Positions 1 to 64,000 of a DNA stretch of 64,000 bases are shown here, in pieces (positions within the stretch are counted from its first letter, which is position 1; each line of letters starts with the position of its first letter). The notes under the pieces are model-generated. The model did no database searches. It was given only the letters and a program-made list of their open reading frames with translations, and was not told where the DNA came from. The position numbers were made by a program, and so were the translations under genes. This DNA comes from Acidobacteriota bacterium (GTDB taxonomy: Bacteria; Acidobacteriota; Aminicenantia; Aminicenantales; Saccharicenantaceae). Location of the stretch: assembly GCA_039683095.1 (NCBI GenBank), contig JBDKSB010000012.1, positions 929,846 to 993,845 of the forward strand. The letters are read 5' to 3'.

Positions 1-740
1 GCCGGGCCCGTCCTCGTTGTATTGGCCGTCATGGTCGTTGTCGAGGCCTTCGGCATAGACCTTCCAGAGGCCCTTCTCTCCTTTGACGCCGTCCGCCTGC
101 TTCATCAGGCGCGGCTCGCCCGTGACGGCCGTCCACGTGCCCTCGGGGTCCTTGACCCGCATCTGGGTGATCAGGCCGTCGCCGTCGAGGTCGTCGGGGC
201 CGTCCTCGTCGGTCGCGTCGTCCTGGTCGTCGTTCATCGGGCGGCCGTTGCGGGCGTCGCGGAGCTGGGGCTTGGCGAAATAGCGGGCCGCCGCGTCGGG
301 GTTGCCGCAGGCCAGGATGTACCAGGTCCGGTCGGCGCGCAGGTCGGCTTTGGCGCAGACCGACTTGGCCAGCCAGAGCCCGGCCTCGGCGGCGATCGGC
401 ACCGTGCCGTCCATGTCGGCCGCGACGAAGACGGCCGGCAGGGCCTTGGCGGCTTTGGCCGTTTCAGGTCCGACCTCGAGCAGGACGAGGTCGCGTCCGC
501 CCGGGCTTTTGGCCAGGACATAGGCCTTGGCAAATGACGGGTTCGCCCGGGCCAGGTCCTGGAGGGCGGCGGCGATCTCCTCCGGCCGGTGGTAGCGGTC
601 GAAGGCCGGCGCGGGGGCCGGGGCCTGGGGGCTGTCCCCGGTGGGAACGGCCCCTCCCGGGCTCGCGGCCGAAAGAGGCGCCAGGGCGAAACAGACGAGG
701 GCCAGAACGGTTAGGGCGGGGAAGCGGCGAAGGCTCACGT
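1..740 (-). CDS. Secreted protein, 3'-truncated by the window edge. The N-terminus resembles a peptidase M14 N-domain and is followed by Asp-rich Ca-binding-like repeats.
   Basis: Not in the ORF track because it runs off the edge. GTG at 738-740 is preceded by GGAGG 9 nt upstream. Signal peptide VSLRRFPALTVLALVCFALAPLSAAS. Motif FDRYHRPEEIAAALQDLARANPSF...GGRDLVLLEV matches the N-terminal pattern of the M14 protein at 36451-39372. DxDGDG-type Asp-rich stretches. No HxxE zinc motif is seen in the visible part. The sigmaW-like promoter at 826-852 lies upstream. Confidence 0.45.
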
Positions 741-825
741 GATGGTACCTCCGTTGAAGAGGATCAGTCCGACATTCTCGCAAAACGTCCGGGTCAAATC
801 AACGCGGACGTCGACTTCTTATTTA

Positions 826-852
826 GATACGCGGATCAGGCGGCAATGGTTC
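826..852 (-). promoter_or_regulatory. ECF-type promoter TTGAACC-N16-CGTATC (minus strand) upstream of the 1-740 gene
   Basis: Minus strand reads GAACC (852-848), a 16 nt spacer, then CGTATC (831-826). The architecture is identical to the promoter at 3123-3149. It matches the B. subtilis sigmaW-type consensus TGAAAC-N16-CGTA. Confidence 0.55.
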
Positions 853-892
853 AAAAAATTGAAGAATTGCGGCAGATCCGGAGCGGGGGCCG

Positions 893-1465
893 CTAGAGGT
901 TCTGGCCCGGCACCTTGCGCTCGATCTTGACGTTCAGGCGGTTTCCCAGGTAGTCGGCGGCCGAAGCGACGAGTTGCTCCAGGGCCCGGCGTTCTTTATC
1001 GAGCGGCGACTCCGTCTCGTTCAGGACACGTCGGATATCCCTGGGGGCGGACGCCAGCTGCCGGAAGGCCGCCCGGGCAGCCTCGGGGTTCCGAGCGGGA
1101 CCCCCGGGCTCCCTGCGAGCCACTAGGAAGACGACGATCCCGGCCGCGACAAGGACCAGGGCGGCCGCCGCGGCCGGCAGCGGGCGAAGGAAGCGGAAGC
1201 GACGCGCCCGGTCCTCTCCCGATCCGCCGGCCCGGCGCCCCGGCCCGGCCGGTTCCAGGTCGAGGGCGCGGCCCGCGGGGAATTCCGGGGCTTCAGCCAG
1301 CCAGGCGGCCCGCTCCGTGCGGAGCCGCGAAGCAAGCGACGCGGACCGCCGGGCGAATTCGCCGCAGGCGGCGCAGCCGCGGACATGGCTCGCGACCCAG
1401 CGAGGCGGCTTTTTCCCGGTGTCCTCCGCCCTCGAGATCATCCAGCGGCTGAGCGCGCATACCAT
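893..1465 (-). CDS. Anti-sigma factor, zinc-finger type with one transmembrane helix
   Basis: Immediately downstream of the ECF sigma gene. Start at ATG 1465 (MVCALSRW; alternative 1441) overlaps or abuts the sigma stop. Has HVRGCAACGEF CxxC and a hydrophobic segment ALVLVAAGIVVFLV. The first ~67 codons of the ORF-track version (893-1666) are Arg/Gly-rich overlap with the sigma gene and were discarded. Confidence 0.6.
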   Translation of the reverse strand: MVCALSRWMISRAEDTGKKPPRWVASHVRGCAACGEFARRSASLASRLRTERAAWLAEAPEFPAGRALDLEPAGPGRRAGGSGEDRARRFRFLRPLPAAAAALVLVAAGIVVFLVARREPGGPARNPEAARAAFRQLASAPRDIRRVLNETESPLDKERRALEQLVASAADYLGNRLNVKIERKVPGQNL

Positions 1466-1482
1466 CGCCCTTCTCCTTTCCC

Positions 1483-2106
1483 TCAACTCCGGGCCGCCGC
1501 GCGCGGCGCCCCGGTCCTCGGCCGCGCGGCCGCGCCCGCTTCCGGTCCGAGACGGCCGGCCAGGGACGTCCGGGCCCGGTGCAGGAGCACACGGACGGCC
1601 AGCGGAGACCGGCCGATCACGGCCGCGATTTCGGCGATGCTCATGTCCTCGCCGTAGCGCAGCCACAGCGCCCGGAAGCGGTCCCCGCCGAGGGCCCGGG
1701 CCGCGTCCCAGGCGCCCGAGGCCCCCGCCGCGCCGCCCGCGTCTTCTGTCTTCGCGGCCTGGTCGGCGGCGTCCTCGATCCTCGCCCCGGCCAGCCGCCC
1801 GCGCGCCGCCGCTTTCTTACGATAGGCGTCGATGGCCAGCCGGCCGGCCGAGGTGTAGAGCCAGGTCGAGAACCGGAAGGCCGGGTCGTACGCGGCGATG
1901 TTCCGGTAGAGCTTGAGGAACGTGTCCTGGACCAGGTCCTCGGCGTCCTCGTCGCTCCCGGCCCGGGCGCGCACATAGACGAAGAGCCGGCGCCTGTAGC
2001 GGCAGGCCAGCTCCTCGAAAGACCGGCGCGAGCCAGCCCGCGCCTCGCGGCCCAGCTCTTCGTCGGTCTTCCCGCTTATCGGATCGTAATCGGCCATGCT
2101 CTCCAC
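1483..2106 (-). CDS. ECF RNA polymerase sigma-70 factor (sigma-24 family)
   Basis: Region 2 motif EDLVQDTFLKLYRNIAAYDP and region 4 SIAEIAAVIGRSPLAVRVLLHRAR, at ~200 aa. Confidence 0.9.
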   Translation of the reverse strand: MESMADYDPISGKTDEELGREARAGSRRSFEELACRYRRRLFVYVRARAGSDEDAEDLVQDTFLKLYRNIAAYDPAFRFSTWLYTSAGRLAIDAYRKKAAARGRLAGARIEDAADQAAKTEDAGGAAGASGAWDAARALGGDRFRALWLRYGEDMSIAEIAAVIGRSPLAVRVLLHRARTSLAGRLGPEAGAAARPRTGAPRAAARS

Positions 2107-2149
2107 GGGGCCCCGGCCGTCCGGGGCCCGCTCATCCCTCGTTCAGGGC

Positions 2150-3085
2150 TCAGTCGAGGAAGCCGTGGAGGCCGTGTCCCTTCGAAAGAAGGTCCGCGAT
2201 CTCCCGCGACGGCCGCTCGAACTCGATCTTGAAGACCTTGCCGTTCACGTCGAACCTGATCCCCTCGAGGAGCGAGGCGATCTTCGCCGCGCTCTCCTGA
2301 TCCTCGCTCAGCCTGGCCATGGCCATCAGTCCCTGGGCCACGTCGGCCATGTTCCTGGCGCTCTCGGGCGAGTCGGCCGTGACCTGGAGCCGGACCTGGA
2401 GGATGTCCTTCTTCTCCTGGGCCAGGAAGAACAGGCCCGTGGCCTTCTCCAGGACCTTGGACCGGCCGATCTCCCGGCCCAGCCCGCCGAGGTCCGGCAG
2501 CACGCCGCTGACGAAGGCCGTCGCGGGGACATCCTTGAGCGCCGCGCTCAAGGCGGTCCCGGCGTAATTCTTGGCCTTGCCGGAGGCCGCGTCGAGCGCC
2601 TTCTCGAGGCCCTCGGCGCTCTCGGAGAGCACGACGAGCCCGTCGTTGACGAAGGCGCCGAACCTGTCATGGCCGGCCGAGTAGATCGTGAAGGACCCGT
2701 AGGCGGTCTCCTTGTTATTCGTGTCCGCCGCGATCATGGCCAGGATCCTCTTTTTATCGAACTTCCCGGCGACCGCGACGACGGTGGCCCCGTTCTTCCC
2801 AGAGGCCTGGGGCAGCTCGATCCCGAAAAGGGTCACCCCGGTGACATCCTTGGTCAGGTCCATCTGGAGCCAGTCATTGACCTTCCGGCTCTTGACCTCG
2901 AAGGCGCCGCTCTTCTCGAGGCAGCCGTAGAGGCTGGTGGCGACGAACTTCTGCATGTCCAGGTGGACGACCCACTTGGCGCCCTCGGGGACGACCGACG
3001 CGGGGACGGTCCCGGGGAAGGCCGGGACAACAAAGAACAGGGCGATGGCAAGCAGGGCCGCGATCAGCGAAGCCATTTTCTTCAT
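2150..3085 (-). CDS. Secreted protein of unknown function, first gene of the ECF operon
   Basis: Start re-assigned to MKKMASLIAALLAIALFFVVPAFP (ATG 3085), a clean signal peptide. The ORF-track start at 3151 adds a junk leader. It is followed 44 bp later by the sigma gene. Confidence 0.6.
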   Translation of the reverse strand: MKKMASLIAALLAIALFFVVPAFPGTVPASVVPEGAKWVVHLDMQKFVATSLYGCLEKSGAFEVKSRKVNDWLQMDLTKDVTGVTLFGIELPQASGKNGATVVAVAGKFDKKRILAMIAADTNNKETAYGSFTIYSAGHDRFGAFVNDGLVVLSESAEGLEKALDAASGKAKNYAGTALSAALKDVPATAFVSGVLPDLGGLGREIGRSKVLEKATGLFFLAQEKKDILQVRLQVTADSPESARNMADVAQGLMAMARLSEDQESAAKIASLLEGIRFDVNGKVFKIEFERPSREIADLLSKGHGLHGFLD

Positions 3086-3122
3086 CGTTCTTGCTCCTCT
3101 CTGAATGATCTGTCCGCCCTGT

Positions 3123-3149
3123 GATACGCGCCGGGCGCCCGGTTGTTTC
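3123..3149 (-). promoter_or_regulatory. ECF-type autoregulatory promoter TGAAAC-N16-CGTATC (minus strand)
   Basis: Minus strand reads GTGAAAC (3149-3145), a 16 nt spacer, then CGTATC (3128-3123), 38 nt upstream of ATG 3085. This is an exact sigmaW-type consensus. Confidence 0.6.
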
Positions 3150-3192
3150 ACTTCCCGCCGCTAAAGATCGAAGCGGCGAGGATCATCGCCCG

Positions 3193-4671
3193 TCAAACCG
3201 CGCGGGCTTTGCGCACGGCGGCCTGCCAGCCCGCGTAGAGCTTATCGGCCTGGGCGCGGGTCATGGCCGGGATGAACTTGCGCTCGTCGACGGCCAGGCG
3301 CTCGATGGCCGCGGTCGAGTCCCATAGCCCGGCGCCCAGCCCCGCCAGCCAGGCGGCTCCGAGCGAGGTCGTTTCCACGGCCTTGGGCCGGACGACCGGG
3401 AGGCCGAGGACGTCGGCCTGGAACCGGCAGAGGAAGTCGTTGGCCGAGGCGCCGCCGTCCACCCGAAGCTCGCGCACCCGCAGCCCAGATTCCTTGCGCA
3501 TGGTCTCCAGGACATCCCGGGTCGAGTAAGCCATGGCTTCGAGGGCCGCCCGGACGAGATGATCGCGGTTGGCGCCGCGCGTCAGCCCGACGATCGTGCC
3601 CCGGGCCTCGGAGTCCCAGTAGGGCGCGCCGAGCCCGACGAAGGCCGGGACGAAGTAAACGCCCGCGCTGTCCGCGACCGACGCGGCGGCGGCCTCCGAC
3701 TCGGCCGCCGTGCCGATCAGGCCGAGCTGGTCGCGCAGCCACTGGACGGCCGCCCCGGCCACGAACACCGATCCCTCGAGGGCGTAGGCGGCCTTGCCGC
3801 CGGGGCCGCAGGCGACGGTCGTGATCAGGCCGTGCTTGGACTCGACGGCCTCCCGCCCGGTGTTGAGCAGGATGAAAGAGCCGGTGCCGTAGGTGTTCTT
3901 GATCGCGCCCGGCCGGAATCCGGCCTGGCCGAAAAGGGCCGCCTGCTGGTCGCCGGCGATGCCCATGACCGGGATGCCCGCCGGGAGACGGCCCAGGCGG
4001 ACCGTTCGTCCGAACTCGCCCGACGACGGAAGGACGCGCGGCAGGAGGGCGGCCGGGACGCCGAAGAGATCTAGCAGGTCCGCGTCCCAGTCGAGCCGGC
4101 GGATGTTGAAGAGCATGGTCCGCGAGGCGTTGGTCGGGTCGGTGGCGTGGCTGGCCCCGCCGGTCAGCTTCCACAGGGTCCAGGAGTCCGTGGTGCCGAA
4201 GGCCAGCCGTCCCCGCCGGGCCCGCTCGCGAAGGCCGCCGCGGTCGAGGATCCACTCCGCCTTGGTCGCCGAGAAGTAGGCGTCGATCGGCAGGCCGGTC
4301 CTTTTCCGGATGAGCCGGCTCATCCCCGGCCTGGCAGCCAGCTCGCGGCAGCGGCCGGCGGTCCGGCGGCACTGCCAGACGATGGCCTTGGCCACGGGCC
4401 GCCCCGACCGCCGGTCCCAGACGACGGTCGTCTCGCGCTGGTTGGTGACGCCCACCGCGGCGATCGAACGTCCGGGAACGCTTTCGAGAACCCTCTGGAC
4501 CGTCCGGAAGACGCTCCGCCAGATCTCCTCCGGGTCGTGCTCGACCCAGCCGGGCTTGGGAAAATACTGCGGGAACTCCTCGTAGGCCGAGGCGACGGCC
4601 CGGCCGCGCTTGTCGAAGACGATGGCCCGGCTGCCGGTCGTGCCCTGATCGATGGCCAGGACGTGGCTCAT
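3193..4671 (-). CDS. glpK: Glycerol kinase
   Basis: Full-length FGGY kinase. Starts MSHVLAIDQGTTGSRAIVFD and carries GTGSFILLNTG and other GlpK signatures, at 492 aa. Confidence 0.95.
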   Translation of the reverse strand: MSHVLAIDQGTTGSRAIVFDKRGRAVASAYEEFPQYFPKPGWVEHDPEEIWRSVFRTVQRVLESVPGRSIAAVGVTNQRETTVVWDRRSGRPVAKAIVWQCRRTAGRCRELAARPGMSRLIRKRTGLPIDAYFSATKAEWILDRGGLRERARRGRLAFGTTDSWTLWKLTGGASHATDPTNASRTMLFNIRRLDWDADLLDLFGVPAALLPRVLPSSGEFGRTVRLGRLPAGIPVMGIAGDQQAALFGQAGFRPGAIKNTYGTGSFILLNTGREAVESKHGLITTVACGPGGKAAYALEGSVFVAGAAVQWLRDQLGLIGTAAESEAAAASVADSAGVYFVPAFVGLGAPYWDSEARGTIVGLTRGANRDHLVRAALEAMAYSTRDVLETMRKESGLRVRELRVDGGASANDFLCRFQADVLGLPVVRPKAVETTSLGAAWLAGLGAGLWDSTAAIERLAVDERKFIPAMTRAQADKLYAGWQAAVRKARAV

Positions 4672-4672
4672 G

Positions 4673-5515
4673 TCAGGCCCTCGTCCCGGTCCAATCTAGG
4701 ATGTCGGCAAAGACCTTGTCGCGGCCGAGGTCGATGTAGAGCGCGTGGAACATGTCCGGATACTCGATGAGCGTCTTGTCGGCCGCGGCCAGCCGGGCGA
4801 AGATGCGGCGGGCGGCCCTCTCGTCGACGAGACGATCGACGCCGGGGACGAGGAAGAGCGCCGGCGCCGCGAACGTCCGGGCCAGGCGCCCCGCCCGGGC
4901 CTGGACTGGAAGGAAGCCGCGCATGAGCCCGAGGCTGGCGACCCGCAGCTCGTCCGGGCTTTCGTTCATGACCGCCGCATAATCCGGATCGCGCGTCGCC
5001 ATCTCCGAGGTGAACGGCAGATCGACCATGGATTTCGGATGGAACGGCGTGACCAGGGCGACCTTGACATAAGCGCCCGGGGGGAACTTCATCCCGTTCT
5101 TGAAGGCCGGCGCCATGAGGACCGCGCCGGCGAACAGGCCGGGCCGGCGGCCGGCCAGGTCGTAGGCGATGAGTCCGCCCATGCTCTCGCCGGCGAGGAA
5201 GACCTTTTTCCCCGGAAAGTCCCGCCCGATCGCCTCCCTCAGGGCCAGGAGGTCCCGGTGCCAGACCTCGAAGGAAGCGACGTGGCCGCGCGGCCGCTCG
5301 GGCGTCCGGCCGAAGCCGCGGAGTTCTATGGCGTACGAAGCATAGCCGCGCCCGGCCGCGGCGCGGGCGAAAAAATCCCAGCGGCCCGAGTGGGCGCCCA
5401 GCCCGTGGACAAGGAGAAAGACGGCCTTGGGCGGGACCGGGCCGGCAACTGCGGACGGCGATGGCTCGGCATCCCAGCGGCGGAACAGGAGATCGGTCCC
5501 TTGGAGGCCGCTCAT
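4673..5515 (-). CDS. Alpha/beta hydrolase (lysophospholipase or monoacylglycerol lipase-like)
   Basis: HGLGAHSGRW oxyanion region and GESMGG nucleophile elbow. It sits 1 nt from glpK, so the two are co-transcribed. Confidence 0.85.
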   Translation of the reverse strand: MSGLQGTDLLFRRWDAEPSPSAVAGPVPPKAVFLLVHGLGAHSGRWDFFARAAAGRGYASYAIELRGFGRTPERPRGHVASFEVWHRDLLALREAIGRDFPGKKVFLAGESMGGLIAYDLAGRRPGLFAGAVLMAPAFKNGMKFPPGAYVKVALVTPFHPKSMVDLPFTSEMATRDPDYAAVMNESPDELRVASLGLMRGFLPVQARAGRLARTFAAPALFLVPGVDRLVDERAARRIFARLAAADKTLIEYPDMFHALYIDLGRDKVFADILDWTGTRA

Positions 5516-5522
5516 GGCCGGA

Positions 5523-5531
5523 TTATAGCAA
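5523..5531 (-). promoter_or_regulatory. Extended -10 (TGCTATAAT) about 7 nt upstream of the hydrolase ATG; leaderless-type promoter
   Basis: Minus strand reads ggctTTGCTATAATccggccATG. There is no SD between the -10 and the ATG. Confidence 0.4.
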
Positions 5532-5609
5532 AGCCCCGCCCGGCGTGTCTTGCGCCGCCCGGTGCTTCTTTGTTATGATAAGGCCGTAAATCCGGAACAA
5601 GGAGGTCTG

Positions 5610-5810
5610 GTGGGTAGAGGAAACAGAGCTTTCAAGAGCGAAAAACGGTCCAAAGAGCTGAGAAGACTGAAGAAACAGGAAGAGAAGCGGTTGCGGCGCC
5701 TGGGCAAGATCGCCAATCCCGAGGGTGAGCCCGAGGTCTTTTCGCCCGACGAGGCGCCGGCCGCCCCGCCCAATCCGGACGCCCCCGAGCCCGAGCGGGA
5801 AGAGTCCTGA
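5610..5810 (+). CDS. Small hypothetical protein (~66 aa) with a basic Lys/Arg-rich N-half and an acidic Pro-rich C-half
   Basis: GTG 5610 is in frame with ORF 5550-5810 and is preceded by a perfect AAGGAGG at 5599-5605. The ORF-track TTG start at 5550 has no SD. Confidence 0.5.
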   Translation: MGRGNRAFKSEKRSKELRRLKKQEEKRLRRLGKIANPEGEPEVFSPDEAPAAPPNPDAPEPEREES

Positions 5811-5902
5811 GGCCGTCCGCGAACGGCATTTTCTCCTTTCATTCCGGCCGGGATCCCCGAGGGGGACGCCACCCGCGGCCGGATCGAACCCGGAAGGGTC
5901 CA

Positions 5903-7297
5903 ATGAAGCCCAACGCTCGTTCCGGCGGACGGGTCTGTCCGGCGATCGTGTCGATGCTCGCCGCCGCGGCGGCCGTCGCCGCGGCAGGGGGCGCGGCAGG
6001 CCGCGAACGGATCCTGTTCAAGGCCCTGCCTCCGGCCGACCCGGCCAGGCGGATCATCCAGGCCGTTCTCGACTCGAGGTTCTACTCCATGCGCGACGGT
6101 TTCCCCGCGGCGGCATGGAGGGACCTCGGCTTCGGCGGCGCGTGGGAGCGGGCCCGGCGCTATTTCCCGGCCAGCGCCTATCTCGTCCGGCCGGGCTCCT
6201 ACTTCATGACCCACGGCTTCGACGCTGATGGCCGGCTGTTCATGGAGATCCACGAATCGGCCTACCTGGCCCTCTGCGTCGAGAACTTGCGGACGTTCAC
6301 GCCGGCCGCGATCGTCGGGGATTACGGCCGCATGCTGGCCGCGGCGAACGGCCGCGAAGCCGCGGCCTTCCGGGAGAAGCTGGGCCGGCTCGAGGCCTTT
6401 TTCCGGGACGAACCGGCTCATCGAGCGCTCCGAAAGACCCTGGGCGAGGATCTCTATCTGCGGCTGCTCAGGGAGCTGCGCGAGGAGGATTACCACATGC
6501 TCGCCGGCGGACTGATGCATGAGGGCATGCACGCCGGGCTGGACGACGCCGTGGTCGGCCGGCTCCAGGCCGGGTTCAGCGCCGGCCGCGGAACCGTCGA
6601 GTGGGACGAGCTGAGAGCCTTCATGGCCGAGATCGCCTGCCACCGGCCCTTCTGCGCCTGGGCCGCGGGCGATATCGCCGGCGCGTGGCGGCGGATCGAA
6701 GACCGGCTCGGCGAGCTCGAAGGCCTGCGGAAGAGACGGGGCCTGCCGGCGGGAGCCGGGCTGGCCCGTTTCGAGAAGGCCAGGGCCGGCGCCTGGACCG
6801 GGGCCGCCCTGATCCGGCTCCGGATGCGCGAGATCTGGCAGTCCGCCGGGCGCGGCCGGGACCTGGCCGCCGCGTTCCAAAAGGACTACGTCCAGGGGGA
6901 CATTCCCGCCGATATCGGGAACCTCCTGGCCAAGCTCGACCGCGACGCGGCCGGCTTCGCGGCCTCGGCCGGCGAAGCCATCCGGGCGACCGAGGTCGCG
7001 GTCCGTTCGCTCGAGGAGGTCCTGGATGCCTGGGGAGCCTGGGCCTCCGGACGCCGCCCTTATCCTCCCCCGGTCACGGACTCCCAGGCCGTTCTCAAAC
7101 AGGTCAGCGAGATACGCTGGCCGGAACCCGATGCCGGCGCGGCGGCCGCCCTCATGAAACGGGCCGGAGAAGAGCTGTCTAGGGAGAAGGCGTCCTGGTC
7201 AGGAGGCCTTCGACTCCCCACTTTCTCTCCGCGGCCAGGAAGCGGACGGGCTTCTTCGGCGGCACGAACGACATGGCCCGCTCGGCGAAGGCCGTGA
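5903..7297 (+). CDS. Hypothetical secreted or membrane-anchored protein with an HExxH motif (putative metallopeptidase-like)
   Basis: N-terminal hydrophobic segment PAIVSMLAAAAAVAAAGG, then LMHEGMHAG. The last ~40 codons overlap the convergent GMC gene and are low complexity, so the true 3' end is uncertain. Confidence 0.5.
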   Translation: MKPNARSGGRVCPAIVSMLAAAAAVAAAGGAAGRERILFKALPPADPARRIIQAVLDSRFYSMRDGFPAAAWRDLGFGGAWERARRYFPASAYLVRPGSYFMTHGFDADGRLFMEIHESAYLALCVENLRTFTPAAIVGDYGRMLAAANGREAAAFREKLGRLEAFFRDEPAHRALRKTLGEDLYLRLLRELREEDYHMLAGGLMHEGMHAGLDDAVVGRLQAGFSAGRGTVEWDELRAFMAEIACHRPFCAWAAGDIAGAWRRIEDRLGELEGLRKRRGLPAGAGLARFEKARAGAWTGAALIRLRMREIWQSAGRGRDLAAAFQKDYVQGDIPADIGNLLAKLDRDAAGFAASAGEAIRATEVAVRSLEEVLDAWGAWASGRRPYPPPVTDSQAVLKQVSEIRWPEPDAGAAAALMKRAGEELSREKASWSGGLRLPTFSPRPGSGRASSAARTTWPARRRP

Positions 7298-8846
7298 TCG
7301 ACAGGGCCGGATTGACGCCCAGGTTCTCCGGGATCTGGGAGCCGTCACAGACGATCATCCCGGCATAGCCTTTGACCCGGTTGCGCTCGTCGATGACGCC
7401 CTCCTCCGGGGTCGGGCCGAACGAGCAGCCGCCCAGGATGTGGGCCGTGATGGGCGCGCCCACCGTGACCTCGGTGATGACGTTGGCCGGGACCGCGTCC
7501 ATCCGCCTGGCCATCCGCCGCCCGAAATCGTTGCCGGCCGGGAGCCAGGTCGGGTTCCGGCGGTCCGTGCCGGGTTCGGAGACGAGGACCGCTTCTAACG
7601 GGGCATACCAGCGCCGGCGCCGCTTCAAATGGAAATAATTGTCGACCGTCTGCATGCCCAGCAGGATGATCGTCTGCCGGGCCCAGCCGGGCGGCCGGCG
7701 CAGGCGCAGATGGCGCAGGGGATGACGCAGCTCGTTGGCCAGCCAGCGCAGGACCCGGGGCGTCCTTTTGCCGCCGTCCGTCAGGGCGGCGACAAGCGCG
7801 CACATGACGTCATGTCCTTTCCCGAAGCGCACCGGTTCGAGGTGCGTGTCGGCGTCCGGGTGGACGCTCGAGGTGATGGCCACGCCCCGGCTGAAGTCGG
7901 CGTCCCTGGCCAGCGAGCGCACGCCGAGCATGGTCTCGCTGTTCGTCCGGGCGTACTTGCCGAGAGGCGCCGGCAGGTTCGGCAGCCGGCCCTTGCGCTT
8001 CATGTCGAGCAGCAGCGTGTTCGTGCCCAGGGCGCCGGCGGCGACGACCAGCGATTTGACTCGGAAGGTCAGGCCGCGCCTTCCCCGCAACAGGCCGGTG
8101 GTCTTCCGCGTCCGGACACGATACCCGTCGCTCCCGTCGGCGGAGAGCGGCTCGATATCGACGACCTTGTTCTCGGAGAAGACCCGGGCCCCGAACTTCT
8201 CGGCGAAGTAGAGATAGTTCTTGTCCAGGCTGTTCTTGGCGTCCTTGCGGCAGCCGGTCATGCACTCGCCGCAGAGCTCGCAGCCGATGCGGTCGGGCCC
8301 TTCGCCCTCGAAATAGGGGTCCGCCGCCGGCTCCCCTTCATGGCCGAAATAAACGGCCACGTCGGTCAGCCGGTAGGTGGCCTCGCGGCCGATCTCGGCC
8401 GCCGTCTCCTTCATCAGGACGTCCTGGGCCGTCTCGACCGGGTTGCGGACGATACCGAGCATGCGGCCGGCCAGGTCGTAGTAAGGCAGGAGTCCGGCCT
8501 TGCCGCCGAGCCGGCGGACGCTGGGGCGCTCGAAGAAGACGTCGGGCGGGACGTAGAGCGTGTTGGCGTAGTTGAGGCTGCCGCCGCCGACGCCGGCCCC
8601 GGCCAGGATGAAGGCCCCGTTGAGGAGGCGCAGACGCCAGGTGCCGTAGAGGCCGAGGCCGGGCATCCAGAGGAACTTGCGCAGGTTCCAGTTGCGGCGC
8701 GGGAACTGGTCGGCGTGCCAGCGCCGGCCGGCTTCGACGACGCCGACCGAATAGCCCTTCTGGGCCAGGCGCATGGCCGCGACGGAGCCGCCGAATCCGG
8801 ACCCGACGACCAGGCAATCGAAAACGAGCTCTTCGCTCTTCTTCAT
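7179..8846 (-). CDS. GMC family FAD-dependent oxidoreductase (cholesterol oxidase-like)
   Basis: N-terminal [20 protein letters not shown] Rossmann motif and a GMC C-terminal region [29 protein letters not shown], at 555 aa. Confidence 0.85.
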   Translation of the reverse strand: [555 protein letters not shown]

Positions 8847-8864
8847 TTTCCCCGAATGCGCCCC

Positions 8865-8893
8865 ACTTTACAGAAGACGGCCGGAGAGGTCAA
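8865..8893 (-). promoter_or_regulatory. Sigma70-like promoter TTGACC-N17-TAAAGT for the GMC oxidoreductase
   Basis: Minus strand reads cTTGACCtctccggccgtcttctgTAAAGTggggcgcattcggggaaaATG. Confidence 0.45.
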
Positions 8894-9018
8894 GGACGCG
8901 CATTGGCGCTGAGCGCCTTCAGGGCTTCGCGTCTTTGGTCTCCGGCCGTCGGGCCCCGGCTCGATAGAGCGGGATCCTCTTGAACGGCGGTCCGGATCGC
9001 GGTTGAGCGATAAGCCTC

Positions 9019-9047
9019 TTGACAGCCCCGCGTCCGTATAATATATT
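9019..9047 (+). promoter_or_regulatory. Sigma70 promoter TTGACA-N17-TATATT (overlapping TATAAT) in the AT-rich island upstream of the MerR-rSAM operon
   Basis: TTGACA at 9019-9024, TATAAT at 9037-9042, TATATT at 9042-9047. The surrounding sequence is ~30% GC in a 70% GC genome. Confidence 0.6.
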
Positions 9048-9049
9048 CG

Positions 9050-9059
9050 TGTACGTACA
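9050..9059. promoter_or_regulatory. Perfect 10-bp palindrome TGTACGTACA immediately downstream of the -10 (operator-like)
   Basis: Self-complementary with a GT-N-AC core typical of GntR/FadR-type operators. It is followed by the inverted repeat TATGAA-N6-TTCATA at 9065-9082. Confidence 0.4.
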
Positions 9060-9102
9060 TGTTATATGAAAATCTATTCATAATTGAACGCAAAGGTATA
9101 GA

Positions 9103-9831
9103 ATGAACAGAGACCTTCTAACCGTCCAGGACCTGGCCGACAAGGCCGGGGCCCCGGCCGAGCGTGTCGCGGAATGGACCAAGGTCAAGCTCCTCAAGCC
9201 CGACGGCTACGGCGAGAAGAAGTCCCCCCTGTTCTCCGTCTCGAGTCTCGAGCAGGTCGCCGTGGTCCAGCGGCTGGCCGATCTCGGCTACGGCACCGAC
9301 GAGATCATCAAGATCGTCAAGAGGGTCGGCCTGCCCCGCGACCGGCGCGGCAAGAAAAGGGCCCGCGACAAGGGCTACTTGACCGTCGGCAACCTGGCCG
9401 AGCGCTCCGGCGTCAGCCCGCGGACGATCAAGCACTGGGAGGACAAGGGCATCATCGAGCCCGACATGCGGACCGAGGGCGGCTTCCGGCTCTACTCGGA
9501 ATCGTACGTCATCCTCTGCCAGCTCATCCGCGACCTCCAGCTCTTCGGCTACTCGCTCGAGGAGGTCAAGGCCATCTCGGACGATGTCCGGACGCTCCTG
9601 GCCATCGAGGCCGAACTCGAAGCCTACCCCCAGGCCGAGGTCGAGAAGCGGCTGGCCGCGATGCTCGAGGCCATCCGGGGCCTCTCCGACAAGATGAAGC
9701 TTCTGGAGGAGGGCATCGAGCGCTGGCGCGACCTTCTCAAGAAGAAGAAAAAGGACATCGTCGCCCTCCAGGGCCGGAACCAGAAGCGCGGGAAAGCCGC
9801 CAAAGAAAATAAGGAGAAGAGCCATGCATAA
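9103..9831 (+). CDS. MerR family transcriptional regulator with two tandem MerR HTH domains, a coiled coil and a Lys-rich tail
   Basis: HTH1 is LTVQDLADKAGAPAERVAEW...LGYGTDEI. HTH2 is LTVGNLAERSGVSPRTIKHWEDKGII...FGYSLEEVKAI. The C-terminus is LLKKKKKDIVALQGRNQKRGKAAKENKEK. SD aaagg lies upstream of ATG 9103. Confidence 0.8.
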   Translation: MNRDLLTVQDLADKAGAPAERVAEWTKVKLLKPDGYGEKKSPLFSVSSLEQVAVVQRLADLGYGTDEIIKIVKRVGLPRDRRGKKRARDKGYLTVGNLAERSGVSPRTIKHWEDKGIIEPDMRTEGGFRLYSESYVILCQLIRDLQLFGYSLEEVKAISDDVRTLLAIEAELEAYPQAEVEKRLAAMLEAIRGLSDKMKLLEEGIERWRDLLKKKKKDIVALQGRNQKRGKAAKENKEKSHA

Positions 9832-11263
9832 GATCGTCCTCATCGAGCCGAAGGCCCCGAACCTGCACATCTTCTCCCAGTTCCCCCTGCCGCGGCTGGG
9901 GACCCTCATCCTCGGGACGATGATGAAGAAGCTCGGCTGGGAGGTCGAGGTCTTCGTCGAGGACTTCCGCAAGGTCGATTACGACGTCATCGCCGAGGCC
10001 GACCTCGTCGGCATCTCGACCATCACGTCCACGGCGCCACGGGCCTACGCCATCGCCGACCGGGTCCGGATCATGCGCATCCCGGTCATCATGGGCGGGC
10101 CCCACGTCACCTACCTGCCCGACGAGGCGATGCAGCACGCCGATTTCGTCGTCCGCGGCGAGGGCGAGGCGGCCCTGGCCGCCTTCATCGACGCCCGCGA
10201 GAAAGGGAGGGGCTACGCCGACGTACCCAGCCTCTCCTACCGGGACGCCTCCGGCGCCGTCATCCACAACCCCCTGGCGCCCCGGGCTTCGGACCTCGAC
10301 CGCATCCCCTTCCCCGACTTCTCGCTCCTGCGGCCCGATGCGAAGGGCACGAAGCATATGTCCTCCATCCCGGTCATGACCTCGCGGGGCTGCCCTTTCG
10401 ATTGCTCCTTCTGCTCGGTGACCGGCATGTTCGGGCGCAAGTACCGCTTCCGCTCGACCGCGAACATCATCGAGGAGCTGCGCCGCTATTCGGGCCGCAA
10501 GACCATGGTCTTCTTCTACGACGACAACTTCGCCGCCGACCCGGAACGGACCCGCGAGCTGTGCCAGGCCATGATACGGGAGGAGATCCGGATCCGGTGG
10601 ACGACCCAGGTCCGGGCCGACGTCGCCCGCGACCCGGATCTCGTCCGCCTGATGAAGGAATCCGGCTGCCACACCGTCTACATCGGCTTCGAATCGGTCA
10701 ACCCGGACGCGCTCCAGGAAATGCACAAGAAGCAGACCGTCGCGGAGATCGCCCGGGCCGTCCGGGTGTTCCGGCAGAACGGCATTCACATCCACGGCAT
10801 GTTCGTCCTCGGCTTCGACCAGGACGACTGGAAGACAGTGCGCAAGACGGTCCGCTGGGCCAAGCGGGCCCGGCTGACCTCGACCCAGTTCCTCATCCTG
10901 ACGCCGCTGCCCGGCTCGGCCTTTTACGACCGGATCGCCGCCGAGCACCGCATCACCTTCCACGACTGGGCCCTCTACGACGCCCACCACGCCGTGTTCC
11001 AGCCGGCCCGCTTCTCGCTGCCCGACCTCCAGAAGGCCCAGAGCTTCGCCCACCGCAAGTTCTATTCGCTCAAGGGTTCGGTCCGCAAGGTCCTGTCCGG
11101 CCAGTGGCTGGCCCTCGGGATCGCCCACTACGCCAGGCATCTCGACAGGGCCTGGAAGAAGAAGAACCGGACCTTCCTCCGGGCCGCCGCCCTCCTCAAG
11201 CCCCGGCCGGGCTCCCGGGCGAAAGTGTCGGTGGATTACCGGGAGGACGTCAGCCTCGAATAA
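9824..11263 (+). CDS. B12-binding-domain radical SAM protein (class B rSAM)
   Basis: N-terminal B12-binding fold (VLIEPKAP...GISTITS...) and radical SAM motif SRGCPFDCSFCS (CxxxCxxC). The start overlaps the MerR stop by 8 nt. Confidence 0.9.
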   Translation: MHKIVLIEPKAPNLHIFSQFPLPRLGTLILGTMMKKLGWEVEVFVEDFRKVDYDVIAEADLVGISTITSTAPRAYAIADRVRIMRIPVIMGGPHVTYLPDEAMQHADFVVRGEGEAALAAFIDAREKGRGYADVPSLSYRDASGAVIHNPLAPRASDLDRIPFPDFSLLRPDAKGTKHMSSIPVMTSRGCPFDCSFCSVTGMFGRKYRFRSTANIIEELRRYSGRKTMVFFYDDNFAADPERTRELCQAMIREEIRIRWTTQVRADVARDPDLVRLMKESGCHTVYIGFESVNPDALQEMHKKQTVAEIARAVRVFRQNGIHIHGMFVLGFDQDDWKTVRKTVRWAKRARLTSTQFLILTPLPGSAFYDRIAAEHRITFHDWALYDAHHAVFQPARFSLPDLQKAQSFAHRKFYSLKGSVRKVLSGQWLALGIAHYARHLDRAWKKKNRTFLRAAALLKPRPGSRAKVSVDYREDVSLE

Positions 11264-11327
11264 GGGACGCTCCGAACCGTTTACATGCCCCTCCGTATCA
11301 ACTAGAATATTCTGGAATTTTATCCCT

Positions 11328-12062
11328 ATGGAGTCGCCCATGCCCAATGTCCTGACCGTCCGGGGACTGAAAAAGTCCTACGGCACCCAGCACGCCCTGG
11401 CCGGCATCGACTTCGATGTCCGCGTTGGCGAGGTCTTCGCCCTGATCGGCCCGAACGGGGCCGGCAAGACCACGACCCTCCGCATCGTCGCCACCCTGCT
11501 GACCTCGACCGCCGGCGAGATCTCCTTCCTCGATCACGACCTCGGCAAGGATCCCGATTTCGTCCGGGAGAAGATCAGCTACCTGCCGGAAGAAGCCGGC
11601 GCCTACAAGGACATGAAGGGCCTGGATTACCTTCATTTCATGGCCAACTTCTACGCCCGGACGCCGGAGGAGGAGAAGGAGTTCGTCCGCCGCGCCGTCG
11701 AGATCACCGAGCTCGGCGACCGCCTGTCGACCAAGGTCGGCACCTACAGCAAGGGCATGACCCGCAAGCTCCTCCTGGCCCGGGCCCTGATGACCAAGCC
11801 CGTGCTGGCCATCCTCGACGAGCCGACCTCGGGCCTCGACGTCCTCAACGCCCTGGAGGTCCGGGAGATCGTCCGCCGCTACGTCAAGGAGGGGACGTCG
11901 GTCCTGCTCTCTTCCCATAACATGCTCGAGATCGAGTTCCTGTCCGACCGGGTCGGGCTCATCAACAAGGGCCTGATCCTCGACACGGGCACGCCGGCCG
12001 AGCTCAAGGACAAGCACGCGGCCAAGAACCTCGAAGAGGTCTTCAGGAGTTCCCTCCGATGA
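11328..12062 (+). CDS. ABC transporter ATP-binding protein (ABC-2 type)
   Basis: Walker A GPNGAGKTTT, signature YSKGMTRKL and Walker B ILDEPTSGLD. The alternative start at 11340 (MPNVLTV) is also possible. Confidence 0.9.
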   Translation: MESPMPNVLTVRGLKKSYGTQHALAGIDFDVRVGEVFALIGPNGAGKTTTLRIVATLLTSTAGEISFLDHDLGKDPDFVREKISYLPEEAGAYKDMKGLDYLHFMANFYARTPEEEKEFVRRAVEITELGDRLSTKVGTYSKGMTRKLLLARALMTKPVLAILDEPTSGLDVLNALEVREIVRRYVKEGTSVLLSSHNMLEIEFLSDRVGLINKGLILDTGTPAELKDKHAAKNLEEVFRSSLR

Positions 12063-13354
12063 AAAGATTCACCAACCTTTTAAAGAAAGAGATCAAGGAG
12101 CTGGCGACCAAGCAGCTGGTCGTCTCGCTCGTCTTCACCGTCGTCCTGTTCAACTTCATCGGACAGGTCAGCAGGAAGGAGGTCCAGAAGGCCGTCGGCA
12201 TCCAGACCATCTCGGCCCTCGACCAGGACGGCACGCCCGCGTCGCAGGCCCTGATCAAGGGCCTCGAGTCGGCCCGCTTCAAGGTCCTTGACCAGTCGGG
12301 CAAGACCAAGGATCAGGCCCTCGAAACGGCCAGGGCCGGCGAGTCCAAGCTCCTCCTCGTCATCCCCAAGGGCTTCGGCGACTCCCTCCGGGAGCTCAAG
12401 CCCAGCGAGATCGAGACCTACTCCTTCATGCGCAGCTTCTCGCTCATCGGGGCCCGGGGCCAGGTCGTCGTCCAGGGCGTCATCGCCGCCCTCAACGAGG
12501 CCGTGTCCAACGAGTTCCTGGCCCAGCGGCTGCCCGGCCTCGACCCGGCCAGCCTCAAAAAGCCCATCCGGAGCCGGGACTTCGTCGTCGTCAGGGACCG
12601 CGTGGCCGAAGGCTCGGCCAACATGGTCGCCGGCCTGATCTCCCAGCAGTCCATGCTCATCCCCATCGTCCTGATGATGATCGTCATCTATTCCTCGCAG
12701 ATGGTCATCTCGGCCGTGGCCCTGGAGAAGCAGAACAAGACCCTGGAGACGCTCCTGACCGTGCCCATCAAGCGGACTTCGATCATCACCGCCAAGATGC
12801 TGGCGGCCGGGCTCGTCGGCCTCATTTCGGCCGGCGTCTACATGTTCGGCTTCCAGGGCTTCGTCGGCGGCATCGGTGAAGAAGCGGCCCGGGCGGGCGC
12901 CCAGGACGGCGGGGCGGCGCTGATGCAGAAGCTCGGCCTGACCTTCAGCACGGGCGGCTACGCCATCCTCGGCCTGTCCATCTTCCTGGCCATCCTGGTG
13001 GCCCTCGCGGCGGCCATGATCCTCGGCGTCCTGGCCGAGGACCTTCGCAGCGCCCAGAGCATGATGATGCCGCTCATGTTCATGGTCATGATCCCCTACT
13101 TCATCTCGCTGTTCGCCGACCTGAACACGATGTCGCTGCCGCTCAAGGTCTTCGTCCTGGCCATCCCGTTCACGCACCCCTTCCTGGTCTCGCAGAACCT
13201 CTACCTCGGCAACTACGGCCTGATCGCCGCCGGGCTCGGCTATATGCTCCTCGTGTTCGTGGTCCTGGTGATCTACGCGGCCAGGATCTTCTCGACGGAC
13301 AAGATCCTGACCATGAAGCTGCGCTTCGGCAAGAAGAAAGCGGCCGCCGCCTGA
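12059..13354 (+). CDS. ABC-2 family transporter permease
   Basis: ATGA overlap with the ATPase gene. N-terminal TM, a large extracytoplasmic loop, then five C-terminal TM helices. Confidence 0.8.
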   Translation: MKRFTNLLKKEIKELATKQLVVSLVFTVVLFNFIGQVSRKEVQKAVGIQTISALDQDGTPASQALIKGLESARFKVLDQSGKTKDQALETARAGESKLLLVIPKGFGDSLRELKPSEIETYSFMRSFSLIGARGQVVVQGVIAALNEAVSNEFLAQRLPGLDPASLKKPIRSRDFVVVRDRVAEGSANMVAGLISQQSMLIPIVLMMIVIYSSQMVISAVALEKQNKTLETLLTVPIKRTSIITAKMLAAGLVGLISAGVYMFGFQGFVGGIGEEAARAGAQDGGAALMQKLGLTFSTGGYAILGLSIFLAILVALAAAMILGVLAEDLRSAQSMMMPLMFMVMIPYFISLFADLNTMSLPLKVFVLAIPFTHPFLVSQNLYLGNYGLIAAGLGYMLLVFVVLVIYAARIFSTDKILTMKLRFGKKKAAAA

Positions 13355-13359
13355 GGGCC

Positions 13360-14535
13360 GTGACGACCGATCCGGCCAGGCAGGTCCGGTCACCGATCGC
13401 CTTCGCGGTCGGGGCCCGGACCCTGTCCAATACCGCCTACCGGATGGTCTACCCGTTCCTGCCGGTCTTTGCCCGCGCCTTCGGGGTCGACCTGGCGACC
13501 ATGTCGATCGCCCTGTCGGCCCGCTCCGCCTCGGGCGCGCTGGGCCCCCTCCTCGCCCCATTCACGGACCGGCACGGGCGGCGGTTCGGCCTGACCCTCG
13601 GGCTGGGCCTGTTCGCGGCCGGGGCGTTCCTGGGCGCCGTCGGCCCGGGCCTTCCGGGCTTCGCCGCCGCCCTCGTCCTGATGACCGTCGGCAAGTACGT
13701 CATCGACCCGGCCATCCTGGCCCACCTGAGCGACCTCGTGCCCTACGGTCGGCGCGGCCGGGCCCTGGCCCTGACCGAGCTCAGCTGGTCCCTGGCCTTC
13801 ATCGCCGGCGTGCCGGCCGCCGGCTTCCTCATCGGCCGCTTCGGCTGGCGGTCGCCCTTTCTTGCCCTGGCCGTCCTGGGCCTGGCCGGGCTCGTCGTCG
13901 TCCGGATCGGCGCGGGGATGCCGGCAGCGGGGGCGGCCGGCGCCGCGGGCCATCGCGAAAGCTTCAGGTCCGTGTTCCGGTCGGGCCCGGCCCTCGCGGG
14001 GATCGCCGCCATACTGGCCGTCAGCGTCTCGAACGAGCTGGTCAACTTCGTCTTCGGCGCCTGGCTCGAGGACTCCTTCGGGCTCAAGCTGGCCGGCCTC
14101 GGGGCCGCGGCGGCGGCCATCGGCCTGGCCGAGTTCGGCGGCGAAAGCCTGGTCGCGGCCTCGATCGACCGGATCGGCAAGATGAAGGCCCTGATGACCG
14201 GCCTGGCCGCCAACGCCGTCGCGGCCGCCGTCTTGCCCCTGGCCGGCCGCACGGCCGCCCTGGCGCTCATCGGCCTGGCCCTCTTCTACCTGACCTTCGA
14301 GTACACGGTCGTCAGCATGCTTCCGGTCATGAGCGAGATCCTGCCCCAGGCTCGGGCGACGCTTCTGGCCTTCTACGCCGCGTCGTTCTCGGTCGGCCGG
14401 GCCATCGGGTCGCTGGCCTCCCCCCGGCTCTACGGCCTGGGGTTCCCGGCCGTGGCCCTGGCCGCGGCCGGCCTCAACGCCGTCGCCTTCCTGTTCCTGG
14501 TCCGCCTGCGCCGCCTGACCGTCGGCAGGCATTGA
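13360..14535 (+). CDS. MFS transporter
   Basis: 391 aa with 12 predicted TM helices and a typical MFS N-terminus (YRMVYPFLPVFARAFGV). Confidence 0.85.
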   Translation: MTTDPARQVRSPIAFAVGARTLSNTAYRMVYPFLPVFARAFGVDLATMSIALSARSASGALGPLLAPFTDRHGRRFGLTLGLGLFAAGAFLGAVGPGLPGFAAALVLMTVGKYVIDPAILAHLSDLVPYGRRGRALALTELSWSLAFIAGVPAAGFLIGRFGWRSPFLALAVLGLAGLVVVRIGAGMPAAGAAGAAGHRESFRSVFRSGPALAGIAAILAVSVSNELVNFVFGAWLEDSFGLKLAGLGAAAAAIGLAEFGGESLVAASIDRIGKMKALMTGLAANAVAAAVLPLAGRTAALALIGLALFYLTFEYTVVSMLPVMSEILPQARATLLAFYAASFSVGRAIGSLASPRLYGLGFPAVALAAAGLNAVAFLFLVRLRRLTVGRH

Positions 14536-14581
14536 CAAGGGCTCTCCGTTCCTGCCAAGATAGGCCCGAAAGGGAGGGGTC

Positions 14582-14830
14582 ATGCACATCCTGTGGACCA
14601 TTGTTCTGGGGTTGCTGGCCGGCATCATCGCCAAGCTCATCTATCCCGGCAAGGAGAACATGAGCTGGCTCTGGACGATCGTCCTGGGCATCGCCGGTTC
14701 GTTCGTCGCCACCTATCTCGGCAAGCTCGTCGGCATCTACAAGCCCGGCGAGACGGCCGGCTTCATCGGCGCCATCGTCGGCGCGCTGATCCTGCTCTTC
14801 ATCTACGGCCTGATCAAGAAAAAGGCCTGA
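14582..14830 (+). CDS. GlsB/YeaQ/YmgE family stress-response membrane protein
   Basis: 82 aa with two TM segments and the WTIVLG...GIIAKLI / GAIVGALILLFIY pattern typical of transglycosylase-associated proteins. SD gggagggg lies upstream. Confidence 0.85.
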   Translation: MHILWTIVLGLLAGIIAKLIYPGKENMSWLWTIVLGIAGSFVATYLGKLVGIYKPGETAGFIGAIVGALILLFIYGLIKKKA

Positions 14831-15086
14831 GGGCCGCTCCACCAAAGGCAAGGCTGGAGCCAATGGGGAAACGAAGTCGGTTGTAGCGCCGCAAGAGCAT
14901 TTCCCGGCTATCAAGGCGGAGATTTGGAAGCTAAAAAACAACTAAGCCTTCTTGAAAAGCAATCGCGTTTTGTTATCAGGCATTAATCGCCCCGCCCTTG
15001 GGATCGCCGGGCCATGGATAGCTTATGTGCCCCGTCTCCTATGCGTGCGGCTATTGCGGACAACCGGCGCATTCGAACTCTGAGCT

Positions 15087-15635
15087 CTAGGCCCGCGTCG
15101 ACCTGCCGCCATGCCGGCGGATGAGGAGCCAAACGGCCAGCAGAAGCAGCAGCCCGAGGACGATGGGCGCCACGACCGCGACGACGGCCGTCACGCCGGA
15201 GACGGCATCCTCGGCCAGGCTGACGACGGGGTTCCCCATTCCCGCGGTATGCGCCGTCACGACCGGACGGGCCGCCGCCTTGGCCGTGTGGATGCCTCCC
15301 GCGATGAGCAGGCCGCAGATCATGGCCAGCACCGGGCTGACGTTGCTGATGACGTTGCCGCTCGCGGCGAAGAGGATAGCCCCGGCCGCCGGCCGGAAGA
15401 TCGTCTGTATCACGTCGTTGACCGTGTCGACGGCCGGGATCTTGTCGACGGTGATCTCGATCGCGAGCAGGACGCCGATGACGACGAGCACGACGGGATG
15501 CGTCAGCGCGCTCCACGGCGGCCGGAGGGCGATGAGATGGGTGTAGCGGGCCAGCAGGCCGACGATGAGCAGCGGCAGATAGGCGTTCAGGCCGGTCGCC
15601 GCGGCCAGCCCGAAGGCGCCGAGCAATCCCAGCAT
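15087..15635 (-). CDS. DUF4126-like integral membrane protein
   Basis: 182 aa and highly hydrophobic. Its promoter TTGACA-N18-TAGAAT (minus, 15655-15684) and SD ggggagga sit inside the 3' end of the upstream glycoside hydrolase gene. Confidence 0.65.
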   Translation of the reverse strand: MLGLLGAFGLAAATGLNAYLPLLIVGLLARYTHLIALRPPWSALTHPVVLVVIGVLLAIEITVDKIPAVDTVNDVIQTIFRPAAGAILFAASGNVISNVSPVLAMICGLLIAGGIHTAKAAARPVVTAHTAGMGNPVVSLAEDAVSGVTAVVAVVAPIVLGLLLLLAVWLLIRRHGGRSTRA

Positions 15636-15680
15636 GCCGATCCTCCCCGACCGGATTCTAGTTCCGGCCGTGAACGCCTG

Positions 15681-18600
15681 TCAATCTCGCGACGGGAGGC
15701 TCCGGAGCACGCCGACGGGGCCCAGGAGGCCCGAGGGCAGGAGCGGCGAATCCTTCGCATAATGTTTCCAGGTCGAGAAGGCGAGGCGGCCGGAGGACGG
15801 GCGCCGTTCGCCATTGAGGATCCAATCCGGCCAGCGGACGAGGTTTCCGTCCGGGCCATACTCGGCGTCGGCCGGTTCGCGCTCGTCCCCGATGAGCCGG
15901 TTGGGCCAGAGGTTGGCGACCCGGACCTCCAGGCGGTTGCCTTTCGGCCTAACCGCGGCCGTGATCTCGACGCGCCAGGGATCGCACCAGACGACGCCGA
16001 GGTCGCGGCCGTTGAGCCGGACCGAGGCGATGTTCCTGACCGTGCCGAGATCGAGCCAGAGCCGGGCTCCCTCGCCCGAAGAGTCCGTCGCGGCCGCCGC
16101 GAGATCGAACGTCCTGGCGTAGACTGCCTGCCCCGAATAGTACTTGATGCCGTCCTCCGGCCTCCGGCTCCAGTCGGCGAGCTGGTCGAAAACGACGCGG
16201 GACGGCCCGCCCCGGGTCGGATCGAAAGCGACGTCCCAGGGGCCATCGAGCGAGACGAGTTTCTCGAGCGCGGGGAAGTTCTCCGGCGCCGCCGGGCCAG
16301 CTGCGGAAGCGGCGGGCGGATCCGCCAAGACGCCCGGGACCGACGCCGCCCGATCGCGGAACACGATGAAGAAGGATTGGCGCGGCTCGAACCTCAAGGG
16401 GACGGATGTCGATCCGCCAGCAGCCTCGTACCGGGCCAGATCGCGGGTCGTCCCGTCGATGGGGTCCAAGAGATCGGGCCGCTTGCCGCTCGTCCGGAAC
16501 CGGGCCGTCGTTTCGACCGGCGCGGCATCGGGATTGGCCACGAAATAGATGTCCGTGCCGCCGTCCCGGCGGTGGATCCAGCGCAGGGGGATGTCCGAGG
16601 CGAAGTCCGGCGCGACACGCATCCTCTCGAGCGCCGACATAACGACCGCGAAATCGCCGTACTGGGCGGGTTCGTCGAGGGGCGGCCGGCCGACGTTCCA
16701 GGTTGTCCCGGGCGAAGAAAGGGGTTCAGCCGGGCATGTTCCCGCCTGGCCCCTGACCCAGACGACGCGGCCCCGGCCGAAGGCATGCTCCGTGACTTTC
16801 TCCCCGTCGCAATCGCCCCAGACCTCGACGGCCAGACGCTCGACCTCGGCGTCGCAGGCCGGGTATCCGGCCAGCGACGGCGACCTCCGCGGCGGCGGCC
16901 CGATGACCGTGGCGCCGGCGGCGACCAGGCCGCGGACCTTCCGGAGCAGGACGGGCGTCATCGTCTCGCGCTCGGGCAGCACGAGGACGCGATAGCTCAT
17001 GCCGTCCGGGAAAACGATCCGTCCGTCCTTGACGGAGGCGGAGGTCATGAACGTATCCGGCGGGCAGCCGTCGAAGGCCGGCCCGGCCGGTCCCGGAGGA
17101 TCGCCCCGGAGCGCCGAGGCCGGCGGCCGGAAAGCGTGCGGCGCGCCCTCGGCGACGAGGAAGCAGACGTCGGCGACCGGCAGTCCCCGCCGCAGCATGA
17201 ACTGGCAGCGGGCCAGGTAGCGGTGATAGGCCGGGACCATGTCCCACCAGGTCTGGGTCCGCTCCCAATGGACCCCGTATGGGCCCATGGTCAGGCCCGG
17301 CTTCGTCGCCAGCCCGGCCTGGTGCTGCGAGCGATGGAAGACGATCCGGTTGACGCCCGACGCGAAGGCCCAATCTCCCAGGGCCTTGATCGACGCCGGA
17401 TGGGCCTGCCAGGCCTCCCGGTCGTCCGAGGTGAAGGACTCGGCGGCGACGATCGGCCGGCCGTTGGTGTAGGCGATGCCGGCGGCCTCGATGATGCTGT
17501 GGGCCGTGTGGAAGCCGGACAGCCAGAACTCGCCCATGGGCACGTCGGCGACGGCGCCCAGGGACATGTCGGAGCACGGCGTCATGTCATAGGGCTCGAT
17601 CGACACGCTGAAGCCGTCCCGGCGGCCGAGGTCCTTGAGACGCCGGGCGTGGTTCTCGAGGACGAGCTCGTTGGCCGTCTGCCTCAGGTCCCAGAGGAAG
17701 CGCTCGGAGGTTTCCATGTCCTTGACCGGACGGCCGGTGACCGCCGGCAGGAAGGGCAGGAGATCGTAGCCGCGGCGCGCCAGGAATTCCTCGCGGAAGG
17801 CGGCGGTCCAGTTCTGCGCGCCCATCTCCCAGCTGTCGATGTGAAGCATCGTCCATCCGGCCCGGCCGTCCGTCCGGCGCGGTCCGACCTCGCGAAGCAG
17901 GGCCCCGACGAAGGCATCGTAATGGGCGTCGAAGGCGGCCGCGTCGAGCTTGTCGCACTCGAGGCCGAGGCCGGGCACGGGCGCGGGCCGGGTGTTGGCG
18001 CCCGTCGTCACCCGTCCGAAGCGCAGGATGGTCCAGCGGCCGGCCGGGACGTCCCAGACGATCCGGCCGTCGGCCGCGAGCTTGCCGGTCAGGTCCACGA
18101 TCCGCGCCGGGTCGACGGCCGCGCCCGCCGGCAGGGCGGGGAACACGGCGGGCATGGGCAGGAAGGGTTTGACCCCCGGCTTCGAGGAATATGGTTCCCG
18201 GACGTAGAGGGCTTTCTCGTCGATGTCGGCGATGGCCGGCCCGGCCGACGGCGTGGGGAAGGCCAGGAGGGCGACGTCGCGGTAGAACCCGTCCATCGTT
18301 TTCTTCAGCTCCGCGGGCAGGGAGTCCTCGCCGAAGTAGGCCGGACGCCGCGACGGGCGGGGCAGGACCGCGTCGAAGCGGGACGGGCCGGAGGTCTCGA
18401 CAGCGGCGGCGACGATGTGCTGCATGGACTGCTCGGGCTTGACCCAGGGCCCGCCGGAGCCCGTCCAGCCCGGACCGGCGTTGAGCGTCACCTCGAGGCC
18501 GAGCCGCTCGGCCTCCCTGACGACGTGCTTGAACAGGCCGCGCCAGGCCGGGCCCATGAACTCGACCGGGCCGCGCGGCACCCCGACGTTGACCTCGCAG

Positions 18601-18830
18601 ATGACGACGCCGCCGAGGCCGGCGTCGCGCAGGGATTCGAGGTCGGCGGTGATGCCCTCCCGGCTCAGGTTGCCGTCCATCCACATCCAGTAGGCCCAGG
18701 GCCGGGCGGAATCTGGCGGCCGGGCGAAGCCGGCCGCGAGCGGATCGGACGAAGGCCGTTTCGACACCCTGGCTGCGGCCGGCTCGCGGACGCAGGCGGC
18801 GGCGAGGAGGAGGAAGACCAGCCCGGCCAT
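15681..18830 (-). CDS. Large secreted glycoside-hydrolase-like protein (lipoprotein-type signal); family uncertain
   Basis: Start re-assigned to MAGLVFLLLAAAC (ATG 18830); the ORF-track start is 18875. Carries an N-terminal PWAYWMWMDGN motif and GITADLESLRDAGLGGV, with a beta-sandwich-like C-terminus, at ~1050 aa. Confidence 0.55.
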   Translation of the reverse strand: MAGLVFLLLAAACVREPAAARVSKRPSSDPLAAGFARPPDSARPWAYWMWMDGNLSREGITADLESLRDAGLGGVVICEVNVGVPRGPVEFMGPAWRGLFKHVVREAERLGLEVTLNAGPGWTGSGGPWVKPEQSMQHIVAAAVETSGPSRFDAVLPRPSRRPAYFGEDSLPAELKKTMDGFYRDVALLAFPTPSAGPAIADIDEKALYVREPYSSKPGVKPFLPMPAVFPALPAGAAVDPARIVDLTGKLAADGRIVWDVPAGRWTILRFGRVTTGANTRPAPVPGLGLECDKLDAAAFDAHYDAFVGALLREVGPRRTDGRAGWTMLHIDSWEMGAQNWTAAFREEFLARRGYDLLPFLPAVTGRPVKDMETSERFLWDLRQTANELVLENHARRLKDLGRRDGFSVSIEPYDMTPCSDMSLGAVADVPMGEFWLSGFHTAHSIIEAAGIAYTNGRPIVAAESFTSDDREAWQAHPASIKALGDWAFASGVNRIVFHRSQHQAGLATKPGLTMGPYGVHWERTQTWWDMVPAYHRYLARCQFMLRRGLPVADVCFLVAEGAPHAFRPPASALRGDPPGPAGPAFDGCPPDTFMTSASVKDGRIVFPDGMSYRVLVLPERETMTPVLLRKVRGLVAAGATVIGPPPRRSPSLAGYPACDAEVERLAVEVWGDCDGEKVTEHAFGRGRVVWVRGQAGTCPAEPLSSPGTTWNVGRPPLDEPAQYGDFAVVMSALERMRVAPDFASDIPLRWIHRRDGGTDIYFVANPDAAPVETTARFRTSGKRPDLLDPIDGTTRDLARYEAAGGSTSVPLRFEPRQSFFIVFRDRAASVPGVLADPPAASAAGPAAPENFPALEKLVSLDGPWDVAFDPTRGGPSRVVFDQLADWSRRPEDGIKYYSGQAVYARTFDLAAAATDSSGEGARLWLDLGTVRNIASVRLNGRDLGVVWCDPWRVEITAAVRPKGNRLEVRVANLWPNRLIGDEREPADAEYGPDGNLVRWPDWILNGERRPSSGRLAFSTWKHYAKDSPLLPSGLLGPVGVLRSLPSRD

Positions 18831-19091
18831 GATCGGAATTCGGGGCGGAAGGCGGAACGGGCATCGGCGCGACATGGCACTCTCCTCTCGCCCCCCTTAT
18901 ATCACTCGCGCGCCGGTCGTCAAGGATGAAGGCCGGCCGGCCGTGAAGGCGGGATCGACCGCCTCCTCGGGGACGCCGGCGGACTTGACAACGCCCCCTT
19001 TTAAACTGAATATAGGGACAACTCTGAAGGAGGCCATCATGGGGAATCATCGAGGTCTCGTTCTGCGTTTCCATCCCGCCCGGAGGGTCTC

Positions 19092-20696
19092 ATGAAACCC
19101 GCTCAGCTGAAGATCGCCGGGGGCGTCCTGGTCGCCCTGGGCCTCGTGCTGGGCGTCCTGGCGTTCCTGCTGGGATCCGGCTCCCCGAAGGGAGAGCTGT
19201 CGCTGGACCTCAAGTTCAAGGACCGGGTCGTCAGCGGGGCCTACAAGGCCTACGGGGCCCGCGAATGCCCCGTGCCTATGTGGCTGGCCAAGTCGGTCTT
19301 CCGCAACGAGACCGGCCGGCGCCTGACGAACCTCCGGGTCCGCTACCGCGTCTCCGAGTACGCCGAATCCGACTGGAACAACTGGCACAAGTACGCGGCC
19401 GTGGACCCGGGGCAGACGGTCGTCGACCTCTACTATCCCATCTTCACCGCCCAGACGGCCCGCCTGACCAGCCGGGCCCCGGCCGACCTGTCCGTCGAGT
19501 ACGAGTACACGGACGGCGGCGGCCGGAAGAAGGAATTCTCCGATACGCGCCGCCTGACGATCATGAGCCGCTACGAGTTCTTCTTCTCGGACATGACCGC
19601 CGAGGAGCGGACGGGCGCCTTCCAGGATTCCGACACCAATTATCCGCTGATGGCGGCCTGGGTCTCGCGCAGCGACGACGCCGTGGTCGGCCGCCTGGCC
19701 TCGCTGGCCAACAAGAAGGCCGGCGGGCTGGGCGCCTCGGAGAGCGACGAGGCCTGCATCGAGGTCCTGGGCCAGCTCTACGAGCTGATGCGGGCCATCC
19801 ACGTCAGCTACCAGCACCCGCCGAACCTCCAGGACCCTAACATGTCCTACGACATCAAGTCGGTCCAGAGCCTGCAGTTCCCCCGCGACACGATCGAGAA
19901 GCGCAGCGGGACCTGCATCGACCTGGCCATCCTGATGGCGGCCATGATGAACTCGGTCAACATCGAGCCCATCCTGGTCAGCATGGACGGCCACTGCTTC
20001 CCCATGGCCCGCCTGCCGCAGAGCCGCAAGTTCGTCCCGGTCGAGGCCACGGGGGTCGGCGACGGCTACACCAAGAGCATGAGCTTCGCCGAGGCCAACA
20101 AGAGCGCCCTGGAGACCTGGAACAAGATCAACCGGACCGGACGCTATAACCTCATCGACGTCCGGGCCTTCTGGACGCAGGGCATCGGCAACCCCGAGCT
20201 CGACCCGCTGCCGCCCGACATCCTGGAGAAATGGGGCATCATGGACCTGGCCGAGCGGGGCGGCGGAGGTGGCGGAGGCGGCGGCCGGCAGCCCGCGCGG
20301 AGCGGCGGCGGGCCGGCGCCCCAGCCGGTCCGGGGCGGCCTGTCCGGCAACTGGGGCTGCCAGCTGACCATGCCGACGGGCCAGGGCGTGACCGGGGCCT
20401 GCCAGATCATCCAGCAGGGCAGCCAGGTCCAGCTCGTCTTCCGCTTCGCCTACCAGCAGATGGGCCAGGACGGAATGATGCACCAGGTCCAGGAGGTGAA
20501 CGCCTTCCAGGGCACCTTCGACGGCGCCGCCATCCAGGCCGTCTGCAACCAGTCCCAGGTCGCCATCGACGGCGCGGCCGTGCCGGGCCAGGGACTGCCC
20601 TATCGCATCGTCCTCCAGGTCGTCCAAGGCGGCCTGCAGGGCCAGTTCGCCAACGCCACGGGCGTCACGGCCAGCCTCGTCCTGGTGCGCCAATGA
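19092..20696 (+). CDS. Membrane-anchored transglutaminase-like (cysteine protease fold) protein with a poly-Gly linker and a Gln-rich C-terminal domain
   Basis: N-terminal TM IAGGVLVALGLVLGVLAFLL. Transglutaminase-like core RSGTCIDLAILMAAMMNSVNIEPILVSMDGHCFP (Cys...His). Then G9 (ERGGGGGGGGGRQ) and a Q/V-rich C-terminus. Promoter TTGACA-N17-GAATAT is at ~18977. Confidence 0.6.
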   Translation: MKPAQLKIAGGVLVALGLVLGVLAFLLGSGSPKGELSLDLKFKDRVVSGAYKAYGARECPVPMWLAKSVFRNETGRRLTNLRVRYRVSEYAESDWNNWHKYAAVDPGQTVVDLYYPIFTAQTARLTSRAPADLSVEYEYTDGGGRKKEFSDTRRLTIMSRYEFFFSDMTAEERTGAFQDSDTNYPLMAAWVSRSDDAVVGRLASLANKKAGGLGASESDEACIEVLGQLYELMRAIHVSYQHPPNLQDPNMSYDIKSVQSLQFPRDTIEKRSGTCIDLAILMAAMMNSVNIEPILVSMDGHCFPMARLPQSRKFVPVEATGVGDGYTKSMSFAEANKSALETWNKINRTGRYNLIDVRAFWTQGIGNPELDPLPPDILEKWGIMDLAERGGGGGGGGGRQPARSGGGPAPQPVRGGLSGNWGCQLTMPTGQGVTGACQIIQQGSQVQLVFRFAYQQMGQDGMMHQVQEVNAFQGTFDGAAIQAVCNQSQVAIDGAAVPGQGLPYRIVLQVVQGGLQGQFANATGVTASLVLVRQ

Positions 20697-20716
20697 GCGG
20701 CGCGGGGAGACACGCC

Positions 20717-21382
20717 ATGAAGAACCAGACGCTTTTACGAAAGGCCTTCCTCGCGGCCCTCGCCGTGGCCCTGGCCGGCTTCGTTCTTCCGGCCCGGGCC
20801 CAGGACGTCGGTTACGACGGCAACTTCACGCTGTCGCCGGTCGGCGACCTGGACATGGTCCTCAAGATGACCCTGCCCATGGAGCGCTACCAGGGCCTGC
20901 GCGACAGCGTCAGCAACCTCTACCTGTTCATGCGCGACCTGGCCTCCAACCGGGCCGACGCGGAGGTGACCCGGAAGAAGGCCGAGTGGGACGACGCCTC
21001 GCGCACCGTGACCTTCACCATCCACATGCTCGGGGCGGCCCGGAACATGGGCAACCACTGGGAGTTCGACGTCGGACCCGGCGCCGTCTACAGCAATCTC
21101 GACGAGGACAAGAAGACCATCTACTTCAACGAGACGGTCGGCGACGGATCGGTCCGGGGCAACAGCCGCCTGGTGCTGCCGGCAGCGGCCCGGCAAGCCA
21201 GGTACGACGCCGCGCGGAAGATGGTGACCTACGCCCTGCCCGAGCCGCCGGGCAGGCCGGCCAGCAAGGCCCTGCTCATCCCGGCGATCGCGCTGATCGT
21301 GCTCGGGCTGGGCGCGTTCGGGGCCTCGTTCGCGGGCGGCCGCAAGGCGCCGGCCCGCCCCGCGGGAATGCCGCCCCCCTGA
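20717..21382 (+). CDS. Secreted protein with a C-terminal TM anchor, unknown function
   Basis: Signal peptide MKNQTLLRKAFLAALAVALAGFVLPARAQD and C-terminal TM ALLIPAIALIVLGLGAFGASF. The alternative start ATG 20693 overlaps the upstream stop as ATGA. Confidence 0.55.
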   Translation: MKNQTLLRKAFLAALAVALAGFVLPARAQDVGYDGNFTLSPVGDLDMVLKMTLPMERYQGLRDSVSNLYLFMRDLASNRADAEVTRKKAEWDDASRTVTFTIHMLGAARNMGNHWEFDVGPGAVYSNLDEDKKTIYFNETVGDGSVRGNSRLVLPAAARQARYDAARKMVTYALPEPPGRPASKALLIPAIALIVLGLGAFGASFAGGRKAPARPAGMPPP

Positions 21383-21412
21383 GGGCCGCGGCCCCCGGGC
21401 CGGAGGAGAGCG

Positions 21413-22003
21413 TCAGGTCTTCTTGACCCAGGCGCCGTTCTCCTGCTGGATCCACCAGCCGGAAGCGGCGCTCTTGGCCCATTCCGCGGCGAAGATCTTC
21501 TGGATCCGCTCGACCTGGCCGGCCTCGATGTTCAGGGCCTTGGCCACCTCGGCGTAGAGCTTGGTCCGGTCGCCGTTCTCGTCCTTGACCAGGTTCCGCA
21601 GGGCGGCCTTGGCCTGGAGGTTGAGGCCGGCCTCGTCGCGGACGTCCAGCAGGCCCTTGTTCGACTCGCCGATGTTGCCCGCGGCGAAGTAGGGCTGGAG
21701 CGAGACGAAGCGGTTCTTCATCGACTCCTTGAGGGCCCGGATGGCCGGCGTCGAGACGGAGGTGGCTTCCTGGGCATAGGCCGCGGGAACGAGCGAGAAG
21801 GCCGCGGAGCCCCGCGGGCCCGTCAGCTCGGCCACCGGCTCGGCGGCCTTCTTCTCCGCGTCCGTCTTGCGGATCTCGTCGACGATCTCGGCCGCGGCCT
21901 GCTTGACCGTGGCCTCGGGGAAGTAGATGTTGACCGTGATGCAGGCCAGGACGAAGACGAGGCCGGCGGCCAGGGCCGTCGCCAGGGCGTATCGTTTCTT
22001 CAT
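21413..22003 (-). CDS. YdbL-like DUF1318 periplasmic protein
   Basis: Start at MKKRYALATALAAGLVFVLAC (signal peptide), ~196 aa. It lies 2 nt downstream of the YdbH-like gene, the arrangement seen in the ydbH-ynbE-ydbL neighbourhood. Confidence 0.65.
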   Translation of the reverse strand: MKKRYALATALAAGLVFVLACITVNIYFPEATVKQAAAEIVDEIRKTDAEKKAAEPVAELTGPRGSAAFSLVPAAYAQEATSVSTPAIRALKESMKNRFVSLQPYFAAGNIGESNKGLLDVRDEAGLNLQAKAALRNLVKDENGDRTKLYAEVAKALNIEAGQVERIQKIFAAEWAKSAASGWWIQQENGAWVKKT

Positions 22004-22029
22004 GGTTCCATCCTCCTTGCGTCGCATCG

Positions 22030-25000
22030 TCAGTTCCCGGACTGGCCGATCCGCCTGAGCCGGCCGGTCATGTCCTTGAAGCTGATCTTCTTGCCGGGTT
22101 CGCGGTTCACCACATTTATACCAAAAAGCGGCGGCTTCTTCACCAGGTACTCGACCCCTCCCTCGTGGATGGTGCCGTTGAGGGTGAAGGTGTCGTTGCG
22201 CAGGGTGCTGACGATGCCGAGCTTCTGGTAGCGGAAGCCGCGGATGAACCTCATCCAGAAGCCGCCCGTCCCGCCCGAGGCCTTCTCGCCCGAGCTGAGG
22301 ACGGTCAGGTTGTCGACGGCCTTGAGGCTGAAGGTCTGCGGCACGCCCTTGCGGGGCACCGACTCGATCTGGAAGAAGAACCGCTCGGGCTGGCCGTAAC
22401 TGAGGACGAGATCGCGGACCTCGCCGCGGACGACGCCGGTCACCTCGCCGAAGGGCACTTCGTCGGTGAGCTTCTTCAGATCGAGGTCGACGAGATCGAC
22501 GTTGAGCGAGATCGAGCGCCCCGGGGCGAACGGGTCGGAGACGGCCAGGTCGCGCAGGACGACCTGGCCGCCGAAGATGCTGGCTTCGCCCCGGCCGGAG
22601 ATGGCGATCTTCCTGGAGCTGATGTCGAGGCGGGGGAATTCCGCCTGGACCTTGCCGGTCAGCTTGAATTGGGGCGAGGCGATGGGGAAGCGCGAGATGT
22701 CGATATCGCGAAGGGCCAGCGAGCCGACTCCCCGGAGGGATCCGGACGCCGGGTCGAGACGGAAGGTCGTCCGGCCGAGCTCGAGGCGGCCGCCGAAGAG
22801 GTCCAGGGCGAGCGGCTCGAGGCCCAGGGCGTTCGGGCCGGCGCGGAGGGCGATGTCCACGTTTTCCAGGGACACGAACGGGGTCCGGAGGCCGCCGACG
22901 CGGAAGAAGCCGGCCTCGGGGAGCGGGGCGCCGGAAGAGAGCGCCGGCGGGTTCGCGGCGGCGGGGCCTGACTCATAAAGAACGGGCACGTCGGCGGCGA
23001 CGCCAGCGAGGAACTCCTGCCCCGTCGCGCGGGCGATGCTCGCGTCCGCAAGCTTGATCCGGCCGCCGACGGACAGGGCCCCGCCGCTCTTGCGGATATC
23101 GAAGGCGGCGGCCAGCCGGCCGCCGAGCTTCATCCGCGCCCCTTCCGCGACCCCTGCTTGCGCGTAAAGGGAATAGAACGGGCCGAGGCTTAGGTCGGCC
23201 GCGGCCTTCAGCTCGAGCGAGAGGGCGGGGCCGAGCTTAGCCGAGCCGGAGACGTCGATCGAGCCGATCTCGGGCAGGCGGGCGCGGACCGCCAGGCCGT
23301 CGATCTCGCCCGTCGCGGGAACGCAGCGCCCGGCGGCCGTCAACCGGAGCGGGTGTTTGCCCCAGTCGAGGTAAACCGATTTGAAAAGGGACTCGCCCCG
23401 GCCGATGTCCAGGCTGCCGCTGAACGAAAGCCCCTTGGCGGGCGAGCCCGCGCCTTCGAACTCGAGAACGGGGTCGAGGCCGTCGCCGGCGATCGTGAAC
23501 GAGGAATCGTTGAACTTGGCGCCGGCCAGGGCGGCCGTGCCGGAGAAGGTCCAGTCGCCGCCGGACGCCGCGGGCCGGCGCGCGGCCAGCGCAAGGTCGA
23601 GCGCGCCGCCGAGGTCCCAGCCGGCGAGCGCGGCCGGAAGGAAGGGGGCGGCGGCCGTACGCAGGGCCGGCAGGTCAAGGCCCCGGCTCCCGAGCCTGAA
23701 TTCGGCGGCCTGGCGCGGCCCCACGCCATAGCGGCCGGAGAGCCGGATAGGCGCGAGCCCGGGCAGCCGGGCCTCGAACGATGACAGGATGCCAGCCCGG
23801 CTAACGAGGTCGATCGTCCCCTTGGCCGCGAGATAGGCCTTGGCGAAAGCGACATGCTTGCCTTCAGCGGCCTGATAGTCGAGCCCGGCCAGACCGATAT
23901 CAAGACGCGTGATATTGGCGGCCGAGGTCGACCCGGTGCCGACGACACGGAGATCGGCGCCAGTCACGGTCAGGCCGGAAACGGCCACCCGGCCCAGGGA
24001 GGAGCGGAGGTCGACCGAGAACCCGGGATCGGCCGACGGCCCGGCGGCTTCGATCCGGCCGGAGGCCTTGACGCGGACGGGACGCCCCCCGACCGGGGCG
24101 GAGAACTCGACGTTCTCGAGCGAGAGGGACGCGGCCAGGTGGTCCCTGGAGCTCCGCTCGGAGCGATGGAGGACGTACTTGCCCGAGATCCGGGCCCGGC
24201 CCCGCGGGCCGGCGTCCCGCAGCGCGGCCGGGAGCCGCGGGCCGATGAGCTTGGCCGCCGCGGCCAGGTCGTCGAGCCGGGCTTCGCCGCTGGCCTCGAG
24301 GAAGATGCCATAGACCGATTTCCCCACGAACCGGCACTGCAGATCGAGAAGTCCGGGGATGACGGCTTTCAGGCTGGAGACGGTCAGCTCCTGGTTGGGC
24401 CGGTCCAGGCGGGCGGTCAGGGCCAGGTTCAGGCTCTCGAGATCGACCCCGGGCCCGGCCGCGGGGAAGCGCGCCGCGCTCAGGTCGAACGTGCTCTCGA
24501 CCAGGTAAGGCGAGGCCAGTCCGAGACGCCCGGAGGAAACGAGGCCGGTCGAAAGCGTCAGCGCGCCGGTCCTGTCCGTCATGGAGATGCGGCCGCGGCC
24601 GATCGCGTAGGTCACGACGTCCCGTTCTGGTCCGGGCGTCAGGGTGAGGTCGAGGCCCTCGATCTCGGTCCGGCCGGCCAGGAGCCCGAACGAAAGCCGG
24701 GTGCCGCTGACGGAGATCCGCCTGGCCCAGCCCAGCGTATCGGAGACCCGGAGCAGGACCTTCGGGATGTCCACCGGCGCTTCGGAAGCCGCGCGCTGAT
24801 CCAGGCGGACGGTCAGGCCGTCGGCCTCGATCGAGTCCAGGGCCGGCTTGACGCCGCGAACGAGCTTCCAGAACTCGCCCCGGGCCTCGAGCCGGGCCAG
24901 GCCGACGGTGAGCTTCTGGAAACCGTCCTCGCGGCTGATCTCGACCGCCTCGGCGCTGATCCGGAAGGGGAAGAGCGAGTAATCGAGCCGGCCGAACGCG

Positions 25001-25158
25001 GCCGTGGACCCGGCTCCCTTCGACAGCTGCTTTTCGACGATGTTCCTGACCAGCGGCTTGTCGAGGACGGCTAGAAGGACCGCGGCGGCGAAAAGGAGGA
25101 CGATGGCCCCGACGACGAGCGCCGAGATCCGGAGCGTCTTCCTAAGCGCCTTCTTCAT
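22030..25158 (-). CDS. YdbH-like AsmA-family large membrane protein
   Basis: N-terminal TM LRISALVVGAIVLLFAAAVLLAV and ~1040 aa of repetitive beta-rich sequence. The ORF-track start at 25173 is TTG; ATG 25158 (MKKALRK) is preferred. Confidence 0.65.
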   Translation of the reverse strand: MKKALRKTLRISALVVGAIVLLFAAAVLLAVLDKPLVRNIVEKQLSKGAGSTAAFGRLDYSLFPFRISAEAVEISREDGFQKLTVGLARLEARGEFWKLVRGVKPALDSIEADGLTVRLDQRAASEAPVDIPKVLLRVSDTLGWARRISVSGTRLSFGLLAGRTEIEGLDLTLTPGPERDVVTYAIGRGRISMTDRTGALTLSTGLVSSGRLGLASPYLVESTFDLSAARFPAAGPGVDLESLNLALTARLDRPNQELTVSSLKAVIPGLLDLQCRFVGKSVYGIFLEASGEARLDDLAAAAKLIGPRLPAALRDAGPRGRARISGKYVLHRSERSSRDHLAASLSLENVEFSAPVGGRPVRVKASGRIEAAGPSADPGFSVDLRSSLGRVAVSGLTVTGADLRVVGTGSTSAANITRLDIGLAGLDYQAAEGKHVAFAKAYLAAKGTIDLVSRAGILSSFEARLPGLAPIRLSGRYGVGPRQAAEFRLGSRGLDLPALRTAAAPFLPAALAGWDLGGALDLALAARRPAASGGDWTFSGTAALAGAKFNDSSFTIAGDGLDPVLEFEGAGSPAKGLSFSGSLDIGRGESLFKSVYLDWGKHPLRLTAAGRCVPATGEIDGLAVRARLPEIGSIDVSGSAKLGPALSLELKAAADLSLGPFYSLYAQAGVAEGARMKLGGRLAAAFDIRKSGGALSVGGRIKLADASIARATGQEFLAGVAADVPVLYESGPAAANPPALSSGAPLPEAGFFRVGGLRTPFVSLENVDIALRAGPNALGLEPLALDLFGGRLELGRTTFRLDPASGSLRGVGSLALRDIDISRFPIASPQFKLTGKVQAEFPRLDISSRKIAISGRGEASIFGGQVVLRDLAVSDPFAPGRSISLNVDLVDLDLKKLTDEVPFGEVTGVVRGEVRDLVLSYGQPERFFFQIESVPRKGVPQTFSLKAVDNLTVLSSGEKASGGTGGFWMRFIRGFRYQKLGIVSTLRNDTFTLNGTIHEGGVEYLVKKPPLFGINVVNREPGKKISFKDMTGRLRRIGQSGN

Positions 25159-25240
25159 GGTCCGGTGCGTCAATTATAACACCCTTCAGCCGCACCGGTC
25201 CGACGAGGGGGGCAAATGAAAAGGAAATGAGAAAGAAGGA

Positions 25241-25288
25241 GTTCAAACCTACTTTTTACTCATTTTTGCGCAAAAAGCAGGTTTGAAC
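25241..25288 (-). terminator. Intrinsic terminator-like hairpin spanning the stop codon of 25249-27246
   Basis: Arms GTTCAAACCT / AGGTTTGAAC enclose a nested palindrome TTTTTGCGCAAAAA. It is followed on the minus strand by the pyrimidine/T-rich tract TCCTTCTTTCTCATTTCCTTTTCATTT. Confidence 0.45.
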
Positions 25289-27246
25289 CCCTCTTTTCCA
25301 TCTTCGACGAGGGTGACGTGGCCGTCGAAATCGGTGACGACCACCTCTCGGCCGCTGAGGGGGGTTAGCGTGTTGAGAAGGGCGACGCCGACCCGGTGCT
25401 TCCACTTGATCGCCCCGGTCGCCCCGTCGAGGGCCAGCAGCAGCCCGTTCTTCGTTCCGTAGAAGACGACTCCGTCCTTCTCGACCAGCATGGCCGAGTT
25501 GATGTCTTGGCCGAACCCGCCGTCGGTCTCCCAGACGGCCTTGGCGTCGTCCTCGGCCGTGGAGACGGCCGCGATGAGGTTCTCGGTGGTCCGGACATAG
25601 ACCCGGGCGCCGTCGGCCGAGATGCCGATGGACTCGCGCACGGCCCAGTTGTCGGTGCCCCAGAGCTCCCGGCCCGTGCCCAGCTCGATGGCCGTCATCC
25701 AGGGGTCGGGGGCGACGATGAAGACGCGGCCGTTGGCCGCCACGGGCCAGCAGGCGGCCGGCGAGTAGAACCAGCTCGGCTTCTCCCCTTTCCACGTCCA
25801 GACGGCCTTGCCGGTCCGGGCGTCGAGGGCGTAGAGAAGCCCGTCCCAGGCGCCGAAGACGACCAGACCGCCCGCGACGAGCGGCTTGGCCTCCACGAAG
25901 CCGTCGATCCCGTCCTGGCTCCAGACGGGCCGGCCGGTGGCCAGGTCGATGGCCCGGAAAACGTGGTCGCCGGAGCCGATATAGACGACCTTGCCCTCGA
26001 TCCGCGGCGAGGCCACGACCGGGCCGCCGGTCACGGTCTTCCAGACGAGCGTCCCGAGCCGGGCATCCAGGGCGTAGATCGCCCCGTCCGTTCCGCCGAA
26101 AACGACCAGGCCGCCGCCGGCCGCGGGCGCGGAGTAGATCGGATCGTCCGTTTTGAACTCCCAGGCGATGCTGCCGTCGCTCGTCCGCAGGGCCCGCACG
26201 GAACCCGAGGCGTCGGCGAAGATGATCGTCTCGCCGTTGGCCGCGGCCGGCGAGGCGATGGTCCACCCGGCGTTGAAGCGCCAGCGCTCCTTGACCTGCG
26301 GGTAGAGGGCGTTGACGCCGAAGTCGGGCCGGGCCGGCGTTCCCGGCCTGGCCCCGGCCTTCGCGCTAGCGCCGCCGGCGGGCCGCCCGGCCGCCACGAT
26401 CGGCAGGCCGCCCTTTTCGAGCTCGATCCGGCACCAGGGCGCGCCGGTCCGCCGCTCCGTCCGCCCGGCGAAGGTCATCGCCTTGGCCGCGATCTCGACG
26501 ATGTTGTAGCCCGGCCCGACGTTGCCGGCGCCGATGTTGGCCCGGCCCATGACCCCCCGCAGGCCCTCGAAGTCCAGCAGCTGGTCCTTGTGGCCGTGGC
26601 CGACCAGCACCGCGACCGTCGGAACGGTCTTCAGCTTGTCGAGGACGACGTACCAGTTGGCGATGCTTTCGTCGAGCGGGTAGTGACTGACGAAGATGGT
26701 CGGCTTGGCCGCCGAGGCCTTGTCCTCCAGCAGGCCCAGCAGCCAGCGGACGTCCTGCGGGGCCCAGTGCCCGTCGCCCATCCGCAGGACCGGTCCCTGG
26801 GACAGGCCGATGAACCGGAAGCCGCCGCTCTCGAAGGCGAAGCGGTCAGCGCCCCAGACCCGGACGAAATCCGAGCCCCCCGACTCCGACCATTTCGTGT
26901 CGTGGTTGCCGGGGATGATGTGGTACGGGATGCGGAGGCCGTCGAGGATGTCCTTGGCCAGGCGGAAGTTCTCGTACGACCCCTTGTCGGTGACGTCCCC
27001 CGTGACCAGGGCGAACGACAGGCCCGGGATCGAGTTGATGTCCGCGACCGAGGCCCTGAGGTCGTCGGCTCCGCGGGCCGCGCCGACGTGGGTGTCGCTC
27101 AGCCAGGCGAACCGCAGGGCGGCCTTGCCGGTGCCGGCCGGGCCGGTCTCCCCCGGGGCGCCGCCGGCCGCCGCGGCCGCGAGAAGGCCGCAGGCGATCA
27201 GGGCCGCGATCAGGAGCGGCGCCGCGCGAAAGGCGAATTTCTTCAT
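25249..27246 (-). CDS. Calcineurin-like metallophosphoesterase fused to a PQQ-repeat beta-propeller (secreted)
   Basis: Start re-assigned to MKKFAFRAAPLLIAALIACGLLAAAAA (ATG 27246). Metallophosphoesterase motifs LSDTHVG, GDVTDKG, GNHD and GHGH. The C-terminus has multiple PQQ-like repeats (AIYALDARLGTLVWK, LLYALDARTGKAVWTW). Confidence 0.8.
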   Translation of the reverse strand: MKKFAFRAAPLLIAALIACGLLAAAAAGGAPGETGPAGTGKAALRFAWLSDTHVGAARGADDLRASVADINSIPGLSFALVTGDVTDKGSYENFRLAKDILDGLRIPYHIIPGNHDTKWSESGGSDFVRVWGADRFAFESGGFRFIGLSQGPVLRMGDGHWAPQDVRWLLGLLEDKASAAKPTIFVSHYPLDESIANWYVVLDKLKTVPTVAVLVGHGHKDQLLDFEGLRGVMGRANIGAGNVGPGYNIVEIAAKAMTFAGRTERRTGAPWCRIELEKGGLPIVAAGRPAGGASAKAGARPGTPARPDFGVNALYPQVKERWRFNAGWTIASPAAANGETIIFADASGSVRALRTSDGSIAWEFKTDDPIYSAPAAGGGLVVFGGTDGAIYALDARLGTLVWKTVTGGPVVASPRIEGKVVYIGSGDHVFRAIDLATGRPVWSQDGIDGFVEAKPLVAGGLVVFGAWDGLLYALDARTGKAVWTWKGEKPSWFYSPAACWPVAANGRVFIVAPDPWMTAIELGTGRELWGTDNWAVRESIGISADGARVYVRTTENLIAAVSTAEDDAKAVWETDGGFGQDINSAMLVEKDGVVFYGTKNGLLLALDGATGAIKWKHRVGVALLNTLTPLSGREVVVTDFDGHVTLVEDGKEGFKPAFCAKMSKK

Positions 27247-27406
27247 CAGAACGATCCCAACGACAGATCGGCTATTGCGTATCCGCCTCAATCCTAAGGG
27301 GATGCCGGCTCCTTGTCAATCGGCCGCCCCGGACGTCATTGACGGCCCCGCGCCCGGGGCGTACACTCAGGACATACACCAGCCCCGGCAAGATGGAGGC
27401 CCGTCC

Positions 27407-29089
27407 ATGTCGCCAAACCCCTGGGAAAGACGTGATTTCCTGAAGACCCTGCTGGCCGGCCTGCCCCTGGCCGCCTGGGATTGGAGCGCCTTCCCGCGCG
27501 GCGACGCCGGCCAGGCCGCGGCCCGGCCGGCGACATACGACGCGGTCGTCATCGGCGCCGGCCTCGGCGGCCTGAGCGCGGCGGCGGCCTTCGCCCGCAA
27601 GGGCTTCAAGGTCGTCGTCCTCGAACAGAAGGGCGTGCCGGGCGGCTACGCCTCGTCCTTCGCCCGTCCCGGCGGCTTCACCTTCGACGTCTCGCTCCAT
27701 TCGACGACGGTCGGGACCCGCGACGGCGTGGCCAACCTCATCGCCGGCTTCCCCGAGATCAGGGACGTCGTCTTCTCGCCGCACCAGCCACTTTACAGGG
27801 CCATCTACCCCGACTGCGACATCCGGGTGCCGCATCGGGATCCCGCCGGCTATATCGAGCTGCTGAAGGCGAGCTTCCCCGGCGACGCCGAGGCCATCGA
27901 CGGCATCTTCGCCGACATGAAGGGCCTGAGCGACGAGGTCGGCCGCCTCTCCGCCGCGGGCGGCACGGCCGGCCTGGCCGACTTCCCGGCCAGGTTCCCG
28001 TTGCTGTTCAAGAACTTCAACCGCACCTGGGGGGCCATGCTCGACGACCGGGTCAAGAACTCCAAGCTCAAGGGCGTTCTCTCCGGCCTGTGGGGCTACT
28101 TCGGCCTGCCGCCTTCCAAGCTCTCGCCGTTCTACTACGCCCTGCCGCTCCTGGGCTACCTCCAGTTCGGCGGGTACTATCCGGCCGGCACGTCGCAGCG
28201 GATCAGCAACGCCTTCGTCGGGATCATCGAGAAGAACGGCGGCCTGGTCCGGCTCAACACGAGGGTCGAGAAGATCCTGACCAGCGACCACGCCGCCGTC
28301 GGCGTCCGGGCCGCGGACGGCAGCGAGTATCGCGGCCGGGCAGTCATCTCCAACGCCAACGCCATCGACACCTTCACCCGGATGATGGACGGCGAGCGGG
28401 AGTTCCTCAAGGACACGCTGGCCCGCATGGACAAGCTCCAGGTCAGCTACTCGTCGCTCAGCGTCTGGCTCGGCCTCAAGACCGATCTCGTCCGCAGGGC
28501 CGGGCTGAAGGAAAGCGAGATCTTCTATTACACCGGCTACGACGTCGAGGCCGATTACGCCGCCATCATGGCGGGCGGGCTCCCGGCCGACCCGGGCTTC
28601 GGGCTGACCGTCTATGACAACGTCTGCCCGGGCTGCTCGCCCAGGGGCAAGAACACGATCAACATCCTTGTCGCCCAGGGCTGGGACTACTGGAAGAAGT
28701 ACGAGGCCGATTACTTCCGCGGCGACAAGGACGCCTACACCAGGGAGAAGCTGCGGCTGGCCGGCATCCTGATCGACCAGGTCGAGAGGAAGCTCCTGCC
28801 CGGGCTCCGGAAGGCCATCGAGGTCGAGGAGGTGGCGACGCCGCTGACCAATCTCCGCTTCACCTCGAACCCGCGCGGCGCGGTCTACGGCTGGGACCAG
28901 ACGATCGACAACTCCGGCCAGCGCCGCTTCCCGCAGCGGACGCCGATCAAGAACCTCTATCTCGCAGGCGCCTGGACCTTCCCCGGCCACGGCTACGGCG
29001 CCTGCATCCCCAGCGGCCTGGCCTGCTTCGCCGAGGTCATGAGGGACTGGAAGGGCCGGGGGGAGAGCCCGAAGGCCCCGCCGCGCTGA
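27407..29089 (+). CDS. Tat-secreted FAD/NAD(P)-dependent oxidoreductase (phytoene desaturase / amine oxidase superfamily)
   Basis: Start re-assigned to ATG 27407 with GGAGG 7 nt upstream. Twin-arginine motif RRDFLK. Dinucleotide-binding motif YDAVVIGAGLGGLSAAAAFARKGFKVVVLE. Confidence 0.8.
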   Translation: MSPNPWERRDFLKTLLAGLPLAAWDWSAFPRGDAGQAAARPATYDAVVIGAGLGGLSAAAAFARKGFKVVVLEQKGVPGGYASSFARPGGFTFDVSLHSTTVGTRDGVANLIAGFPEIRDVVFSPHQPLYRAIYPDCDIRVPHRDPAGYIELLKASFPGDAEAIDGIFADMKGLSDEVGRLSAAGGTAGLADFPARFPLLFKNFNRTWGAMLDDRVKNSKLKGVLSGLWGYFGLPPSKLSPFYYALPLLGYLQFGGYYPAGTSQRISNAFVGIIEKNGGLVRLNTRVEKILTSDHAAVGVRAADGSEYRGRAVISNANAIDTFTRMMDGEREFLKDTLARMDKLQVSYSSLSVWLGLKTDLVRRAGLKESEIFYYTGYDVEADYAAIMAGGLPADPGFGLTVYDNVCPGCSPRGKNTINILVAQGWDYWKKYEADYFRGDKDAYTREKLRLAGILIDQVERKLLPGLRKAIEVEEVATPLTNLRFTSNPRGAVYGWDQTIDNSGQRRFPQRTPIKNLYLAGAWTFPGHGYGACIPSGLACFAEVMRDWKGRGESPKAPPR

Positions 29090-29098
29090 CCGCCGAGC

Positions 29099-32000
29099 TC
29101 AGTCCGTCTTGCGCCGGCCGGCGATCAGGCTGTAGATCGCCGGCGTGGCGATGAGCGACAGCAGGACGGAGATGGCCAGGGCCCCGATGACGGCGATGGC
29201 CAGCGGCCGGAGCATGTCGGCCCCCGAGCCGATGCCGTAAGCCAGGGGCAGCATCCCCAGCGCCGCGGCCAGCGAGGTCATCAGGACCGGCCGCAGGCGC
29301 CGCCGGCCCGAGCGGATGAGGGCCTCGGCCAGGTCCATGCCTTGGGCCCGGTGCTCCTTGACGAGATCGAGCATCAGGATGCCGTTCTTGGCCACGATGC
29401 CGACCCCGATGATGGCCCCCAGCAGCGAGACGACGTTGAGCGATGTGCCCGTGATCCAGAGGGCCAGGATGGAGCCGAACATGGCCAGCACGGCTCCGAG
29501 CACGATGGCCAAGGGCTCGGCGAACGACCCGAACTCGAGCAGGAGCACGGTGAAGACGAGGAAGACGGCCAGCAGCAGGACGATGACCAGGTTGCGGAAC
29601 GATTCCTGCTGCTGCTGGTAAAGGCCGGCGTACTCGACAGTCCCCGGCGGCAGCGTCTTATCCGCCCTGAGCACGCGCCGGATCTCGGCCATGGCGCTGC
29701 CCATGTCCCGGCCCTCGAGGCGGGCCGTCACGGCCACGTCCTGGCGGAAATCGTCGCGGCGCAGCTCGAGCTGGCCCGGCTCTTCGACGACGTCGACGAC
29801 CTGGTCGAGCTGGATGAGGGCCCCGTCGGCCGAGCGCAGGGGCAGGTGGCGGAGCTTCTCCAGCCGGTCGATCCGGCCCGGCTCCGCCTTGACCCGGATC
29901 TCGATGACCCGGTCGCCTTCGAGCACGGTCGAGGCCGTCTCGCCCAGCATGGCGCCGTTCACCGCGGCGGAAATGGCCTCGGCGCTCAGGCCGAAGCGCC
30001 CGGCGTCGACGGGCCGGACGCGGAAGCTGATCGTCGGTCCCGTGTAGACCAGGCCGTCGAAGACGTCGACGACGCCCGGCACCTTCTCCAGCGCCGCGGC
30101 GACATCGGGGGCCTTCGCCTTCAGGAAGGCCGTGTCGGTCGAATAGATCCGGGCCTCGATCGGCTGGGGCGAATACATCAGGTCGCCGATGAGGTCCCCG
30201 AGGATCCCCGGGAACTCCCAGATGATGCCGGGCAGGGCCGCGTTCAGGCGGTGCCGCAGCTCGGTCAGGACCTCTTCCGTGGACCGCTTGCGGCCGGGCT
30301 TCAGCTTGAGCAGGAAGTCGCCGTTGTTCGGCTCGGTAATGAACAGGCCCAGCTGGGCCCCGGTGCGGCGCGAGTAGCTTTCGAGCTCGGGCACCGAGCG
30401 GATGATGTCCTCGGCGTACCGGAGCTGGCGATGGGTCTCGGCCAGGCTCGTCCCCGGCGGGGTCAGGTAATCGATGACGAAGCCGCCCTCGTCCATCGGG
30501 GGCAGGAATTCGCTCCGGAGCCCGCGATAGAGGGCGAAGGCCAGGACGATGACGACGACGCAGAGGGCGATCGTGACCCAGCGCTTCCGGAGCGCCCACC
30601 GGACCGCCGTCTCGTAGATCCGGATGACCCGCCGCAGCAGCGGGCCCTCGTCCGGGCCGGCTTCCCCGGCTACCGCCCCCGGCGCGGGCAGCAGCCAGCC
30701 AGCCAGCGAAGGCGTCAGCGTCACGGCCAGGACGAGAGAGGTCAGGAGGGCGACGACCATGGTCAAGGCCAGGGCCCGGAAGAAAACGCCCGTGATCCCG
30801 CTCAGGAAGGCCAGGGGGATGAAGACGACGACCGGGGTCAGGGTCGAGCCGACAAGCGGCCGGACGAGATCACCCGAGGCCTCGCGGATGGCCGTCAGCC
30901 GGTCGAGGCCGGAGCGGCGCTTCGTATGGATGGCTTCCACGACCACGATGGCGTCGTCGATGACCAGGCCGATGGCGGCGGCGATCCCGCCCAGGGTCAT
31001 CAGGTTGAAGGAAAGCCCGGCGGCCTTGAGCGAGACGAGCGTGACCAGGACGGTGACCGGGATGACCAGGATGGCCACGAAGGTCGTCCGCCAATTCTTC
31101 AGGAAGAGGAAGAGGATCAGGACGGACAGGACGAGCCCGAAGATGATGGCCTCCCAGACGCTCCGGACGGAGGCCCGGACGAGCAGGGACTGATCATAGA
31201 AGAACGACAGCTTCAGGTCGGACTGAAGCTCGCCCTTGAGCGCCGCGAGGTCGGCGGTCAGGGCCTTGGCGATGTCCAGGGTGCTGCCGTCGGGCTGGCT
31301 GTAGATGTTGAGGAGGACGGCTTCCTGGCCGTCGGCGGTGACGTAGTTGAACACCGGCTCCGGCCCGCGCTCGACCCGGGCGAAGTCGCGGACGAGGACC
31401 GGGTGGCCGCCGGCGACCGTCACCGGGAAGCTCTCGATGTCCCGGATGGAGTGGACGCGGCCGTCGACGACGGCCAGGTAGAGCATCCGGTTCTCCTCGT
31501 GGAGCCCGGTCGAGGCGACGAGGTTGTTCTTGTTCAGGGCCTCCGTCACTTCGGCCAGCGTCAGCCCGGCGGCTTGGAGGCGCAGCGGGTCGACGACGAT
31601 GTGATATTCGGGCGCGCGGCCGCCGACCAGGGTCACCCGGGCGATCCCGGGGATCTGGAGGAAGCGCGGCTTGAGCTTGTAGCGGGCCGTCTCCCAGAGA
31701 TCGACGAGGCTCCGCCTGGGGCTGGTCAGGCTGACCCCGATGATGGGGAAGTTCGAGAAGGTGACCCGGTAGACCTCGGCCTCGGCCGTCGGCGGCAGGG
31801 AGGCGCGGATCTGGGACAGCCGTCCGAGCACGTAGAGCTCGGACTGGACCATGTCGACTTTCCAGCTGAAAAAGACGTTGACCTCGGCCGAGCCGCGGCC
31901 CGTGGCCGAGCGGATGGTCTTGACGCCGGGGATATCCTTCATCCCCTCTTCGATCGGCCGGGTGATGGCGGCCATCATCTCGTCGGCCGGCATGACGCCG

Positions 32001-32164
32001 TTGTCGATCAGGATGACGACGCGCGGGAAATCCGTCTGCGGAAAGACCGAGGACGGGATGGTCAGGGCGGCGTAAACGCCGGCCAGGCATAGGGCCAGGC
32101 AGACGAAGACGATGGGTCGGGAGTGGCGGATGGCGAACCGGCCCAGGGCGGAATCCTTGCTCAT
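29099..32164 (-). CDS. Efflux RND transporter permease (CusA/CzcA-like)
   Basis: 1021 aa with 12 TM helices and two large periplasmic loops. The AcrB/CzcA family N-terminus reads FAIRHSRPIVFVCLALCLAGVYAALTIPSSVFP. Confidence 0.9.
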   Translation of the reverse strand: MSKDSALGRFAIRHSRPIVFVCLALCLAGVYAALTIPSSVFPQTDFPRVVILIDNGVMPADEMMAAITRPIEEGMKDIPGVKTIRSATGRGSAEVNVFFSWKVDMVQSELYVLGRLSQIRASLPPTAEAEVYRVTFSNFPIIGVSLTSPRRSLVDLWETARYKLKPRFLQIPGIARVTLVGGRAPEYHIVVDPLRLQAAGLTLAEVTEALNKNNLVASTGLHEENRMLYLAVVDGRVHSIRDIESFPVTVAGGHPVLVRDFARVERGPEPVFNYVTADGQEAVLLNIYSQPDGSTLDIAKALTADLAALKGELQSDLKLSFFYDQSLLVRASVRSVWEAIIFGLVLSVLILFLFLKNWRTTFVAILVIPVTVLVTLVSLKAAGLSFNLMTLGGIAAAIGLVIDDAIVVVEAIHTKRRSGLDRLTAIREASGDLVRPLVGSTLTPVVVFIPLAFLSGITGVFFRALALTMVVALLTSLVLAVTLTPSLAGWLLPAPGAVAGEAGPDEGPLLRRVIRIYETAVRWALRKRWVTIALCVVVIVLAFALYRGLRSEFLPPMDEGGFVIDYLTPPGTSLAETHRQLRYAEDIIRSVPELESYSRRTGAQLGLFITEPNNGDFLLKLKPGRKRSTEEVLTELRHRLNAALPGIIWEFPGILGDLIGDLMYSPQPIEARIYSTDTAFLKAKAPDVAAALEKVPGVVDVFDGLVYTGPTISFRVRPVDAGRFGLSAEAISAAVNGAMLGETASTVLEGDRVIEIRVKAEPGRIDRLEKLRHLPLRSADGALIQLDQVVDVVEEPGQLELRRDDFRQDVAVTARLEGRDMGSAMAEIRRVLRADKTLPPGTVEYAGLYQQQQESFRNLVIVLLLAVFLVFTVLLLEFGSFAEPLAIVLGAVLAMFGSILALWITGTSLNVVSLLGAIIGVGIVAKNGILMLDLVKEHRAQGMDLAEALIRSGRRRLRPVLMTSLAAALGMLPLAYGIGSGADMLRPLAIAVIGALAISVLLSLIATPAIYSLIAGRRKTD

Positions 32165-32169
32165 GAGGG

Positions 32170-33243
32170 CTAGGGCTTCCCGATGATGTGGATCTTCGTC
32201 TCGCCGGCCAGGGTGCAGGCATCGGTCGTAACGATGACCAGGCCCTCGGCCAGGCCCTCTCCCTCGATCTCGGCCAGGCCGCCGTCGCGGAGACCGGCCT
32301 TGACCGGCTTGGGCACGGCTTTCTCGCCCTCGACGACCATGAGCTCGGCGCCGCCGTCCGGGCCCGGCACGATGCTCTCTTCAGGCACGGCCAGGACGTT
32401 CCTGCGCTCCTCGGCGACGATGCGGATGCTCAGGAACTGACCCGGAGAAAGACCCGCGCCGGCGGGGACCGAGGCCCGGACGAGGACCGTGTCCGTCTTC
32501 GGATCGATGTCCCGGCCGACGACCAGGACCCGGCCCGGGGCGGCGTCGCCGTCGCCCCAGAGGACAGCGCTCCCGGCGCGGAGGCGGGCCGCGTCAAGGC
32601 TCGGCACGCGCGCCGTCACGACCAGGCGGTCGAGGGCGATGACCTCGGCCAGGACCGCGTTCGTCTCGACCGATTGGCCGAGACGGGCGTCAATGCGGAC
32701 GACCGTGCCCGAAAGCGGCGCCCGGATCTCGAGAAGGGCCAGCTCCGTCCGGGCCGCGGCCAGGTCGCCCCGGGCGGCGTTGAGCGCCGCCTCGGCCTCC
32801 TGGAAATTCTTCGCGGACGTCCCGTCGGCCGCCAGGAGTTTCTTCTGGCGCTCATAGGTCAGCTCGGCCGCCTCGACGGCCCGGGCCGCCTTGGCCGCCG
32901 CGACCTCGGCCAGCCTGGTATCGAGCCGGAAGAGCAGCGCGCCGCGCTCGACGGCCCGGCCCTCGGAGCAGGCGACCTCGGCCAGGATGCCGCCGACGGG
33001 CGCGGAGATCAGGGCCCCGGCCGCGGCCCGGCCCGCGCCCGGCGGTTCGGGCTCGACCGTGCCGTAGGCCGTGACATAGCCGCGGAGCGTGGCCCGGACG
33101 ATCTTGCCGACGTGGACGCCGACATCGGCGGCGATCGCCTCTTCCTCCCCGCCGCCCTTGGGGCCCAGGACCTTGACGAGCAGGATGGCCGCCGCGGCGA
33201 CGGCCGCAACGATGAGCCCGGTCGCGACCTGGCGTTTAGTCAT
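32170..33243 (-). CDS. Efflux RND periplasmic adaptor (membrane fusion protein)
   Basis: Start at MTKRQVATGLIVAAVAAAAILLV (ATG 33243). The ORF-track start at 33408 adds 55 junk codons. Lipoyl / beta-barrel MFP pattern. Confidence 0.85.
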   Translation of the reverse strand: MTKRQVATGLIVAAVAAAAILLVKVLGPKGGGEEEAIAADVGVHVGKIVRATLRGYVTAYGTVEPEPPGAGRAAAGALISAPVGGILAEVACSEGRAVERGALLFRLDTRLAEVAAAKAARAVEAAELTYERQKKLLAADGTSAKNFQEAEAALNAARGDLAAARTELALLEIRAPLSGTVVRIDARLGQSVETNAVLAEVIALDRLVVTARVPSLDAARLRAGSAVLWGDGDAAPGRVLVVGRDIDPKTDTVLVRASVPAGAGLSPGQFLSIRIVAEERRNVLAVPEESIVPGPDGGAELMVVEGEKAVPKPVKAGLRDGGLAEIEGEGLAEGLVIVTTDACTLAGETKIHIIGKP

Positions 33244-34666
33244 CTTGGCGCTCCTTGGCCGGGCCCGCGGCCGGCCGGGACAGGGTGGTGATCCAGTCCT
33301 TGACGTCGAGCGGGCTCTGGGCCGCGTTCTCGAGCCGGCCGACCGCGGCCTGGGCCTGGACCAGGGACTCGAGCCAGGCCTGCGCCCCGGCGTTGAGCTC
33401 GAGCTCAATCCCGATGAGCTCGAGCTTGGAGATCTCGCCGAGATCGCGCTCGGTCCGGGCCCGCCGCGCTTGCTCCGTGAGGTGGATCAGCAGGTCCTCG
33501 GCGGCGCCGGACTTTTTGACGGCGGCCCGGCAGTCTTGGACGGCCGCATCGAGCTCGCCGATGACCTCGGCCTGGAGGGCCAGGAACTGCGCCGCGCTCG
33601 CTTCGCGGGCGGCCAGGGCCTCGGCGATCGGGCCCCGGTTGCGGCTGAAGAGGGGCAGAGAGAGGGCCACGCCGAGCGTCCATTTGCTGTCGGTCTGGTC
33701 GAGCTGATAGTCCGGGCCGAGGACGAGATCGGGATACTGCTTGGCGACCTCGAGCCTCAGGGCCATCTGGCTGGCCTCGTAGGCGGCCAGCGCCGCCAGG
33801 ATATCCGACCGGTTGAGAACGGCGTGGCGCCGGACCTCCCCGGCCGGTAGGTCGGACGGAGGCGCCTGGCGGAACTCCTCGAACGAAAGGCTCACTCCCT
33901 CGAGCGCCCCGCGGGCCAGGCCGAGAGCGGCCGCCAGGCCGGCCTGGGCCTCCTCTTTGAGGCGCGCGGCCTCGATGGCCTCCAGCCGGGCCGTGTCGAG
34001 AGCCAGGCGGGCCTGGGTCAGGTCGTAGACCGAGATCTCGCCCGCGTTCTTTTGGAGTTCGAGAAGGCGGACGAGCTCGGCCTGGAGCTTCTCCTGCTCC
34101 CCGAGAAGGTCCGCCCGCTCGCCGGCCGCAAAGAGCTCGAGCATCGCGGCGCGCAGGCGGCTGCGGACGCTCCACGCGGCGGTATAGATCTGCCAGCGCG
34201 CCGAGGCGGCCAGGTCACGGGCTTGAGCGATCCGGATGCCGCGCTTGCCGGCCGTTTCGATGGTCAGCTCGAGAGCGACCTCCGGGATCCAGGGTGTGAC
34301 CTCGCTCCGGGGCGACGTGCTGTTGTAACCCATCAGGGGGTTGAGGGCCGGGTTGATGCGCTCGCCGGCGGTAATCCGGCCTCCCTGGGCGACGCCCCAC
34401 TGGGCCCGGGCGACGTCCATGTCCGGGTGATAGTAAAGGGCGACGAGGGTCAGGGCTTTGAGGCCCCAGACGGCGGGAGGCCAGCTCTCGGCCTCTTTGT
34501 TGGCCACGAGAAAGGCCTCCAGATCGGGCGAATCGAGCCGGCGGGCCTCGAAGGCCTCCAAGGTCCGGCCGGGTATGACCGGCTTGGGGTGATAGCGGAC
34601 GCAGGCGCCGGCCAGGCTGAGAGCGAAGACGGCGCCGATGGCCCCAAACGGCCGGCCTGCCTTCAC
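33236..34666 (-). CDS. TolC-family outer membrane efflux lipoprotein
   Basis: Lipobox LSLAGAC and two TolC repeat halves. Its stop overlaps the MFP start by 8 nt (ATGACTAA). Confidence 0.85.
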   Translation of the reverse strand: MKAGRPFGAIGAVFALSLAGACVRYHPKPVIPGRTLEAFEARRLDSPDLEAFLVANKEAESWPPAVWGLKALTLVALYYHPDMDVARAQWGVAQGGRITAGERINPALNPLMGYNSTSPRSEVTPWIPEVALELTIETAGKRGIRIAQARDLAASARWQIYTAAWSVRSRLRAAMLELFAAGERADLLGEQEKLQAELVRLLELQKNAGEISVYDLTQARLALDTARLEAIEAARLKEEAQAGLAAALGLARGALEGVSLSFEEFRQAPPSDLPAGEVRRHAVLNRSDILAALAAYEASQMALRLEVAKQYPDLVLGPDYQLDQTDSKWTLGVALSLPLFSRNRGPIAEALAAREASAAQFLALQAEVIGELDAAVQDCRAAVKKSGAAEDLLIHLTEQARRARTERDLGEISKLELIGIELELNAGAQAWLESLVQAQAAVGRLENAAQSPLDVKDWITTLSRPAAGPAKERQDD

Positions 34667-34842
34667 GGAGCCTCCTTGGCGGACGATATCCGCCCTTGAG
34701 ACGGTTCGGCGAGTATTTTCTTCCAGCTCCGTCGATTATGCAACTGGCGTCTTCTTCATCCCTTGACCAGTCCCCTGCGGGACGCCGGGCCGCCATCCGC
34801 GGGAAGCGCAGAAGATCAAGTAGTTCGAACGGTCCCAGACGG

Positions 34843-35760
34843 TCATTCCGGGCGCAGGGCGTCCGGAGGCGGCGACGCCACTTCGACGTCCTCGCCCCGC
34901 GAAGGGTGCGGGAACCGGATCTTCCAGGAGTGCAGGAGATAGCCGGTCGCGCCGGGCGTCGTTCCTCCCTCGTCGTCCACGCCGTCGGCCCGGGGGACGC
35001 CCCCGGGCCCGTAAAGCGGGTCGCCGACGAGAGGGTGGCCGGCGTAGGCGAGATGGATGCGGATCTGATGGGGACGGCCCGTCGGGATGACGACCTCGAC
35101 AAGCGCGGCGTTCTTTTCGGGAAAGCGGCGGAGGACCCGGACGTGGCTCGTGGACGGCCGGCCGCCCGGGCGATAGGCGTTGACGGTCGCCGGAAGGCGG
35201 TGGGACACGGGACCGATGGGCGCGTCGACGGTGAAGGCGCCGGGCATCGACGTTCCCGAGGCCAGGGCCAGGTAAACCTTGAGGATGCGCCGCTCGAACA
35301 TGGCCTTGGCCAGCGAGCGCCCGGCCCGATGGTTCCGGGTAAAGAGGATGGCGCCCGAGGTGCCGCGGCCGAGGCGGTGGAGCGGCGAAACGGCCGGGCC
35401 GAAGCGGCGCCGGGCCTGATAGAGCAGGGTGTTCTCCAGGAAGAAGCCGCCGGGGAGGACGGGCAGGCCGGAGGGCTTGGCCAGGGCGAGGATGTCGTCG
35501 TCCTCGAGGAGGACGCCGAAGTCCGTCGGGGCCTCCGGCTCGTCCCAGGGCGGGCGATGGTAGACGAGGAGGTCGCCGGCGGACAGCGGGTCGTGGGGCG
35601 AAGCGGGACGGCCGTTGAGCGTCACTTCGCCGCGTTCGATCTTCTCCCGCCATTCGGCTTCGGTCGAATGACGATAGCGCCGGGAATAAAAGCTCAGAAT
35701 GGACGAGCCCTCGTCCGGACGGGAGATCCGGTCGGGATAATCGTAGCCGTGGTTTCTCAT
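34843..35760 (-). CDS. RluA-family pseudouridine synthase
   Basis: Start at MRNHGYDYP (ATG 35760); the ORF-track N-extension is Arg/Pro junk. S4-like region, catalytic motif HRLGRGTSG and a TRPHQIR-like motif. Confidence 0.85.
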   Translation of the reverse strand: MRNHGYDYPDRISRPDEGSSILSFYSRRYRHSTEAEWREKIERGEVTLNGRPASPHDPLSAGDLLVYHRPPWDEPEAPTDFGVLLEDDDILALAKPSGLPVLPGGFFLENTLLYQARRRFGPAVSPLHRLGRGTSGAILFTRNHRAGRSLAKAMFERRILKVYLALASGTSMPGAFTVDAPIGPVSHRLPATVNAYRPGGRPSTSHVRVLRRFPEKNAALVEVVIPTGRPHQIRIHLAYAGHPLVGDPLYGPGGVPRADGVDDEGGTTPGATGYLLHSWKIRFPHPSRGEDVEVASPPPDALRPE

Positions 35761-35795
35761 CGTCCGGGATCCGCCCGGCGTCCGGCTGATCTTCC

Positions 35796-36362
35796 CTAGG
35801 CCTTGGAGGCGTATTCGCCGGTCCGGGTATCGACGCGGATGATCTCGCCGACGGCCATGTATTCGGGGACCTGGACGACGAGCCCGGTCGAGAGCGTGGC
35901 CGGCTTCGTCCGGGCGGTGACCGAGCCGCCCTTGACCGAGGGCCGGGTCTCGACGATCTCGAGGTTGATGAAGGTCGGGATCTCCAAGCCGAGGACGCGG
36001 CCCTCGGACGAGATGGAGATGAGCCCCTCGACGCCCTCCGTGAGGTAAGGCCACTCCTCCTCGATCTCCTCCTTCGTCAGGCTGAACTGGCTGTAGTCCT
36101 GGAGGTCCATGAAGGTGATGCTCGAGGCGTCGCCGAAGAGGTACTGGACCGGCCGCCGCTCGAAATCGGCTTCCTCGAACATGTCGTCGCCGTGGAGCGA
36201 CTGGTCGATCTTCCTCCTGGTCTTGAGGTTGCGGAAGCGGATCTTGTAGAGCGTCACGGCGCCGCGCGCCGACGGCGTCTGGACCTTGATGGTCTCGACG
36301 ATATGCGGGTCGCCGTCGATCCTGACGACATCGCCCTTCTTCAGATCGGATGTGCTGAACAC
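35796..36362 (-). CDS. efp: Elongation factor P
   Basis: Start re-assigned to GTG 36362 (M/VFSTSDLKKGDVV) with GAGGAG 6 nt upstream, giving the canonical ~188 aa. Motif KGxxxIxxDGxP is present. Confidence 0.9.
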   Translation of the reverse strand: MFSTSDLKKGDVVRIDGDPHIVETIKVQTPSARGAVTLYKIRFRNLKTRRKIDQSLHGDDMFEEADFERRPVQYLFGDASSITFMDLQDYSQFSLTKEEIEEEWPYLTEGVEGLISISSEGRVLGLEIPTFINLEIVETRPSVKGGSVTARTKPATLSTGLVVQVPEYMAVGEIIRVDTRTGEYASKA

Positions 36363-36450
36363 GAAGACTCCTCTGTCCTGCTCTTCCACCCGCCCCGGCC
36401 GGAAAAAGAATATAGTCTTCCGGCCGGTCCGCGTCAAGGACGCGGCCTGA

Positions 36451-39372
36451 TCACTTGGGCCTGGCGTCCAGGGCCTTCCAATTAAGCAACGCGTTGAATA
36501 TAAAGAAATAAGAGCCGCTGGTCTGGCTCCGCCAGGCGGGGTTGAAGCTGAACAGGACGACGTGGCCCTTGCCGATCGTGACGTCGGCCAGGGCCGGCGA
36601 GCCGGCCAGCTCCTCGCCCCCGGCCAGCCCGCCGCTGATCAGAAGGTCGGCGGCGCTCGCGGCGAAGCTCAGAACGATCCGCGGCCGGACGGACGAAACC
36701 TGCGGCCGGGGCAGCTCGTCCTCGGCCTCAGTCCCGGCCGCGCCCTTCTCGGCCTTGCGGAACTCCTCGACGGCCTTCTGGCCGAGGTCGCGGGGCCGGC
36801 CCTGGATGATGTCCGGGTCGGAGACGCCGCCGCGCCCGGATACCCGGCCCGCCGGCCCGCCCGCCGGGGCCGCCAGGCTCCGGCTCCGGCCGCTCATGCC
36901 GCCCAGGGTGAAGACGGGCGACTGGCTGAAGTAGATGCCGACCTGGTCGTCATAGCCGTAGGCGAGCGGGCTGGTCCGGTCGCCGACGGACGCCAGGAAC
37001 ACGCCGCCGCGGGCCCAGAGCTTGGTCGTGTCGCGGACGGCCAGCCCCCGGGCCAGGCCGTAGTGGATAGGCAGGCCGGAGCTGTTGCCGATGGTGACGA
37101 AGACGCCGCCGTCCCGGACGAAATCGCGCAGGTGCACGACGCCGTCGAGCTCGAGGCCGCCGCGCATGTCGTCGGTCGAGTCCTCGGCGCCGATGTTCGG
37201 GGTCAGGTCGGTCTTCTTCCAGGGCAGGGGCCTGTCGCCCTCGAGGCCGTTGACGATGCTGAACGGGTCCGGCGACGAGGGCCCGAAGATGATGACATCG
37301 TACTTGTCGCGGAGCCTGGCGTTGTCTCGGACGGCGTGGACATCGATATAGTCGTAGGGGATGCCGCAATCGTCCAGGGCGATCCGCAGCCAGCCCTCGT
37401 TCTGGGTGTTCTGCCAGGTGTGCATGACGGCCAGCCGCGGCGCGTCCGCCTCGTGCGCCGGCACGTCGGGGACGGCGGGCACGGCGGCGACGGCGAAACC
37501 GAGCCTCCGGCCGGCCTCGTCGAGGATCCCTTCCAGGTCCCTGGGGTTATCCCCCGGCTTGAGGATGAACGACCCGGCCCGGAACTTCCGGCCCTGGGCT
37601 TCGAAGTCCTTCTCGGCCGCCCGGATCTTCAGGTCCCTGCGGGCGTAGCGGAACGTGGCCAGGACGGTGTCGGCGTTGTGATTGACCAGGTAGGCCTGGA
37701 CGGCCCCCTTGCCGAGCCGGGTGACGCCGCCGGGAGCGGCCACCTCGCCCTTGACCGGGGTCATCGCCGCGTCCAGGACCGCGACGTCCTCGACCCGCAC
37801 GGACTTGGCGTTGTAGAGCGGGCCGAGCGTCCAGCCGACGTCGTCGTACGGGGCGGGATCGTTGACGTTGAAGTACTGGCGGTCGAGCATCATGTCGGCC
37901 AGCCGCGAATAGGGCTGGTCCATGCGGACGACATAGCTCCCGGCGGGGTATTCCGCGTCCTTGACCTTGAAGGGCTTGTCGGCCCGCTGGACCTCGATGC
38001 CCTGGGTCTGGAGCTGGCGGAGCAGCCTGGCCTGCTGGCCGGGCCGCGGGTCGTCGCCGGGGAAAACGTAGGCGGCCGGGCCCTCGGCCCGGGCCTTGGC
38101 GATCGAGCGCTTGCCCTTGAGATAGAAGCTCTCCAGGAACTTGTCCTTGAGCGCGGCCACATGGTTGAGGGCGACGAGGACGCCGCTCTGCTGGAGGTTG
38201 ACGTTGTCGCGCAGCGACCAGAGGACCGAGCGCAGCGGCGGATTGGGCCGGAACCAGGCCCGGTCGGGGGAGGCCGAGACGACCCGGGTCGAGCCGTCGC
38301 CCGCGGTCTGGGTCTCGTAGAAGCGGCCGATGGCGTTGTGGCCGTTGGCCGCGTAGAAGGCGTAGTTCGGCGTCCAGCCGTCGTAGAAGCCCTGGGTCCA
38401 GACGCCGGGAACGCCCGCCTTGGTCAGCTCGTCGACCTCGCGGTAGGCCAGCAGGTTCCATTCGTCGATGGTGATGGGGTCGAGCCAGGCGTTGTAGGGC
38501 CCCGTGCCGGTCGAGATGTAGAGGTAGGACATCGACTCGTGGAGGTCGTGCATGACCAGGGGATGGAAGTCGAGGAAGGTCTTGGTGATGTTCTGGCTGA
38601 GCTTCAGGGCCAGGCCGAGGTTGTCGCGGTTGTTGTCGTGGGACACGTACTTGCCCCAGTAGACGAGCCGCGTCGGGACGTTGGCCTTGGGGTCCTTGCG
38701 CTTGGCCATGGCCAGGTCGACCTGCTTGTCGCGGCCGTCGGGCTCGAGCACGGGCGTGATCAGGGTGATGACATTCTCGCGGATGGCCTTGACGAAGGGC
38801 GAGTCGTCGACCGCGATGCGGTAGGCCAGCTCCATGAGCATCTCTACCGAGCCCGTCTCGGACGAGTGCAGGCCGCCCGTGGCCCAGTACATGGGCTTGG
38901 CCTGGGCCAGGAGAGTCCTGGCCTCGGCCTCGGAGAGCCGGCGCGGATCGGCCAGCCTGGCCATGATCCCCTTGTACCGGTCGAGGTCCCTGATGGTCCC
39001 CTCGTCGGCCACGGCGACGACGATCCAGTCGCGCCCCTCCTCGGTCTTGCCGACGTCGAAGACCTTGACCCGGGGCGTGGCCGCCGCCAGGGCCCGCATG
39101 TACGTGGTGACGTCGGCGGTATAGGAAAGGACGTCCCGCGCCCCGGCGATGTGGCCGAGGACCTCGAACGGCGTCGGGATGCCCGGGGCGGACGGCAGGT
39201 AGTTGACGTACTGGGTGAGGAAGCAGGGATCGGTCGTGAACTCGAGGATCTTCTTGGTGTATTCCGCGTCGACCTTCTGCTGGGCCGGAAGCGGGCGCGT
39301 TGCCGCCCCGGCGATGAAGACCAACGCCAGGATCAGGATCAGGTGTCTGCCAGCTCGACCGTTCTTTTGCAC
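36451..39372 (-). CDS. Large secreted M14-family zinc carboxypeptidase-like protein
   Basis: Signal peptide LILILALVFIAGAATRPLPA. M14 motifs WATGGLHSSETGSVEMLMELAYRI (HxxE region). 973 aa with C-terminal extension domains. Confidence 0.8.
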   Translation of the reverse strand: MQKNGRAGRHLILILALVFIAGAATRPLPAQQKVDAEYTKKILEFTTDPCFLTQYVNYLPSAPGIPTPFEVLGHIAGARDVLSYTADVTTYMRALAAATPRVKVFDVGKTEEGRDWIVVAVADEGTIRDLDRYKGIMARLADPRRLSEAEARTLLAQAKPMYWATGGLHSSETGSVEMLMELAYRIAVDDSPFVKAIRENVITLITPVLEPDGRDKQVDLAMAKRKDPKANVPTRLVYWGKYVSHDNNRDNLGLALKLSQNITKTFLDFHPLVMHDLHESMSYLYISTGTGPYNAWLDPITIDEWNLLAYREVDELTKAGVPGVWTQGFYDGWTPNYAFYAANGHNAIGRFYETQTAGDGSTRVVSASPDRAWFRPNPPLRSVLWSLRDNVNLQQSGVLVALNHVAALKDKFLESFYLKGKRSIAKARAEGPAAYVFPGDDPRPGQQARLLRQLQTQGIEVQRADKPFKVKDAEYPAGSYVVRMDQPYSRLADMMLDRQYFNVNDPAPYDDVGWTLGPLYNAKSVRVEDVAVLDAAMTPVKGEVAAPGGVTRLGKGAVQAYLVNHNADTVLATFRYARRDLKIRAAEKDFEAQGRKFRAGSFILKPGDNPRDLEGILDEAGRRLGFAVAAVPAVPDVPAHEADAPRLAVMHTWQNTQNEGWLRIALDDCGIPYDYIDVHAVRDNARLRDKYDVIIFGPSSPDPFSIVNGLEGDRPLPWKKTDLTPNIGAEDSTDDMRGGLELDGVVHLRDFVRDGGVFVTIGNSSGLPIHYGLARGLAVRDTTKLWARGGVFLASVGDRTSPLAYGYDDQVGIYFSQSPVFTLGGMSGRSRSLAAPAGGPAGRVSGRGGVSDPDIIQGRPRDLGQKAVEEFRKAEKGAAGTEAEDELPRPQVSSVRPRIVLSFAASAADLLISGGLAGGEELAGSPALADVTIGKGHVVLFSFNPAWRSQTSGSYFFIFNALLNWKALDARPK

Positions 39373-39447
39373 GCTCGACCTCCTTGTAATGCTTGCGGAT
39401 CGGATGCGGCCCGGCCGGATCGGAGCCCGGGTCCGCTCAATGCCCCG

Positions 39448-41871
39448 TCATTTCGCTCCGGGGATCTCGATCTCATAAAGGGAAACGCTGATCGGCGGGA
39501 CCGTAAGCTTCTTGCCGAACGGGGCGGCCGCGGTCTCGCGAACGACGACCTGGGGCTCCTTCCCGGGCACGTTGCAGGCCCTCGGGTCGGGCCCGTCGAC
39601 GAGGAAGAGCCGGGCCGCCTTCGGCAGCTTCAGCCGTCCGGCGTCGAGCCGGAGCTCCATCGGCCGCCTGGTCGGATTGACGATCGAAAGCGTCAGGACC
39701 GTCTTCGCGTCGTCCTTCCAGCAGGCCATGACGTCGAGCGGTTCCGGCGCGCCTCCGACCGCGACGGGGATCCTCCCGAAGTGGCGCCGGTAGAGGGCCA
39801 GGATGACGCCCGTCGAGTCGAGGACGGCCGCCGTCTTCGAGGTCTTGATGGCCCCGATGACGTTGACCGTCTGGGCATAATTGGCCATGAAGTAGACGTC
39901 GGTCTGGCGGGCGAATTCGTTGAAGGCCGCGGCCACGCCGAGGGCGTCCTCGAGGAAATACTGCGTCCCGATCTCGCCGTAGATGTCCGGGCCGTACCAG
40001 TAGTTCCACTCGTCCAGGGCGACCGGGACCGGATGGGCCTTGAGCGTCGGGATCTCGGCCCGGTACTTCCGGTGGGCTTCGGCGATGCGGCGGATCGCGG
40101 CCGGCATCTGGCTGACGTGGCTGAGAAGGCCCGGCTTGTGCTGGACGTAGAAGTGCTCGCTGATGAGGTCCATGTGGTTCGAGGCCTCGGCCAGCATGGT
40201 CTCGCTCCAGGGGCCGACGGCGCCCACGGCCGCGACCTGGACCGAGGGGTCCATGGCCTTCATGGCCACGGCGAACTGGGTGTGCTTCTTGACGTAGTCG
40301 GAGAGCGGCATATGGCCGAGCTGCCAGTCGCCGTACATCTCGTTGCCGATGGCCCAGAACTTGACGCCCCAGGGCTCGGGATGGCCGTTGGCCGCCCGGA
40401 GCCGGCCCATCTTGGTGCCGGGCCCGCCGTTGGCGTACTCGAGCTCCTCGAGGGCCATGGCCGCGTCGCCCAGGCCGCTGTTGACCGTGACGTAGGGCTC
40501 GGCCCCGATGAGCCGCATCAGGTCCATATACTCGTGGATGCCGACGTCATTGTGCTCGACGCCGGTCCAGGCCGGGTTCTTGCGGGGCGGCCGCCGGTCG
40601 CGGTCGCCGATGCCGTCGCGCCAGTCGTAGCCGCTGACGAAGTTGCCGCCGGGCCAGCGGTAAACGGGCGCGTCGAGCTCCCTGAGCAGGGCCAGGACCT
40701 GGGGCCGGAAGCCGTCGACGTTGTCCGCGGGCATGATCGAGACCGTGCCGATCCCGAACGCGCCGCGGCCGGACGAGACGATCTCGAGCCGGGCCTTCCC
40801 GGTCGAGGCCCCGGCCTTGAAGGCGAAGGGGAAGGTCTTGTAGCCGCGGCCGAGTTCCCTGACCGCGAGCGTCTGGCGCGCCCCGGGGCCGTCGCCCCAG
40901 ACGAGGCTGACCTCGACCGGGGCCGCGGACGCGTCGCCGCAGAGGACGGCCCGGCCGGAGTATTCCTTCCCGGCGACCAGGGCCAGATCATTCTGGACGA
41001 TGCCGCCGGGGCCCTTGCCGGTCAGGGTCACGCGCGGCGCGTGCGCGCCGGTGAAGGGCTTGGCCGCGTCCATCTTGACGAGGGCCTTGTCACCGACGGC
41101 CTGCCAGGGCGATTCCCCCTCGCCGACCGGCCAGAAGAATTTCCTGTCCTCGAGCATCTCCGCCCAGACGCCCTGGTAGATCGAGCGGCCCAGGTGCTCG
41201 ATGAACTGGCCGTAGATGTACCTGGACATGGGCGCGGCCGTCTTGCCGCCGTCGATCCTGACGGCGGGCCGGCCGAGGTCCTTGCCGGAGAGGCGGACCA
41301 GCTCGACGTCGTCGAACCAGGCCTTGCCGGTGGACCGGCCCCAGCCGCCGAAGAGGCAGGAAACCGGCAGGGCGTCGTTGGCCCCGGCCTCGAACTCGAC
41401 CTCGACCCGCGTCCAGTCCCGCGTGCCCGTGAGCGCCGGCGTCCGCCACTCCTCCTGGCCGTCGACGTTGATCTGAGCCCCGCGGCCCGAGCCCGCCAGC
41501 AGGTTCTCGGTCCTGATCCAGCCGCTCAGGCGGTAGCGCGAGTAGGGCCGGATCGGGACGGTCGCGACCCACGAGGCGTCGGCGCCCTTCCCGGACGAGA
41601 TGGCGACGCTGCGGGCGCCCGCGTGGCCGGCGGGCTCGACGGAGAAGGAGGCGTCGCTCCGGTCCTGCCAGCTCCGGGAGGTCCAGCCTTTCGGGCTCTC
41701 GCCCTGCATCTCCTCGAACGAGCCGTTGGCGACGAACTGGGTCACCCCGGCAAGCTCGTCCCGGGCCTCGGGCCTTCCGGGACCGGGCCGGCAGGCCGCG
41801 CAGGCCAGGGCCAGCTCGCACGCGGCGATCGCGATCAGGGCGGGATACGGGCGGCGGCGGTGGGCGGTCAT
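39448..41871 (-). CDS. GH51 alpha-L-arabinofuranosidase with an N-terminal CBM4/9-like domain (lipoprotein signal)
   Basis: Start MTAHRRRPYPALIAIAACELALACAAC (ATG 41871, GGAGG upstream). GH51 motifs RWPGGNFVSGYDWRDGIG and WAIGNEMYG (catalytic Glu in NEM). Confidence 0.85.
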   Translation of the reverse strand: MTAHRRRPYPALIAIAACELALACAACRPGPGRPEARDELAGVTQFVANGSFEEMQGESPKGWTSRSWQDRSDASFSVEPAGHAGARSVAISSGKGADASWVATVPIRPYSRYRLSGWIRTENLLAGSGRGAQINVDGQEEWRTPALTGTRDWTRVEVEFEAGANDALPVSCLFGGWGRSTGKAWFDDVELVRLSGKDLGRPAVRIDGGKTAAPMSRYIYGQFIEHLGRSIYQGVWAEMLEDRKFFWPVGEGESPWQAVGDKALVKMDAAKPFTGAHAPRVTLTGKGPGGIVQNDLALVAGKEYSGRAVLCGDASAAPVEVSLVWGDGPGARQTLAVRELGRGYKTFPFAFKAGASTGKARLEIVSSGRGAFGIGTVSIMPADNVDGFRPQVLALLRELDAPVYRWPGGNFVSGYDWRDGIGDRDRRPPRKNPAWTGVEHNDVGIHEYMDLMRLIGAEPYVTVNSGLGDAAMALEELEYANGGPGTKMGRLRAANGHPEPWGVKFWAIGNEMYGDWQLGHMPLSDYVKKHTQFAVAMKAMDPSVQVAAVGAVGPWSETMLAEASNHMDLISEHFYVQHKPGLLSHVSQMPAAIRRIAEAHRKYRAEIPTLKAHPVPVALDEWNYWYGPDIYGEIGTQYFLEDALGVAAAFNEFARQTDVYFMANYAQTVNVIGAIKTSKTAAVLDSTGVILALYRRHFGRIPVAVGGAPEPLDVMACWKDDAKTVLTLSIVNPTRRPMELRLDAGRLKLPKAARLFLVDGPDPRACNVPGKEPQVVVRETAAAPFGKKLTVPPISVSLYEIEIPGAK

Positions 41872-41905
41872 CGTTCCTCCTTCGGGATTGGGACGGCCGC
41901 CGGCA

Positions 41906-41944
41906 ACTTTACCTCGCCCCTGTCCCCCTGTCAACGCCTTGACA
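41906..41944. promoter_or_regulatory. Palindromic -35 pair TGTCAA-CGCC-TTGACA, plus -10 TAAAGT (minus strand), in the divergent GH51 / exonuclease region
   Basis: The perfect inverted repeat at 41929-41944 supplies a TTGACA to both strands. On the minus strand it reads TTGACA-N17-TAAAGT ahead of GH51. The spacer contains GGGGGACAGGGG, the core of the window's repeat family. Confidence 0.4.
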
Positions 41945-41988
41945 TCCGACCGCGATCTGGGTAACCCTTATCGCCGGAAGACGATATC

Positions 41989-42588
41989 ATGACACCGCGA
42001 CGTCCGAAGCTCTTGTTCTTCGACTGCGAGACGACCGGCCTGCCCCGGGTCCGCTATTTTGCGCCGGAAGTCGCGGAGGAATGGCCCCGCCTCGTCCAGA
42101 TCGCCTGGGCCCGCTACGATCCCGGGGGCGATCCCGAGGATGCCCGCTGCCATATCGTCAAGCCGGAGGGGTTCCGCATCCCGGAGGACGCAACGGCCAT
42201 CCACGGCATCTCCGACGCCCAGGCCAGGCGGGAGGGCCGGGCCCTCGGGGAGGTCCTCGACGATTTTCTGGCCGAGGCCGAGCGGCCGGCGACGACGCTC
42301 GTGGCCCACAATTTCGACTACGACCGCGGCGTCATCGGAGGCGAGCTGGTCCGGGCGCGCAAGTCCCTGCGCTTCCTGGAGCTGCCGTCGATCTGCACGA
42401 TGAAGGGGACGACAGAGCTCTGCGGCCTGCGCCGGCCGGGCGGGGGCCTCAAGTGGCCGACGCTCGACGAACTCCACTGCTACTGCTTCGGCTACTCCTA
42501 CGAAGGGGCCCACGACGCGGCCAACGACATCGGCGCCTGCGCCCGGGCCTTCTTCAAGCTCCTCGAAGCCGGCCACTTCCGGATCTGA
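41989..42588 (+). CDS. DnaQ-like 3'-5' exonuclease (DEDDh)
   Basis: Exo I FFDCETTGL, Exo II LVAHNFDYDRGVI and Exo III YSYEGAHDAANDIGACARAF. Confidence 0.8.
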   Translation: MTPRRPKLLFFDCETTGLPRVRYFAPEVAEEWPRLVQIAWARYDPGGDPEDARCHIVKPEGFRIPEDATAIHGISDAQARREGRALGEVLDDFLAEAERPATTLVAHNFDYDRGVIGGELVRARKSLRFLELPSICTMKGTTELCGLRRPGGGLKWPTLDELHCYCFGYSYEGAHDAANDIGACARAFFKLLEAGHFRI

Positions 42589-42634
42589 AGGCCTGCGGCA
42601 TCCCGGCCGCCGAACAAAAGATCCCTGTCCCGGG

Positions 42635-45073
42635 CTATTTGATCTTCCACTCGTGGACGCCGGCCGACCAGTCCGGCTGGAGCCGGACCTCGAGGCGCAG
42701 GGCCCTGGTCCGCACCGGCGCGAACTTGACCGTGTTCCAGGCGTCCTTGGCCGTGCCGTAGGCGCCGGCCGGGCTGACCGGGAGCCAGTCCTCGCCGGCT
42801 TTGTAGAGGATGCGCCAGGAGGCGGGCACGCGGCAGCCGCCGGCGCCCGAGTCGTCGAACCAGTAGACGGACGCTTCGGAGACGCGCACGGGCGCCTCGA
42901 AAGCGTAATCGATCCATTCGGACGTGCCCTTCTTCGGCCACCAGTGCATGTAGCCCGCGGCGTCGTCCGAGCTCTCGGGCTCGAACTGGTCGTTGATCCG
43001 TTTCGGGCTGACCGCGCCCTCCGAGGCCGTGACCGCCGCCTTGGCCGCGAGGCCCGGCTCGCGGGCGACGCGCGCCCTGGACGGGTCGCGGGCCAGCCAG
43101 ACGGCCATCTCGCTCCGGCCCCGGTTGGCCCAGGCGTAATACGGGATGAGGGTCAGGGGCTTCTTCTCGGTCACGATCTTGCCGGCCTTTTCGCTGACGG
43201 CCTCGGCCGCGCCGGTGATGACGACGACGCCGTTGAGGAGTTCCGGCCTCATCTCGGCGCTGAGCGCGGCGCCGTCGGGCAGGACGAGGTTCGCGACCCG
43301 GCCCTCGTTGTCAGGCCCCTCGGCGCAGTAGACGAGCGGGCCGCGCTCGACGGCGACCAGGCCGCGGTCGGCCTCGACGGCCTCGTTGGCCGCGACCCGG
43401 CGGACCGGCATTGGCAGCGACAACTCGACGACGTCGCCGGCCTTCCAGGTCCGGTTGACGAGGGCGTAGCCCTTGTCGAGCGCCAAGGCCGCCGGCGCGC
43501 CGTTGACCTTGAGCGCCGGCTGGCCGGCGGGCGGCTCCGGATAGGAATAGAGGCCGGTCGGCACCGGACGGTTCAGGGCCCAGCCGGGGATGCGCACGGC
43601 CAGGGTGAATGCGGCGTCTTTCGCGGGCCGGACCTCGATGCGGATGTCGCCCTTCCAGGGATACTCGGTCGTCTGGACGAGCTCTAGGTCCGTGCCGCCG
43701 GCCTTCATCCGGCCCGTCCCCTGGGCATAGAGATTGACGTAGACCCGGTCGCTCGCGGCCGCGTAGAAATACCCCGGCACCGAGGTCAGGATGCGGGCCA
43801 CGTTCGGCGGGCAGCAGGCGCAGCTGAACCACGGCACCCGCTCGTGCTGGCCGAACGAGGCCAGGGGGTTGGGGTAGAAGAACCGGTCGCCCGAAAGCGA
43901 GATGCCCGAGAGGACGCCGTTGTAGAGGATGCGCTCCATGACGTCGGCGTACTTGGCGTCGAGCTCCAGGCGCTGCATCCGCGAGTTCCACAGGAACGTG
44001 GCGATGTTGGCGCACGTCTCGGCGTAGGCGCTGGCGTTCGGCAGGCGGTAGGGCGGGCCGTAGCCCTCCCAGCCGCCGGCGGCGCCGATGCCGCCGGTGA
44101 TGTAGAGCTTGGTCCCGGCCATGTCGGCCCAGATCTTGTCCAGGGCGGCGATGTAGGCGGCCTCCCCGGTCAGGGCGGCGACGTCGGCGGCCCCGGCGTA
44201 GAGATAGCCGGCCCGGACGGCGTGGCCGACGGCCTCCGTCTGCTCGACGAAGGGCTTGTGGTCCTGGGCGTACTCGCCGTAGAGGAGCTCGGTCCGGCCC
44301 TCGTTCTCGTAGGGGATCCGGCCTTCGGCCCGGCCGCGGGCGTCTATGAAGAACTTGGCCAGGTCGAGATACTTGCGCGCGCCGGTGACCCTGTAGAGCT
44401 TGACCAGGCCGATCTCGATCTCCTCGTGGCCGGGGGGATTGGCGCGCTTGCCGGGTCCGAACTCGCGGGCAACGAGGTTGGCGCTCTTGACCGCGACATC
44501 GAGCAGGTTCTTCCGCCCGGTGGCCTGGTAGTGAGCGGCCGCGGCCTCGTAAAGATGTCCGAGGTCGTAGAGCTCGTGGCTCATGTAGAGGTAGGACCAG
44601 CGCTCCCGGCCGACCCAGGGCTGGGGCGGCGGGCCGCCGATAGTGCGGGCGGCGTAGAGATAGCCGTCCGGCTCCTGGGCCGCGGCGATCTTGGCGACGA
44701 GGCCGTCGACGTACTTGGCCAGCGCCGGGTCGGCGTGCGTCGCCAGGGCGTAGGAGGCCGCCTCGATGATCTTGTAGACGTCGGAATCGTCGAACGGGAA
44801 GCTGGAGCGGTACTGGCCGCCCTTGGCCCCGGCCAGGGCGGCCGCGGCCAGTTCGAAGTTCCTGACCCGGCCCGTCTCTTCGCACATCTTGAAGATATGG
44901 GGGATGGTCACGGTGCGGTTGATCTCCAGGCGCGGCGCCCAGAAGGCGTCCGTCAGGTGCACGTCGGTGAACGGCACGGGCGCGGCCGGGTAGTCGGCCT
45001 GGGGCGCCTGGTCGCAGGCCGCGGCGAGGGCAAGGATGATCGCCAGGGCCGCTGTCGCTCGGACTCTCGTCAT
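42635..45073 (-). CDS. GH127 beta-L-arabinofuranosidase (HypBA1 / DUF1680 family) lipoprotein
   Basis: Start MTRVRATAALAIILALAAAC (ATG 45073, AGGAGG 7 nt upstream). The ORF-track start at 45436 adds 121 junk codons. Cys-rich Zn site FSCACCPPNVARI and a large (alpha/alpha)6 region. Confidence 0.85.
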   Translation of the reverse strand: MTRVRATAALAIILALAAACDQAPQADYPAAPVPFTDVHLTDAFWAPRLEINRTVTIPHIFKMCEETGRVRNFELAAAALAGAKGGQYRSSFPFDDSDVYKIIEAASYALATHADPALAKYVDGLVAKIAAAQEPDGYLYAARTIGGPPPQPWVGRERWSYLYMSHELYDLGHLYEAAAAHYQATGRKNLLDVAVKSANLVAREFGPGKRANPPGHEEIEIGLVKLYRVTGARKYLDLAKFFIDARGRAEGRIPYENEGRTELLYGEYAQDHKPFVEQTEAVGHAVRAGYLYAGAADVAALTGEAAYIAALDKIWADMAGTKLYITGGIGAAGGWEGYGPPYRLPNASAYAETCANIATFLWNSRMQRLELDAKYADVMERILYNGVLSGISLSGDRFFYPNPLASFGQHERVPWFSCACCPPNVARILTSVPGYFYAAASDRVYVNLYAQGTGRMKAGGTDLELVQTTEYPWKGDIRIEVRPAKDAAFTLAVRIPGWALNRPVPTGLYSYPEPPAGQPALKVNGAPAALALDKGYALVNRTWKAGDVVELSLPMPVRRVAANEAVEADRGLVAVERGPLVYCAEGPDNEGRVANLVLPDGAALSAEMRPELLNGVVVITGAAEAVSEKAGKIVTEKKPLTLIPYYAWANRGRSEMAVWLARDPSRARVAREPGLAAKAAVTASEGAVSPKRINDQFEPESSDDAAGYMHWWPKKGTSEWIDYAFEAPVRVSEASVYWFDDSGAGGCRVPASWRILYKAGEDWLPVSPAGAYGTAKDAWNTVKFAPVRTRALRLEVRLQPDWSAGVHEWKIK

Positions 45074-45085
45074 CTTCGGCCTCCT

Positions 45086-45181
45086 AAAATGGGGGACATG
45101 ATACCCGTTTCCTGTTTTCTCGCCTGTCGAAAAGGCGGGATATGACGCCGATTCCTGATCCTCCCGGAATGATATCATAGC
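45086..45181 (-). repeat. Composite repeat element, copy A (~95 bp): full unit, degenerate unit, partial unit. Lies in the GH127 5' region and includes that gene's SD-proximal sequence.
   Basis: 45086-45119 aaaatgggggacatgatacccgtttcctgttttc. 45130-45155 aaaaggcgggatatgacgccgattcc. 45161-45181 ctcccggaatgatatcatagc. The reverse complement aligns with the composites at 52144-52216 and 55312-55380. Confidence 0.7.
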
Positions 45182-45243
45182 ATTTTCCGGCCGGTTTTCC
45201 CGGCTTTCGGCGTTCAGGCCCGATCCGGGTCGGGGGAAGACCG

Positions 45244-45275
45244 GGGAACGGGCGTCATGTCCCCCATCCTTTCGG
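45244..45275 (+). repeat. Inverted partial copy of the repeat unit (GGGGAACGGGCGTCATGTCCCCCATCC), 45-75 bp upstream of the araB -35
   Basis: Its reverse complement matches ATGGGGGACATGAYRCCCGTTCC of copy A with 2 mismatches. Confidence 0.65.
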
Positions 45276-45319
45276 GCCGGCCCCCAGGGGAATCCTGCGT
45301 GGACGTTCCCGCAGACGGG

Positions 45320-45347
45320 TTGCTCCCGGAGCCGGCCTGAGTATAAT
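45320..45347 (+). promoter_or_regulatory. Sigma70-like promoter TTGCTC-N16-TATAAT for araB
   Basis: TTGCTC at 45320-45325 and TATAAT at 45342-45347, ~40 nt upstream of ATG 45388. Confidence 0.5.
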
Positions 45348-45387
45348 AGAAGCCGGCAGTAGCCGGTCCAAGTTCGAGCGGAGGTCC

Positions 45388-47088
45388 ATGCCCATGAAAG
45401 CCGCGAAGTACGCCCTCGGCCTCGACTTCGGCACAAACTCGGTCCGGGCCCTTGTCGTCAACATCGGCAACGGCGACGAGGTCGGCACGGCGATCTTCGA
45501 CTACCCCGGCGGCTCCGCCGGCATCCTGCTCGATCCGAAAGACGCCAACCTGGCCCGGCAGAACCCGGCCGACTGGATCCTGGGCATCGAGAAGACCGTC
45601 CCGGCCGCCCTGGCCGCGGCGAAAAAGAAGGTCAAGGGCTTCGACCCTGCGGCCGTCGTCGGCGTCGGCGTCGACACGACCGGCTCGACGCCTCTGCCGC
45701 TCGATCGGGCCGGCAAGCCCCTCGCTCTCTATAAGGAATTCCGAAAGAACCTCAACGCCCAGGCCTGGCTGTGGAAGGACCATACCGCCCACGCCGAGGC
45801 GGCCGAGATCACCGCCCTGGCCGCGGCCGAACACCCCGAGTACCTGGCCAAGTGCGGCGGCACCTATTCCTCCGAGTGGTTCTGGAGCAAGATCCTCCAC
45901 TGCCTGCGGACGGATCCCAAGGTGGCCGCGGCCGCCTACTCCTGGGCCGAATGCGCCGACTACATCCCGGCCCTCATGACGGGCTCGACCGATCCTCTCC
46001 GGATGAAGCGCAGCCGTTGCGCCGCCGGCCACAAGGCCATGTTCAACGACGCCTGGGGCGGCCTGCCGGCCAAGGCCTTCCTGGCCAAGCTCGATCCGCG
46101 TCTGGGCGAGCTCCGCGACCGCCTCTACCAAAAGACCTTCACGTCCGACGTCCCGGCCGGCGGCCTGACCAAGGACTGGGCCAGGAAGCTGGGCCTCCGC
46201 CCCGGCATCGCCGTGGCCGTCGGCGCCTTCGACGCCCACCTCGGCGGCATCAGCTCCGGCGTCGAGACCGGCCGCTTCGTCAAGATCATCGGCACCAGCA
46301 CCTGCGACATCTGCGTCTGGCCCGCTTCCAAGAAGCTGCCCGATATCCCGGGCCTGTGCGGCATCGTCGACGGCTCGGTCCTGCCCGGCTACCTCGGGCT
46401 CGAGGCCGGCCAGTCCGCCGTCGGCGACATCTTCAACTGGTTCGTCAACGTCATCGAGCCCGGCGGTCCGAAGAAGGGCTCGCACGCCGTCCTGACCCGG
46501 GGCGCGGCGGCCCTCAAGCCCGGCGAATCGGGCCTCCTGGCCCTCGACTGGCTCAACGGCAACCGGACCGTCCTCGTCGACCAGCGCCTGACGGGCCTCA
46601 TCGTCGGCCTGACCCTGCACACCACGCCGGCCGAGATCTACCGGGCCCTCATCGAGGCCACGGCCTTCGGCGCCCTGACCATAATCCGGCGCTTCGAGGA
46701 GTACGGCGTCCAGATCCGCGACGTCGTCAACTGCGGCGGCATCGCCGAGAAGAACCCGCTGGTCATGCAGATCTACGCCGACGTCACCGGCCTGGAGATG
46801 AAGATCGCCCGCTCGAGCCAGACTTGCGCCCTGGGCGCGGCCATGGCCGGGGCCGTCGCGGCCGGACGCCCGGGCGGCGGCCACGCGACCTTCGCCGAGG
46901 CCCAGGCCGCCATGGGCGGGATCAAGCGCACGGTCTACAAACCCGACGGCGCCCGCCACAAGGTCTACCTCGAGCTCTTCGCCCTCTATCGCGAGCTCCA
47001 CGACGCCTTCGGCACGAAGGCCTGGAGCGGCAGCCTCTATAACGTGATGAAGGACCTGCTGGCCCTCAAGGACCTCCAGAGGAGGTAG
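45388..47088 (+). CDS. araB: Ribulokinase
   Basis: FGGY kinase with AraB-specific length (~565 aa). N-terminus YALGLDFGTNSVRALVV, C-terminus ...GAAMAGAVAAG. GGAGG is upstream; the second ATG at 45394 is the more likely true start. Confidence 0.9.
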   Translation: MPMKAAKYALGLDFGTNSVRALVVNIGNGDEVGTAIFDYPGGSAGILLDPKDANLARQNPADWILGIEKTVPAALAAAKKKVKGFDPAAVVGVGVDTTGSTPLPLDRAGKPLALYKEFRKNLNAQAWLWKDHTAHAEAAEITALAAAEHPEYLAKCGGTYSSEWFWSKILHCLRTDPKVAAAAYSWAECADYIPALMTGSTDPLRMKRSRCAAGHKAMFNDAWGGLPAKAFLAKLDPRLGELRDRLYQKTFTSDVPAGGLTKDWARKLGLRPGIAVAVGAFDAHLGGISSGVETGRFVKIIGTSTCDICVWPASKKLPDIPGLCGIVDGSVLPGYLGLEAGQSAVGDIFNWFVNVIEPGGPKKGSHAVLTRGAAALKPGESGLLALDWLNGNRTVLVDQRLTGLIVGLTLHTTPAEIYRALIEATAFGALTIIRRFEEYGVQIRDVVNCGGIAEKNPLVMQIYADVTGLEMKIARSSQTCALGAAMAGAVAAGRPGGGHATFAEAQAAMGGIKRTVYKPDGARHKVYLELFALYRELHDAFGTKAWSGSLYNVMKDLLALKDLQRR

Positions 47089-47091
47089 CCG

Positions 47092-47790
47092 ATGCTGGCC
47101 GAGCTCAAGGAATCCGTCTGGAAGGCCAATCTGGACCTGGCCAGGTCCGGCCTGGTCATCCTGACCTTCGGCAACGTCAGCGGCATCGACCGGCGCCGGG
47201 GCATCGTGGCCATCAAGCCGAGCGGCGTCCCCTACGACGCCATCAAGGCCGACGACATAGTGCTCGTCGACCTCGAAGGCGGCGTCGTCGAGGGCTGGCT
47301 CAGCCCCTCGTCGGACACGCCGACGCATGTCGAGCTCTACAGGGCCTTCCCGGGGATCGGGGGCATCACCCACGCCCACAGCCCCTACGCGACCATGTTC
47401 GCCCAGGCGAAGCGGGAGATCCCCTGTTATGGGACGACCCACGCCGACCAGTTCCACGGCCCCGTGCCCCTCACCAGGCCGCTCGGCGAGCCCGAGATCG
47501 CCGGGGCCTACGAGCGGAACACGGGCCAGGTCATCGTCGAGCGCTTCGCCGGGCTCGAGGCGCTCGAGTGTCCGGCCGTCCTCGTGGCCGGCCACGGGCC
47601 CTTCACCTGGGGCCGGACCCCGGCCGAGGCCGTCGAGACGGCCATCGTTCTCGAGCAGGTCGCCCACACGGCCTTCGGCTCGGTCATCATCGAGCCCCGG
47701 CTCGACCCCCTGGACGCGTGCCTCCAGGAAAAGCATTTCCGCAGGAAGCACGGGCCCGACGCCTATTACGGACAAAAGAAGGAGGAATGA
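47092..47790 (+). CDS. araD: L-ribulose-5-phosphate 4-epimerase (class II aldolase fold)
   Basis: 232 aa with motifs GNVSGIDR and THAHSPYATMFAQA. It sits 3 nt after araB. Confidence 0.9.
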   Translation: MLAELKESVWKANLDLARSGLVILTFGNVSGIDRRRGIVAIKPSGVPYDAIKADDIVLVDLEGGVVEGWLSPSSDTPTHVELYRAFPGIGGITHAHSPYATMFAQAKREIPCYGTTHADQFHGPVPLTRPLGEPEIAGAYERNTGQVIVERFAGLEALECPAVLVAGHGPFTWGRTPAEAVETAIVLEQVAHTAFGSVIIEPRLDPLDACLQEKHFRRKHGPDAYYGQKKEE

Positions 47791-47792
47791 TC

Positions 47793-49271
47793 ATGACCAA
47801 CATCCCGAAGGTCCGCCTCGGCCTGGTCGCCGTCAGCCGCGACTGCTTCCCCATCGAGCTTTCCCGCAAGCGCTCCCTCCGCGTGGCGGAGGAATGCCGC
47901 AAGCTCGGCGTGTCCGTCACGCGCATCCCGACCGTCGTCGAGAACGAGAAGGACGCCCTCCAGGCGCTCGAGGAGCTGCGGGACAAGAAGATCAACGCCC
48001 TGGTCATCTATCTGGGCAACTTCGGCCCGGAGACGCCGACGACCATCCTGGCCCAGAAGTTCGACGGCCCGGTCATGGTCGTCGCCGCCGCCGAGGAGTC
48101 GGGCAAGGACCTCGTCGACGGGCGCGGCGACGCCTACTGCGGCATGCTCAACAACTCCTACAGCATGGGCCTGCGCCGGCTCCGGCCCTACGTGCCGGAA
48201 TACCCGGTCGGCCTGCCCGAGGAAGCGGCCGGGATGATCGCCGATTTCGTGCCTGTCGCCCGGATCCTGCTCGGCCTGGCCAAGCTCAAGGTCTTCTCTT
48301 TCGGGCCGCGGCCGCAGGATTTCCTGGCCTGCAACGCCCCGATCAAGCCGCTCTACGACCTCGGCGTCGAGATCATGGAGAACAGCGAGCTCGACCTCTA
48401 CGACATCTTCCGCAAGTCCGAGGGCGATCCGAAGGTCAAGGCGGTCGCGGCGGACATAGCCAGGGAGCTGGGTGCCGGGAACGCCTATCCCGGCATCCTG
48501 AACAAGCTGGCCCAGTTCGAAGTCGCGCTGCTCAAGTTCATGGAAGGGAACCTCGGCGCCTCGGAGTTCGGCATCTTCGCCGACAAGTGCTGGCCGGCCT
48601 TCGAGAGCTTCTTCGGCTTCGTCCCCTGCTACGTCAACTCGCGGCTGGCGGCCCGGGGCATCCCGGTCGCCTGCGAGGTCGACATCTACGGCGCGCTGAG
48701 CGAGTACATCGCCACCTGCGCCACGGAGTTGCCGGCCACGATCCTCGACATCAACAACACCGTCCCCTACGACATGATCGCCGGGGCCAGGAAGGCGATC
48801 AAGGGCTACAAGCCCTCCGACCTGTTCATGGGCTTCCACTGCGGCAATACGCCGGCCGGGTGCCTGGTCAACCCGGCCATGGGCTACCAGCTGATCATGC
48901 ACCGGCTCCAGGAGCCGGGCAAGGAGCCCGACATCACCCGGGGGACGGTCGAGGGGCGGATCAAGGCGGGCGGCGTGACCATTTTCCGCCTCCAGTCGAC
49001 CGCCGACACTGTCCTGCGGTCCTACATGGCCGAGGGCGAGGTCCTGGACGTCGATCCGAAGTCGTTCGGCGGGATCGGGGTCATCGCCGTCAAGGAGATG
49101 GGCCGGTTCTACCGCCACGTCCTCGTCGAGAAGCGCTTCCCCCACCACACGGCGGTGGCCTTCGCCCCGGCCGGCAAGACCCTGTGGGCGGCCATGCGCA
49201 TGCTCGGGGTCGAGGACATCGGCTTCAACCGCCCGGCCGGGATGCTCTACCCGACGGAGAATCCGTTCTAA
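47793..49271 (+). CDS. L-fucose-isomerase-family sugar isomerase occupying the araA position (putative L-arabinose isomerase analogue)
   Basis: Start ATG 47793 with AAGGAGG 9 nt upstream; the ORF-track start at 47568 adds an Arg/Gly leader. The N-terminus PKVRLGLVAVSRDCFPIELS is FucI-like and lacks the canonical AraA FWFVTGSQHLYG N-terminus. It immediately follows araD. Confidence 0.65.
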   Translation: MTNIPKVRLGLVAVSRDCFPIELSRKRSLRVAEECRKLGVSVTRIPTVVENEKDALQALEELRDKKINALVIYLGNFGPETPTTILAQKFDGPVMVVAAAEESGKDLVDGRGDAYCGMLNNSYSMGLRRLRPYVPEYPVGLPEEAAGMIADFVPVARILLGLAKLKVFSFGPRPQDFLACNAPIKPLYDLGVEIMENSELDLYDIFRKSEGDPKVKAVAADIARELGAGNAYPGILNKLAQFEVALLKFMEGNLGASEFGIFADKCWPAFESFFGFVPCYVNSRLAARGIPVACEVDIYGALSEYIATCATELPATILDINNTVPYDMIAGARKAIKGYKPSDLFMGFHCGNTPAGCLVNPAMGYQLIMHRLQEPGKEPDITRGTVEGRIKAGGVTIFRLQSTADTVLRSYMAEGEVLDVDPKSFGGIGVIAVKEMGRFYRHVLVEKRFPHHTAVAFAPAGKTLWAAMRMLGVEDIGFNRPAGMLYPTENPF

Positions 49272-49346
49272 AAAATGGGGGACACGATACCTATTTCCTA
49301 TTTTCGCCGGCACCGATAATTAGGAAATAGGTATCGTGTCCCCCTA
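49271..49346. terminator. Bidirectional intrinsic terminator with a perfect 24-bp stem (two inverted repeat units) between convergent araA and the M28 peptidase
   Basis: 49277-49300 GGGGGACACGATACCTATTTCCTA pairs with 49321-49344 TAGGAAATAGGTATCGTGTCCCCC across a 20-nt loop. An A6 tract lies upstream. The T-rich tract TAATTTTCTTAATTTTC lies downstream on the plus strand, and TTTTTT on the minus strand. Confidence 0.7.
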
Positions 49347-49360
49347 ATTTTCTTAATTTT

Positions 49361-50935
49361 CTAGCTGCGGCCGCGCTGCGGCGCCGGCGCGTTGGCGTCG
49401 AAGTATTTCCGCGGCAGCTTCTGGTCGCGCATGGCGGCATTGTAGACGAACCAGGCCATGACCGTGGCCGCCTGCATCAGGTCGGGGCGGGACAGGTGGT
49501 CGTAGACGTCCATGGTCGAGTGGTGCGTCAGAGTGTCGTACTCGAGATCGTCCTGGATGAACTGGAAGCCGGGCAGCCCGACGCCGTCGAACGGCAGGTG
49601 GTCCGTGCCGCCCGTGTTCCGCAGGACCACGGTCCCGGCGCCGAGATCGCGCACGGGCCTGAGCCATTCCTCGAAGATGGGCACGACGGCGCTGTTGCCC
49701 TGGGCGTAGATGCCGCGGATCTTGCCGCTGCCATTGTCGAAATTGAAGTAGGCCGAGAGCTTGTCGTATTCCGGCTTCTTCTCCTTCTTCGCCCGGTCGA
49801 AGAAATGGTTCGCGACATAGCCGCGCGAGCCGACGAAGCCCTGTTCCTCCGCGTCCCAGAAAGCCATGCGGATGGTGCGCCGGGGCTGGACGCCGAGCGC
49901 CTTCAGGATGCGCATGGCCTCGAAGGCGACGGCGCAGCCGGCCCCGTCGTCCGTGGCCCCCGTGCCGCCGTGCCAGGTGTCGAAGTGGCCGCCGAGCATG
50001 ACCAGCTCGGCCTTGAGCTTGGGGTCGGCGCCGGGGATCTCGGCGACGACGTTCGTGCCCGGCAGATCGTCGGCCGTGAACCGGGCCTGGACCTCGACCT
50101 CGAGCGTGACCGGGACGTTCTTCTGGATAATGCGGACGATGCGGTTGTACTGCTCCGTGGCGACGGCGATCGCGGGAACGGGCGTCTCCGCGCCCTTGGT
50201 CCGCGAGCCGCCGGCGGCGACAAAGACCGTGCCGAACTTGCCCCGGCCGGGATCGAGGATGACGCCCACGCCCTCGGCCTTGAGCATCTTCTGGATGGCC
50301 TGCTGGACCTGCGCCCGGGCCATCATGTCCTGCATCTGCGGGGCCTGGGGCCGCCGGGCGTACGGATCGGGTGCCAGCATGAGCTTCTCGAGATCGGGCC
50401 CGGCCAGGCGCGAGGCCATCGGGTCGAACGAGATCGGCAGGTCCTGCTCGCCCTGCAGCAGGACGATGGCGTCCTTGAGCTTGCCCTTGTACTGGTCGAG
50501 GTCGGCCACGGTCTTGGCCTGGATCAGGACGGCCTGCCCCTTGAGGAGGCCGTTCGTCCCGGGCGTCCAGGCCTTGGGATAGCCGACGATGGGCATGTAC
50601 TGAGGCTCGGTCATGGCGGCGTAGAACTTCAGGAGCTCCCAGCTGCGGCCGAACGTGCCGTAGGGCTCCATGGCCGCGTTGGCCAGGCCGATCTCCCTGG
50701 CTTTGCCGACAACCCACTCGCCGGCCTTGACGTACTGGGGCGAGTCGGGCAGCCGCGGCCCGTAGACGTCGCAGAGATAGACCAGGAAATCGCTGATCTT
50801 GGAGTTGTTCAGGCCCTCGGCGCGGATGCGGTCGAGCATCTGCAGGTCGAGCTTCTCCTGGGCGAAGGCCCCGAGCGAGAACAGGACGACCAGGAGAGCG
50901 AGGACCAGCGAACGGAAGGCCAGGTGTTTTTTCAT
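49361..50935 (-). CDS. M28-family peptidase with a PA domain (secreted aminopeptidase)
   Basis: Signal peptide MKKHLAFRSLVLALLVVLFSLGAFAQ. M28 motifs LGGHFDTWHGGTGATDDGAGCAV, WDAEEQGFVGS and GTDHLPF. Confidence 0.85.
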   Translation of the reverse strand: MKKHLAFRSLVLALLVVLFSLGAFAQEKLDLQMLDRIRAEGLNNSKISDFLVYLCDVYGPRLPDSPQYVKAGEWVVGKAREIGLANAAMEPYGTFGRSWELLKFYAAMTEPQYMPIVGYPKAWTPGTNGLLKGQAVLIQAKTVADLDQYKGKLKDAIVLLQGEQDLPISFDPMASRLAGPDLEKLMLAPDPYARRPQAPQMQDMMARAQVQQAIQKMLKAEGVGVILDPGRGKFGTVFVAAGGSRTKGAETPVPAIAVATEQYNRIVRIIQKNVPVTLEVEVQARFTADDLPGTNVVAEIPGADPKLKAELVMLGGHFDTWHGGTGATDDGAGCAVAFEAMRILKALGVQPRRTIRMAFWDAEEQGFVGSRGYVANHFFDRAKKEKKPEYDKLSAYFNFDNGSGKIRGIYAQGNSAVVPIFEEWLRPVRDLGAGTVVLRNTGGTDHLPFDGVGLPGFQFIQDDLEYDTLTHHSTMDVYDHLSRPDLMQAATVMAWFVYNAAMRDQKLPRKYFDANAPAPQRGRS

Positions 50936-51065
50936 GGGACGCTCCTTTGTACCGGTCTCGGGGACTATACGCCCGCGGCCGCGGCCTTGTCAAAACACGG
51001 CCGGGACGGACGGCCGCCCGGGACGCTTCCCGGCGGGCCCCGACCTGCTTTATAATGAAGGGACC

Positions 51066-52103
51066 ATGAAAGCGGCTTTCCTGACAGGCGTCCGGACGAT
51101 CGAGATCCGCGACATCCCGGCGCCCCGGCTCGTCCGCGACGACGACGTCATCGTCCGGAGCCGGGCCGTCGGCGTCTGCGGCAGCGACCTCCACTACTAC
51201 CTCTCCAACAAGGTCGGCGGCGACCAGGTCAAGTACCCCTTCATCCCGGGCCACGAGTGCGCCGGCGTCGTCGAGGAGGTCGGTCGGTCCGTGACCAGGG
51301 TCAGGCCGGGCGACCAGGTCGTGGTCGAGCCGGCCGTCTCGTGCGGTACGTGCGACCAGTGCCGGACCGGACGGCCCCACACCTGCCGCAAGCTCCTCTT
51401 CCTCGGCCACTACGGCGAGCTCACCGGCGGCATGGCCGAGCTCGTCCTGGCCCCGGAACGCAACTGCGTGCCGCTGCCGGCGAAAATGACCGCCGTCCAG
51501 GGCGCGCTGGCCGAGCCCCTGTCGATCGGGCTTTACGCGGCCGGGTTAGCCGGCTCGGTAAGGGGGAAGACGGCGGCGGTGCTCGGGACCGGGCCGATCG
51601 GGCTGTGCGTCATCATGGCCCTGAAGGCGGACGGCGCGGGCGCGGTCTACGCCACGGAGAAGGTCGAGGCCCGGCGGACGGCGGCCGCCGAGAAGGCGGG
51701 AGCCGATTGGACGGGGGATCCGGGCGCCGAGGACGTCGTGGCCGAGACCGCGGCCCGCGAGTCCCTCGGCCTCGACCTCGTCTTCGAGTGCTGCGGCGAG
51801 CAGCCGGCCCTCGACCAGGCGGTCGCCCTGCTCAAGCCCGGCGGGACGCTCGTCGTCGTGGGCATCCCCCTCGAGCCGCGCGTCTCCTTCGACAGCTCCA
51901 GGGTCCGCCGGCGCGAGATCCGGATCCAGAACGTCCGGCGCCAGAACAGGTGCCTGGAGCGGGCCGTGGGCATGATCCACGCGGGCCGGATCCCGGTGGA
52001 TTTCCTGGCCACGCATTCCTTCGGCCTCGGCCAGGCCGGAGAAGCCTACGAAACGGCGGCGGCCCGCCGCGACGGCGTGATCAAGGCCATCGTCAGGCCG
52101 TAG
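51066..52103 (+). CDS. Zn-dependent medium-chain alcohol/polyol dehydrogenase (sorbitol or threonine dehydrogenase-like)
   Basis: Start re-assigned to ATG 51066. Motifs GVCGSDLHYY, GHECAGVVEEVG and GxGxxG LGTGPIGL. Confidence 0.85.
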   Translation: MKAAFLTGVRTIEIRDIPAPRLVRDDDVIVRSRAVGVCGSDLHYYLSNKVGGDQVKYPFIPGHECAGVVEEVGRSVTRVRPGDQVVVEPAVSCGTCDQCRTGRPHTCRKLLFLGHYGELTGGMAELVLAPERNCVPLPAKMTAVQGALAEPLSIGLYAAGLAGSVRGKTAAVLGTGPIGLCVIMALKADGAGAVYATEKVEARRTAAAEKAGADWTGDPGAEDVVAETAARESLGLDLVFECCGEQPALDQAVALLKPGGTLVVVGIPLEPRVSFDSSRVRRREIRIQNVRRQNRCLERAVGMIHAGRIPVDFLATHSFGLGQAGEAYETAAARRDGVIKAIVRP

Positions 52104-52143
52104 CCGGGTCCGGCCTTGTACCTCGGCGTCCTATCCGCACGAC

Positions 52144-52216
52144 AAAAAAGGTAACATGTCCCGGCTTTTTCCCGGGCGGGAAAATGGGGAACAGGTATCA
52201 TGTCCCGCATTTTGTC
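52144..52216 (+). repeat. Composite repeat element, copy B (~73 bp), between convergent ADH and DUF2075 3' ends; terminator-like
   Basis: Reads aaaaaaGGTAACATGTCCCGGCtttttcccgggcGGGAAAATGGGGAACAGGTATCATGTCCCGCATTTTgtc. The second hairpin AUGGGGAACA / UGUCCCGCAU pairs 8 of 10 positions, is flanked by A4 and U4, and has GACAAAA / TTTTGTC termini. Confidence 0.7.
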
Positions 52217-52232
52217 GAAAACCGCCGGCCGA

Positions 52233-54209
52233 TCAGATCTCTCTGAAGCCGATCCCTCTGAGATATTCGAACGTCGGGTCGTAGAAGGACGGCTGGCGCG
52301 TCGGATCGTCCCGGTCCCCCGGCGGCACGACGATGACCATGCCCTGGCGCGCCCGCGTCAGGAGAACGCGGTAGGCGTTCTTCTGGTACTTCTGCCTCTC
52401 GGAATCCCTGATGTTCCGCCAGGCGTCTCCCAGGAACGACTTGTGCGTCCACCCCGTTCGCGAATATCGAAAATCCGCGTCCCAGGTGACGCAGGCCCAA
52501 TCGAGCTCCAGGCCCTGGACATCGAATTCCGTGGCCACGTCCTCCAGGTAGTAGGACGACCGCACATCCTGCTTGCCGTCGAGGAACCAATGGACCGGAT
52601 CCATCGGTGCCTTGACATGGATGGCGTGAGGCCGGAGACGCTCCGCTTGCGAGGAGACCACGATGCCGTATCGCTCGGTCCCCCGCGCCTGGGCCTTGAG
52701 CCACGATTTGGCCTGGCCGAGGTCGCGGGTGATGGCGATCGGATATCTGTCCCGCAGCTCGGCCAGGGTCCGGCGCGCCCCCGCGTCGTCCAGGTCCAGG
52801 ACCTGCTTGACCAGAAGGGACACGTTCTCGGCCCGGAAGGAGCGCATGGATACGGCCAGGTGAAGCGAGGGGACGAAGCTGACGTGCCGTCGGGGCTCCA
52901 GCTGCTCGAGAACCCTCCCGGCGCCGTATTCGCTGTCCGTCAGCTGGGGAGAGATGAAGACGCGCCAGTCGGGAAAAGACCGCGTCAGGGAATCGATCCA
53001 TTCGGAGATCCCGGCCTCGCCCCGGTTGATCTCCTGCCCTCCTCCGACGAGGCAGATAACGACGGCCCAATCCGGGTGCCGATCGAGGCAGGAGATCAGG
53101 AACTCGGGCTCCGAAAATCGGAAGCCCGGCCTTTTCTTCTTGCGCTTCATGAAATCCGCGGTCATGCCGCTGTTCCAGGCCCGTTGGGCTTCGTCGAACA
53201 GGGCCACATGATCGACCGGGGGGCGCTTCTCGTCGACAAGACACTCGTCCCGGAAATGATGGACGTTCTGGATGAAGGCCTTGACCCGGCTCTTGGCTTC
53301 GCCTTTCTTGATCCTTTTGCCATGGGCCTTCGTCCGGACGACCATATCACGGGCCAGGGCCTCCTGGAGGATCTTGACCAGCGGGCCGTTCCCGGACAGG
53401 AAGACGCTGTGGTGCGCGTCGGCCTGATCCATATGCTCCGTCGCGACGTTGAGACCGACCAGGGTCTTGCCCGCCCCGGGCACGCCGGTGACGAAGCAGA
53501 TGGATTTGTGCGCCCGCGCCTTGGCGTCTTGAATGACCTTCGAGATCGCGTTCGTCGTCTGGCTGAGATTGACGGCCCCGGCGTCGCTGCGGGATATTTC
53601 GGCGACCGAGTGGCTTCGGTAAAGCGCCAGGGCCGCTTCCATGATGGTGGGCGTCGGGCTGTATCGGCCGGTCTTCCATGTTCGCCAATCGATCTTTTCT
53701 CCGTCGGCGAAGTCCAGCACGCCCTGGATGACTTCGCCAAGCGCCTCCCCGTCGGTTTTCAGGGGAAGCAGGACGTTGTCGTTCCGGGGAGTCAGGGCGA
53801 TGCCCGGCGGAACGCGCCCGGCGCCGGTCGCGATCAGAACGGGCGCGACGAGATGATCGTGGCTGGTTTCATGGAAATTCTTCAGGTCCAGGGCATAATC
53901 CATAACCTGGTCGAGGGCATAGGACGCGAATTCCCTGGCTCCGACCTTGAATTCCAGGACGAAGATGACCGGCCCGATGACGAGCAGGACGTCAATCCGC
54001 TCCCCCATGCGGGGGATGGAGTACTCGAAGTGGATGCCCCCCGAACGGGACCCCAGCGCCGCGCGGAGGATCCCGATCTCCGCGACCCAGGCGGCGCGTT
54101 GCTCGAGCGTGTCGGGGAAGTCGCTGGCCAGCGCCAGCTTCCCGACGATCTCCTCGGTCGAGGACCGGAGGAAGGCGGCGATCGTATCGGAGTAGTATTC
54201 GCGCTTCAC
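52233..54209 (-). CDS. DUF2075-type protein: N-terminal PD-(D/E)xK nuclease-like domain plus a P-loop (SF1 helicase-like) ATPase; Nhi-like architecture
   Basis: 658 aa. N-terminal [22 protein letters not shown] (D...E.K). Walker [16 protein letters not shown]-terminal helicase-like region ending [16 protein letters not shown]. The start overlaps the upstream gene stop as ATGA. Confidence 0.75.
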
Positions 54210-54652
54210 TTCATCCGCTCGCGCATCTTGGCCTCGTTCGCGGCGGGCCAGTAGCCGCAGTCGAGCTCGAGGAAGACCGTGGTGTAGGGAACGGCCACGG
54301 TCGTCTTGACCATGATGATCTTGAAGGTCCGGCCGGCCTGATCCAGCTTGGCGATGAGGTCCTCGCGGAGGATAGGCTGGGCGCCGCGGCCGTCCAGCAT
54401 CCTGTCGAGCCGGCGCTTCGTCTCGTCCGCGCCGGGGGCCAGGTCCTCCGTGACATACGCCGGCTCCTTATCCAGCCAGATCTTCTGGCGGACGTGCCGG
54501 GCCCCGTCGACGGCCTTGAGCACCTTGTCGAGGACGGCAAAGTGGTCATCGCCGGTGACGATGGTTTCGATGCCCGGGCTGATCTGGAGCGGGAAGGCCG
54601 AGTCGGCGACGAGGAGCATGACGATCCCGCTAATGGCCAGGGCGTTGCGCAC
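54206..54652 (-). CDS. Hypothetical protein (148 aa) co-transcribed with the DUF2075 gene
   Basis: Reasonable composition and an N-terminal hydrophobic segment [17 protein letters not shown]. It is translationally coupled to DUF2075 by an ATGA overlap. The alternative frame 54211-54678 is low complexity and was rejected. Confidence 0.45.
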
Positions 54653-54674
54653 GGGTCCTTCTCTTCCTTTCGTC

Positions 54675-55103
54675 TCATCCGGCCAGGAGCCGGTAGGCCG
54701 CCTTGATCGGGGTGCCGCCCTTGAGCATGGCCCAGACGGGGCAGAATCGCTCTTCCGACAGGGCCAGGGCCTTCTCTACCGAGGCGCCGTCGAGCTTCCC
54801 GCCCCGGAACTCGAACTCGAGCTCGATCGACGCGAGGACCTTCGGGTGGATCTCTTTCTTGGCCCCGCGGGCGCGGACGGTCAGGTCCTTGACCTCCTGT
54901 CCCATCCGCTTGAGGAGGCCGACGACGACCTGGCCGCTGCAGCCGGCCAGGCTGGCGAGCAGGAGCTCGAGCGGCGAGAAGCCGTCGATGAGCTGGTCGT
55001 CGGCCGCGAAGTCGAGGGCCACCGTCCGGCCGGCCCGGCCGGAGACCCCGTCGAACCTCATCCCGCCCCTGAAGACGACATCGGACCGGATCTCTTCGGC
55101 CAT
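54675..55103 (-). CDS. OsmC/Ohr-family peroxiredoxin-like protein
   Basis: 142 aa with paired Cys motifs LAGCSGQ and FCPVWAM typical of OsmC. Confidence 0.85.
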   Translation of the reverse strand: MAEEIRSDVVFRGGMRFDGVSGRAGRTVALDFAADDQLIDGFSPLELLLASLAGCSGQVVVGLLKRMGQEVKDLTVRARGAKKEIHPKVLASIELEFEFRGGKLDGASVEKALALSEERFCPVWAMLKGGTPIKAAYRLLAG

Positions 55104-55311
55104 GGGCTCGCTCCTGTTGTCGCCGTCCGCGGGACGGCCGTTCGCCCGGCAGTATCCAACGAGTGGAGGCGCTCTGTCAACCCGGGCCGGCGGGGAGAAT
55201 AGTGGGGCGCCCGGGATCGGGATAAGCGCCGGGGAAGCCGGACCGGCGGAACGGGCCGGCGGCCGCGGTCAGGCCTTGGGCGGGCCGGGAGCGGACGACG
55301 GGCGAATAATT

Positions 55312-55393
55312 AAAAAAGTATCATTCCCGGCTTGTTATCAGGCGGGAAAATGGGAAACGGGTATCGTGTCCCCCATTTTAATCCCCCATTTTA
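55312..55393 (+). repeat. Composite repeat element, copy C (~80 bp), between the hybrid-kinase 3' end and the OsmC operon 5' end
   Basis: Reads aaaaaaGTATCATTCCCGGCttgttatcaggcGGGAAAATGGGAAACGGGTATCGTGTCCCCCATTTTAatCCCCCATTTTAgg. It aligns position by position with copy B and with the reverse complement of copy A. Confidence 0.7.
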
Positions 55394-56473
55394 GGCGGCG
55401 GGGGCCTCGCCGCCCGCGACCGGCAGGGCGACGAAGAATTCGACCCACTTGCCGGGCTGGCCCTCGACCCAGATGCGGCCCTTGTGCTTGTCGACGACCG
55501 TCTTGCAGATGTAAAGGCCAAGGCCCGAGCCTTTGACGCCCTCGGTGCCCTTCTGCTTCAGGCGCTCGAACCGCTTGAAGAGCCGGCCCTTGTCCTCCTC
55601 GGGGATGCCGACGCCTTCGTTGCGGACCGAGAAGACGATCTCGCCGCCCTTCCGCGCCAGGCGGAGCCGGACCGGCGTCCCTTCGGCGCCGTACTTGACG
55701 GCGTTGTTGACCAGGTTGTTGACCAGGATCTTCAGCAGGGCCGGGTCGCCGTCCACGACGGGATCGCCCTCGAACTCGGTCACGATCGGCATCTTCTTGA
55801 GGTTGTCCCGGAAGCCGGGCGTCTTCAGGGCCTCGGCGACGACCGCCGAGGCGAACGGGACGCGCTCCTTGAACGTCGCCAGCCCCTCGAGGTCCATCTT
55901 GGACAGGTCGATGTAGGTGCGGATGATGTCCTCGAGGTAGAGGCAGTTGCGGAGGATCGTCCCGACCATCTTCTCCTGTTCGGGCTCGAGCTTGCCGAAG
56001 TAGCCCCGGTAGAGGGTCTCGGCCGTCGTCTGGAGGGCCGCCAGCGGGCTCTTGAGCTCGTGGGAGACGATGGCCATCAGGTCGAGCATCTTGGCCCCGG
56101 CCGCGCTCTTCCGGGCCTCGAGGGCGTTGGCCACGACGTTGCGCATCTCCTCCGGCGTGAACGGCTTGGGGACGTAGTCGAACGCGCCGGCCTTGAGGGC
56201 CTCGCGGGCGGTGTCCACGCTGGAGTATCCGGTGAAGATGATGACCGTCGTGCCGGGCCGGTCCCGGCGCAGGGCCTTGAGGACCTCCATGCCGCCGAGA
56301 CCGGGCATCTTCAGGTCCGTGACGACGATGTCGTAGTCCTTGGCCATGGCCATGGCCAGCCCCTGATCCCCGGACGAAGCGGTGTCGATCTCGAAGCCGC
56401 TCCCGGCGAAGATCCGCCGCGAGCTCTTGAGGACGATGTCCTCGTCGTCTATGAACAGCAGTTTGGGTGCCAT
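55391..56473 (-). CDS. Hybrid response-regulator receiver / histidine kinase (REC-HisKA-HATPase)
   Basis: Start at MAPKLLFIDDEDIV (ATG 56473); the ORF-track N-extension is junk. REC domain with DIVVTDLKMPG, H-box VSHELKSPL and ATP-binding GSGLGLYICK. Confidence 0.85.
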   Translation of the reverse strand: MAPKLLFIDDEDIVLKSSRRIFAGSGFEIDTASSGDQGLAMAMAKDYDIVVTDLKMPGLGGMEVLKALRRDRPGTTVIIFTGYSSVDTAREALKAGAFDYVPKPFTPEEMRNVVANALEARKSAAGAKMLDLMAIVSHELKSPLAALQTTAETLYRGYFGKLEPEQEKMVGTILRNCLYLEDIIRTYIDLSKMDLEGLATFKERVPFASAVVAEALKTPGFRDNLKKMPIVTEFEGDPVVDGDPALLKILVNNLVNNAVKYGAEGTPVRLRLARKGGEIVFSVRNEGVGIPEEDKGRLFKRFERLKQKGTEGVKGSGLGLYICKTVVDKHKGRIWVEGQPGKWVEFFVALPVAGGEAPAA

Positions 56474-56499
56474 GGTGCCTTCTTCCCCCCGCCTCGGCG

Positions 56500-58422
56500 T
56501 TAGCGCGTCGGCAGCTTGATGATGAATTCCGTGCCCGCGCCGACCTTGCTGCGGACGTCGATCTGCCCGCCGTGCCGCTGAACGGCCCCGTAGACCATGG
56601 GCAGCCCCAGCCCCGTCCCCTGGCCCCGGTCCTTGGTCGTGAAGAACGGCTCGAAGATCTTGTTCAGGTTCTCCTCGCTGATGCCGGCGCCGGTGTCGGC
56701 CACCCGGATGACGGCCATGCCGGTCTCCGGCTCGAGCGACGTCGCGATGGTCAGCTGCCCGCCGTGGGGCATGGCGTCCGCGGCGTTGACGGCCAGGTTG
56801 TTGATGACGGCCCGGATCTCGGCGGGGTCGACGCTGACCCGGGGCAGGCTCGGGTCCAGCTCCTTGACGATCCGGATGTTCTGGAAGGTGACGTGCTTCT
56901 CCAGGATGCGCAGGCTGTCCACGATGAGGGCGTTGAGGTCGGACAGCGTCCGCTCGGACTTGCTGTCCCGGGCGAAATCGAGGATGCCCCGGACGATGCC
57001 CCGGCAGCGCAGGGTCTCGTCCCGGATGACCTTGAGGTCCTCCTCGTACGGCGTGCCCTTCATGTCCTCGAGGAGCAGGCTGCTGTAGGTCAGGACGCCG
57101 GTCAGGGGATTGTTGATCTCGTGGGCGATGCCCGAGGCCAGGCGTCCGATCGAGGCCAGCTTTTCGGACTTGAGGATGGTCCGGTCGGCCAGCTCGGTCA
57201 GCTGCCGGTCCCTCTCTTCGATGGCGTCGACCATGCCGTTGAAGGCCTGGGCCAGGGCCCGGGCATCCTCGTCGTCGTGCGGATCTGTCTCGATGCGGTG
57301 GTAGAAGCCCAGGGCCATCTCGGTCGAGGCGTCGATGATGCGCTTGACCGGCTTGGTGTAGAGGTTGATCAGGTAGCCGGCCAGGGCCAGGGCCAGGAGC
57401 GTCGAGACGAGCAGGACCAGGAGGTAGGCCATGGTCGTGTTCCGGACGACGACGTCGAACTTCTTCTTGAGGACGCCGACGTAGAGCATGCCCTGGGCCT
57501 TCTGGTCGAAGTCGAAGAGGGGCGTGTAGCCGGAGATGTACCAGTCGTTGACGACGAAGGCCTTGCCGACCCAGGCCGTCCTGTCCTCGAAGACCTTGCG
57601 GTAGACCTCCTCCGAGGCCTGCGTGCCGATGGCCCGCTTGCCGGCCGCGTCGACGACGTTGGTGGCCACCCGGATGTCGCCGAGGAAGATCGTGGTCGTC
57701 CCGGCGTCCTTGCCGTCGATCCGCTCGTCCTTGAACAGGAGGCGCTTGAAGCGGTCGACGAAGGCGGCGTTGTTGTTGAGCAGGACTGCCCCGTAGAGGA
57801 TGCCGGTCATGCGCGAGCCGTCCCGGATGGGCGCGGCGATCTTGATGACCAGGGCCCGGTTCTCGACGGTCGACGGCCGCGGCCGGCCGTGCGACGTCGG
57901 CACGACGGGGATGATGGTCCGGCGGGCCAGGTCCTCGCCCTCCCGGGCGATGGTCTCGTACTCGAGGACGCCCGTCCCGGCCACCAGGGTCCCGGTCCGG
58001 CGGACCTCCTGGATGGTCCGGTAGCCGCTCATGCTGTCGCCGAAGGATTCGAAGGCGTTGGCCCGGACGAGGATGGTCCCGTCCGCGTCGACGACGTTGA
58101 CGATGTCGAAGCCGAACTCCCGCTTGATCTGGACCAGCTTCTCGAACAGGAAGGCCCGGTCCCCGGCGGCCGAGGCCCGGATGAGCTCGGGCGTCTTGGC
58201 CATGGACTGGATGATCCGCGACCGGTTGTCGATCTCCTCGCGGTAGAGCTCGCTGGCCGAGGTCAGGCTGGCCCGCACGGTCGCGTAGGCGTCGCGGACG
58301 ACGTTGGTGTTGATGACATTCAGGCCGATGATGATCGACAGGACGCCGCTCAAGAGGACGATGCCGAGCAGGCTGAAGACCAGCTTGAACCGGATGTTCG
58401 AGCGGGCCAGCTGTTTGATCAT
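56500..58422 (-). CDS. Sensor histidine kinase with a periplasmic double-Cache-like domain, HAMP, HisKA and HATPase
   Basis: Two TM helices ([21 protein letters not shown] and [21 protein letters not shown]) flank a ~280-aa periplasmic domain. H-box IAHEINNPL and G-box GTGLGLPMV. The start overlaps the response-regulator stop as ATGA. Confidence 0.85.
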
Positions 58423-58823
58423 CGCAGGGCGCGGCCGACCTTGGCCAGCAGCTCGTCAAGGTCGACCGGCTTGGTCAGGAACTCGTTGGTCCCGGGGAGG
58501 AACGAGTCCGCCTGGTCCATCGAGAAGCGCGAGTTGGTGACCTGGTCGATGGCCGTCAGGATGATGATCGGGATGTCGCGGAACTCCCGGTACTTCGACG
58601 CCTCGCGGCGGCTGCGGATGACGTCGGCCGCCTCGAAGCCGGCCGTGTCCGTCTCCATCATGACATCGAGGATGACCAGGTCGGGCCGCTCGGCCAGAAG
58701 GGCCTTGAGGCCGTCCGCGCCGCTGTAGGCCGCCGCCACGTCGTAGCCGTGGGCCCGCAGGACCTGGGCTAGGCTGGCCACGAGGTCCCGGTCGTCGTCG
58801 ACGACGAGGATCTTCTTGCTCAT
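58419..58823 (-). CDS. Single-domain response regulator (CheY-like receiver)
   Basis: Starts MSKKILVVDDDRDL, 134 aa, with phospho-acceptor Asp in LVILDVMME. Its ATG overlaps the hydrogenase small-subunit stop as ATGA. Confidence 0.85.
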   Translation of the reverse strand: MSKKILVVDDDRDLVASLAQVLRAHGYDVAAAYSGADGLKALLAERPDLVILDVMMETDTAGFEAADVIRSRREASKYREFRDIPIIILTAIDQVTNSRFSMDQADSFLPGTNEFLTKPVDLDELLAKVGRALR

Positions 58824-59350
58824 GTGTTCAAGACCTTGTAGATGACGTTCCGCTCTTCCCAGGCCTTGTTCCTCTCGTATATGTCGATCGGGAACTCGAC
58901 CTGCTTCATCTCCACGGGCGCGGCCTTCTTGTCGACCAGGCCGAGGGCCAGGGCGACGCCGTAGATGATGGCCTCCGGCCGCGGCGGGCAGCCGGGGATG
59001 TAATAGTTGACCGGGACGGCCTTGGCCCCGCCGCCGGCGACGTTGTAGGTGTCGAACCAGCAGCCGCCGCCCGTGGCGCAGGAGCCGATGCCGAAGACGA
59101 GCTTGGGCCCGGGCATGGCCGCGTAGGCCTTCTTGACCAGCGGCAGGGTTGGCCGGGTGACGGCGCCGGAGAGGAGCATGACGTCGGCGTGGCGGGGCGA
59201 CCCGACCAGCTTGATGCCGAACCGCTCGACGTCGTAGTACGGCGTCAGGACGTTCAGGATCTCGATGTCGCAGCCGTTGCAGGCGCCGCTGTTGCAGTGG
59301 TAGACCCAGAGGGAGCGGGGGAAGCACTTTTGGGCGATCTTGGCCAGCAT
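58820..59350 (-). CDS. [NiFe] hydrogenase small subunit, NuoB/HycG-like (group 4)
   Basis: Cluster ligands CNGC, GSCATGGG and GCPPRPE. 176 aa. Confidence 0.85.
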   Translation of the reverse strand: MLAKIAQKCFPRSLWVYHCNSGACNGCDIEILNVLTPYYDVERFGIKLVGSPRHADVMLLSGAVTRPTLPLVKKAYAAMPGPKLVFGIGSCATGGGCWFDTYNVAGGGAKAVPVNYYIPGCPPRPEAIIYGVALALGLVDKKAAPVEMKQVEFPIDIYERNKAWEERNVIYKVLNT

Positions 59351-59351
59351 G

Positions 59352-59897
59352 TCAGTCTCCTGTCGTCTCCGGCCGCTCGTAGCGCTCGGTCTTCTCGAGC
59401 TCCTTCGGCTGGAAGGTGTCGGTGGCCCGGCGCAGGACGGTCCGGGCCTCCAGGCTGTCGTAGCGGTAGCCCGTCAAGCCGAGCTTGTCGATGGCGTTGG
59501 CCGTTTCCATGTCGAAGCAGCGGCCGCAGCGCTGGCAGGTCAGCATGAACAGCTCCAGGCTCTCGGTGATGTCGCCGCGGTCGTTCGTCGCCTGCTCGAA
59601 GCGCGGGGTCATGGTGATGGCCTTCTCCGGGCAGACCTCGGCGCAGCGGCCGCAGTAGGTGCAGCGGGAGCCGTCGTAGAGAAGGACGCGGATCTCCTGG
59701 CAGAGGTCGCGGACCATGATCGTCCGGGCCGGGCAGTGGTTGGCGCAGCCGGCGCAGCCGACGCACTTGGCGTGGTCCCAGTGGGGGGCGCCGCGGAAGT
59801 TCTCCGGGGCCGGGCGGGGCGTGAAGGGGTACTTCAGCGTGACCACCCCCGGCTTGGCCACCATCAGGACCTGTTTGATCTTGCTTGCGAGCCACAT
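59352..59897 (-). CDS. 2x[4Fe-4S] ferredoxin subunit, HycF/NuoI-like
   Basis: Start at MWLASK (ATG 59897). Two CxxCxxCxxxCP motifs: CVGCAGCANHCP and CTYCGRCAEVCP. Confidence 0.85.
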   Translation of the reverse strand: MWLASKIKQVLMVAKPGVVTLKYPFTPRPAPENFRGAPHWDHAKCVGCAGCANHCPARTIMVRDLCQEIRVLLYDGSRCTYCGRCAEVCPEKAITMTPRFEQATNDRGDITESLELFMLTCQRCGRCFDMETANAIDKLGLTGYRYDSLEARTVLRRATDTFQPKELEKTERYERPETTGD

Positions 59898-59917
59898 GGC
59901 GTTTCTCCCCTGATCCC

Positions 59918-60820
59918 TCAGATTCCGGCCACCGCCAGCCCGACCGCGCCGAGCGAGACCAGGATCAGGAGGGCGTAGATCTTGACGGCCTGGTCGATCC
60001 GCAGGCGCGGGTTGGTCGAGCCGACCACGGCGATGAGGACGAAAACGGCGAGCGTGCCCAGCAGCTGGGTCAGGATGTCGCCGGCATAGGTGCCCGTCCG
60101 CAGGAAAGGCAGGAAGACGGCGACGAAGAGCCAGGCGTAGAACATCTGCTTCATCATCATGGCGTAGCGGAACAGGCCGTAGTCCGGCCCGCTGTACTCG
60201 ATGTACGGCCCCTCGAGGATCTCGATCTCGGCCTCTGGGATGTCGAACGGCTGCTTGGCCACGAAGGCCTGCAGGGCCGCCAGGTAGGCGGCCAGCATGA
60301 CCGCCGTGGCCACGCTGTAGCCCAGCCCGGCCGTGCCGAAGACGGCCGTCCCCAGGCCCAGGCTGTGGGTCCGGACCGCGCCGAGGATGAGGGTCATGGC
60401 CAGGACGGGCTCGATCATGACCATGGTCACCATCTCCCGGCTGGCGCCGATGGCCGCGAAAGTGTTGCGGCTGGCCAGGGCGCCGACGAGGACGGACACG
60501 CCGCCGAGCGTCAGGAGGTAGATGATCGTGATGGCGTCGACGCGGCCGCCCAGGGCGTTGACCTTCCCCCCGAAGGGGATGAGGGCGACGACGGCCAGGA
60601 TCGAGGCGAAGGCGGCCGGCGGGGCCAGCTTGAAGGCCCAGTTCCGGGCCGAGTTGATCCGCTCCTTGCCGAGGAGCTTGAACAGGTCGTAGTAGGGCTG
60701 GACGAGCGGCGGGCCCTGGCGGGACTGGACCCTGGCCGTGATCCTCCGCGTCACCCCTTCGAAGAGCGGGGCCAGCAGGAGGAACAGGAGGACGTTGATG
60801 AAGATGGCGATGATGCTCAT
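59918..60820 (-). CDS. Membrane subunit, NuoH/HycD/EchB-like
   Basis: Start at MSIIAIFINVLLFLLLAPLFEG (ATG 60820), 300 aa with 8 TM helices. The ORF-track 755-aa version is a frame fusion. Confidence 0.8.
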   Translation of the reverse strand: MSIIAIFINVLLFLLLAPLFEGVTRRITARVQSRQGPPLVQPYYDLFKLLGKERINSARNWAFKLAPPAAFASILAVVALIPFGGKVNALGGRVDAITIIYLLTLGGVSVLVGALASRNTFAAIGASREMVTMVMIEPVLAMTLILGAVRTHSLGLGTAVFGTAGLGYSVATAVMLAAYLAALQAFVAKQPFDIPEAEIEILEGPYIEYSGPDYGLFRYAMMMKQMFYAWLFVAVFLPFLRTGTYAGDILTQLLGTLAVFVLIAVVGSTNPRLRIDQAVKIYALLILVSLGAVGLAVAGI

Positions 60821-60822
60821 GG

Positions 60823-62505
60823 TCAGCTCCTCCCGGCCTCGGGCCCGCGCGACAGGGCCTCGAGCTCCGTCCGTCCGACGACGCGGCGGCGGCCCGACCC
60901 GGCGTCGATGACCGCGACCCGGTCCGTGCAGGAGAAGCAGGGATCGATCTGGCCCAGGATGATGGGGAAATCGGCGAACTGGTTGTTGAGGAGCATGGCC
61001 GGCACGGCCTGGAGGTTGGCGTACGTGGGGGCCCGGACGCGCCAGCGCTCGGGCCGGTTCTCCTCGCCGGTGATGACGTAATGGACCGCCTCGCCACGGG
61101 GCGCCTCGACCATGGACAGGCCGTGGCGGAGCGGCGGCAGGGCCTCGGGCGCCTCGGTCAGGAGCCTTCCCTCGGGCATCCCGGCCAGGGCCTGGCGCAG
61201 GATGGCGATGGACTCGAAGATCTCCAGGACGCGGACGAGGAGCGTGCCCCAGACGTCGCCCGAATCCGTGACCGGGACGTTGAAGGCCAGGTCGTCGTAG
61301 GCCGCGTAGGGATGGTCCCGGCGGACGTCGATGTCGAGGCCGCGGGCCCGGGCCACGGGCCCGACCAGGCTCCAGCGGGCGGCCTCGTCCTTCGACAGAT
61401 AGCCGACGCCCTTGGCCCGGCGGTGGATGGCGCTGTCGCCGATGATCGAGTTCTTGAGAACGAGGACCTCCTTCTCGAGCGCGGCCAGGACGCCCTCGAT
61501 CTCGGTCCGCATCTCCGGGGTGATGTCGCGGCGGACGCCGCCGACGACGATCATGCCGTAGGTCTTGCGGTTGCCCGTGATCCGCTCCGCGAGCCACATG
61601 ACCTTCTCCCGGACGCGCCAGGCCTGCATGAAGACCGTGTCGAAGCCGATGAGGTGGCCGGCGACGCCGAGCCAGAGGAGGTGGGAGTGGAGGCGCTCGA
61701 TCTCGAGCATGATCGTCCGGATGTACTCGGCCCGCCGCGAGATCTTGAGCCCGGCGGCCGCCTCGACGGCCTGGCTGTAGCAGCAGGCGTGGACGGAGCC
61801 GCAGATGCCGCAGATGCGCTCGGCGACGAAGGGGACCTCGTTGTAGCTGACCTGCGTCTGGCAGAGCTTCTCGATGCCGCGGTGGGTCATGAAGCCGCGG
61901 TAGTCGCAGCCCTTGATCGTCTCGCCGTCGACGTAGACCGCGAAGTGGGCCGGCTCGTGGAGGCTGACGTGGAACGGGCCTACGGGGACGACCGTCGTCC
62001 CCGGCGGCGCCTCGTCGAGCTGGTAGGCCGCGTCCTCGGCCGACGGCGGCTCGAGGTTGTACGGCACCTCCTTGCGGAGGGGATAGACTCCGGCCGGCCA
62101 GTCGTCGGCCAGGATGAGCTTCTTCGGCTTGGGATGGCCGGTGAACTTCAGGCCCAGCAGGTCCTGGTATTCGCGCTCGGTCCAACCGGCGCTGGGGATG
62201 TCGGGCGTGATGGATTCGAAGACCGGGTCGACGGCCGGGGCGGCGGTCCGCAGGACGACGGCGAAGCGGCCGGCGTCGAAGGCGAACAGGTGGATGAGCC
62301 CGAGCGTGCCGTTCCGGGCGATCTCGTCCCAGCCGACGCCGACCATGTAGCGGCCGCCGAGGTCGATGATGGCCCTGGCCGCGGGCCGCACGGCCCGGCG
62401 GTCGATGTCGACGAACAGGCGGCCCGGGGCCGGCGAGGCCAGGCCCTTGAGGTCCGGCCCGAGGCGGCTCCTGAGCTCTGTCTCGATCCTGGCGATGGCG
62501 TCCAT
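60823..62505 (-). CDS. [NiFe] hydrogenase large subunit fused to a NuoC-like N-domain (HycE/EchE-like)
   Basis: Start at MDAIARIETEL (ATG 62505, AGGAGAG upstream). N-terminal 30-kDa NuoC-like domain. Ni-binding RICGICGSVH and C-terminal DPCFSCTDR motifs. Confidence 0.85.
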   Translation of the reverse strand: MDAIARIETELRSRLGPDLKGLASPAPGRLFVDIDRRAVRPAARAIIDLGGRYMVGVGWDEIARNGTLGLIHLFAFDAGRFAVVLRTAAPAVDPVFESITPDIPSAGWTEREYQDLLGLKFTGHPKPKKLILADDWPAGVYPLRKEVPYNLEPPSAEDAAYQLDEAPPGTTVVPVGPFHVSLHEPAHFAVYVDGETIKGCDYRGFMTHRGIEKLCQTQVSYNEVPFVAERICGICGSVHACCYSQAVEAAAGLKISRRAEYIRTIMLEIERLHSHLLWLGVAGHLIGFDTVFMQAWRVREKVMWLAERITGNRKTYGMIVVGGVRRDITPEMRTEIEGVLAALEKEVLVLKNSIIGDSAIHRRAKGVGYLSKDEAARWSLVGPVARARGLDIDVRRDHPYAAYDDLAFNVPVTDSGDVWGTLLVRVLEIFESIAILRQALAGMPEGRLLTEAPEALPPLRHGLSMVEAPRGEAVHYVITGEENRPERWRVRAPTYANLQAVPAMLLNNQFADFPIILGQIDPCFSCTDRVAVIDAGSGRRRVVGRTELEALSRGPEAGRS

Positions 62506-62524
62506 ACGAATCTCTCCTGACTTG

Positions 62525-64000
62525 CTACTTGCCGCTCTTTCCGCCGGCGAACTTGAACAGGCCGCGCAGGCCCGCGAACATGCCCCGATCCGTGTACCGG
62601 TTGGCGTTGCCCAGGTCCTGGTAGCCGCAGAGCCAGGTCGGCGCCTCGACCTCCTTCGAGCCGCCCGCCCGCCGCAGCAGGACACCGAGGCCGAATCCCA
62701 GCCCGAGGACGAGCAGGACGGCGAGCGGCGCCGCGGCCGCGCCGAAGGGCAGGTCGCTGACCCCGGTCAGGCGGAGGCCCAGGGCCGAGGCCGACATCGG
62801 GCCGGCCGGCCGGGCGACGGCGTCGGCCAGGAAGAAGCCCTCGGACCGCCCCAGGGCGGCGAGGACGAGCTTGACCGACAGGACCGGAAAGAGCCCCTGG
62901 ACGAGGGCCACGGCCGCGAGGACGATCTTGGGCGCCAGCATCGAGGCCGGGACCTCGCGGATGGTCTTGCCGACGTTCCATTCCGAGCCGGCCGAGGTGA
63001 AGGCCATGCCGAAGAACTTGACATAGCAGGCCAGGGTGACGGCGCTCGTGAACAGGGCGATGATGCCGAAGAGGACCAGGGCGAAGGTCCCGTCGCCGGC
63101 CAGGAGCGTGCTCGAGATGATAGTCCACTTGCTGGAGAAGCCGCTGAAGGGCGGCATGCCGGAGATGGACAGCGAGGCGATCCCGGCGATGACGGCGCTC
63201 GCCGGCATGAGCGTGATGAGGCCGCCGAGCTTGTTGAGGTCCTTGGTCCCGGTGGCGTAAAGGATGCTGCCGCTCGTGAGGAACAGCAGTCCCTTGAAGA
63301 TGGCGTGGTTGAGGACGTGGAACAGGGCCCCGATGACCGCGGCCACGGCCAGGGCCCGCAGGACCGGGGTCCCTGTCGTCCCGAGGTAGAGGACGGCGCC
63401 GGCGGCCAGGACGATGTAGCCGATCTGGCCGATCGAGCTGTAGGCCAGGAGGCGCTTGGCGTCGCTCTGCTTCATCGACTGGATGGTGCCGATGAGGAGC
63501 GTCACGGCGCCGGTCGCGGCCACGATCAGGCCCCAGGTCCGGCCGTCGAAGGCAGCGTTGTCCTTCGGCGTCATGAACAGGAACGTCCGCATCAGCCCGT
63601 AGATCCCGGTCTTGAGCATGACGCCGCTCAGCAGGGCGCTGACGGGCGACGGGGCGATCGAGTGGGCGTCGGGAAGCCAGAGCTGGCCGAGGGGCCAGAC
63701 GCCGGCCTTCAGGCCGAAGCCGACGAGGAGGAAGGCGAAGAAGCCGAGGAGCGGCAGGCCGCCGGTCGCGCCGAGCTTGGCCGTGATCCCGGCCAGGGGC
63801 TCGCCGAACGAATGGCCGCGGGCGAAGAACGCCCCGGCGACGACGAGGAGCCAGGCCAGCTCCATGAGGGCCAGGTACTTCGCGGCGCTGCGCCGGTTCT
63901 CCGCCTTCCGGCGCTCGAAGCGGACCAGGAAGAACGAGGCGACGGTCATGATCTGCCAGGCCAGGGTGAAGCCCAGGCCCAGGTCGTCGACGGTGACCAG
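62525..64000 (-). CDS. Antiporter-like membrane subunit (NuoL/MnhA/HyfB family), 5'-truncated by the window edge
   Basis: The reading frame stays open beyond 63950. Multiple TM helices and the conserved WLPDAHSIAPSPVSALLSGVMLKTGIYG motif. Confidence 0.8.
   Translation of the reverse strand: MVTVDDLGLGFTLAWQIMTVASFFLVRFERRKAENRRSAAKYLALMELAWLLVVAGAFFARGHSFGEPLAGITAKLGATGGLPLLGFFAFLLVGFGLKAGVWPLGQLWLPDAHSIAPSPVSALLSGVMLKTGIYGLMRTFLFMTPKDNAAFDGRTWGLIVAATGAVTLLIGTIQSMKQSDAKRLLAYSSIGQIGYIVLAAGAVLYLGTTGTPVLRALAVAAVIGALFHVLNHAIFKGLLFLTSGSILYATGTKDLNKLGGLITLMPASAVIAGIASLSISGMPPFSGFSSKWTIISSTLLAGDGTFALVLFGIIALFTSAVTLACYVKFFGMAFTSAGSEWNVGKTIREVPASMLAPKIVLAAVALVQGLFPVLSVKLVLAALGRSEGFFLADAVARPAGPMSASALGLRLTGVSDLPFGAAAAPLAVLLVLGLGFGLGVLLRRAGGSKEVEAPTWLCGYQDLGNANRYTDRGMFAGLRGLFKFAGGKSGK

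Follow-up and report, generated by a model that had tools for sequence, protein, structure and literature searches.

The locus analysed here raises the question of whether an ECF sigma factor from an uncultured Aminicenantes bacterium (Acidobacteriota) controls both its own operon and the operon next to it through two near-identical promoter motifs. The window, by which we mean the whole stretch of DNA analysed, comprises 64 kb of a contig of at least 1.29 Mb. On its minus strand, the elements of interest follow one another in the order P2, a gene for a secreted DUF3352-like protein, the ECF sigma factor gene, the anti-sigma gene, P1 and the first of two M14 peptidase genes. P1 and P2 are both intergenic and, as read from the sequence, have the same orientation as the gene downstream of each.

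Results

Occurrence of the motif pair in the window

The original prediction held that two TGAAMC-N16-CGTATC motifs with 16-nt spacers occur at this locus and that such motifs are rare by chance, and both statements are borne out. The two motifs are present and are the sole matches in 64 kb; searching both strands for GAAMC-N16-CGTATC gave 2 matches where 0.01 were expected, and none of 100 shuffled sequences reached 2. The looser pattern GAAMC-N16-CGTA also gave 2 matches, against 0.25 expected, with 4 of 100 shuffles reaching 2. When the window was scored with a PWM, P2 reached 34.1, P1 31.6 and the next-best site 8.5, although the scores of P1 and P2 are partly circular since the 21 orthologous sites behind the PWM include both of them. 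A candidate third promoter ahead of DUF3943 was rejected, as the PWM has no match there and the site is merely sigma-70-like. That the two motifs define a small regulon is correct within the 64 kb and is a conclusion about the window rather than the genome, the contig alone being at least 1.29 Mb long; one relative carries a third strong promoter site, ahead of an ABC transporter. A simple sigma-70 scan of positions 1-4000 called no promoter, and an Rfam scan of the same region at E up to 1 returned just two sub-threshold chance matches, both within coding sequence.

Genes of the sigma operon

The sigma factor gene (positions 1483-2097, minus strand) encodes 204 aa with matches to the Pfam families Sigma70_r2 (E 9e-18) and Sigma70_r4_2 (E 1e-9), and it scores 83.9 bits against the NCBIfam model TIGR02937 for sigma70-ECF (cut-off 42.9). 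Like other ECF (group IV) sigma factors, the protein has domains 2 and 4 alone at ~200 aa, and its operon contains a cognate anti-sigma gene, of 190 codons. The system had been called sigmaW-type, a label that suits the motif and fails for the sigma factor itself, whose 65-69 bits fall far below the SigW cut-offs of 209-243; a SigW equivalog was therefore rejected (TIGR02948, 65.5 bits against a cut-off of 243.1; NF007223, 68.7 against 209). Among solved structures, the closest in sequence is that of B. subtilis SigW (5wuq, E 4e-13). Judged by these profile scores, the protein is a generic ECF sigma factor and no SigW orthologue. The main text of the Casas-Pastor 2021 classification gives no matching ECF group, and no second ECF paralogue was found within the 64-kb window.

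The anti-sigma gene (893-1465, minus strand) starts 18 nt past the sigma stop and encodes 190 aa with a ZAS-type N-terminus and a short C-terminal tail. In 16 orthologues, C3 and the ZAS-type motif HxxxCxxC (H27-x3-C31-x2-C34) are invariant, and a single hydrophobic stretch is a putative transmembrane helix. Noise aside, no Pfam family matched the protein at E up to 1. The first gene of the operon (2150-3085, minus strand) encodes a secreted protein of 311 aa that matches Pfam DUF3352 at 20 bits, below the threshold of 26.8. Of its orthologues, 33 of 37 likewise match weakly (best E 1.7e-5), and the protein is a distant DUF3352 relative only. The gap between this gene and the sigma gene contains a GC-rich hairpin, GGGCCCCGG-ACGG-CCGGGGCCC (2108-2129, minus strand), that most close orthologues share and that lacks a U tract after it. 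Nothing relevant emerged from the literature on ECF combined with DUF3352 or with Aminicenantes, and neither the conserved DUF3352-like first gene nor the M14-pair target turned up in the papers searched.

Conservation of P2 ahead of the sigma operon

P2 lies upstream of the operon for the secreted protein and the sigma and anti-sigma factors, the autoregulatory position that had been predicted, and is conserved there in 15 of 15 orthologous loci. Read directly from the minus strand, it consists of TGAAAC (3150-3145), a 16-nt spacer (3144-3129) and CGTATC (3128-3123). It does precede the ATG of the secreted-protein gene (3085), with 37 nt, not 38, between the end of the -10 element and that codon. 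The flank upstream of P2 cannot be aligned across the 15 loci (sigma identity 62-88 %), and within the same loci the -35 block GTGAAACA (3144-3151, minus strand), which includes the TGAAAC core, and GCGTA are invariant; the T that completes the -10 block GCGTAT (3124-3129, minus strand) is shared by 13 of the 15. The conserved blocks thus give the layout GTGAAACA-N14-GCGTAT, with a conserved AC-GGG-G downstream of the -10 block. The spacer is fixed at 16 nt in all 15 loci and variable in sequence. The -10 extension CGTATC, described as identical in P1 and P2, did not withstand this comparison: orthologues have T, G, A or C after CGTAT but keep the G before it, so that the true -10 block is GCGTAT and the shared C is coincidental.

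AAC/CGT is the published signature of ECF promoters and TGAAAC/CGTA that of SigW (PMC5758882). An AAC in the -35 and a CGT in the -10 element, separated by 16-17 nt and placed ahead of the sigma factor's own operon, were found at 15 of 15 loci. P2 matches the B. subtilis SigW consensus, TGAAAC-N16-CGTA, exactly in -35, spacer and -10 (PMC5758882), while P1 is off at one -35 position (TGAACC). In homologous operons of other phyla (sigma identity 41-46 %), a motif lies at the matching place, a short way ahead of the same first gene, and reads TGTAAC-N17-CGTA(T/C) in L005 and L032 and TGTAAC-N17-CCTAT in L007; the promoter motif shifts along with the sigma family across phyla. Searching these distant-phylum loci for other members of the regulon returned the autoregulatory site alone at each.

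The P2 spacer of the window also contains a palindrome, CCGGGCGCCCGG (3131-3142, minus strand), whose form CCGG-N4-CCGG is confined to the closest relatives (L047, L049, L051 and L001). We rejected the possibility that it is a glpK terminator, as the coding strand has no T run, P2 is kept in L051, whose upstream gene is not glpK, and the palindrome is gone from more distant orthologues.

P1 and the M14 operon

P1 comprises TGAACC (853-848), a 16-nt spacer (847-832) and CGTATC (831-826) on the minus strand. It lies, as predicted, in an AT-richer gap between the anti-sigma and M14 genes (52-58 % GC, compared with ~70 % in the surroundings). The gap measures 154 nt instead of 152, and the GTG start of the M14 gene, correctly recognized as such, lies at 738-736 instead of 740, with a conserved GGAGG (752-748) ahead of it. 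Among eight aligned loci, GCGTAT is invariant (8/8) within the -10 block GCGTAT(C) (826-832, minus strand). In the -35 block TGAACC (848-853, minus strand), GA-C is invariant and GAAC(C/T) occurs in 7 of the 8, the exception being L051 with GAGCA; L058 also carries the P1 -35. The -35 class differs systematically between the promoters, TGAAAC at P2 versus GGAACY/TGAACC at P1. Measured from the AAC core, P2 has a spacer of 16 nt and P1 one of 17 nt; a single sigma factor reading both must therefore tolerate a shift of 1 nt.

P1 tracks the M14 gene rather than the anti-sigma gene and survives the insertion of 1-4 unrelated genes. The interval between the anti-sigma and M14 genes is empty in the window and L047, contains one opposite-strand gene in L049 and L051, and ~1 to 3 kb of other DNA in L001, L033 and L006; it holds three genes in L054 and four in L058. 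P1 stays ahead of the M14 gene in all of these arrangements. Despite these varied insertions, the M14 pair lies no more than 5 kb downstream of the sigma operon in 9 distinct lineages. Even unlinked M14 operons, meaning those with no sigma gene within the fetched flanks of 6-8 kb per side, carry a degenerate P1, AAC-N17-CGTA, no more than 200 nt from the start (4/4; L055, L056, L057 and L059), with a shuffle probability of 0.02-0.04 at each.

The first M14 gene is cut at the window edge, leaving the N-terminal 246 codons (1-738, minus strand), which match Pfam Peptidase_M14 at E 7.7e-11 and 42.6 bits (threshold 21.6). L053 derives from a genome of the same kind; there the full protein is 692 aa and the overlapping second M14 gene encodes 586 aa; the second paralogue scores 126 bits against Peptidase_M14. 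The first M14 protein has DMDGTV in place of the HxxE zinc motif, and ~113 of 120 orthologues have N/D-M-E/D-G-x-x at that position, while the second has NMHGNE at its zinc-ligand motif. Lacking HxxE, the first protein is probably no conventional active peptidase. A sequence search against solved structures gave no match for it.

Approximately 50 nt downstream of P1, a block conserved in 8 loci contains a candidate housekeeping-type promoter, TTGATT (802-797)-N17-GAGAAT (779-774), with an extended -10 TG (774-802, minus strand). It fits just 8 of 12 consensus positions and was therefore missed by the simple sigma-70 scan. This element is also kept in L057, where the P1-like element is elsewhere, and it could explain most M14 expression. 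Because the M14 operon has this conserved promoter of its own, the ECF sigma factor probably adds expression and is not the sole driver. The proposal that the sigma factor drives the downstream secreted-protein gene thus stands as regards promoter linkage, with the amendments that the downstream unit is an M14 operon of two genes and that it has a candidate second promoter. The M14 leader, from P1 to the ribosome-binding site, contains a hairpin plus T run that looks like a terminator or attenuator. We rejected such an RNA element, given a folding z of -0.36 and no compensatory changes in the alignment; the conserved leader bases are a better fit to the TTGATT-N17-GAGAAT promoter. A T/A-rich stretch, CGTATATA, coincides in part with P1 and could equally be used by another sigma factor.

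Discussion

The comparison across loci supports the view that P1 and P2 behave as conserved bipartite ECF-type promoters. That both are kept in related genomes suggests that the sigma factor most likely activates itself and the neighbouring M14 pair, and we consider it highly probable that the locus is an autoregulated ECF sigma/anti-sigma module plus one linked target operon. According to this model, P2 would drive three genes, encoding the secreted DUF3352-like protein, the ECF sigma factor and the membrane-anchored ZAS-type anti-sigma factor. An envelope or extracellular signal would inactivate the anti-sigma factor, and the freed sigma factor would take RNA polymerase to P2, resulting in positive autoregulation, and to P1 ((T/G)GAAC(C/T)-N16-GCGTAT), boosting the M14 pair. 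The M14 operon, with its two secreted carboxypeptidase paralogues, would also use its own housekeeping-type promoter. That this sigma factor and no other reads both sites is inferred, as are the points at which transcription starts, the nature of the signal and the effect on physiology.

The consistently unlike -35 classes, TGAAAC at P2 and GGAACY at P1, could also mean that a different ECF sigma factor, with its gene elsewhere in the genome, reads one of the two sites, P1 being the likelier, which would put the M14 operon outside the regulon of the neighbouring sigma factor. B. subtilis ECF sigma factors that share AAC/CGT motifs overlap in recognition (PMC5758882), and bacteria have on average ~10 ECFs (PMC7826278), compared with the 64 kb covered by our ECF search. 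However, both classes have exactly the same -10 block, GCGTAT, and the -10 is the main selectivity determinant in studied pairs (PMC5758882). The constant proximity of the M14 pair to the sigma operon, within 5 kb in the 9 lineages, also argues for a single sigma factor, as does the AAC-N17 spacing that the distant-phylum autoregulatory sites share with P1, and we therefore regard a second sigma factor as unlikely.

It is less probable still, and in our opinion very improbable, that the blocks are regulator binding sites or parts of housekeeping promoters instead of ECF promoters. The palindrome in the P2 spacer of the closest relatives would suit a regulator, and the housekeeping-like promoter conserved beside P1, together with a T/A-rich, TATA-type -10-like sequence after P1 in some loci (e.g. 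CGTATATATAAT in L056), would suit a housekeeping promoter. Yet two unlike asymmetric blocks with a fixed 16-nt gap and a free spacer have the geometry of a promoter and not of a repeat operator, and the blocks are invariant where the palindrome is lost. Furthermore, the -35 blocks, GGGAAC and GTGAAAC, match TTGACA poorly, in line with the empty sigma-70 scan of positions 1-4000, and the motif changes with the sigma family across phyla. Functionless chance occurrence has a negligible likelihood. The search pattern was written after both sites had been seen, and its looser form reaches at least two matches in some shuffles (4/100), but both motifs are kept in place in independent orthologous loci while the non-coding surroundings diverge, and the P1 core is kept in unlinked M14 operons; these conservation data effectively refute a chance reading.

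Our preferred circuit, one ECF sigma factor acting at both P1 and P2, resembles B. subtilis SigW-RsiW in the autoregulatory position of its promoter and in a zinc-motif anti-sigma factor that is, here putatively, membrane-anchored. It differs in the extra secreted DUF3352-like gene that heads the operon, in its host, a member of the Acidobacteriota (Aminicenantes), and in its target, an M14 peptidase pair in contrast to the membrane-protective and detoxifying SigW regulon. In E. coli RpoE-RseA-RseB and P. aeruginosa AlgU-MucA-MucB the accessory gene follows the anti-sigma gene, whereas here it heads the operon. RseA is not known to have a ZAS motif and the RpoE-type -10 differs from CGTA, whereas the anti-sigma factor here has the motif and the promoter -10 is CGTA. 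The locus shares with the generic ECF/class I anti-sigma modules of the ECF classification (Staron 2009, Casas-Pastor 2021) a sigma factor of domains 2 and 4 alone and a co-transcribed anti-sigma gene, as well as a conserved AAC/CGT promoter ahead of its own operon and nearby targets (PMC7826278). Autoregulation and co-located target genes are the norm among ECFs (PMC7826278). The circuit is sound but of an ordinary, already known bacterial kind, and it leaves general understanding unchanged, since an autoregulated ECF module whose targets lie close by is what textbooks describe. What it does provide is a concrete circuit for an uncultured lineage, with a sigma factor, an anti-sigma factor, an accessory protein, two promoters and a defined target operon.

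A broader proposal, which we put forward tentatively and consider doubtful, is that a secreted DUF3352-like protein of TP0453 fold (membrane-/lipid-sensing), a ZAS anti-sigma factor and an ECF together might constitute an undescribed ECF group found in Acidobacteriota (Aminicenantes) and Gammaproteobacteria, with a translationally coupled pseudo-M14/active-M14 carboxypeptidase pair as its conserved output in Aminicenantes. If true, this group would connect a signal from the envelope or from a substrate with the processing of peptides outside the cell in an uncultured phylum. The pairing of promoter and sigma factor might, in addition, become an orthogonal expression part.

Gene organization of the module

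Strong comparative evidence points to an autoregulatory ECF promoter, P2, ahead of an operon encoding a secreted protein, an ECF sigma factor and an anti-sigma factor, and to a second, related promoter, P1, before the M14 carboxypeptidase gene that follows. Initiation at both sites would be by the window's own ECF sigma factor; no second ECF sigma gene is encoded within the 64-kb window. The kind of circuit is already well known, and its interest is moderate, chiefly as a ready-to-test regulatory module from an uncultured phylum.

In this Aminicenantes-type Acidobacteriota MAG, all genes of the module lie on the minus strand. The ORF list places a glycerol kinase at 4671-3193 (its orthologue carries Pfam FGGY_N and FGGY_C), followed by the secreted 311-aa protein (3085-2150), whose weak DUF3352 match (20 bits against a cut-off of 26.8) recurs in 33 of 37 orthologues. 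The sigma factor (2097-1483) contains Sigma70_r2 and r4_2 and scores 83.9 bits against 42.9 for TIGR02937. The 190-aa anti-sigma protein (1465-893) had no family match in the Pfam search; its 16 orthologues share an invariant C3 and H27-x3-C31-x2-C34, one hydrophobic segment that may span the membrane, and roughly 70 aa of conserved tail. The first 246 codons of the M14 carboxypeptidase gene occupy 738-1 (Peptidase_M14, E 7.7e-11).

RseB and MucB also matched the secreted protein weakly, and an orthologue of its gene adjoins the same sigma family in Gammaproteobacteria. The DNA that separates the stop codon of this first gene from the ATG of the sigma gene contains a strong GC hairpin, GGGCCCCGG-ACGG-CCGGGGCCC (2108-2129, minus strand), which is present in most close orthologues and is followed by no U tract; it may affect processing, stability or partial termination and in this way set how much accessory protein is made relative to sigma factor. 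In L006 (we denote related loci from other genomes, metagenomes and assemblies by L numbers), a MAG, glpK and the DUF3352-like, sigma and anti-sigma genes of the orthologous operon (L006:4073-6162) are interrupted by several frameshifts, probably assembly errors and not signs of pseudogenes.

Position and rarity of the motifs

Direct reading of the minus strand of 1-3600 placed both motifs where the original prediction had them, each with a 16-nt spacer: P2 is TGAAAC (3150-3145) and CGTATC (3128-3123), and P1 is TGAACC (853-848) and CGTATC (831-826). The predicted distance from P2 to the start of the operon required a small correction, from 38 to 37 nt between the end of the -10 and the ATG at 3085. 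P1 lies in an intergenic gap that is low in GC (52-58% against a background of roughly 70%), as had been described, but this gap, from the anti-sigma stop to the M14 start codon, is 154 nt and not 152, and that codon is GTG 738-736 where the prediction had 740. The motif is also as rare as claimed: GAAMC-N16-CGTATC matches only P1 and P2 on both strands of the 64-kb window, where 0.01 matches are expected, and none of 100 shuffles gave two. The looser GAAMC-N16-CGTA again finds only this pair (0.25 expected; at least two in 4 of 100 shuffles).

Conservation of P2

Searches of genomes, metagenomes and assemblies supplied orthologous loci with 62-88% sigma identity. Fifteen distinct loci were aligned: all of them share GTGAAACA and GCGTA unchanged, with exactly 16 nt of spacer, while the spacer bases and all DNA 5' of the -35 are free to vary; 3' of P2, AC-GGG-G and then AGGAG and the ATG are conserved with nearly no change in length, which indicates a leader of fixed, short length. 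By this alignment, P2 qualifies as a phylogenetic footprint. In three distant operons (L005, L007 and L032; two from Gammaproteobacteria, one from a metagenome), a DUF3352-like gene comes first (24-28% identical), the sigma factor is 41-46% identical, and all three have a TGTAAC -35 at N17 spacing immediately 5' of the first gene, with a -10 of CGTA(T/C) in L005 and L032 and CCTAT in L007, at a single site per locus. Promoter signature and sigma family thus go together across phyla, with the promoter in the autoregulatory position, which fits the norm for ECF factors (PMC7826278). Taken together, the 15 loci and the distant homologues support the essentials of the proposed autoregulation.

P1 and the M14 operon

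Many lineages carry a pair of M14 genes 3' of the anti-sigma gene, yet the intervening DNA differs: nothing in the window and L047, an opposite-strand gene in L049 (208 aa) and L051 (M24 peptidase), about 1.2, 2.3 and 3.3 kb of other DNA in L001, L033 and L006, three genes in L054 and four in L058. In all these arrangements, (T/G)GAAC(C/T)-N16-GCGTAT (variant GAGCA in L051) stands 110-150 nt 5' of a conserved GGAGGTA-N-GTG start, and GCGTAT is invariant in an eight-locus alignment. For four further M14 operons (L055, L056, L057 and L059), the 6-8 kb fetched on either side contained no sigma gene; each operon has AAC-N17-CGTA, the register of P1, within 200 nt of the start (shuffle probability 0.02-0.04 at each). 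Since the motif is kept before linked and unlinked operons alike, P1 belongs to the M14 operon and travels with its target gene, as a regulon promoter would.

Some 20 nt 3' of the P1 -10 lies a candidate housekeeping-type promoter, TTGATT-N17-GAGAAT (802-797 and 779-774, minus strand), with a TG at the extended -10 and conservation in eight loci. In L057 this block is kept and the P1-like element is located elsewhere. A housekeeping and an ECF promoter are thus probably arranged in tandem before the M14 operon.

The M14 gene has an invariant GGAGG ribosome-binding site and, 8-9 nt 5' of it, an equally invariant CCTCT (748-765, minus strand). A CCTCT/GGAGG stem could sequester this Shine-Dalgarno sequence; as both elements are invariant, covariation is uninformative on it.

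Alternative readings and sigma class

Other readings of these regions were rejected. A housekeeping promoter at P1 or P2 found no match in a sigma-70 scan of 1-4000. RNA structure or an attenuator in the M14 leader was dismissed (z = -0.36, no covariation), and a search of the same 1-4000 interval for known RNA families found none. The P2 spacer contains a palindrome, CCGGGCGCCCGG (3131-3142, minus strand), which in the closest relatives is CCGG-N4-CCGG with altered central bases and is missing from more distant orthologues; being lineage-restricted and lacking a T run, it was discarded as a terminator or universal operator.

The two promoters are not of one class throughout. The supposedly identical CGTATC extension is identical here, but its final C varies among orthologues; that P1 and P2 share it in this genome is coincidental, and GCGTAT is the -10 under conservation. 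With the AAC core as reference point, the spacer is 16 nt at P2 and 17 nt at P1 and the distant-phylum autoregulatory sites, and the -35 differs consistently (TGAAAC at P2, GGAACY at P1). It is plausible that a single sigma factor tolerates both. The label "SigW-type" suits the motif, the published signature being TGAAAC and CGTA (PMC5758882), but not the protein, which scores well short of the cut-offs for SigW equivalogs even though SigW is its nearest solved relative.

The M14 pair and other sites

The region past the window edge is visible in L053, a contig from a genome of the same type. The first M14 gene (692 aa, L053:3711-5789) overlaps by 4 nt the second, translationally coupled one (586 aa, L053:5786-7546), and DUF3943, CorA and an efflux system follow. 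The HxxE zinc motif is missing from the first paralogue, which reads DMDGTV in the window and, among 120 orthologues, N/D-M-E/D-G-x-x in about 113. The second has NMHGNE, and its matches are carboxypeptidases D, M and N. The two may form a pseudo-peptidase/peptidase pair. An Asp-rich DxDxDG insert occurs in both. The 135-nt gap that separates the second M14 gene from the DUF3943 gene contains a sigma-70-like TTGACG-N17-TAGAGT (L053:7610-7638), and no terminator was detected in it.

A PWM of 21 sites scored P2 at 34.1 and P1 at 31.6 over the whole window, partly circularly because both are among the 21, with the next best at 8.5; the small regulon of the original prediction holds for these 64 kb. 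Across the fetched loci, about 400 kb in all, scores above 20 fell only at P2 and P1 equivalents, with one exception found later: TGAAAC-N16-CGTATC at L059:9789-9821 (21.7), in the DNA that separates the second M14 gene from an ABC-transporter operon. This site may mark a third member of the regulon in that lineage.

Follow-up and report, generated by a model that had tools for sequence, protein, structure and literature searches.

A conserved promoter and a two-fold symmetric candidate operator upstream of a tandem-HTH MerR-family regulator gene in Aminicenantia

Organization of the Locus

The window analyzed in this work, i.e., the whole stretch of 64,000 nucleotides from an Acidobacteriota bacterium of the Aminicenantia, has a GC content of 68.7%. 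Within this GC-rich sequence a short AT-rich island precedes a gene encoding a MerR-family regulator with two winged HTH domains, which is immediately followed by a gene for a B12-binding radical SAM enzyme, whose start overlaps the stop of the regulator gene by 8 nt. Further downstream an ABC ATPase, an ABC-2 permease and an MFS transporter are encoded, and the divergent upstream gene codes for a GMC oxidoreductase. The features discussed below are listed with their coordinates in Table 1.

Table 1. Features of the AT-rich island and of the genes that follow it (positions refer to the window).
Feature	Position	Strand	Characteristics
-35 hexamer TTGACA	9019..9024	+	Invariant in alignment A2 (48 species); TTGACA in 67/72 loci
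Promoter spacer, 17 bp, GC-rich	9025..9041	+	Sequence free to vary; 17 bp in 65/72 loci
-10 hexamer TATATT	9042..9047	+	TATATT in 45/72 loci
Box 1, CGTGTACGTACATGTT	9048..9063	+	Family consensus CCTATRCGTAYATGTT; CGT core invariant in 71/71 loci and 48/48 rows of A2
Inner spacer, A/T only, ~18 bp	9064..9081	.	Length kept, sequence free; no conserved position
Box 2, AATTGAACGCAAAGGTA	9082..9098	-	ACG core invariant in 71/71 loci; PWM match 9084(-), 16.1 bits
Tandem winged-HTH MerR-family regulator, 242 aa, candidate binder	9103..9831	+	Pfam MerR_1
B12-binding radical SAM enzyme, 479 aa	9824..11263	+	Pfam B12-binding and Radical_SAM
Promoter of the ABC ATPase gene, TTTACA-17-TAGAAT	11280..11308		Conserved in relatives

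For the comparison with related loci one genome per species was scanned, and the best 80 of 334 stretches encoding a relative were kept. The corresponding 80 genomes belong mostly to Candidatus Aminicenantes and in some cases to Calditrichaceae, Neomarinimicrobiota, and Spirochaetota. The upstream sequences of 48 species were combined in one alignment, referred to as A2 (48 sequences). In 77 of the 80 loci the radical SAM gene directly follows the MerR gene. ABC genes occur only in the closer relatives, and the other downstream genes vary. An operon of MerR, radical SAM and ABC genes, as proposed in an earlier note on this DNA, could not be upheld, as the ABC genes are missing from more distant relatives and carry a conserved promoter of their own, which is retained even where other DNA parts them from the radical SAM gene. 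Because of this separate promoter, the unit that belongs to the island is made up of the regulator gene and the radical SAM gene. The radical SAM enzyme itself scored under the cut-off of every NCBIfam model; among solved structures, an unnamed radical SAM protein (9ccb) and AprD4 come closest.

The AT-Rich Island and its Promoter

The island had been described as a stretch of approximately 110 bp with about 30% GC. Its AT-rich core is real and represents the GC minimum of the entire window at each scale from 50 to 110 bp, but it is shorter than assumed and comprises approximately 66 bp at 26% GC (9037–9102, 25.8%). The GC content amounts to 35.7% when the segment is extended upstream to the -35 hexamer (9019–9102, 84 bp), to 41.8% for the 110 bp ending at position 9102 and to 53% for the span 8913–9102 covered by the earlier note.

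Within the island the sequence TTGACA-N17-TATATT (9019–9047) was recovered as previously reported, and in a consensus scan it agrees with the consensus at 11 of 12 positions. In 2 kb four promoter-like matches were detected, compared to 0.2 expected from shuffled sequences. An overlapping TATAAT is likewise present (9037–9042); however, its distance from the -35 hexamer is only 12 nt, and for this reason it cannot pair with TTGACA and is not a usable alternative to TATATT. The promoter spacer has no conserved columns in alignment A2 except for the A/T run just before the -10 hexamer. The Shine-Dalgarno sequence AAGGT (9093–9097) and the start codon of the tandem-HTH MerR gene (ATG 9103) were found as described before. 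An upstream ORF of 15 codons, reaching from ATG 9060 to a TGA that overlaps ATG 9103, was considered and rejected, since the ORF is interrupted by stop codons in relatives, e.g., in L002 and L004.

Two Inverted Boxes Downstream of the -10 Hexamer

Directly behind the -10 hexamer lies the perfect 10-bp palindrome TGTACGTACA (9050–9059), which had already attracted attention in the earlier note. The symmetry as such is common here, with 189 perfect 10-bp palindromes in the 64-kb window; what makes this palindrome notable is its conservation. It forms part of a longer element, designated box 1, which directly abuts the -10 hexamer, and its center coincides with the predicted +1 at approximately position 9054. 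In 44 loci 6 nt separate the -10 hexamer from the CG of box 1, and 6 nt past the -10 hexamer is the place where the start of transcription would be expected. The position weight matrix (PWM) matches box 1 at 9048(+) and 9049(-).

A second element, box 2, overlaps the Shine-Dalgarno sequence. Read on the minus strand (CCTTTGCGTTCAA) it is an inverted copy of box 1; its family pattern is A-N2-TRWACGYATAGGTA, and its CG is located 14 nt before the ATG in 61 of 71 loci. Box 2 is absent from the earlier note. Both boxes represent inverted copies of an element of approximately 15 bp, CCTATRCGTWYAnnT, and their mirror symmetry reaches six to seven positions inward. Together they form a two-fold symmetric arrangement of 49 bp, which starts straight after the -10 hexamer. 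The distance between the CG of box 1 and the CG of box 2 is 35 bp in 38 and 34 bp in 24 of the 71 loci, and a minority of loci shows spacings of 29, 31, 36, or 37 bp. The symmetry of the region had been interpreted as a series of stacked dyads; in fact, a single large two-fold symmetry relates two inverted boxes at a distance of 34–35 bp.

The promoter and both boxes are kept in 70 or more species-level genomes, including those in which the identity of the MerR homolog is as low as 48–50%. Four elements do not vary across the alignment, namely the -35 hexamer TTGACA, the CGT core of box 1, the ACG core of box 2 and the start codon ATG, and the strongest conservation in A2 is found in the arms CCTAT and ATAGG of the boxes, whereas the spacer between the -35 and -10 hexamers and the inner spacer between the boxes are free to vary. 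The boxes of the window depart from the family consensus by CGTGT in place of CCTAT in box 1 and by CAAAGG in place of CATAGG in box 2.

Conservation of this kind could in principle arise where no regulator is involved, from the constraints that a strong promoter imposes on its discriminator and initial transcribed sequence, together with an unstructured AU-rich leader and an extended ribosome-binding site. Box 1 abuts the -10 hexamer and box 2 holds the Shine-Dalgarno sequence at a fixed distance of 14 nt from the ATG, as such constraints would demand, and AU-rich leaders favor translation initiation. However, neither a discriminator nor a Shine-Dalgarno sequence can explain the invariant ACG/CGT core or the mirror-image 15-bp elements, and the promoter of the ABC genes, located 2 kb downstream in the same genomes, shows none of these features. 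An origin of the pattern from promoter and leader constraints is therefore very unlikely.

The stretch of approximately 25 nt between the boxes has a mean GC content of 18% over 61 loci. When this stretch was searched for a third motif by means of k-mers, the only enriched k-mers were those of the ATGTT flank of box 1. The inner spacer holds most of the inverted repeat TATGAA-N6-TTCATA (9065–9070 and 9077–9082), which had been put forward as a separate binding site, for example for the MerR-like protein itself. This second dyad exists, but its role as a separate site is not supported, as it is unconserved and does not exceed the level of chance. Two independent operators (9050–9059 and 9065–9082), each bound by a different protein, would account for the presence of both dyads in the window. 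The second dyad is retained in L001 and L005, which are the nearest relatives and share the spacer of the window, and the spacers of the 61 loci are marginally richer in dyads than their shuffled counterparts (summed arms 243 vs. 230; reached by 8 of 200 shuffles). On the other hand, the second dyad occupies the sole unconserved part of the region and is kept in no relatives other than these two; at its position most relatives have arms of only 3–4 bp, of 200 shuffles of this 25-nt spacer 23 produce arms of 6 bp or longer, and no other copy was found in the 64-kb window. Two stacked operators for two proteins are consequently regarded as extremely unlikely.

Pairing of the Boxes at the RNA Level

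The boxes are reverse-complementary, and an RNA switch has to be considered as well. In the 5′ leader, box 1 (CCUAUGCGU) would form a helix with box 2 (ACGCAUAGG), and the Shine-Dalgarno sequence inside box 2 would be masked; such a helix might behave like a thermometer or be opened by a ligand or a protein. Over the 48 sequences 85.9% of the cells are paired, compared to 84.3% in shuffled alignments (3/500), and two pairs display double changes. Furthermore, the hairpins of L009 and L049 fold well when the full box 1 is transcribed (z = -2.6 and -3.7, respectively).

The position of the 5′ arm is difficult to reconcile with such a helix, as it begins right past the -10 hexamer and roughly one half of it precedes the predicted +1; since the predicted +1 falls into the middle of box 1, the CCUAU part would remain untranscribed. 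When folding was started at the predicted +1, the stability was at the level of shuffled sequences (z = -0.30 for the window and z = -1.08 for L009), and the hairpin in the relatives is significant only if a start upstream of box 1 is assumed. In the window even the full-length version is unfolded (z = +0.57). The pattern of substitutions points in the same direction: at the variable pairs G.U occurs as often as combinations that cannot pair (9 vs. 9, 9 vs. 8, and 11 vs. 13), A.C mismatches were observed 18 times with approximately 19 expected under independence, and the change from CCTAT to CGTGT in box 1 of the window clade took place without compensation in box 2. Moreover, the same weak covariation would be expected from a protein site that occurs in two inverted copies. 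An Rfam search of the region gave no match at E-values up to 10. Based on these data, control by a leader helix is considered unlikely.

Association of the Boxes with the MerR Gene

The motif scans covered the 64 kb of the own genome and approximately 12 kb per relative (867 kb in total). In the 867 kb, 169 of 212 PWM matches were located within 75 nt upstream of a MerR gene. The other matches are mostly MerR-upstream sites in loci without a start coordinate, and the remainder are weak and lie inside coding sequences. Within the 64-kb window only both boxes and one weak site at position 15038, with a GC-rich context and no partner box, exceeded the threshold. When the window and the 80 loci were scanned by pattern and by PWM, no convincing additional site emerged that would indicate a wider regulon.

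The boxes stay with the MerR gene where the radical SAM gene is absent, namely in L076, in which a DUF6051 gene follows downstream, and in L061 and L062 with a downstream HlyIII gene; all three loci retain the promoter and both boxes, and in L062 the spacing of the boxes was measured as 35 bp. Across the compared genomes the boxes evidently travel with the MerR gene and not with the enzyme gene. On the level of sequence, the comparison establishes the exclusive association of the elements with the MerR gene, together with their conservation and geometry. No DNA-binding protein other than the tandem-HTH MerR protein occurs with the element throughout, and the regulator is the most likely binder of the boxes. 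The MerR-like protein had been named as a possible binder before; genome comparison makes it the best candidate, but on the two boxes and not on the second dyad.

The palindrome had previously been assigned to operators of the GntR/FadR type, and this idea has a real precedent, because the operator of AraR from Bacillus subtilis has a 10-bp core identical to the palindrome TGTACGTACA of the window. This regulator possesses a DNA-binding domain of the GntR family, recognizes the operator consensus ATTTGTACGTACAAAT and exerts strong repression when it binds cooperatively to two operators at the proper spacing (PMC1950556). In the family consensus TATRCGTAYA the positions reported as invariable for AraR, i.e., Pu5, T6, G9, A11, and Py12, are retained. 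Accordingly, the boxes could be operators of a regulator encoded elsewhere, e.g., of an AraR-like GntR type, in which case the MerR protein would have other targets. However, when three GntR-type HTH queries were used in a tblastn search, no GntR-like HTH was revealed in the window or in the 867 kb of loci from relatives (best E-value 0.055). The boxes are found only before the MerR gene and stay there when all other neighbors change, across several phyla. In addition, the most conserved arms, CCTAT and ATAGG, lie outside the AraR consensus, of which the window matches 11 of 16 positions. The resemblance of the core stands, and a distant regulator of this kind is nevertheless judged improbable.

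The Tandem-HTH Regulator

The regulator shows a winged HTH of the MerR type and a long helix, as is characteristic for the MerR family (Pfam MerR_1, 6.5e-20, two stretches; MerR, 1.9e-13). According to the AF2 model (mean pLDDT 79) the protein would consist of a first winged HTH domain (residues 5–75), a disordered basic linker (80–90), a second winged HTH domain (93–147) and a C-terminus formed by one helix of 64 residues (177–240) with a basic tail. The best matches in a Foldseek search were CueR, MtaN, NmlR, and CadR (probability 1.00), all with single MerR domains, and no tandem MerR structure was found in this search. On the sequence level the matches in the PDB include CueR, MerR, TipA, and MtaN.

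Homologs with 72–95% identity occur in Candidatus Aminicenantes. The second HTH is invariant across 22 homologs, and the sole invariant cysteine, C139, is positioned within this second DNA-binding domain. A C-terminal region of the kind that senses metals or drugs is absent from the regulator, and no ligand domain was recognizable. The NCBIfam equivalogs ZntR, CueR, MerR, CadR, and SoxR scored far below their cut-offs and matched the HTH part alone. A literature search on the regulator, the motif, tandem MerR proteins, MerR proteins with radical SAM enzymes in Aminicenantes and Pfam PF28507 retrieved nothing specific except the AraR operator. The idea that the long C-terminal helix serves as a ruler that sets the spacing of the boxes is not supported, since the length of the protein is constant (235–244 aa) whether the boxes are 29, 31, 34–35, or 37 bp apart.

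Comparison with Known Regulatory Systems

By analogy, HspR is presumably the nearest functional analog. HspR is a MerR-family repressor with an operator that overlaps its own promoter and covers tens of bp with cooperative occupancy (PMC6102357). Both proteins are MerR-family members devoid of a ligand domain, and repression of the own promoter is predicted for the regulator described here. A tandem MerR architecture is not without precedent either, because NCBIfam lists an HspR of the “fused homodimer type.” However, the regulator reaches only 33.3 bits with the HspR model NF047375 (cut-off 105) and 25.8 bits with the model of the fused type, NF047377 (cut-off 300). The partner is a B12-radical SAM enzyme and not a chaperone, and two inverted boxes 35 bp apart take the place of one central inverted repeat. 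The HAIR motif bound by HspR is CTTGAGT-N7-ACTCAAG; neither of its half-sites, CTTGAGT and ACTCAAG, was present between positions 8990 and 9110.

With the classical MerR activators MerR, CueR, ZntR, BmrR, and SoxR the regulator shares the fold of a winged HTH and a coiled-coil helix. As described previously (PMC8113463), these activators bind a dyad inside a -35/-10 spacer of 19–20 bp and activate transcription by untwisting. In the island, by contrast, the spacer has the optimal length of 17 bp without sequence conservation, and the sites follow downstream of the -10 hexamer; for these reasons the classical mode of activation does not apply. The regulator also differs from the classical activators by its two HTH domains and the lack of a C-terminal metal or drug region. 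Classical MerR operators are rich in palindromes of the type CCT...AGG, which resemble the boxes found here.

The likeness to AraR consists of the same operator core and of two boxes near the promoter and the +1, which are bound cooperatively and ensure tight repression (PMC1950556). AraR combines a GntR-type DNA-binding domain with a sugar-binding domain, and no gene for such a protein was found nearby. The boxes described here differ further in that they possess additional conserved outer arms and are asymmetric inverted copies of each other and not two palindromes.

GlnR and TnrA likewise are small repressors of the MerR family that lack a ligand domain. The glnRA operon carries its regulator gene in front of an enzyme gene, autorepression takes place via two sites and the enzyme controls the regulator. 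The PDB matches of our regulator include structures of these proteins (4r22, 4r24, and 7tea). However, their motif TGTNA-N7-TNACA is absent here and the NCBIfam model TnrA gave 27 bits with a cut-off of 140. As a model for a regulator that is controlled by an enzyme, this analogy is only a lead.

Proposed Mode of Action

The results support a strong sigma-70-type promoter with a putative operator over the predicted +1, a position that suits a repressor. With a near-consensus promoter, a site centered on the +1 suggests repression, and the two-fold symmetry of the 49-bp element is indicative of a protein complex that is itself symmetric. Overall, the region is best read as the operator of an autoregulated repressor, which appears to be deeply conserved and bipartite and to belong to an uncharacterized tandem-HTH MerR protein. 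In this sense we propose, with a probability of about 60%, that the island comprises the promoter and the two-fold symmetric bipartite operator of an autorepressed unit of the MerR and radical SAM genes, with the MerR-like protein as the binder. From the position and symmetry of the boxes we infer the direction of regulation, i.e., repression, as well as the stoichiometry of the complex; the promoter may also be “tightly repressed, inducible,” as it was called in the earlier note.

Aminicenantes and their neighbors are uncultured, and almost nothing is known of their gene regulation. For this group the region provides a clean, comparatively validated model of a sigma-70-type promoter and a precisely delimited putative operator with its likely regulator. 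The latter represents an uncharacterized branch of tandem-HTH MerR proteins, for which the textbook MerR mechanism is unusable and which has a B12-radical SAM enzyme as partner in 77 of 80 loci. Even if the proposed model fails, an unusually well-conserved non-coding element is left that needs another explanation.

In the proposed mechanism one tandem winged-HTH subunit would bind to each box of approximately 15 bp with both of its winged HTH domains engaged, and the two subunits would dimerize by way of the long C-terminal helix, in the manner of other MerR proteins. Occupancy of box 1 may then block the formation of the open complex or promoter escape, and box 2 could contribute additional cooperativity or act as a roadblock. 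The A/T-only spacer might confer flexibility or offer minor-groove contacts for the basic linker. The outcome would be a negative autoregulation of an otherwise strong promoter. The spacing of 34–35 bp corresponds to approximately 3.3 helical turns, which places the boxes out of phase on straight B-DNA; this and the constant protein length in clades with a spacing of 29–31 bp weaken the structural details of the model. To occupy both boxes, a single dimer would have to span approximately 119 Å or to bend the DNA. A binding mode with four HTH domains on two boxes, if true, would widen the DNA-binding modes of the MerR family and could give a handle on the question when the radical SAM enzyme is needed.

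A more far-reaching interpretation, which we regard as doubtful, is that the regulator and the B12-radical SAM enzyme constitute a self-contained sensor-effector module that is conserved in at least four phyla. A dimer with four HTH domains would clamp the operator, with each subunit on one box and the A/T spacer bent or touched by the basic linker. Its release would be triggered by the enzyme or its product and not by a small ligand on the regulator, comparable to the action of glutamine synthetase on GlnR and TnrA. If true, the module would combine a DNA-binding mode of the MerR family with a signaling route, neither of which has been described before.

Promoter and boxes in related loci

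The promoter and the two inverted boxes of the putative operator were also present at regulator homologs which are not followed by a gene for the B12-binding radical SAM enzyme, namely in L076, L062 and L061 of the 80 related loci compared (see table). The distance from box to box, measured among these three for L062 only, is 35 bp. Within a Calditrichaceae-like group (L056, L060, L065, L067, and L078) the boxes lie 29 bp apart upstream of the regulator gene and the ACGT core occurs two or three times in box 1, which in L065 is a perfect 18-bp palindrome, CTGTACGTTCACGTACAG. On the basis of these sequences, the group suggests a different half-site arrangement with an unchanged protein length.

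All regulator homologs carry the precomputed Pfam match PF28507. Between its two HTH domains the regulator has a disordered, basic linker (residues 78-92, window about 9334-9378), whose consensus, PRDGRGRKKAPDK, recalls an AT-hook; its C-terminal tail (residues 213-242, window about 9739-9828) is rich in lysine. Linker or tail could contact the A/T-only spacer between the boxes. The short upstream ORF preceding the regulator gene is not conserved, being broken by stop codons in relatives.

Features of the window and of related loci (positions refer to the window unless a locus is named)
Feature	Position	Remarks
GMC oxidoreductase gene start	ATG 8846	minus strand, divergent
Promoter-like site TTGACC-17-TAAAGT	8865-8893	minus strand, before GMC oxidoreductase gene
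Imperfect inverted repeat, 25-bp	8876-8900 + 8928-8950	perfect 12-nt core
15-codon upstream ORF, MLYENLFIIERKGIE	9060-9106	ATG 9060; TGA end overlaps regulator ATG
Promoter TTTACA-17-TAGAAT	11280-11308	upstream of ABC ATPase gene (11328-12062); conserved in related loci
AT-rich gap	14908-14993	between small membrane-protein ORF and 1272-aa ORF
AT-rich gap with inverted repeat GTTCAAACCT...AGGTTTGAAC	25240-25290	around T/A-rich loop
Long hairpin GGGGACACGATACCTATTTCCTA ... TAGGAAATAGGTATCGTGTCCCC	49275-49345	~23-bp perfect arms; within AT-rich gap
Regulator homolog without radical SAM gene	L076 5900-6000	downstream gene: DUF6051 protein
Regulator homolog without radical SAM gene	L062 1-120	Neomarinimicrobiota; downstream: HlyIII-family membrane protein
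Regulator homolog without radical SAM gene	L061 5900-6000	Neomarinimicrobiota; downstream: HlyIII-family membrane protein

Promoter and promoter-like site before neighboring genes

Given their conserved separate promoter, the ABC genes look like an independent transcription unit. This promoter is kept in 25 related loci with the pattern AACCGTTTACWTCCCC..CCGTATC.ACTAGAATA, and the likewise conserved CCGTAT within its spacer could form a separate binding site. The -35 element of the promoter-like site before the GMC oxidoreductase gene reads GGTCAAG on the plus strand and was found again upstream in many relatives. It falls within the imperfect inverted repeat in the window; no such repeat is present in the closest relative, L001, whose intergenic region is ~100 bp shorter.

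Other intergenic hairpins

Besides the long hairpin of the window, intergenic hairpins starting with GGGGACA and ending with TGTCCCC occur in several of the related loci (L014, L029, L031, and L063). This suggests that these genomes contain a family of terminators or repeated palindromic elements. The inverted repeat around the T/A-rich loop looks like a terminator.

Follow-up and report, generated by a model that had tools for sequence, protein, structure and literature searches.

Gene content and layout of the locus

The locus described here lies in a 64-kb window (the whole stretch of DNA that was analysed) of a Candidatus Aminicenantes (Acidobacteriota) genome and consists of six co-directional genes, preceded by a predicted promoter and an inverted repeat and interrupted by a promoter-like site (Table 1). 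The genes encode a MerR-family protein, a class-B radical SAM (rSAM) enzyme, the ATPase and the permease of an ABC-2 exporter, an MFS transporter and a small membrane protein of the GlsB/YeaQ/YmgE type. An open reading frame (ORF) check and Pfam searches confirmed the six ORFs, junctions and domain calls given in a preliminary description, which had also rightly rejected a small ORF in the AT-rich island (8890-9093); the island holds the predicted promoter and operator of the MerR gene. The MerR and rSAM genes overlap by 8 nt, the ATPase and permease genes overlap at ATGA, and the MFS gene begins 5 nt past the permease stop. The likely ATPase start at 11340 has a GGAG at 11329, and the gene is called as 240 aa in locus L001; with this start, the gap from the rSAM gene to the ATPase gene is 76 nt.

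Table 1. Genes and sequence features of the locus (positions within the window)
Feature	Position	Strand	Details
Sigma-70-type promoter, predicted	9019-9047	+	TTGACA, 17 nt, TATATT; 11/12 consensus positions
Inverted repeat, left arm	9048-9059		Window CGTGTACGTACA; family consensus CCTATRCGTWCA; conserved columns
Inverted repeat, right arm	9085-9096		Window TGAACGCAAAGG; consensus TGAACGYATAGG
MerR-family gene	9103-9831	+	242 aa; ORF and Pfam
rSAM gene, class-B	9824-11263	+	479 aa; ORF and Pfam
Promoter-like site of the ABC genes	11280-11308	+	TTTACA, 17 nt, TAGAAT; 10/12 consensus positions
ABC transporter ATPase gene	11340-12062 (ORF open from 11328)	+	ABC_tran; neighbour outside the invariant module
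ABC-2 permease gene	12059-13354	+	ABC2_membrane_3; neighbour
MFS transporter gene	13360-14535	+	MFS_1, GTG start; neighbour, variably present in relatives
GlsB/YeaQ/YmgE-type small membrane protein gene	14582-14830	+	Transgly_assoc; neighbour, position shifts among relatives

A conserved MerR-rSAM gene pair

On comparison with 77 related Aminicenantes loci, which served to assess MerR-rSAM adjacency, the MerR and rSAM genes are the sole invariant unit of the six. The rSAM gene lies directly 3' of the tandem-HTH MerR gene in all 77 loci, and the 8-nt overlap is identical in 72 of them. The MerR stop falls within rSAM codons 2-3, and a conserved AAGGAG ribosome-binding site is located within the MerR coding tail, 7-8 nt 5' of the rSAM ATG. 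Translation of the rSAM gene is thus predicted to be coupled to that of MerR, and the fixed overlap argues for selection on co-expression. Both proteins are highly conserved in the Aminicenantes: the 120 best-matching database clusters show 69-94% identity for the rSAM enzyme and 72-95% for the MerR protein, and the lowest values in the fetched loci are 66% and about 54%, respectively. The 77 loci differ in the genes upstream of the pair; the pair itself belongs to the conserved chromosome of the class rather than to a mobile island.

Maturation of a RiPP by the pair, or a function as an anti-phage defence module, is highly improbable. The former could be read from a weak match of the rSAM enzyme to the NCBIfam ApyD model (142 bits; cut-off 750), but Pfam finds no SPASM/peptide-recognition domain in the enzyme, the upstream neighbours vary, and no small ORF is conserved beside the pair in the 77 loci, in agreement with the precursor peptide ORF having been reported absent. 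The latter could be read from PADLOC matches to mad1 (HTH; 54 bits) and mad3 (ABC ATPase), but these are domain-level only, those to mad3/mad8 being partial ABC ATPase matches; the other components of the full MADS set, including the methyltransferase, are absent by PADLOC, and the pair is not on a mobile island.

Predicted promoter and inverted repeat of the MerR-rSAM gene pair

Of 76 distinct upstream regions from related loci, 71 share the promoter layout seen upstream of the MerR gene. Next to the promoter comes a conserved inverted repeat of 12 nt, CCTATRCGTWCA-N25-TGAACGYATAGG, whose arms are fixed at a start-to-start distance of 37 nt; the left arm in the window matches just 10 of the 12 consensus positions. 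This arm begins right after the -10 hexamer and therefore overlaps the expected transcription start, and the right arm, which contains the AGG of the ribosome-binding site, stops 6 nt before the MerR ATG. Across 167 loci, the exact 12-mer is confined to the two arm positions; in ~700 kb of related loci and in the window, the operator 12-mer was found at the MerR promoter only, and it was not found near the ABC genes. Within the repeat, RNAalifold predicted 0 pairs, Rfam gave no match, and no covariation was detected at the one variable R/Y position (GT 24, AT 20, AC 14, GC 12).

Classical MerR promoters have a spacer of 19-20 bp that contains the dyad operator, and they are activated by DNA distortion. 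This layout is not found here: the window shares a 17-nt spacer with most relatives, and the arms are positioned downstream of the -10 hexamer. With a 17-nt spacer, a promoter so close to consensus would need no MerR-type activation, and arms located near +1 and over the ribosome-binding site fit repression. Because the arms are 37 bp apart, unlike classical MerR operators, another protein could bind them.

A tandem-HTH MerR-family protein

Membership of the MerR family was judged by an N-terminal winged HTH matching PF13411 or PF00376, and the protein has Pfam matches to MerR_1 (71.5 bits, in two stretches) and to MerR (50.5 bits). Residues 7-73 alone give a full-profile MerR_1 match (23.5 bits; cut-off 21.6), and the two HTH halves align with each other (E = 3e-08). 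The AlphaFold model (mean pLDDT 82) contains two winged-HTH units, residues 1-75 and 92-160, with a disordered linker between them (residues 80-89), followed by a 65-residue coiled-coil helix (residues 177-241), which would provide the dimerisation helix expected of the family; the protein ends in a conserved Lys/Arg-rich basic tail. The tandem HTH had been put forward as unusual, and two full domains are indeed present; the arrangement is uncommon, yet has a precedent in the NCBIfam 'fused homodimer type' of HspR. A Pfam search found no effector-binding domain after the helix, and the protein lacks the metal-binding cysteines of MerR family members, its sole invariant cysteine being Cys139. 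With CueR, MtaN, BmrR and NmlR as the best fold matches, the model indicates a canonical MerR fold without a sensor domain. Equivalog cut-offs of NCBIfam were missed for HspR (33 of 105 bits), fused HspR (26/300), FtsR (40/150), CarH (23/400), NmlR (25/175) and TnrA (27/140).

Could the MerR protein bind DNA as a general or global factor, much as BldC or FtsR do, with the rSAM gene just sharing its promoter and no regulatory logic specific to the two? The NCBIfam models of FtsR (40 bits, in two stretches) and BldC (25 bits) match weakly, and the second HTH domain is nearly invariant, as expected with many targets; both would be in keeping with this. However, these scores fall well short of the family cut-offs, the operator 12-mer occurs at the protein's own promoter only in ~700 kb of related loci and in the window, and the fixed overlap argues for selection on co-expression, so that we regard such a role as improbable.

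The class-B radical SAM enzyme

The rSAM enzyme combines a B12-binding domain (PF02310, 60.8 bits) with a Radical_SAM domain (PF04055, 91.1 bits), and its CxxxCxxC motif (C190, C194 and C197) is invariant in 50 sequences. Foldseek comparison of the structural model (pLDDT 92) with MgmA, TsrM and AprD4 gave E-values of 3e-27 to 1e-24 and TM-scores, normalised to query length, of 0.67-0.74. As judged from the model, the enzyme has a genuine class-B (cobalamin-type) fold, and use of cobalamin is predicted. As the preliminary description had anticipated, it falls outside the characterised clades, here those represented by NCBIfam models. Every equivalog is far under its cut-off: HpnJ (165 of 578 bits), HpnR (126/650), BchE (158/481), PhpK (152/600), MgmA (TIGR04014; 104/360), the ladderane rSAM (119/360) and BzaD (85/450). 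We also agree with that description that the function is not deducible from sequence.

Outside the Aminicenantes, identity to the best relatives does not exceed 48%, and the genes of other phyla that were viewed in their genome context (L007-L014) stand alone, with no MerR partner. The uncharacterised branch to which the enzyme belongs is large, with ~8,000 cluster representatives below E = 1e-30. Lineages have exchanged the rSAM core independently of their ABC genes, the MerR gene staying put. Some out-of-class relatives, 40-47% identical, carry a C-terminal DUF2229-like extension (4 of 19 match, with 44 bits at best) and others a transmembrane tail of the LiaF type, and some distant relatives have weak STAS-like tails below Pfam cut-offs. 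STAS is a partner-switching domain. The ether-lipid enzyme Ger/PlsA contains a DUF2229 domain (PMC13159169), and the hint at lipids is a faint one, coming from weak domain matches in distant relatives and not from the rSAM enzyme of the window.

Transport genes as neighbours with a probable promoter of their own

The ATPase and permease encoded by the ATGA-overlapped genes (ABC_tran PF00005, 96 bits; ABC2_membrane_3 PF12698, 126.5 bits) form a recognisable ABC-2 exporter pair. The preliminary description had joined all six genes in one system, in which the rSAM enzyme would modify a lipid or small molecule, the ABC-2 and MFS transporters would flip or export it, and MerR would control all of them. 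The genes are co-directional with tight junctions, and the ABC genes are located 3' of the rSAM gene in 30-31 of the 45 loci with enough downstream sequence (about two thirds). In a second arrangement, an MFS homologue (62-68% identical) lies upstream of MerR (L161, L162 and L166). Together, the recurrence of the ABC genes and this second arrangement mean that some functional tie to transport may exist. In addition, no hairpin was found between the rSAM and ABC genes of the window, so that read-through into the ABC genes is possible there.

Against a single system, however, the ABC genes appear to have a promoter of their own, the motif TTTACW-N17-TAGAAT being kept in 33 of 34 distinct upstream regions and present in L152 and L154 too; this promoter-like site is predicted to delimit the conserved module of two genes. 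Between the rSAM and ABC genes the gap ranges from 64 to 1480 nt, as opposed to the fixed -8 nt between MerR and rSAM. A hairpin-like pattern occurs in 8 of 34 distinct ABC upstream regions, and some relatives have a GC-rich hairpin between the two units, with a 13-pair stem in L152. What follows the rSAM gene varies by clade: the ABC genes are missing there from a rotamase clade and from L002, L005, L006, L162 and L165, their place being taken in other clades of the Aminicenantes by a gene for a PpiC-type rotamase lipoprotein or by unrelated genes. The MFS gene is absent from five loci (L085, L089, L091, L094 and L096), and the GlsB gene shifts in position. Neither the lack of the operator 12-mer near the ABC genes nor the exchange of the rSAM core independently of them is expected of one system. 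Taken as a whole, these sequence data do not support the pairing of the rSAM enzyme with the exporter and largely point to separate transcription, an outcome that the preliminary description had itself named as counting against its reading. A six-gene system is therefore unlikely, and the genes of the exporter, of the MFS transporter and of GlsB are best described, from the compared loci, as separately promoted neighbours kept in one sub-lineage.

Proposed model and its implications

The reading that we favour, with a probability of roughly 55%, is an autorepressed two-gene MerR-rSAM operon, with the rSAM enzyme as its output and the transporters separate. In the proposed model, a strong sigma-70 promoter drives expression of the sensor-less tandem-HTH MerR protein and the coupled class-B rSAM enzyme, and MerR most likely binds the two 12-nt arms at its own promoter. 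Because the arms cover the transcription start and the MerR ribosome-binding site, binding would repress the operon, until some signal releases MerR. The rSAM enzyme would then probably methylate or rearrange an unactivated carbon on a cellular substrate other than a ribosomal peptide, with lipid or acyl chains as a first guess.

A different source for the signal would be the enzyme itself, acting as the sensor of MerR through direct contact, in the manner of glutamine synthetase with GlnR/TnrA, with its cofactor or substrate state (cobalamin, Fe-S cluster or SAM) setting DNA binding. In support of this, MerR has a conserved basic tail and no effector domain, the invariant translational coupling favours equimolar co-production, TnrA and GlnR are among its sequence and fold matches, and STAS-like tails, although weak and below cut-off, are found on some distant rSAM relatives. 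The glnR-glnA bicistron is a known regulator-plus-enzyme pair, in which GlnR is encoded directly upstream of the enzyme gene. Conversely, the rSAM relatives of other phyla viewed in context (L007-L014) stand alone, and the swapping of the rSAM core while MerR stays argues against tight co-adaptation; sensing by the enzyme is, by analogy, conceivable with low probability. That the pair forms a new kind of switch, with a cobalamin/Fe-S rSAM enzyme as sensing partner of a four-headed sensor-less MerR dimer, is quite unlikely; if true, it would tie Aminicenantes gene expression to cofactor, SAM or redox state. Still more speculative than such a switch is a role of the enzyme as a methylase of alkyl chains, regulated by stress, in anaerobic Acidobacteriota, of the kind sought for branched tetraether lipids.

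To return to the autorepressed operon, every MerR copy in the fetched loci of the class comes with the rSAM gene and a fixed predicted operator, which offers a handle on sensing and response in these bacteria. Aminicenantes are abundant in anoxic sediments and, to our knowledge, have no cultured representative. Assigning a substrate to the rSAM enzyme would annotate its whole branch. The locus also illustrates how tight junctions in one genome can overstate the size of a unit, as comparison cut six genes to two.

Comparison with known systems

Like the MerR protein of the locus, MerR regulators of the NmlR/AdhR type and GlnR/TnrA consist of a winged HTH and a coiled coil without a C-terminal ligand domain, and HiNmlR, TnrA and GlnR are among the fold or sequence matches of the MerR protein. 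In contrast to these, it has two full HTH domains per chain and a helix of roughly double the length, and the arms of its predicted operator lie 37 bp apart downstream of the -10 hexamer and not in a 19-20 bp spacer. A MerR unit duplicated within a single chain has its precedent in the 'fused homodimer type' of HspR (NF047377) and in FtsR/Rv1828, and there is weak similarity to FtsR (in two stretches) and to the C-terminal domain of Rv1828; however, the protein reaches 25.8 bits against a cut-off of 300 for fused HspR and 40 against 150 for FtsR, and its gene has neither the dnaK operon of HspR nor the odhI-ftsR cluster of FtsR (PMC6683498) as context.

HpnJ, BchE, PhpK and MgmA share the N-terminal B12-binding domain, CxxxCxxC core and fold of the rSAM enzyme, the best profile scores being those of HpnJ (165 bits), BchE (158) and PhpK (152) and the closest solved structure that of MgmA (9ccb; 120 bits in a profile search, TM-score 0.67-0.76). 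Unlike these class-B relatives, it misses the curated cut-offs 3- to 5-fold, with 15-22% identity to solved structures, and no hopanoid, bacteriochlorophyll, phosphonate or methyl-coenzyme M reductase genes were found near its gene. Like exporters of the NatAB/DrrAB type, the ABC genes of the window pair an ATPase (DrrA subfamily model, 208 bits) with an ABC2_membrane_3 permease, but the exporter scores below the subfamily cut-offs and is located outside the invariant module. Finally, CarH/LitR proteins, of which CarH is among the MerR fold matches (CarH model, 22.6 bits against a cut-off of 400), fuse a MerR HTH with a PF02310 cobalamin-binding domain, whereas here the B12 domain is part of a separate and complete rSAM enzyme.

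A conserved, probably bicistronic MerR–radical SAM gene pair

The six co-directional genes that the preliminary description had grouped into one system are present in the window with the junctions reported for them, and all six domain calls are matched by Pfam (see table). A Logan contig carries the exact radical SAM (rSAM) protein together with an identical gene order, and homologues with a taxonomic name belong to Candidatus Aminicenantes and Acidobacteriota. Their reading as a single system, however, finds just partial support: only the MerR–rSAM pair is constant among related loci, whereas the transporter genes vary and have a predicted promoter of their own. In the first two relatives checked (rSAM 75% and 70% identical), only the pair is retained, the 8-nt overlap included, and is followed by an opposite-strand BNR/sortilin gene or by a PpiC rotamase gene. 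Scanning metagenomes with an alignment of MerR yielded 80 further loci. Over all loci together, the rSAM gene lies directly 3′ of MerR in 77 of 77 with enough sequence, 72 of which share the identical 8-nt overlap. At the conserved junction, AAGGAG is embedded in Ala-Lys-Glu codons of MerR, 7–8 nt 5′ of the rSAM ATG, and the MerR stop codon falls inside rSAM codons 2–3. Judged from sequence, the functional unit is thus a lineage-wide MerR–rSAM bicistron with its own predicted operator.

Genes of the window and features of related loci (window coordinates unless a locus handle, L, for a fetched related locus is given)
Feature	Position	Strand	Assignment or remark
MerR	9103-9831	+	Pfam MerR_1, two stretches
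rSAM	9824-11263	+	Pfam B12-binding and Radical_SAM
ABC ATPase	11328-12062 (likely start 11340)	+	Pfam ABC_tran
Permease	12059-13354	+	Pfam ABC2_membrane_3
MFS	13360-14535	+	Pfam MFS_1
GlsB	14582-14830	+	Pfam Transgly_assoc
PpiC-type rotamase lipoprotein in the place of the ABC genes	L158 6231-7262; also L003, L148, L155, L157, L159, L163, L164, L167		other Aminicenantes clade
GC-rich palindromic hairpin GGGGACAYGTAC...GTACRTGTCCCC	L152 6163-6191; also L142, L154, L118, L091		between rSAM and ABC genes

Genes of lipid, cobalamin or tetrapyrrole pathways were not found near the six genes in the window. Divergent from the MerR promoter is a gene for a cholesterol oxidase-like GMC oxidoreductase (7179-8846, minus strand; NF058674 at 603 bits, cut-off 850), found in the same position in many loci of the clade with ABC genes. 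Other minus-strand genes (15681-18875, 42635-45436, 29099-32164 and 55391-58459) encode glycoside hydrolases (GH106, GH127), an AcrB-type RND pump and a hybrid histidine kinase. Three long plus-strand open reading frames, of 1800 (36562-41964), 464 (5903-7297) and 534 amino acids (19092-20696), have no Pfam match, and in a window of 68% GC some of these may be spurious; the 534-residue frame is a called gene in locus L001.

The MerR protein and its promoter

The tandem HTH duplication proposed for MerR is borne out in three ways: residues 7–73 by themselves cover the entire MerR_1 profile with a score above the cut-off, the two halves align with each other (E = 3e-08), and in the AlphaFold model (pLDDT 82) a disordered basic linker joins two winged-HTH units, which a single 65-residue helix follows. 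By fold, the protein is closest to CueR, MtaN, BmrR and the sensor-less NmlR. MerR is without an effector domain, and C139 is its sole invariant cysteine.

The layout upstream of MerR is nearly fixed and consists of CTTGACA, 17 nt and TATATT, directly followed by CCTATRCGTWCA, about 25 AT-rich nt, TGAACGYATAGG, 6 nt and the MerR ATG. The second 12-mer repeats the first in inverted orientation, and in some loci (L114, L115) the left copy is fully palindromic, CCTATACGTATAGG. A riboswitch or another RNA leader, with these arms as a stem, was considered as well. The one variable position of the arms, however, changes independently in the two arms, with A–C mismatches as frequent as expected by chance, RNAalifold predicted no pairs across 51 leader sequences, and Rfam gave no match to the window at gathering thresholds or to 8850-9200 at E ≤ 1. 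An RNA leader was rejected on these grounds, and the arms are best read as a DNA site. The small minus-strand frame at 8890-9093, already discarded in the preliminary description, is no gene, since it overlaps this conserved promoter and operator.

Among the 167 fetched loci, the exact 12-mer is confined to the two arm positions at the MerR promoter, so that the regulon search found no other targets. Matches to the 9-mer and 12-mer in the 64-kb window are at chance level in number; among them is a perfect 9-mer, ACGCATAGG, at 15038-15046 (minus strand), in the intergenic stretch where the GlsB and DUF4126 genes converge. The near-consensus promoter with its optimal spacer, and arms that cover the start site and ribosome-binding site, suggest that MerR would repress its own synthesis. 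More speculatively, arms separated by 37 bp might be bridged by a MerR dimer with its unusually long helix and its four HTH heads.

Transporters and other downstream genes

Downstream genes were counted wherever more than 900 nt lie beyond the rSAM stop codon, in 45 loci. ABC genes follow in 30 (with one further apparent fusion) at gaps of 64–1480 nt, a PpiC-type lipoprotein of about 340 residues in nine at gaps of 81–111 nt, and unrelated genes in five. Three closer relatives (80–84% rSAM identity) retain the ABC genes; one of them is without MFS and two have a DUF5916 gene ahead of GlsB. In one sub-clade, an MFS homologue (62–68% identical) lies directly upstream of MerR and co-directional with it (L162 1271-2365, L166 438-1541, L161 12-179), and this second arrangement links MFS to the pair at the level of gene order.

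The interval between rSAM and the ATPase gene, for which GGAG ahead of 11340 marks the likely start, contains a promoter-like element, TTTACA-17-TAGAAT. It recurs in 33 of 34 distinct upstream regions, together with GAACSG, conserved immediately 5′ of it, and CCGTAT in its spacer. The transporters thus appear to be clade-level neighbours with a separate predicted promoter. In several relatives a GC-rich hairpin precedes this element, with a 13-pair stem in L152, where the plus-strand tail is not T-rich, making it a putative terminator at most. In relatives, part of the hairpin arm resembles CGTACATG in the operator arm upstream of MerR. The window has no such hairpin, and the repeated GGGGACA...TGTCCCC hairpins of relatives are absent from it as well; read-through into the ABC genes is therefore possible there. 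In L086 (9581-11608) and L087 (9512-11532), two contigs of one sample, the ATPase and permease genes are fragmented, which points to assembly frameshift errors or gene decay.

Exchange of the catalytic core

Within this locus, the rSAM gene proved unexpectedly to be a mosaic. Between L123, L107 and L118 on the one hand and L096 and L097 on the other, MerR is 82–90%, the ATPase 93–97% and the permease 81–90% identical, whereas rSAM is merely 73–76% identical. The rSAM proteins of the former three share 84–86% identity with their counterparts in the rotamase clade, the MerR proteins of which are merely 67–71% identical to theirs. At the DNA level, L123 and L096 share 83–93% identity through MerR, the first ~370 nt of rSAM and the ABC genes, and 61–82% over approximately rSAM codons 125–425 (L123 5086-5982), where L123 is nearer to L157 of the rotamase clade. 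A drop confined to the rSAM core amid close flanks argues that the catalytic core has been replaced between lineages by homologous exchange inside an otherwise stable locus.

The radical SAM enzyme and its relatives

A search of 1.84 billion cluster representatives returned about 8,000 below E = 1e-30, and outside the enzyme's own cluster the best matches, from Eremiobacterota, Dadabacteria, Deferrisoma and others, are just 48% identical. In species genomes, rSAM genes at 41–47% identity (L007-L014; Spirochaetales, Deltaproteobacteria, Nitrospirae and Thermoleophilia) stand alone, with no MerR gene and no neighbours in common. RiPP maturation was rejected, no conserved small ORF having been found, as was a defence system, PADLOC matches being at domain level only. 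A literature search on the pairing of MerR with a B12-dependent rSAM enzyme, or on radical SAM enzymes of Aminicenantes, found nothing relevant.

Many relatives outside Aminicenantes (P0246-P0332) have 600–640 residues, with a variable C-terminal extension that matches DUF2229 in four of 19 (best 44 bits); a LiaF-type membrane tail is found in one relative, and STAS matches below threshold in a few. Giant proteins of 2,000–2,600 residues, each with several copies of the rSAM unit, also occur among the relatives. The ether-lipid enzyme Ger/PlsA contains a DUF2229 domain (PMC13159169), and these DUF2229-like extensions of distant relatives are the sole positive, if weak, pointer to a lipid substrate.

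The enzyme could be placed in no curated family: all 28 NCBIfam matches fall under their cut-offs, and the equivalogs far short of them (HpnJ 165/578, BchE 158/481, PhpK 152/600 and MgmA 104/360). The model (pLDDT 92) has a confident class-B radical SAM fold, with a CxxxCxxC motif formed by C190, C194 and C197, and its closest solved structures are those of MgmA, TsrM and AprD4, at 18–22% identity.

Follow-up and report, generated by a model that had tools for sequence, protein, structure and literature searches.

The intergenic DNA around the arabinose genes of this Acidobacteriota bacterium contains a short sequence that recurs within about 10 kb, and the question that it raises is whether these copies are control sites of the arabinose locus, transcription terminators or copies of a mobile repeat. 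In the window (the whole 64-kb stretch of DNA that was analysed), a unit of ~33 nt with the consensus AAAATGGGGGACATGATACCTATTTCCCATTT is present in five full copies and about five partial ones, spread over four intergenic gaps that lie between 45.08 and 55.39 kb, a density of five full units per 10 kb. An nhmmer profile built from 176 distinct copies recovers five strong units, at 45085-45119 (+), 49271-49305 (+), 49316-49349 (-), 52180-52212 (-) and 55346-55380 (-), with E-values from 6e-12 to 9e-9, and finds no further unit with E<0.1 in the rest of the window. The count of about ten copies at four loci made by a sequence-only reading of this DNA was therefore fair, as was its statement that none lie elsewhere in the window; the GGGGGACAGG trace that it had noted in the GH51 promoter spacer, at 41919, is at chance level, since 22 of 100 shuffles contain at least one match. 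The exact 22-mer core GGGGGACAYGATACCYRTTYCC occurs four times in the window, against a chance expectation, by our own estimate and not computed by a tool, of ~1 match in the whole 596-Gb genome collection.

All four repeat loci are gaps between called genes. The conserved core of the unit reads GGGGACAY-GATACC, and the foot of the consensus carries neither GTAG nor GTGG. A single unit is a weak palindrome at best, with a within-unit stem complementarity of 5.47 of 7 versus 5.17 of 7 for permuted pairings. Covariation within such a hairpin looked promising by eye (AAATGGG/CCCATTT, AAATCGG/CCGATTT, AATTCGGG/CCCGAATT); because its excess in the permutation test is small, we do not claim it. Interpretation of the unit as a promoter (TATCAT as -10, GGGACA as -35) was also rejected, as the spacing and flanks are inconsistent and a promoter scan placed no promoter inside the units. 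An Rfam E-value scan of 44000-56500 returned sub-threshold chance matches only, with no curated covariance-model match. Full-text searching found no paper containing the core sequence, and both the repeat sequence and its Aminicenantes host range are absent from the literature searched.

Three of the loci, which we call A (+), C (-) and D (-), share a composite architecture, as the sequence-only reading had recognized, although its arrangement has to be corrected: the colinear alignment gives the order full unit, 16-17 nt, half unit in direct orientation and T-run, and contains no ~30-bp internal duplication of the kind described earlier for copy A. The full unit of site A (45085..45119, +; nhmmer E=1.5e-11, exact 22-mer) abuts the GGAGG ribosome-binding site of GH127, whose start codon lies at 45073 on the minus strand, and an orthologous unit or pair is found upstream of GH127 in four related species (loci L009, L012, L003 and L119). 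The half unit GGGATATGACGCC / GGGATATGACGCCGATTCC (45137..45157, +) completes the composite and also aligns colinearly with sequence 5' of a RAYT gene. Locus A extends ~85 nt past the composite, up to a degenerate inverted partner, GGGGAACGGGCGTCATGTCCCCCAT (45244..45275, -; two mismatches to the 15-mer core), which closes a long imperfect hairpin with 45085-45119 (-105 kcal/mol, z = -2.6 for 45060-45300 on the minus strand). Site A sits in the leader or promoter region of GH127, and we regard any effect on that gene as a by-product.

The site C composite (52144..52216, -; nhmmer E=8.5e-9) consists of a full unit at 52180-52212, a half unit at 52150-52162 and a T-run, in the gap between convergent Zn-ADH and SLFN-g3/DUF2075 helicase genes. 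It is missing downstream of ADH in L123, L124, L135 and L147; L115 and L040 give no clean empty-site comparison, as they have other insertions there. The site D composite (55312..55394, -; nhmmer E=7e-12) comprises a full unit at 55346-55380, a half unit at ~55315-55330 and a 12-nt terminal duplication (55382-55394, -), itself a partial copy. Relative to L123, L188, L142 and L165, D is a ~100-bp insertion, and both C and D are lacking in the closest relative. The insertion lies in the 3' end of a histidine-kinase gene, whose present stop codon comes from D and whose tail is ~7 codons shorter than in L123 because the element inserted there. D had been placed upstream of an OsmC-DUF2075 operon; it lies instead at the 3' end of the kinase gene, more than 130 bp upstream of a conserved OsmC promoter. 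Exact matches to the OsmC protein come from the same strain only. A possible direct repeat of 5-6 bp, (G)AG(G)CGG, flanks D; it may be due to chance in GC-rich DNA, and transposition of single strands by a Y1 enzyme would not be expected to produce it.

Site B (49271..49349) is a REPIN-like inverted pair in the gap where araA and the M28 peptidase gene converge, with units at 49271-49305 (+) and 49316-49349 (-). Its 24-bp perfect stem folds at -48/-50 kcal/mol, with z = -9.2 on each strand and U-rich tails, and it is the only one of the four loci with a strong, terminator-like hairpin on both strands. The bidirectional-terminator shape that had been attributed to every full unit is therefore real only at B; C and D fold no better than shuffled sequences (z = 0.16, 0.06, 0.49 and -1.06). 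On these predicted folds, pair B is shaped like an intrinsic terminator that works in both directions, or like a hairpin that stabilizes mRNA, which we view as a by-product. An assembly of the same strain in Logan breaks at site B because of this hairpin. Apparently compensatory changes in both arms of site B in L123 are better explained if L123 carries the ACAATA variant of the repeat, which corresponds to another transposase lineage. Presence or absence in related genomes, a comparison that the sequence-only reading had proposed, reveals orthologous sites in all three states: position B is filled in L103, L040, L115, L149, L165 and L201, empty in L125, L144 and L187, and decayed in some relatives, alongside the insertion of D described above.

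Beyond the window, at least 120 genome stretches contain the 22-nt core. They come from at least 37 species-level assemblies, which among the matches listed belong mostly to high-GC Candidatus Aminicenantes, with others from Acidobacteriaceae and a few from Caulobacter. Several MAGs account for at least 9-18 separate stretches each. The 120 loci listed yield 250 profile matches, 171 of them fully intergenic and 59 touching the edge of a gene call, where intergenic DNA makes up 15% of bases; the copies are thus almost always intergenic, in gene contexts of every type. They comprise 69 inverted pairs, including tight hairpin doublets, and 112 singles, the latter without strand bias and many with a degenerate inverted partner close by. 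Polarity is strict: the GGGGGACA ends face outward in 69/69 inverted pairs and the opposite order never occurs. Pair gaps range from 0 to 182 bp and show an apparent 10-bp periodicity; many of the pairs are orthologous, and so not independent.

To ask what could distribute such a unit, we turn to the genes that adjoin it. The window contains no Y1 transposase gene, and recurrent-neighbor clustering of 728 crude gene calls returned only housekeeping or glycoside-hydrolase neighbors, with no transposase. The enzyme was found via MARLARIV... frames downstream of units in Acidobacteriaceae loci, where a unit lies ~20 nt upstream of Y1 transposase N-termini of the form MARLARIV.PGLPHHVTQRG. In Aminicenantes, contig JBGSUG010000302.1 carries a 219-aa ORF with a full and a half unit upstream and an inverted unit downstream that overlaps the stop codon. 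This ORF scores 30 bits against PF01797 (Y1_Tnp; cut-off 23), contains HUH (as HFH) and YVEKNP, and has 'REP-associated tyrosine transposase' as its top NCBIfam match (NF047646, 48.8 bits, below the cut-off of 80). Its sole PDB match is 4ER8, E. coli TnpA-REP (E=0.025), and its identity to E. coli RayT is ~23%, over the catalytic core only. Against GSU2396, a published TIR-associated tyrosine transposase (TIRYT) taken from the alignment in PMC3733652, it is 50% identical over the full length (E=1e-75). In six Aminicenantes lineages (JBGSUG010000302.1, L203/204, L205/206, L207, L208/209 and L210), an inverted pair of units with the polarity described above brackets a Y1 HUH gene of ~220 aa. Five orthologues score 30-48 bits against PF01797 and are syntenic with GH42, tRNA U5-methyltransferase and GFO_IDH_MocA genes; their flanking repeat varies by lineage, as ATGATACC, ACAATACC or GGTGGCGTGATATCC, with unchanged polarity. 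Transposase relatedness and repeat variant agree only partially, and most homologue clusters occupy 1-6 contigs.

These features resemble the TIRtrons, whose TIR-associated tyrosine transposases (TIRYT; Di Nocera et al. 2013, PMC3733652) are the same group as TnpA-Y1 subclass 2.1 (Quentin et al. 2018, PMC6006769) and RAYT Group 1 (Bertels et al. 2017, PMC5581495). The published motif of the TIRs that flank TIRYT genes is GGGG[AT][CG]A[CG], or GGGGWSAS (PMC3733652, PMC6006769); the core GGGGACAC fits it exactly and GGGGACAT at 7/8 positions, while the L205/206 variant GGTGGCGT departs from it. As in TIRYT, the enzyme of the relatives is a Y1 HUH protein with the N-terminus MxRxARVVxPGxPHHxxQRGN, the motif Y---NP and a ~95-aa C-terminal extension ending TGRPxGxxxF...GRP (a search of this extension for an HTH gave no Pfam match even at E=10); the gene lies between inverted repeats, and copies of the repeat occur elsewhere as singles, dimers and groups. 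Published surveys describe the TIR families of Group 1, TIRYT or subclass 2.1 as 'moderately abundant', give ~12 copies of the 16-mer that flanks Group 1 genes, or report no REP-like repeats near subclass 2.1 genes; the Aminicenantes family, by contrast, is dense, with at least 12-18 separate 8-kb stretches per MAG, and includes tight hairpin doublets. It also shares features with the enterobacterial and Pseudomonas REP/REPIN-RAYT systems (Nunvar 2010; Bertels & Rainey 2011, PMC3116915), which likewise have a single-copy syntenic Y1 transposase with its own repeat on either side, extragenic singlets and hairpin-forming inverted doublets, variants that differ among transposase lineages, and orthologous copies that persist across species. 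Unlike canonical REPs (Groups 2 and 3; a 20-40-nt imperfect palindrome with a 5' GT[AG]G foot), the Aminicenantes unit has no foot and no clear palindrome, and the relatives' protein is not an equivalog of E. coli-type TnpA-REP, given the NF047646 and 4ER8 scores above. Based on this evidence, we conclude that the units are very probably dispersed, non-autonomous terminal inverted repeats of a RAYT Group 1 / TIRYT 'TIRtron', REP-like when single and REPIN-like when paired. The earlier guess of a REP/MITE-like element was right and is made precise by the link to a RAYT/TIRYT Y1 transposase.

Other explanations account for parts of these data. The short, AT-richer intergenic form and inverted ends recall Correia/NEMIS, ERIC, RUP and other bacterial MITEs, which once transcribed can serve as terminators, promoters or RNA-processing sites, and a classical MITE, a deletion derivative of a DDE-transposase insertion sequence spread by cut-and-paste with target-site duplication, would also have terminal inverted repeats of fixed polarity around a variable interior, variably occupied orthologous sites and perhaps a short direct repeat such as the one around D. 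Those MITEs depend on DDE transposases and duplicate their targets (e.g., TA), however, whereas no DDE transposase recurs among the genes that flank or are enclosed by the units, no duplication is consistent, and the AAAAT...ATTTT at the flanks belongs to the repeat and is inverted rather than directly duplicated. Since what the units bracket in six lineages is a syntenically conserved Y1 HUH gene, not a multicopy IS, we consider a classical MITE very unlikely. Intrinsic terminators that evolved in the host, in which an A-tract, G5 stem and T-tract end transcription both ways and the copies resemble one another through common constraints, would suit pair B, with its convergent genes, ~-50 kcal/mol fold and U-rich tails on both strands, as well as the modest excess of units in convergent gaps (42 units in 68 gaps, versus 54 in 123 divergent and 83 in 230 tandem gaps among the loci listed). 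Divergent and tandem gaps nevertheless hold more units than convergent ones, the composites C and D fold like shuffles, a simple scan for terminators made no call at any of the four loci, and neither conservation of 22-33 nt across phylum-level lineages nor a transposase gene bracketed by units is terminator-like, which makes this origin highly improbable.

The clustering of four loci within 10 kb around araBDA and GH127, with none in the other 54 kb, and the retention of unit A beside the GH127 ribosome-binding site in four species would fit an attenuator or regulator-binding site for the arabinose/arabinan utilization neighborhood, as the sequence-only reading had suggested. This idea is largely refuted already by the distribution of the units, and we find it barely plausible: in dozens of genomes they adjoin unrelated genes (peptidases, HAD phosphatase, SDR, BNR proteins and others), and they are missing from most syntenic loci, with only seven matches, in five loci, among 80 syntenic araBDA-M28-ADH-OsmC loci of relatives (606 kb). 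Within the window, C and D adjoin ADH, helicase and kinase genes rather than ara genes. Better candidates for ara control are a separate near-palindrome that is conserved (45296-45313) and, upstream of araB, a TTGCTC-17-TATAAT promoter, and a regulatory role of the units at this locus is not supported. Binding sites for a host chromosomal protein (nucleoid protein, gyrase or uptake-sequence receptor) that are maintained by selection instead of spreading through transposition would fit the arms of orthologous pairs, which are far better conserved than the spacer (L015, L023, L026), and the retention of the core across distant lineages. That reading leaves unexplained why the units are so strictly associated with the Y1 gene and so strictly oriented around it, why one element inserted into a coding tail, and why there are bursts in particular lineages while close relatives nearly lack the units; as the sole origin of the family it seems extremely remote, and host-protein binding may be compatible with a transposase explanation, as for E. 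coli REPs.

For the RAYT/TIRYT repeats, we propose that a Y1 HUH tyrosine transposase, whose single gene copy lies elsewhere in the genome between an inverted pair of the same repeat, would recognize the unit and nick and rejoin single-stranded DNA there. Copies would thereby be seeded into AT-tolerant intergenic DNA, where they would afterwards persist, decay to singles or half units, or vanish. That the Y1 enzyme moves the units by such a single-strand mechanism is suggested by the biochemistry of E. coli TnpA-REP, and we infer that the window's own genome encodes the cognate enzyme. Effects of B, D and A on neighboring genes are, on this explanation, by-products.

For annotation of the window, the four loci are best described as copies of a mobile repeat, not as ara regulatory sites; in relatives, the repeats mark spots of gene gain and loss, as with the gene for the helicase and, in L103, an insert of 2.7 kb. 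The family is a well-sampled TIRYT/Group 1 RAYT repeat family outside Proteobacteria, and its matched enzyme and repeat variants (ATGATACC, ACAATACC, GGTGGCGTGATATCC), together with its empty, filled and decayed sites, are useful for studying spread, persistence and neighbor effects in Acidobacteriota. We give roughly even chances to the broader proposal that a RAYT of Group 1 (TIRYT) sustains a large and long-lived population of REPIN-like repeats in the high-GC Aminicenantes, with the gene in one syntenic slot and the repeat shifting with the enzyme; published surveys link this class only weakly, or not at all, to repeats across the genome. If so, the 'vertically inherited' partnership of REPIN and RAYT seen in Gammaproteobacterial Groups 2 and 3 would also include Group 1, which is the largest RAYT group and the most widespread, as well as an uncultured lineage at phylum level, and would provide a natural series of enzyme and repeat variants from which to learn how these enzymes read DNA.

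We searched the window with a profile built on 176 distinct copies of the ~33-nt repeat unit, which revealed five strong units, at 45085(+), 49271(+), 49349(-), 52212(-) and 55380(-); the remaining matches are weak fragments, all within the four intergenic sites A, B, C and D (45085-45275, 49271-49349, 52144-52216 and 55312-55394), and no unit was found elsewhere in the 64 kb. The window has four exact matches to the core, GGGGGACAYGATACCYRTTYCC. The profile and the core count therefore confirm the sequence-only reading that the copies lie at four loci in the window and nowhere else; the GGGGGACAGG "trace" that it placed in the GH51 promoter spacer, at 41919, is a chance-level match. By alignment, A(+), C(-) and D(-) are a single colinear composite of a full unit, 16-17 nt, a half unit (a partial copy, GGGAnATGWYRCC) in direct orientation and a T-run, and the ~30-bp internal duplication once read in copy A is not there. 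Beyond the composite, site A continues as far as 45244-45275, where it has a degenerate inverted unit. Every full unit had been taken as terminator-shaped, which holds for site B, the only strong hairpin (24-bp stem, about -50 kcal/mol, z = -9.2, both strands), but not for C and D, which fold no better than shuffled sequence; the fold of site A has z = -2.6. One to three tandem partial copies of 9-12 nt often precede the outer end of the unit, giving runs of G4-5 tracts, both in the window (55381-55394) and at many other loci (e.g., L027, L042, L084, L096, L032, L101 and L102). The duplicated sequence is AAAATGGGGGA in Aminicenantes and GGGGAAATA or GGGGACAT in Acidobacteriaceae, and slippage or repeated end processing are possible origins.

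The 22-mer core was scanned against 185,579 species-representative genomes, yielding at least 120 stretches from at least 37 assemblies. Among the matches listed, these are mostly high-GC Candidatus Aminicenantes MAGs, together with Acidobacteriaceae/Terracidiphilus and a few Caulobacter MAGs; counted with the Aminicenantes are some MAGs labelled "Eubacteriales" or "uncultured bacterium" that share their G+C and synteny. The consensus of 177 copies is aAAATGGGGGACATGATACCTATTTCCCATTT. Among the stretches listed, 171 of 250 profile hits are wholly intergenic and another 59 overlap a crude gene call only at its margin, where the intergenic share of bases is just 15%. Convergent, divergent and tandem gaps in this set hold 42, 54 and 83 units, and single units show no strand bias there. 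All 69 inverted pairs in these stretches carry their GGGGGACA ends outward (none in reverse order), with inter-arm gaps of 0 to 182 bp. Judged by these sequences, the units form a family with defined ends, rather than a terminator consensus or a locus-specific operator.

Clustering of the proteins that neighbour units returned no transposase. Inspection of several Acidobacteriaceae single units revealed, ~20 nt on, reading frames beginning MARLARIV(I/V)PGLPHHVTQRGNRR, and tblastn with a peptide of this type found MPRFARVVVPGCPHHLIQRGNRR adjoining units in two Aminicenantes MAGs. On contig JBGSUG010000302.1, a complete 219-aa gene lies between a full unit plus half unit on the 5' side and an inverted 3' unit that overlaps the stop codon. 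The protein matches Pfam Y1_Tnp; its best NCBIfam model is "REP-associated tyrosine transposase" (score under the equivalog cut-off), and its sole match among solved structures is E. coli TnpA-REP (4ER8). It is 50% identical over its full length to GSU2396, one of the "TIRYT" enzymes in the alignment of Di Nocera et al. (PMC3733652, Additional file 5), and 23% identical, in the catalytic core only, to E. coli RayT. Homologues number 1762 at E<=1e-20, most on one or few contigs each. Five orthologues with flanking sequence share a neighbourhood of GH42, TRAM/tRNA U5-methyltransferase and GFO_IDH_MocA oxidoreductase genes, and all five are enclosed by an inverted pair with the polarity of the dispersed pairs. 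The flanking repeat is GGGGGACATGATACC in L208/209, CGGGGACACAATACC in L203/204, L207 and L210, and GGTGGCGTGATATCC in L205/206, and it agrees only partially with transposase relatedness. In Acidobacteriaceae, the unit also heads tandem 250-290-bp non-coding repeats (L033, 5600-6450 and 7600-8000; L038, 1700-2300) that contain degenerate 5' ends of the Y1 transposase gene; L033 carries a second, different Y1_Tnp at 6473-6872 (55.6 bits).

RAYT-like genes flanked by terminal inverted repeats, not GTAG-REPs, are known as TIRtrons, many of whose repeats share GGGGWSAS and form "moderately abundant" families of singles, dimers and groups (Di Nocera et al. 2013, PMC3733652). Quentin et al. (2018, PMC6006769) restated the motif as GGGG[AT][CG]A[CG], equated TIRYT enzymes with TnpA-Y1 subclass 2.1 and RAYT Group 1 of Bertels et al., and, in searches of their own, detected nothing REP-like around subclass 2.1 genes; very abundant flanking 16-mers occur only in Groups 2 and 3, with a Group 1 mean of ~12 (Bertels et al. 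2017, PMC5581495). The unit core GGGGACAC fits the published GGGG[AT][CG]A[CG] motif exactly. In contrast to canonical REPs, the unit lacks a GT[AG]G foot and alone is not clearly palindromic (within-unit complementarity of 5.47/7 vs 5.17/7 in permuted pairings). The core fit and the literature comparison thus assign the system to the TIRYT/Group 1 RAYT kind, of which the window repeats are, by sequence, putative members, the enzyme link coming from relatives' genomes. Our literature search found no paper with the core sequence and none tying RAYTs to Aminicenantes.

The window is 82-86% identical in nucleotides to the loci of seven other species, and gains, losses and decay at orthologous sites are evidence on the mobility and age of the units. 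Site A, upstream of GH127, is filled in L009, L012, L003 and L119. Site B is filled in L103, L040 and L115; the elements of the window, L149, L165 and L201 have homologous spacers, the closest relative, L123, carries an ACAATA-variant copy, and L141 has a decayed one. The site is empty in L125, L144 and L187, where the stop codon of araA directly adjoins that of the M28 gene. This gap holds a different hairpin repeat, with arms GGAGAAGTCCCTCC / GAGGGACTTCTC, in L152 (~4825-4960), L166 (~4870-5190) and L171 (~5280-5320), and therefore more than one repeat family has colonised it. A 2.7-kb insert in L103 (4190-7073), with erythromycin-esterase-like and Kelch-repeat genes, lies between two near-identical hairpin-B copies, an arrangement suggesting that accessory genes recombine or insert at these repeats. 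A public Logan assembly from this strain (SRR15035646) matches the window at 100% identity; its contig, L121, stops at 49276, within hairpin B, as would be expected of an assembly that meets a multicopy repeat. Site C is missing from L123, L124, L135 and L147; the ADH 3'-end junction, the exact location of element C, is a variable hotspot. A small two-ORF insert occupies this junction in L115, and some syntenic relatives have the SLFN-g3/DUF2075 helicase gene (52233-54209, -) while others lack it (L123, L124, L135, L147, L115 and L040 compared). Site D is a ~100-bp insertion relative to L123, L188, L142 and L165, within what was ancestrally the 3' end of the histidine-kinase gene (window 55391-55440 vs L123 9290-9345), whose C-terminus lost about seven codons and gained a TAA stop from element D's TAAAATGGGGG.

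The sites are AT-richer islands in the intergenic gaps of a window with ~69% G+C. Pfam and a composition-based gene call give the order GH51-like arabinofuranosidase (39448-41871, -), GH127 (42635-45073, -), araB-like FGGY kinase (45394-47088, +), araD aldolase (47092-47790, +), araA-like isomerase (47793-49271, +), M28 peptidase (49361-50935, -), Zn-ADH (51066-52103, +), the helicase, a 148-aa ORF (54206-54652, -), OsmC (54675-55103, -) and the histidine kinase (3' end at 55391, -). The units had been suggested to regulate the arabinose locus specifically, a role that is not supported; in a protein-guided metagenome scan, 80 loci syntenic for ADH (606 kb in total) carry merely 7 unit hits, spread over 5 loci. 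Better candidates for ara regulation are an 18-bp near-palindrome, TGCGTGGACGTTCCCGCA (45296-45313), and the TTGCTC-17-TATAAT that follows it upstream of araB (together 45296-45348); both are kept in L123 and L141 despite differing upstream neighbours, and they are probably the true ara operator and promoter, a LacI/GntR-type site unrelated to the repeats. Effects of the units on host genes are by-products. Pair B, between araA and the M28 gene, is predicted to be shaped like a two-way intrinsic terminator or a hairpin that stabilises mRNA; the site A unit, at most 12 nt from the GH127 start codon, must be part of the leader or promoter region of that gene; site D falls between the stop codon of the kinase gene and the conserved OsmC promoter (TTGACA-18-GATACT, 55180-55151, -).

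The REP/MITE-like character proposed from sequence is borne out and its partner enzyme named: the units are a fixed-polarity intergenic repeat family, physically associated, across six lineages, with a Y1 transposase whose synteny is stable. The biochemistry of E. coli TnpA-REP and the IS200/IS605 enzymes is established. By analogy with these systems, we propose that the Y1 enzyme would recognise the unit in single-stranded DNA, then cleave and rejoin unit DNA to seed new copies, and that single and half units may be decayed or partial products. The main interest is that Group 1/TIRYT, usually seen as repeat-poor, here, in an uncultured lineage of Acidobacteriota, shows a dense REPIN-like population and repeat variants matched to lineage.
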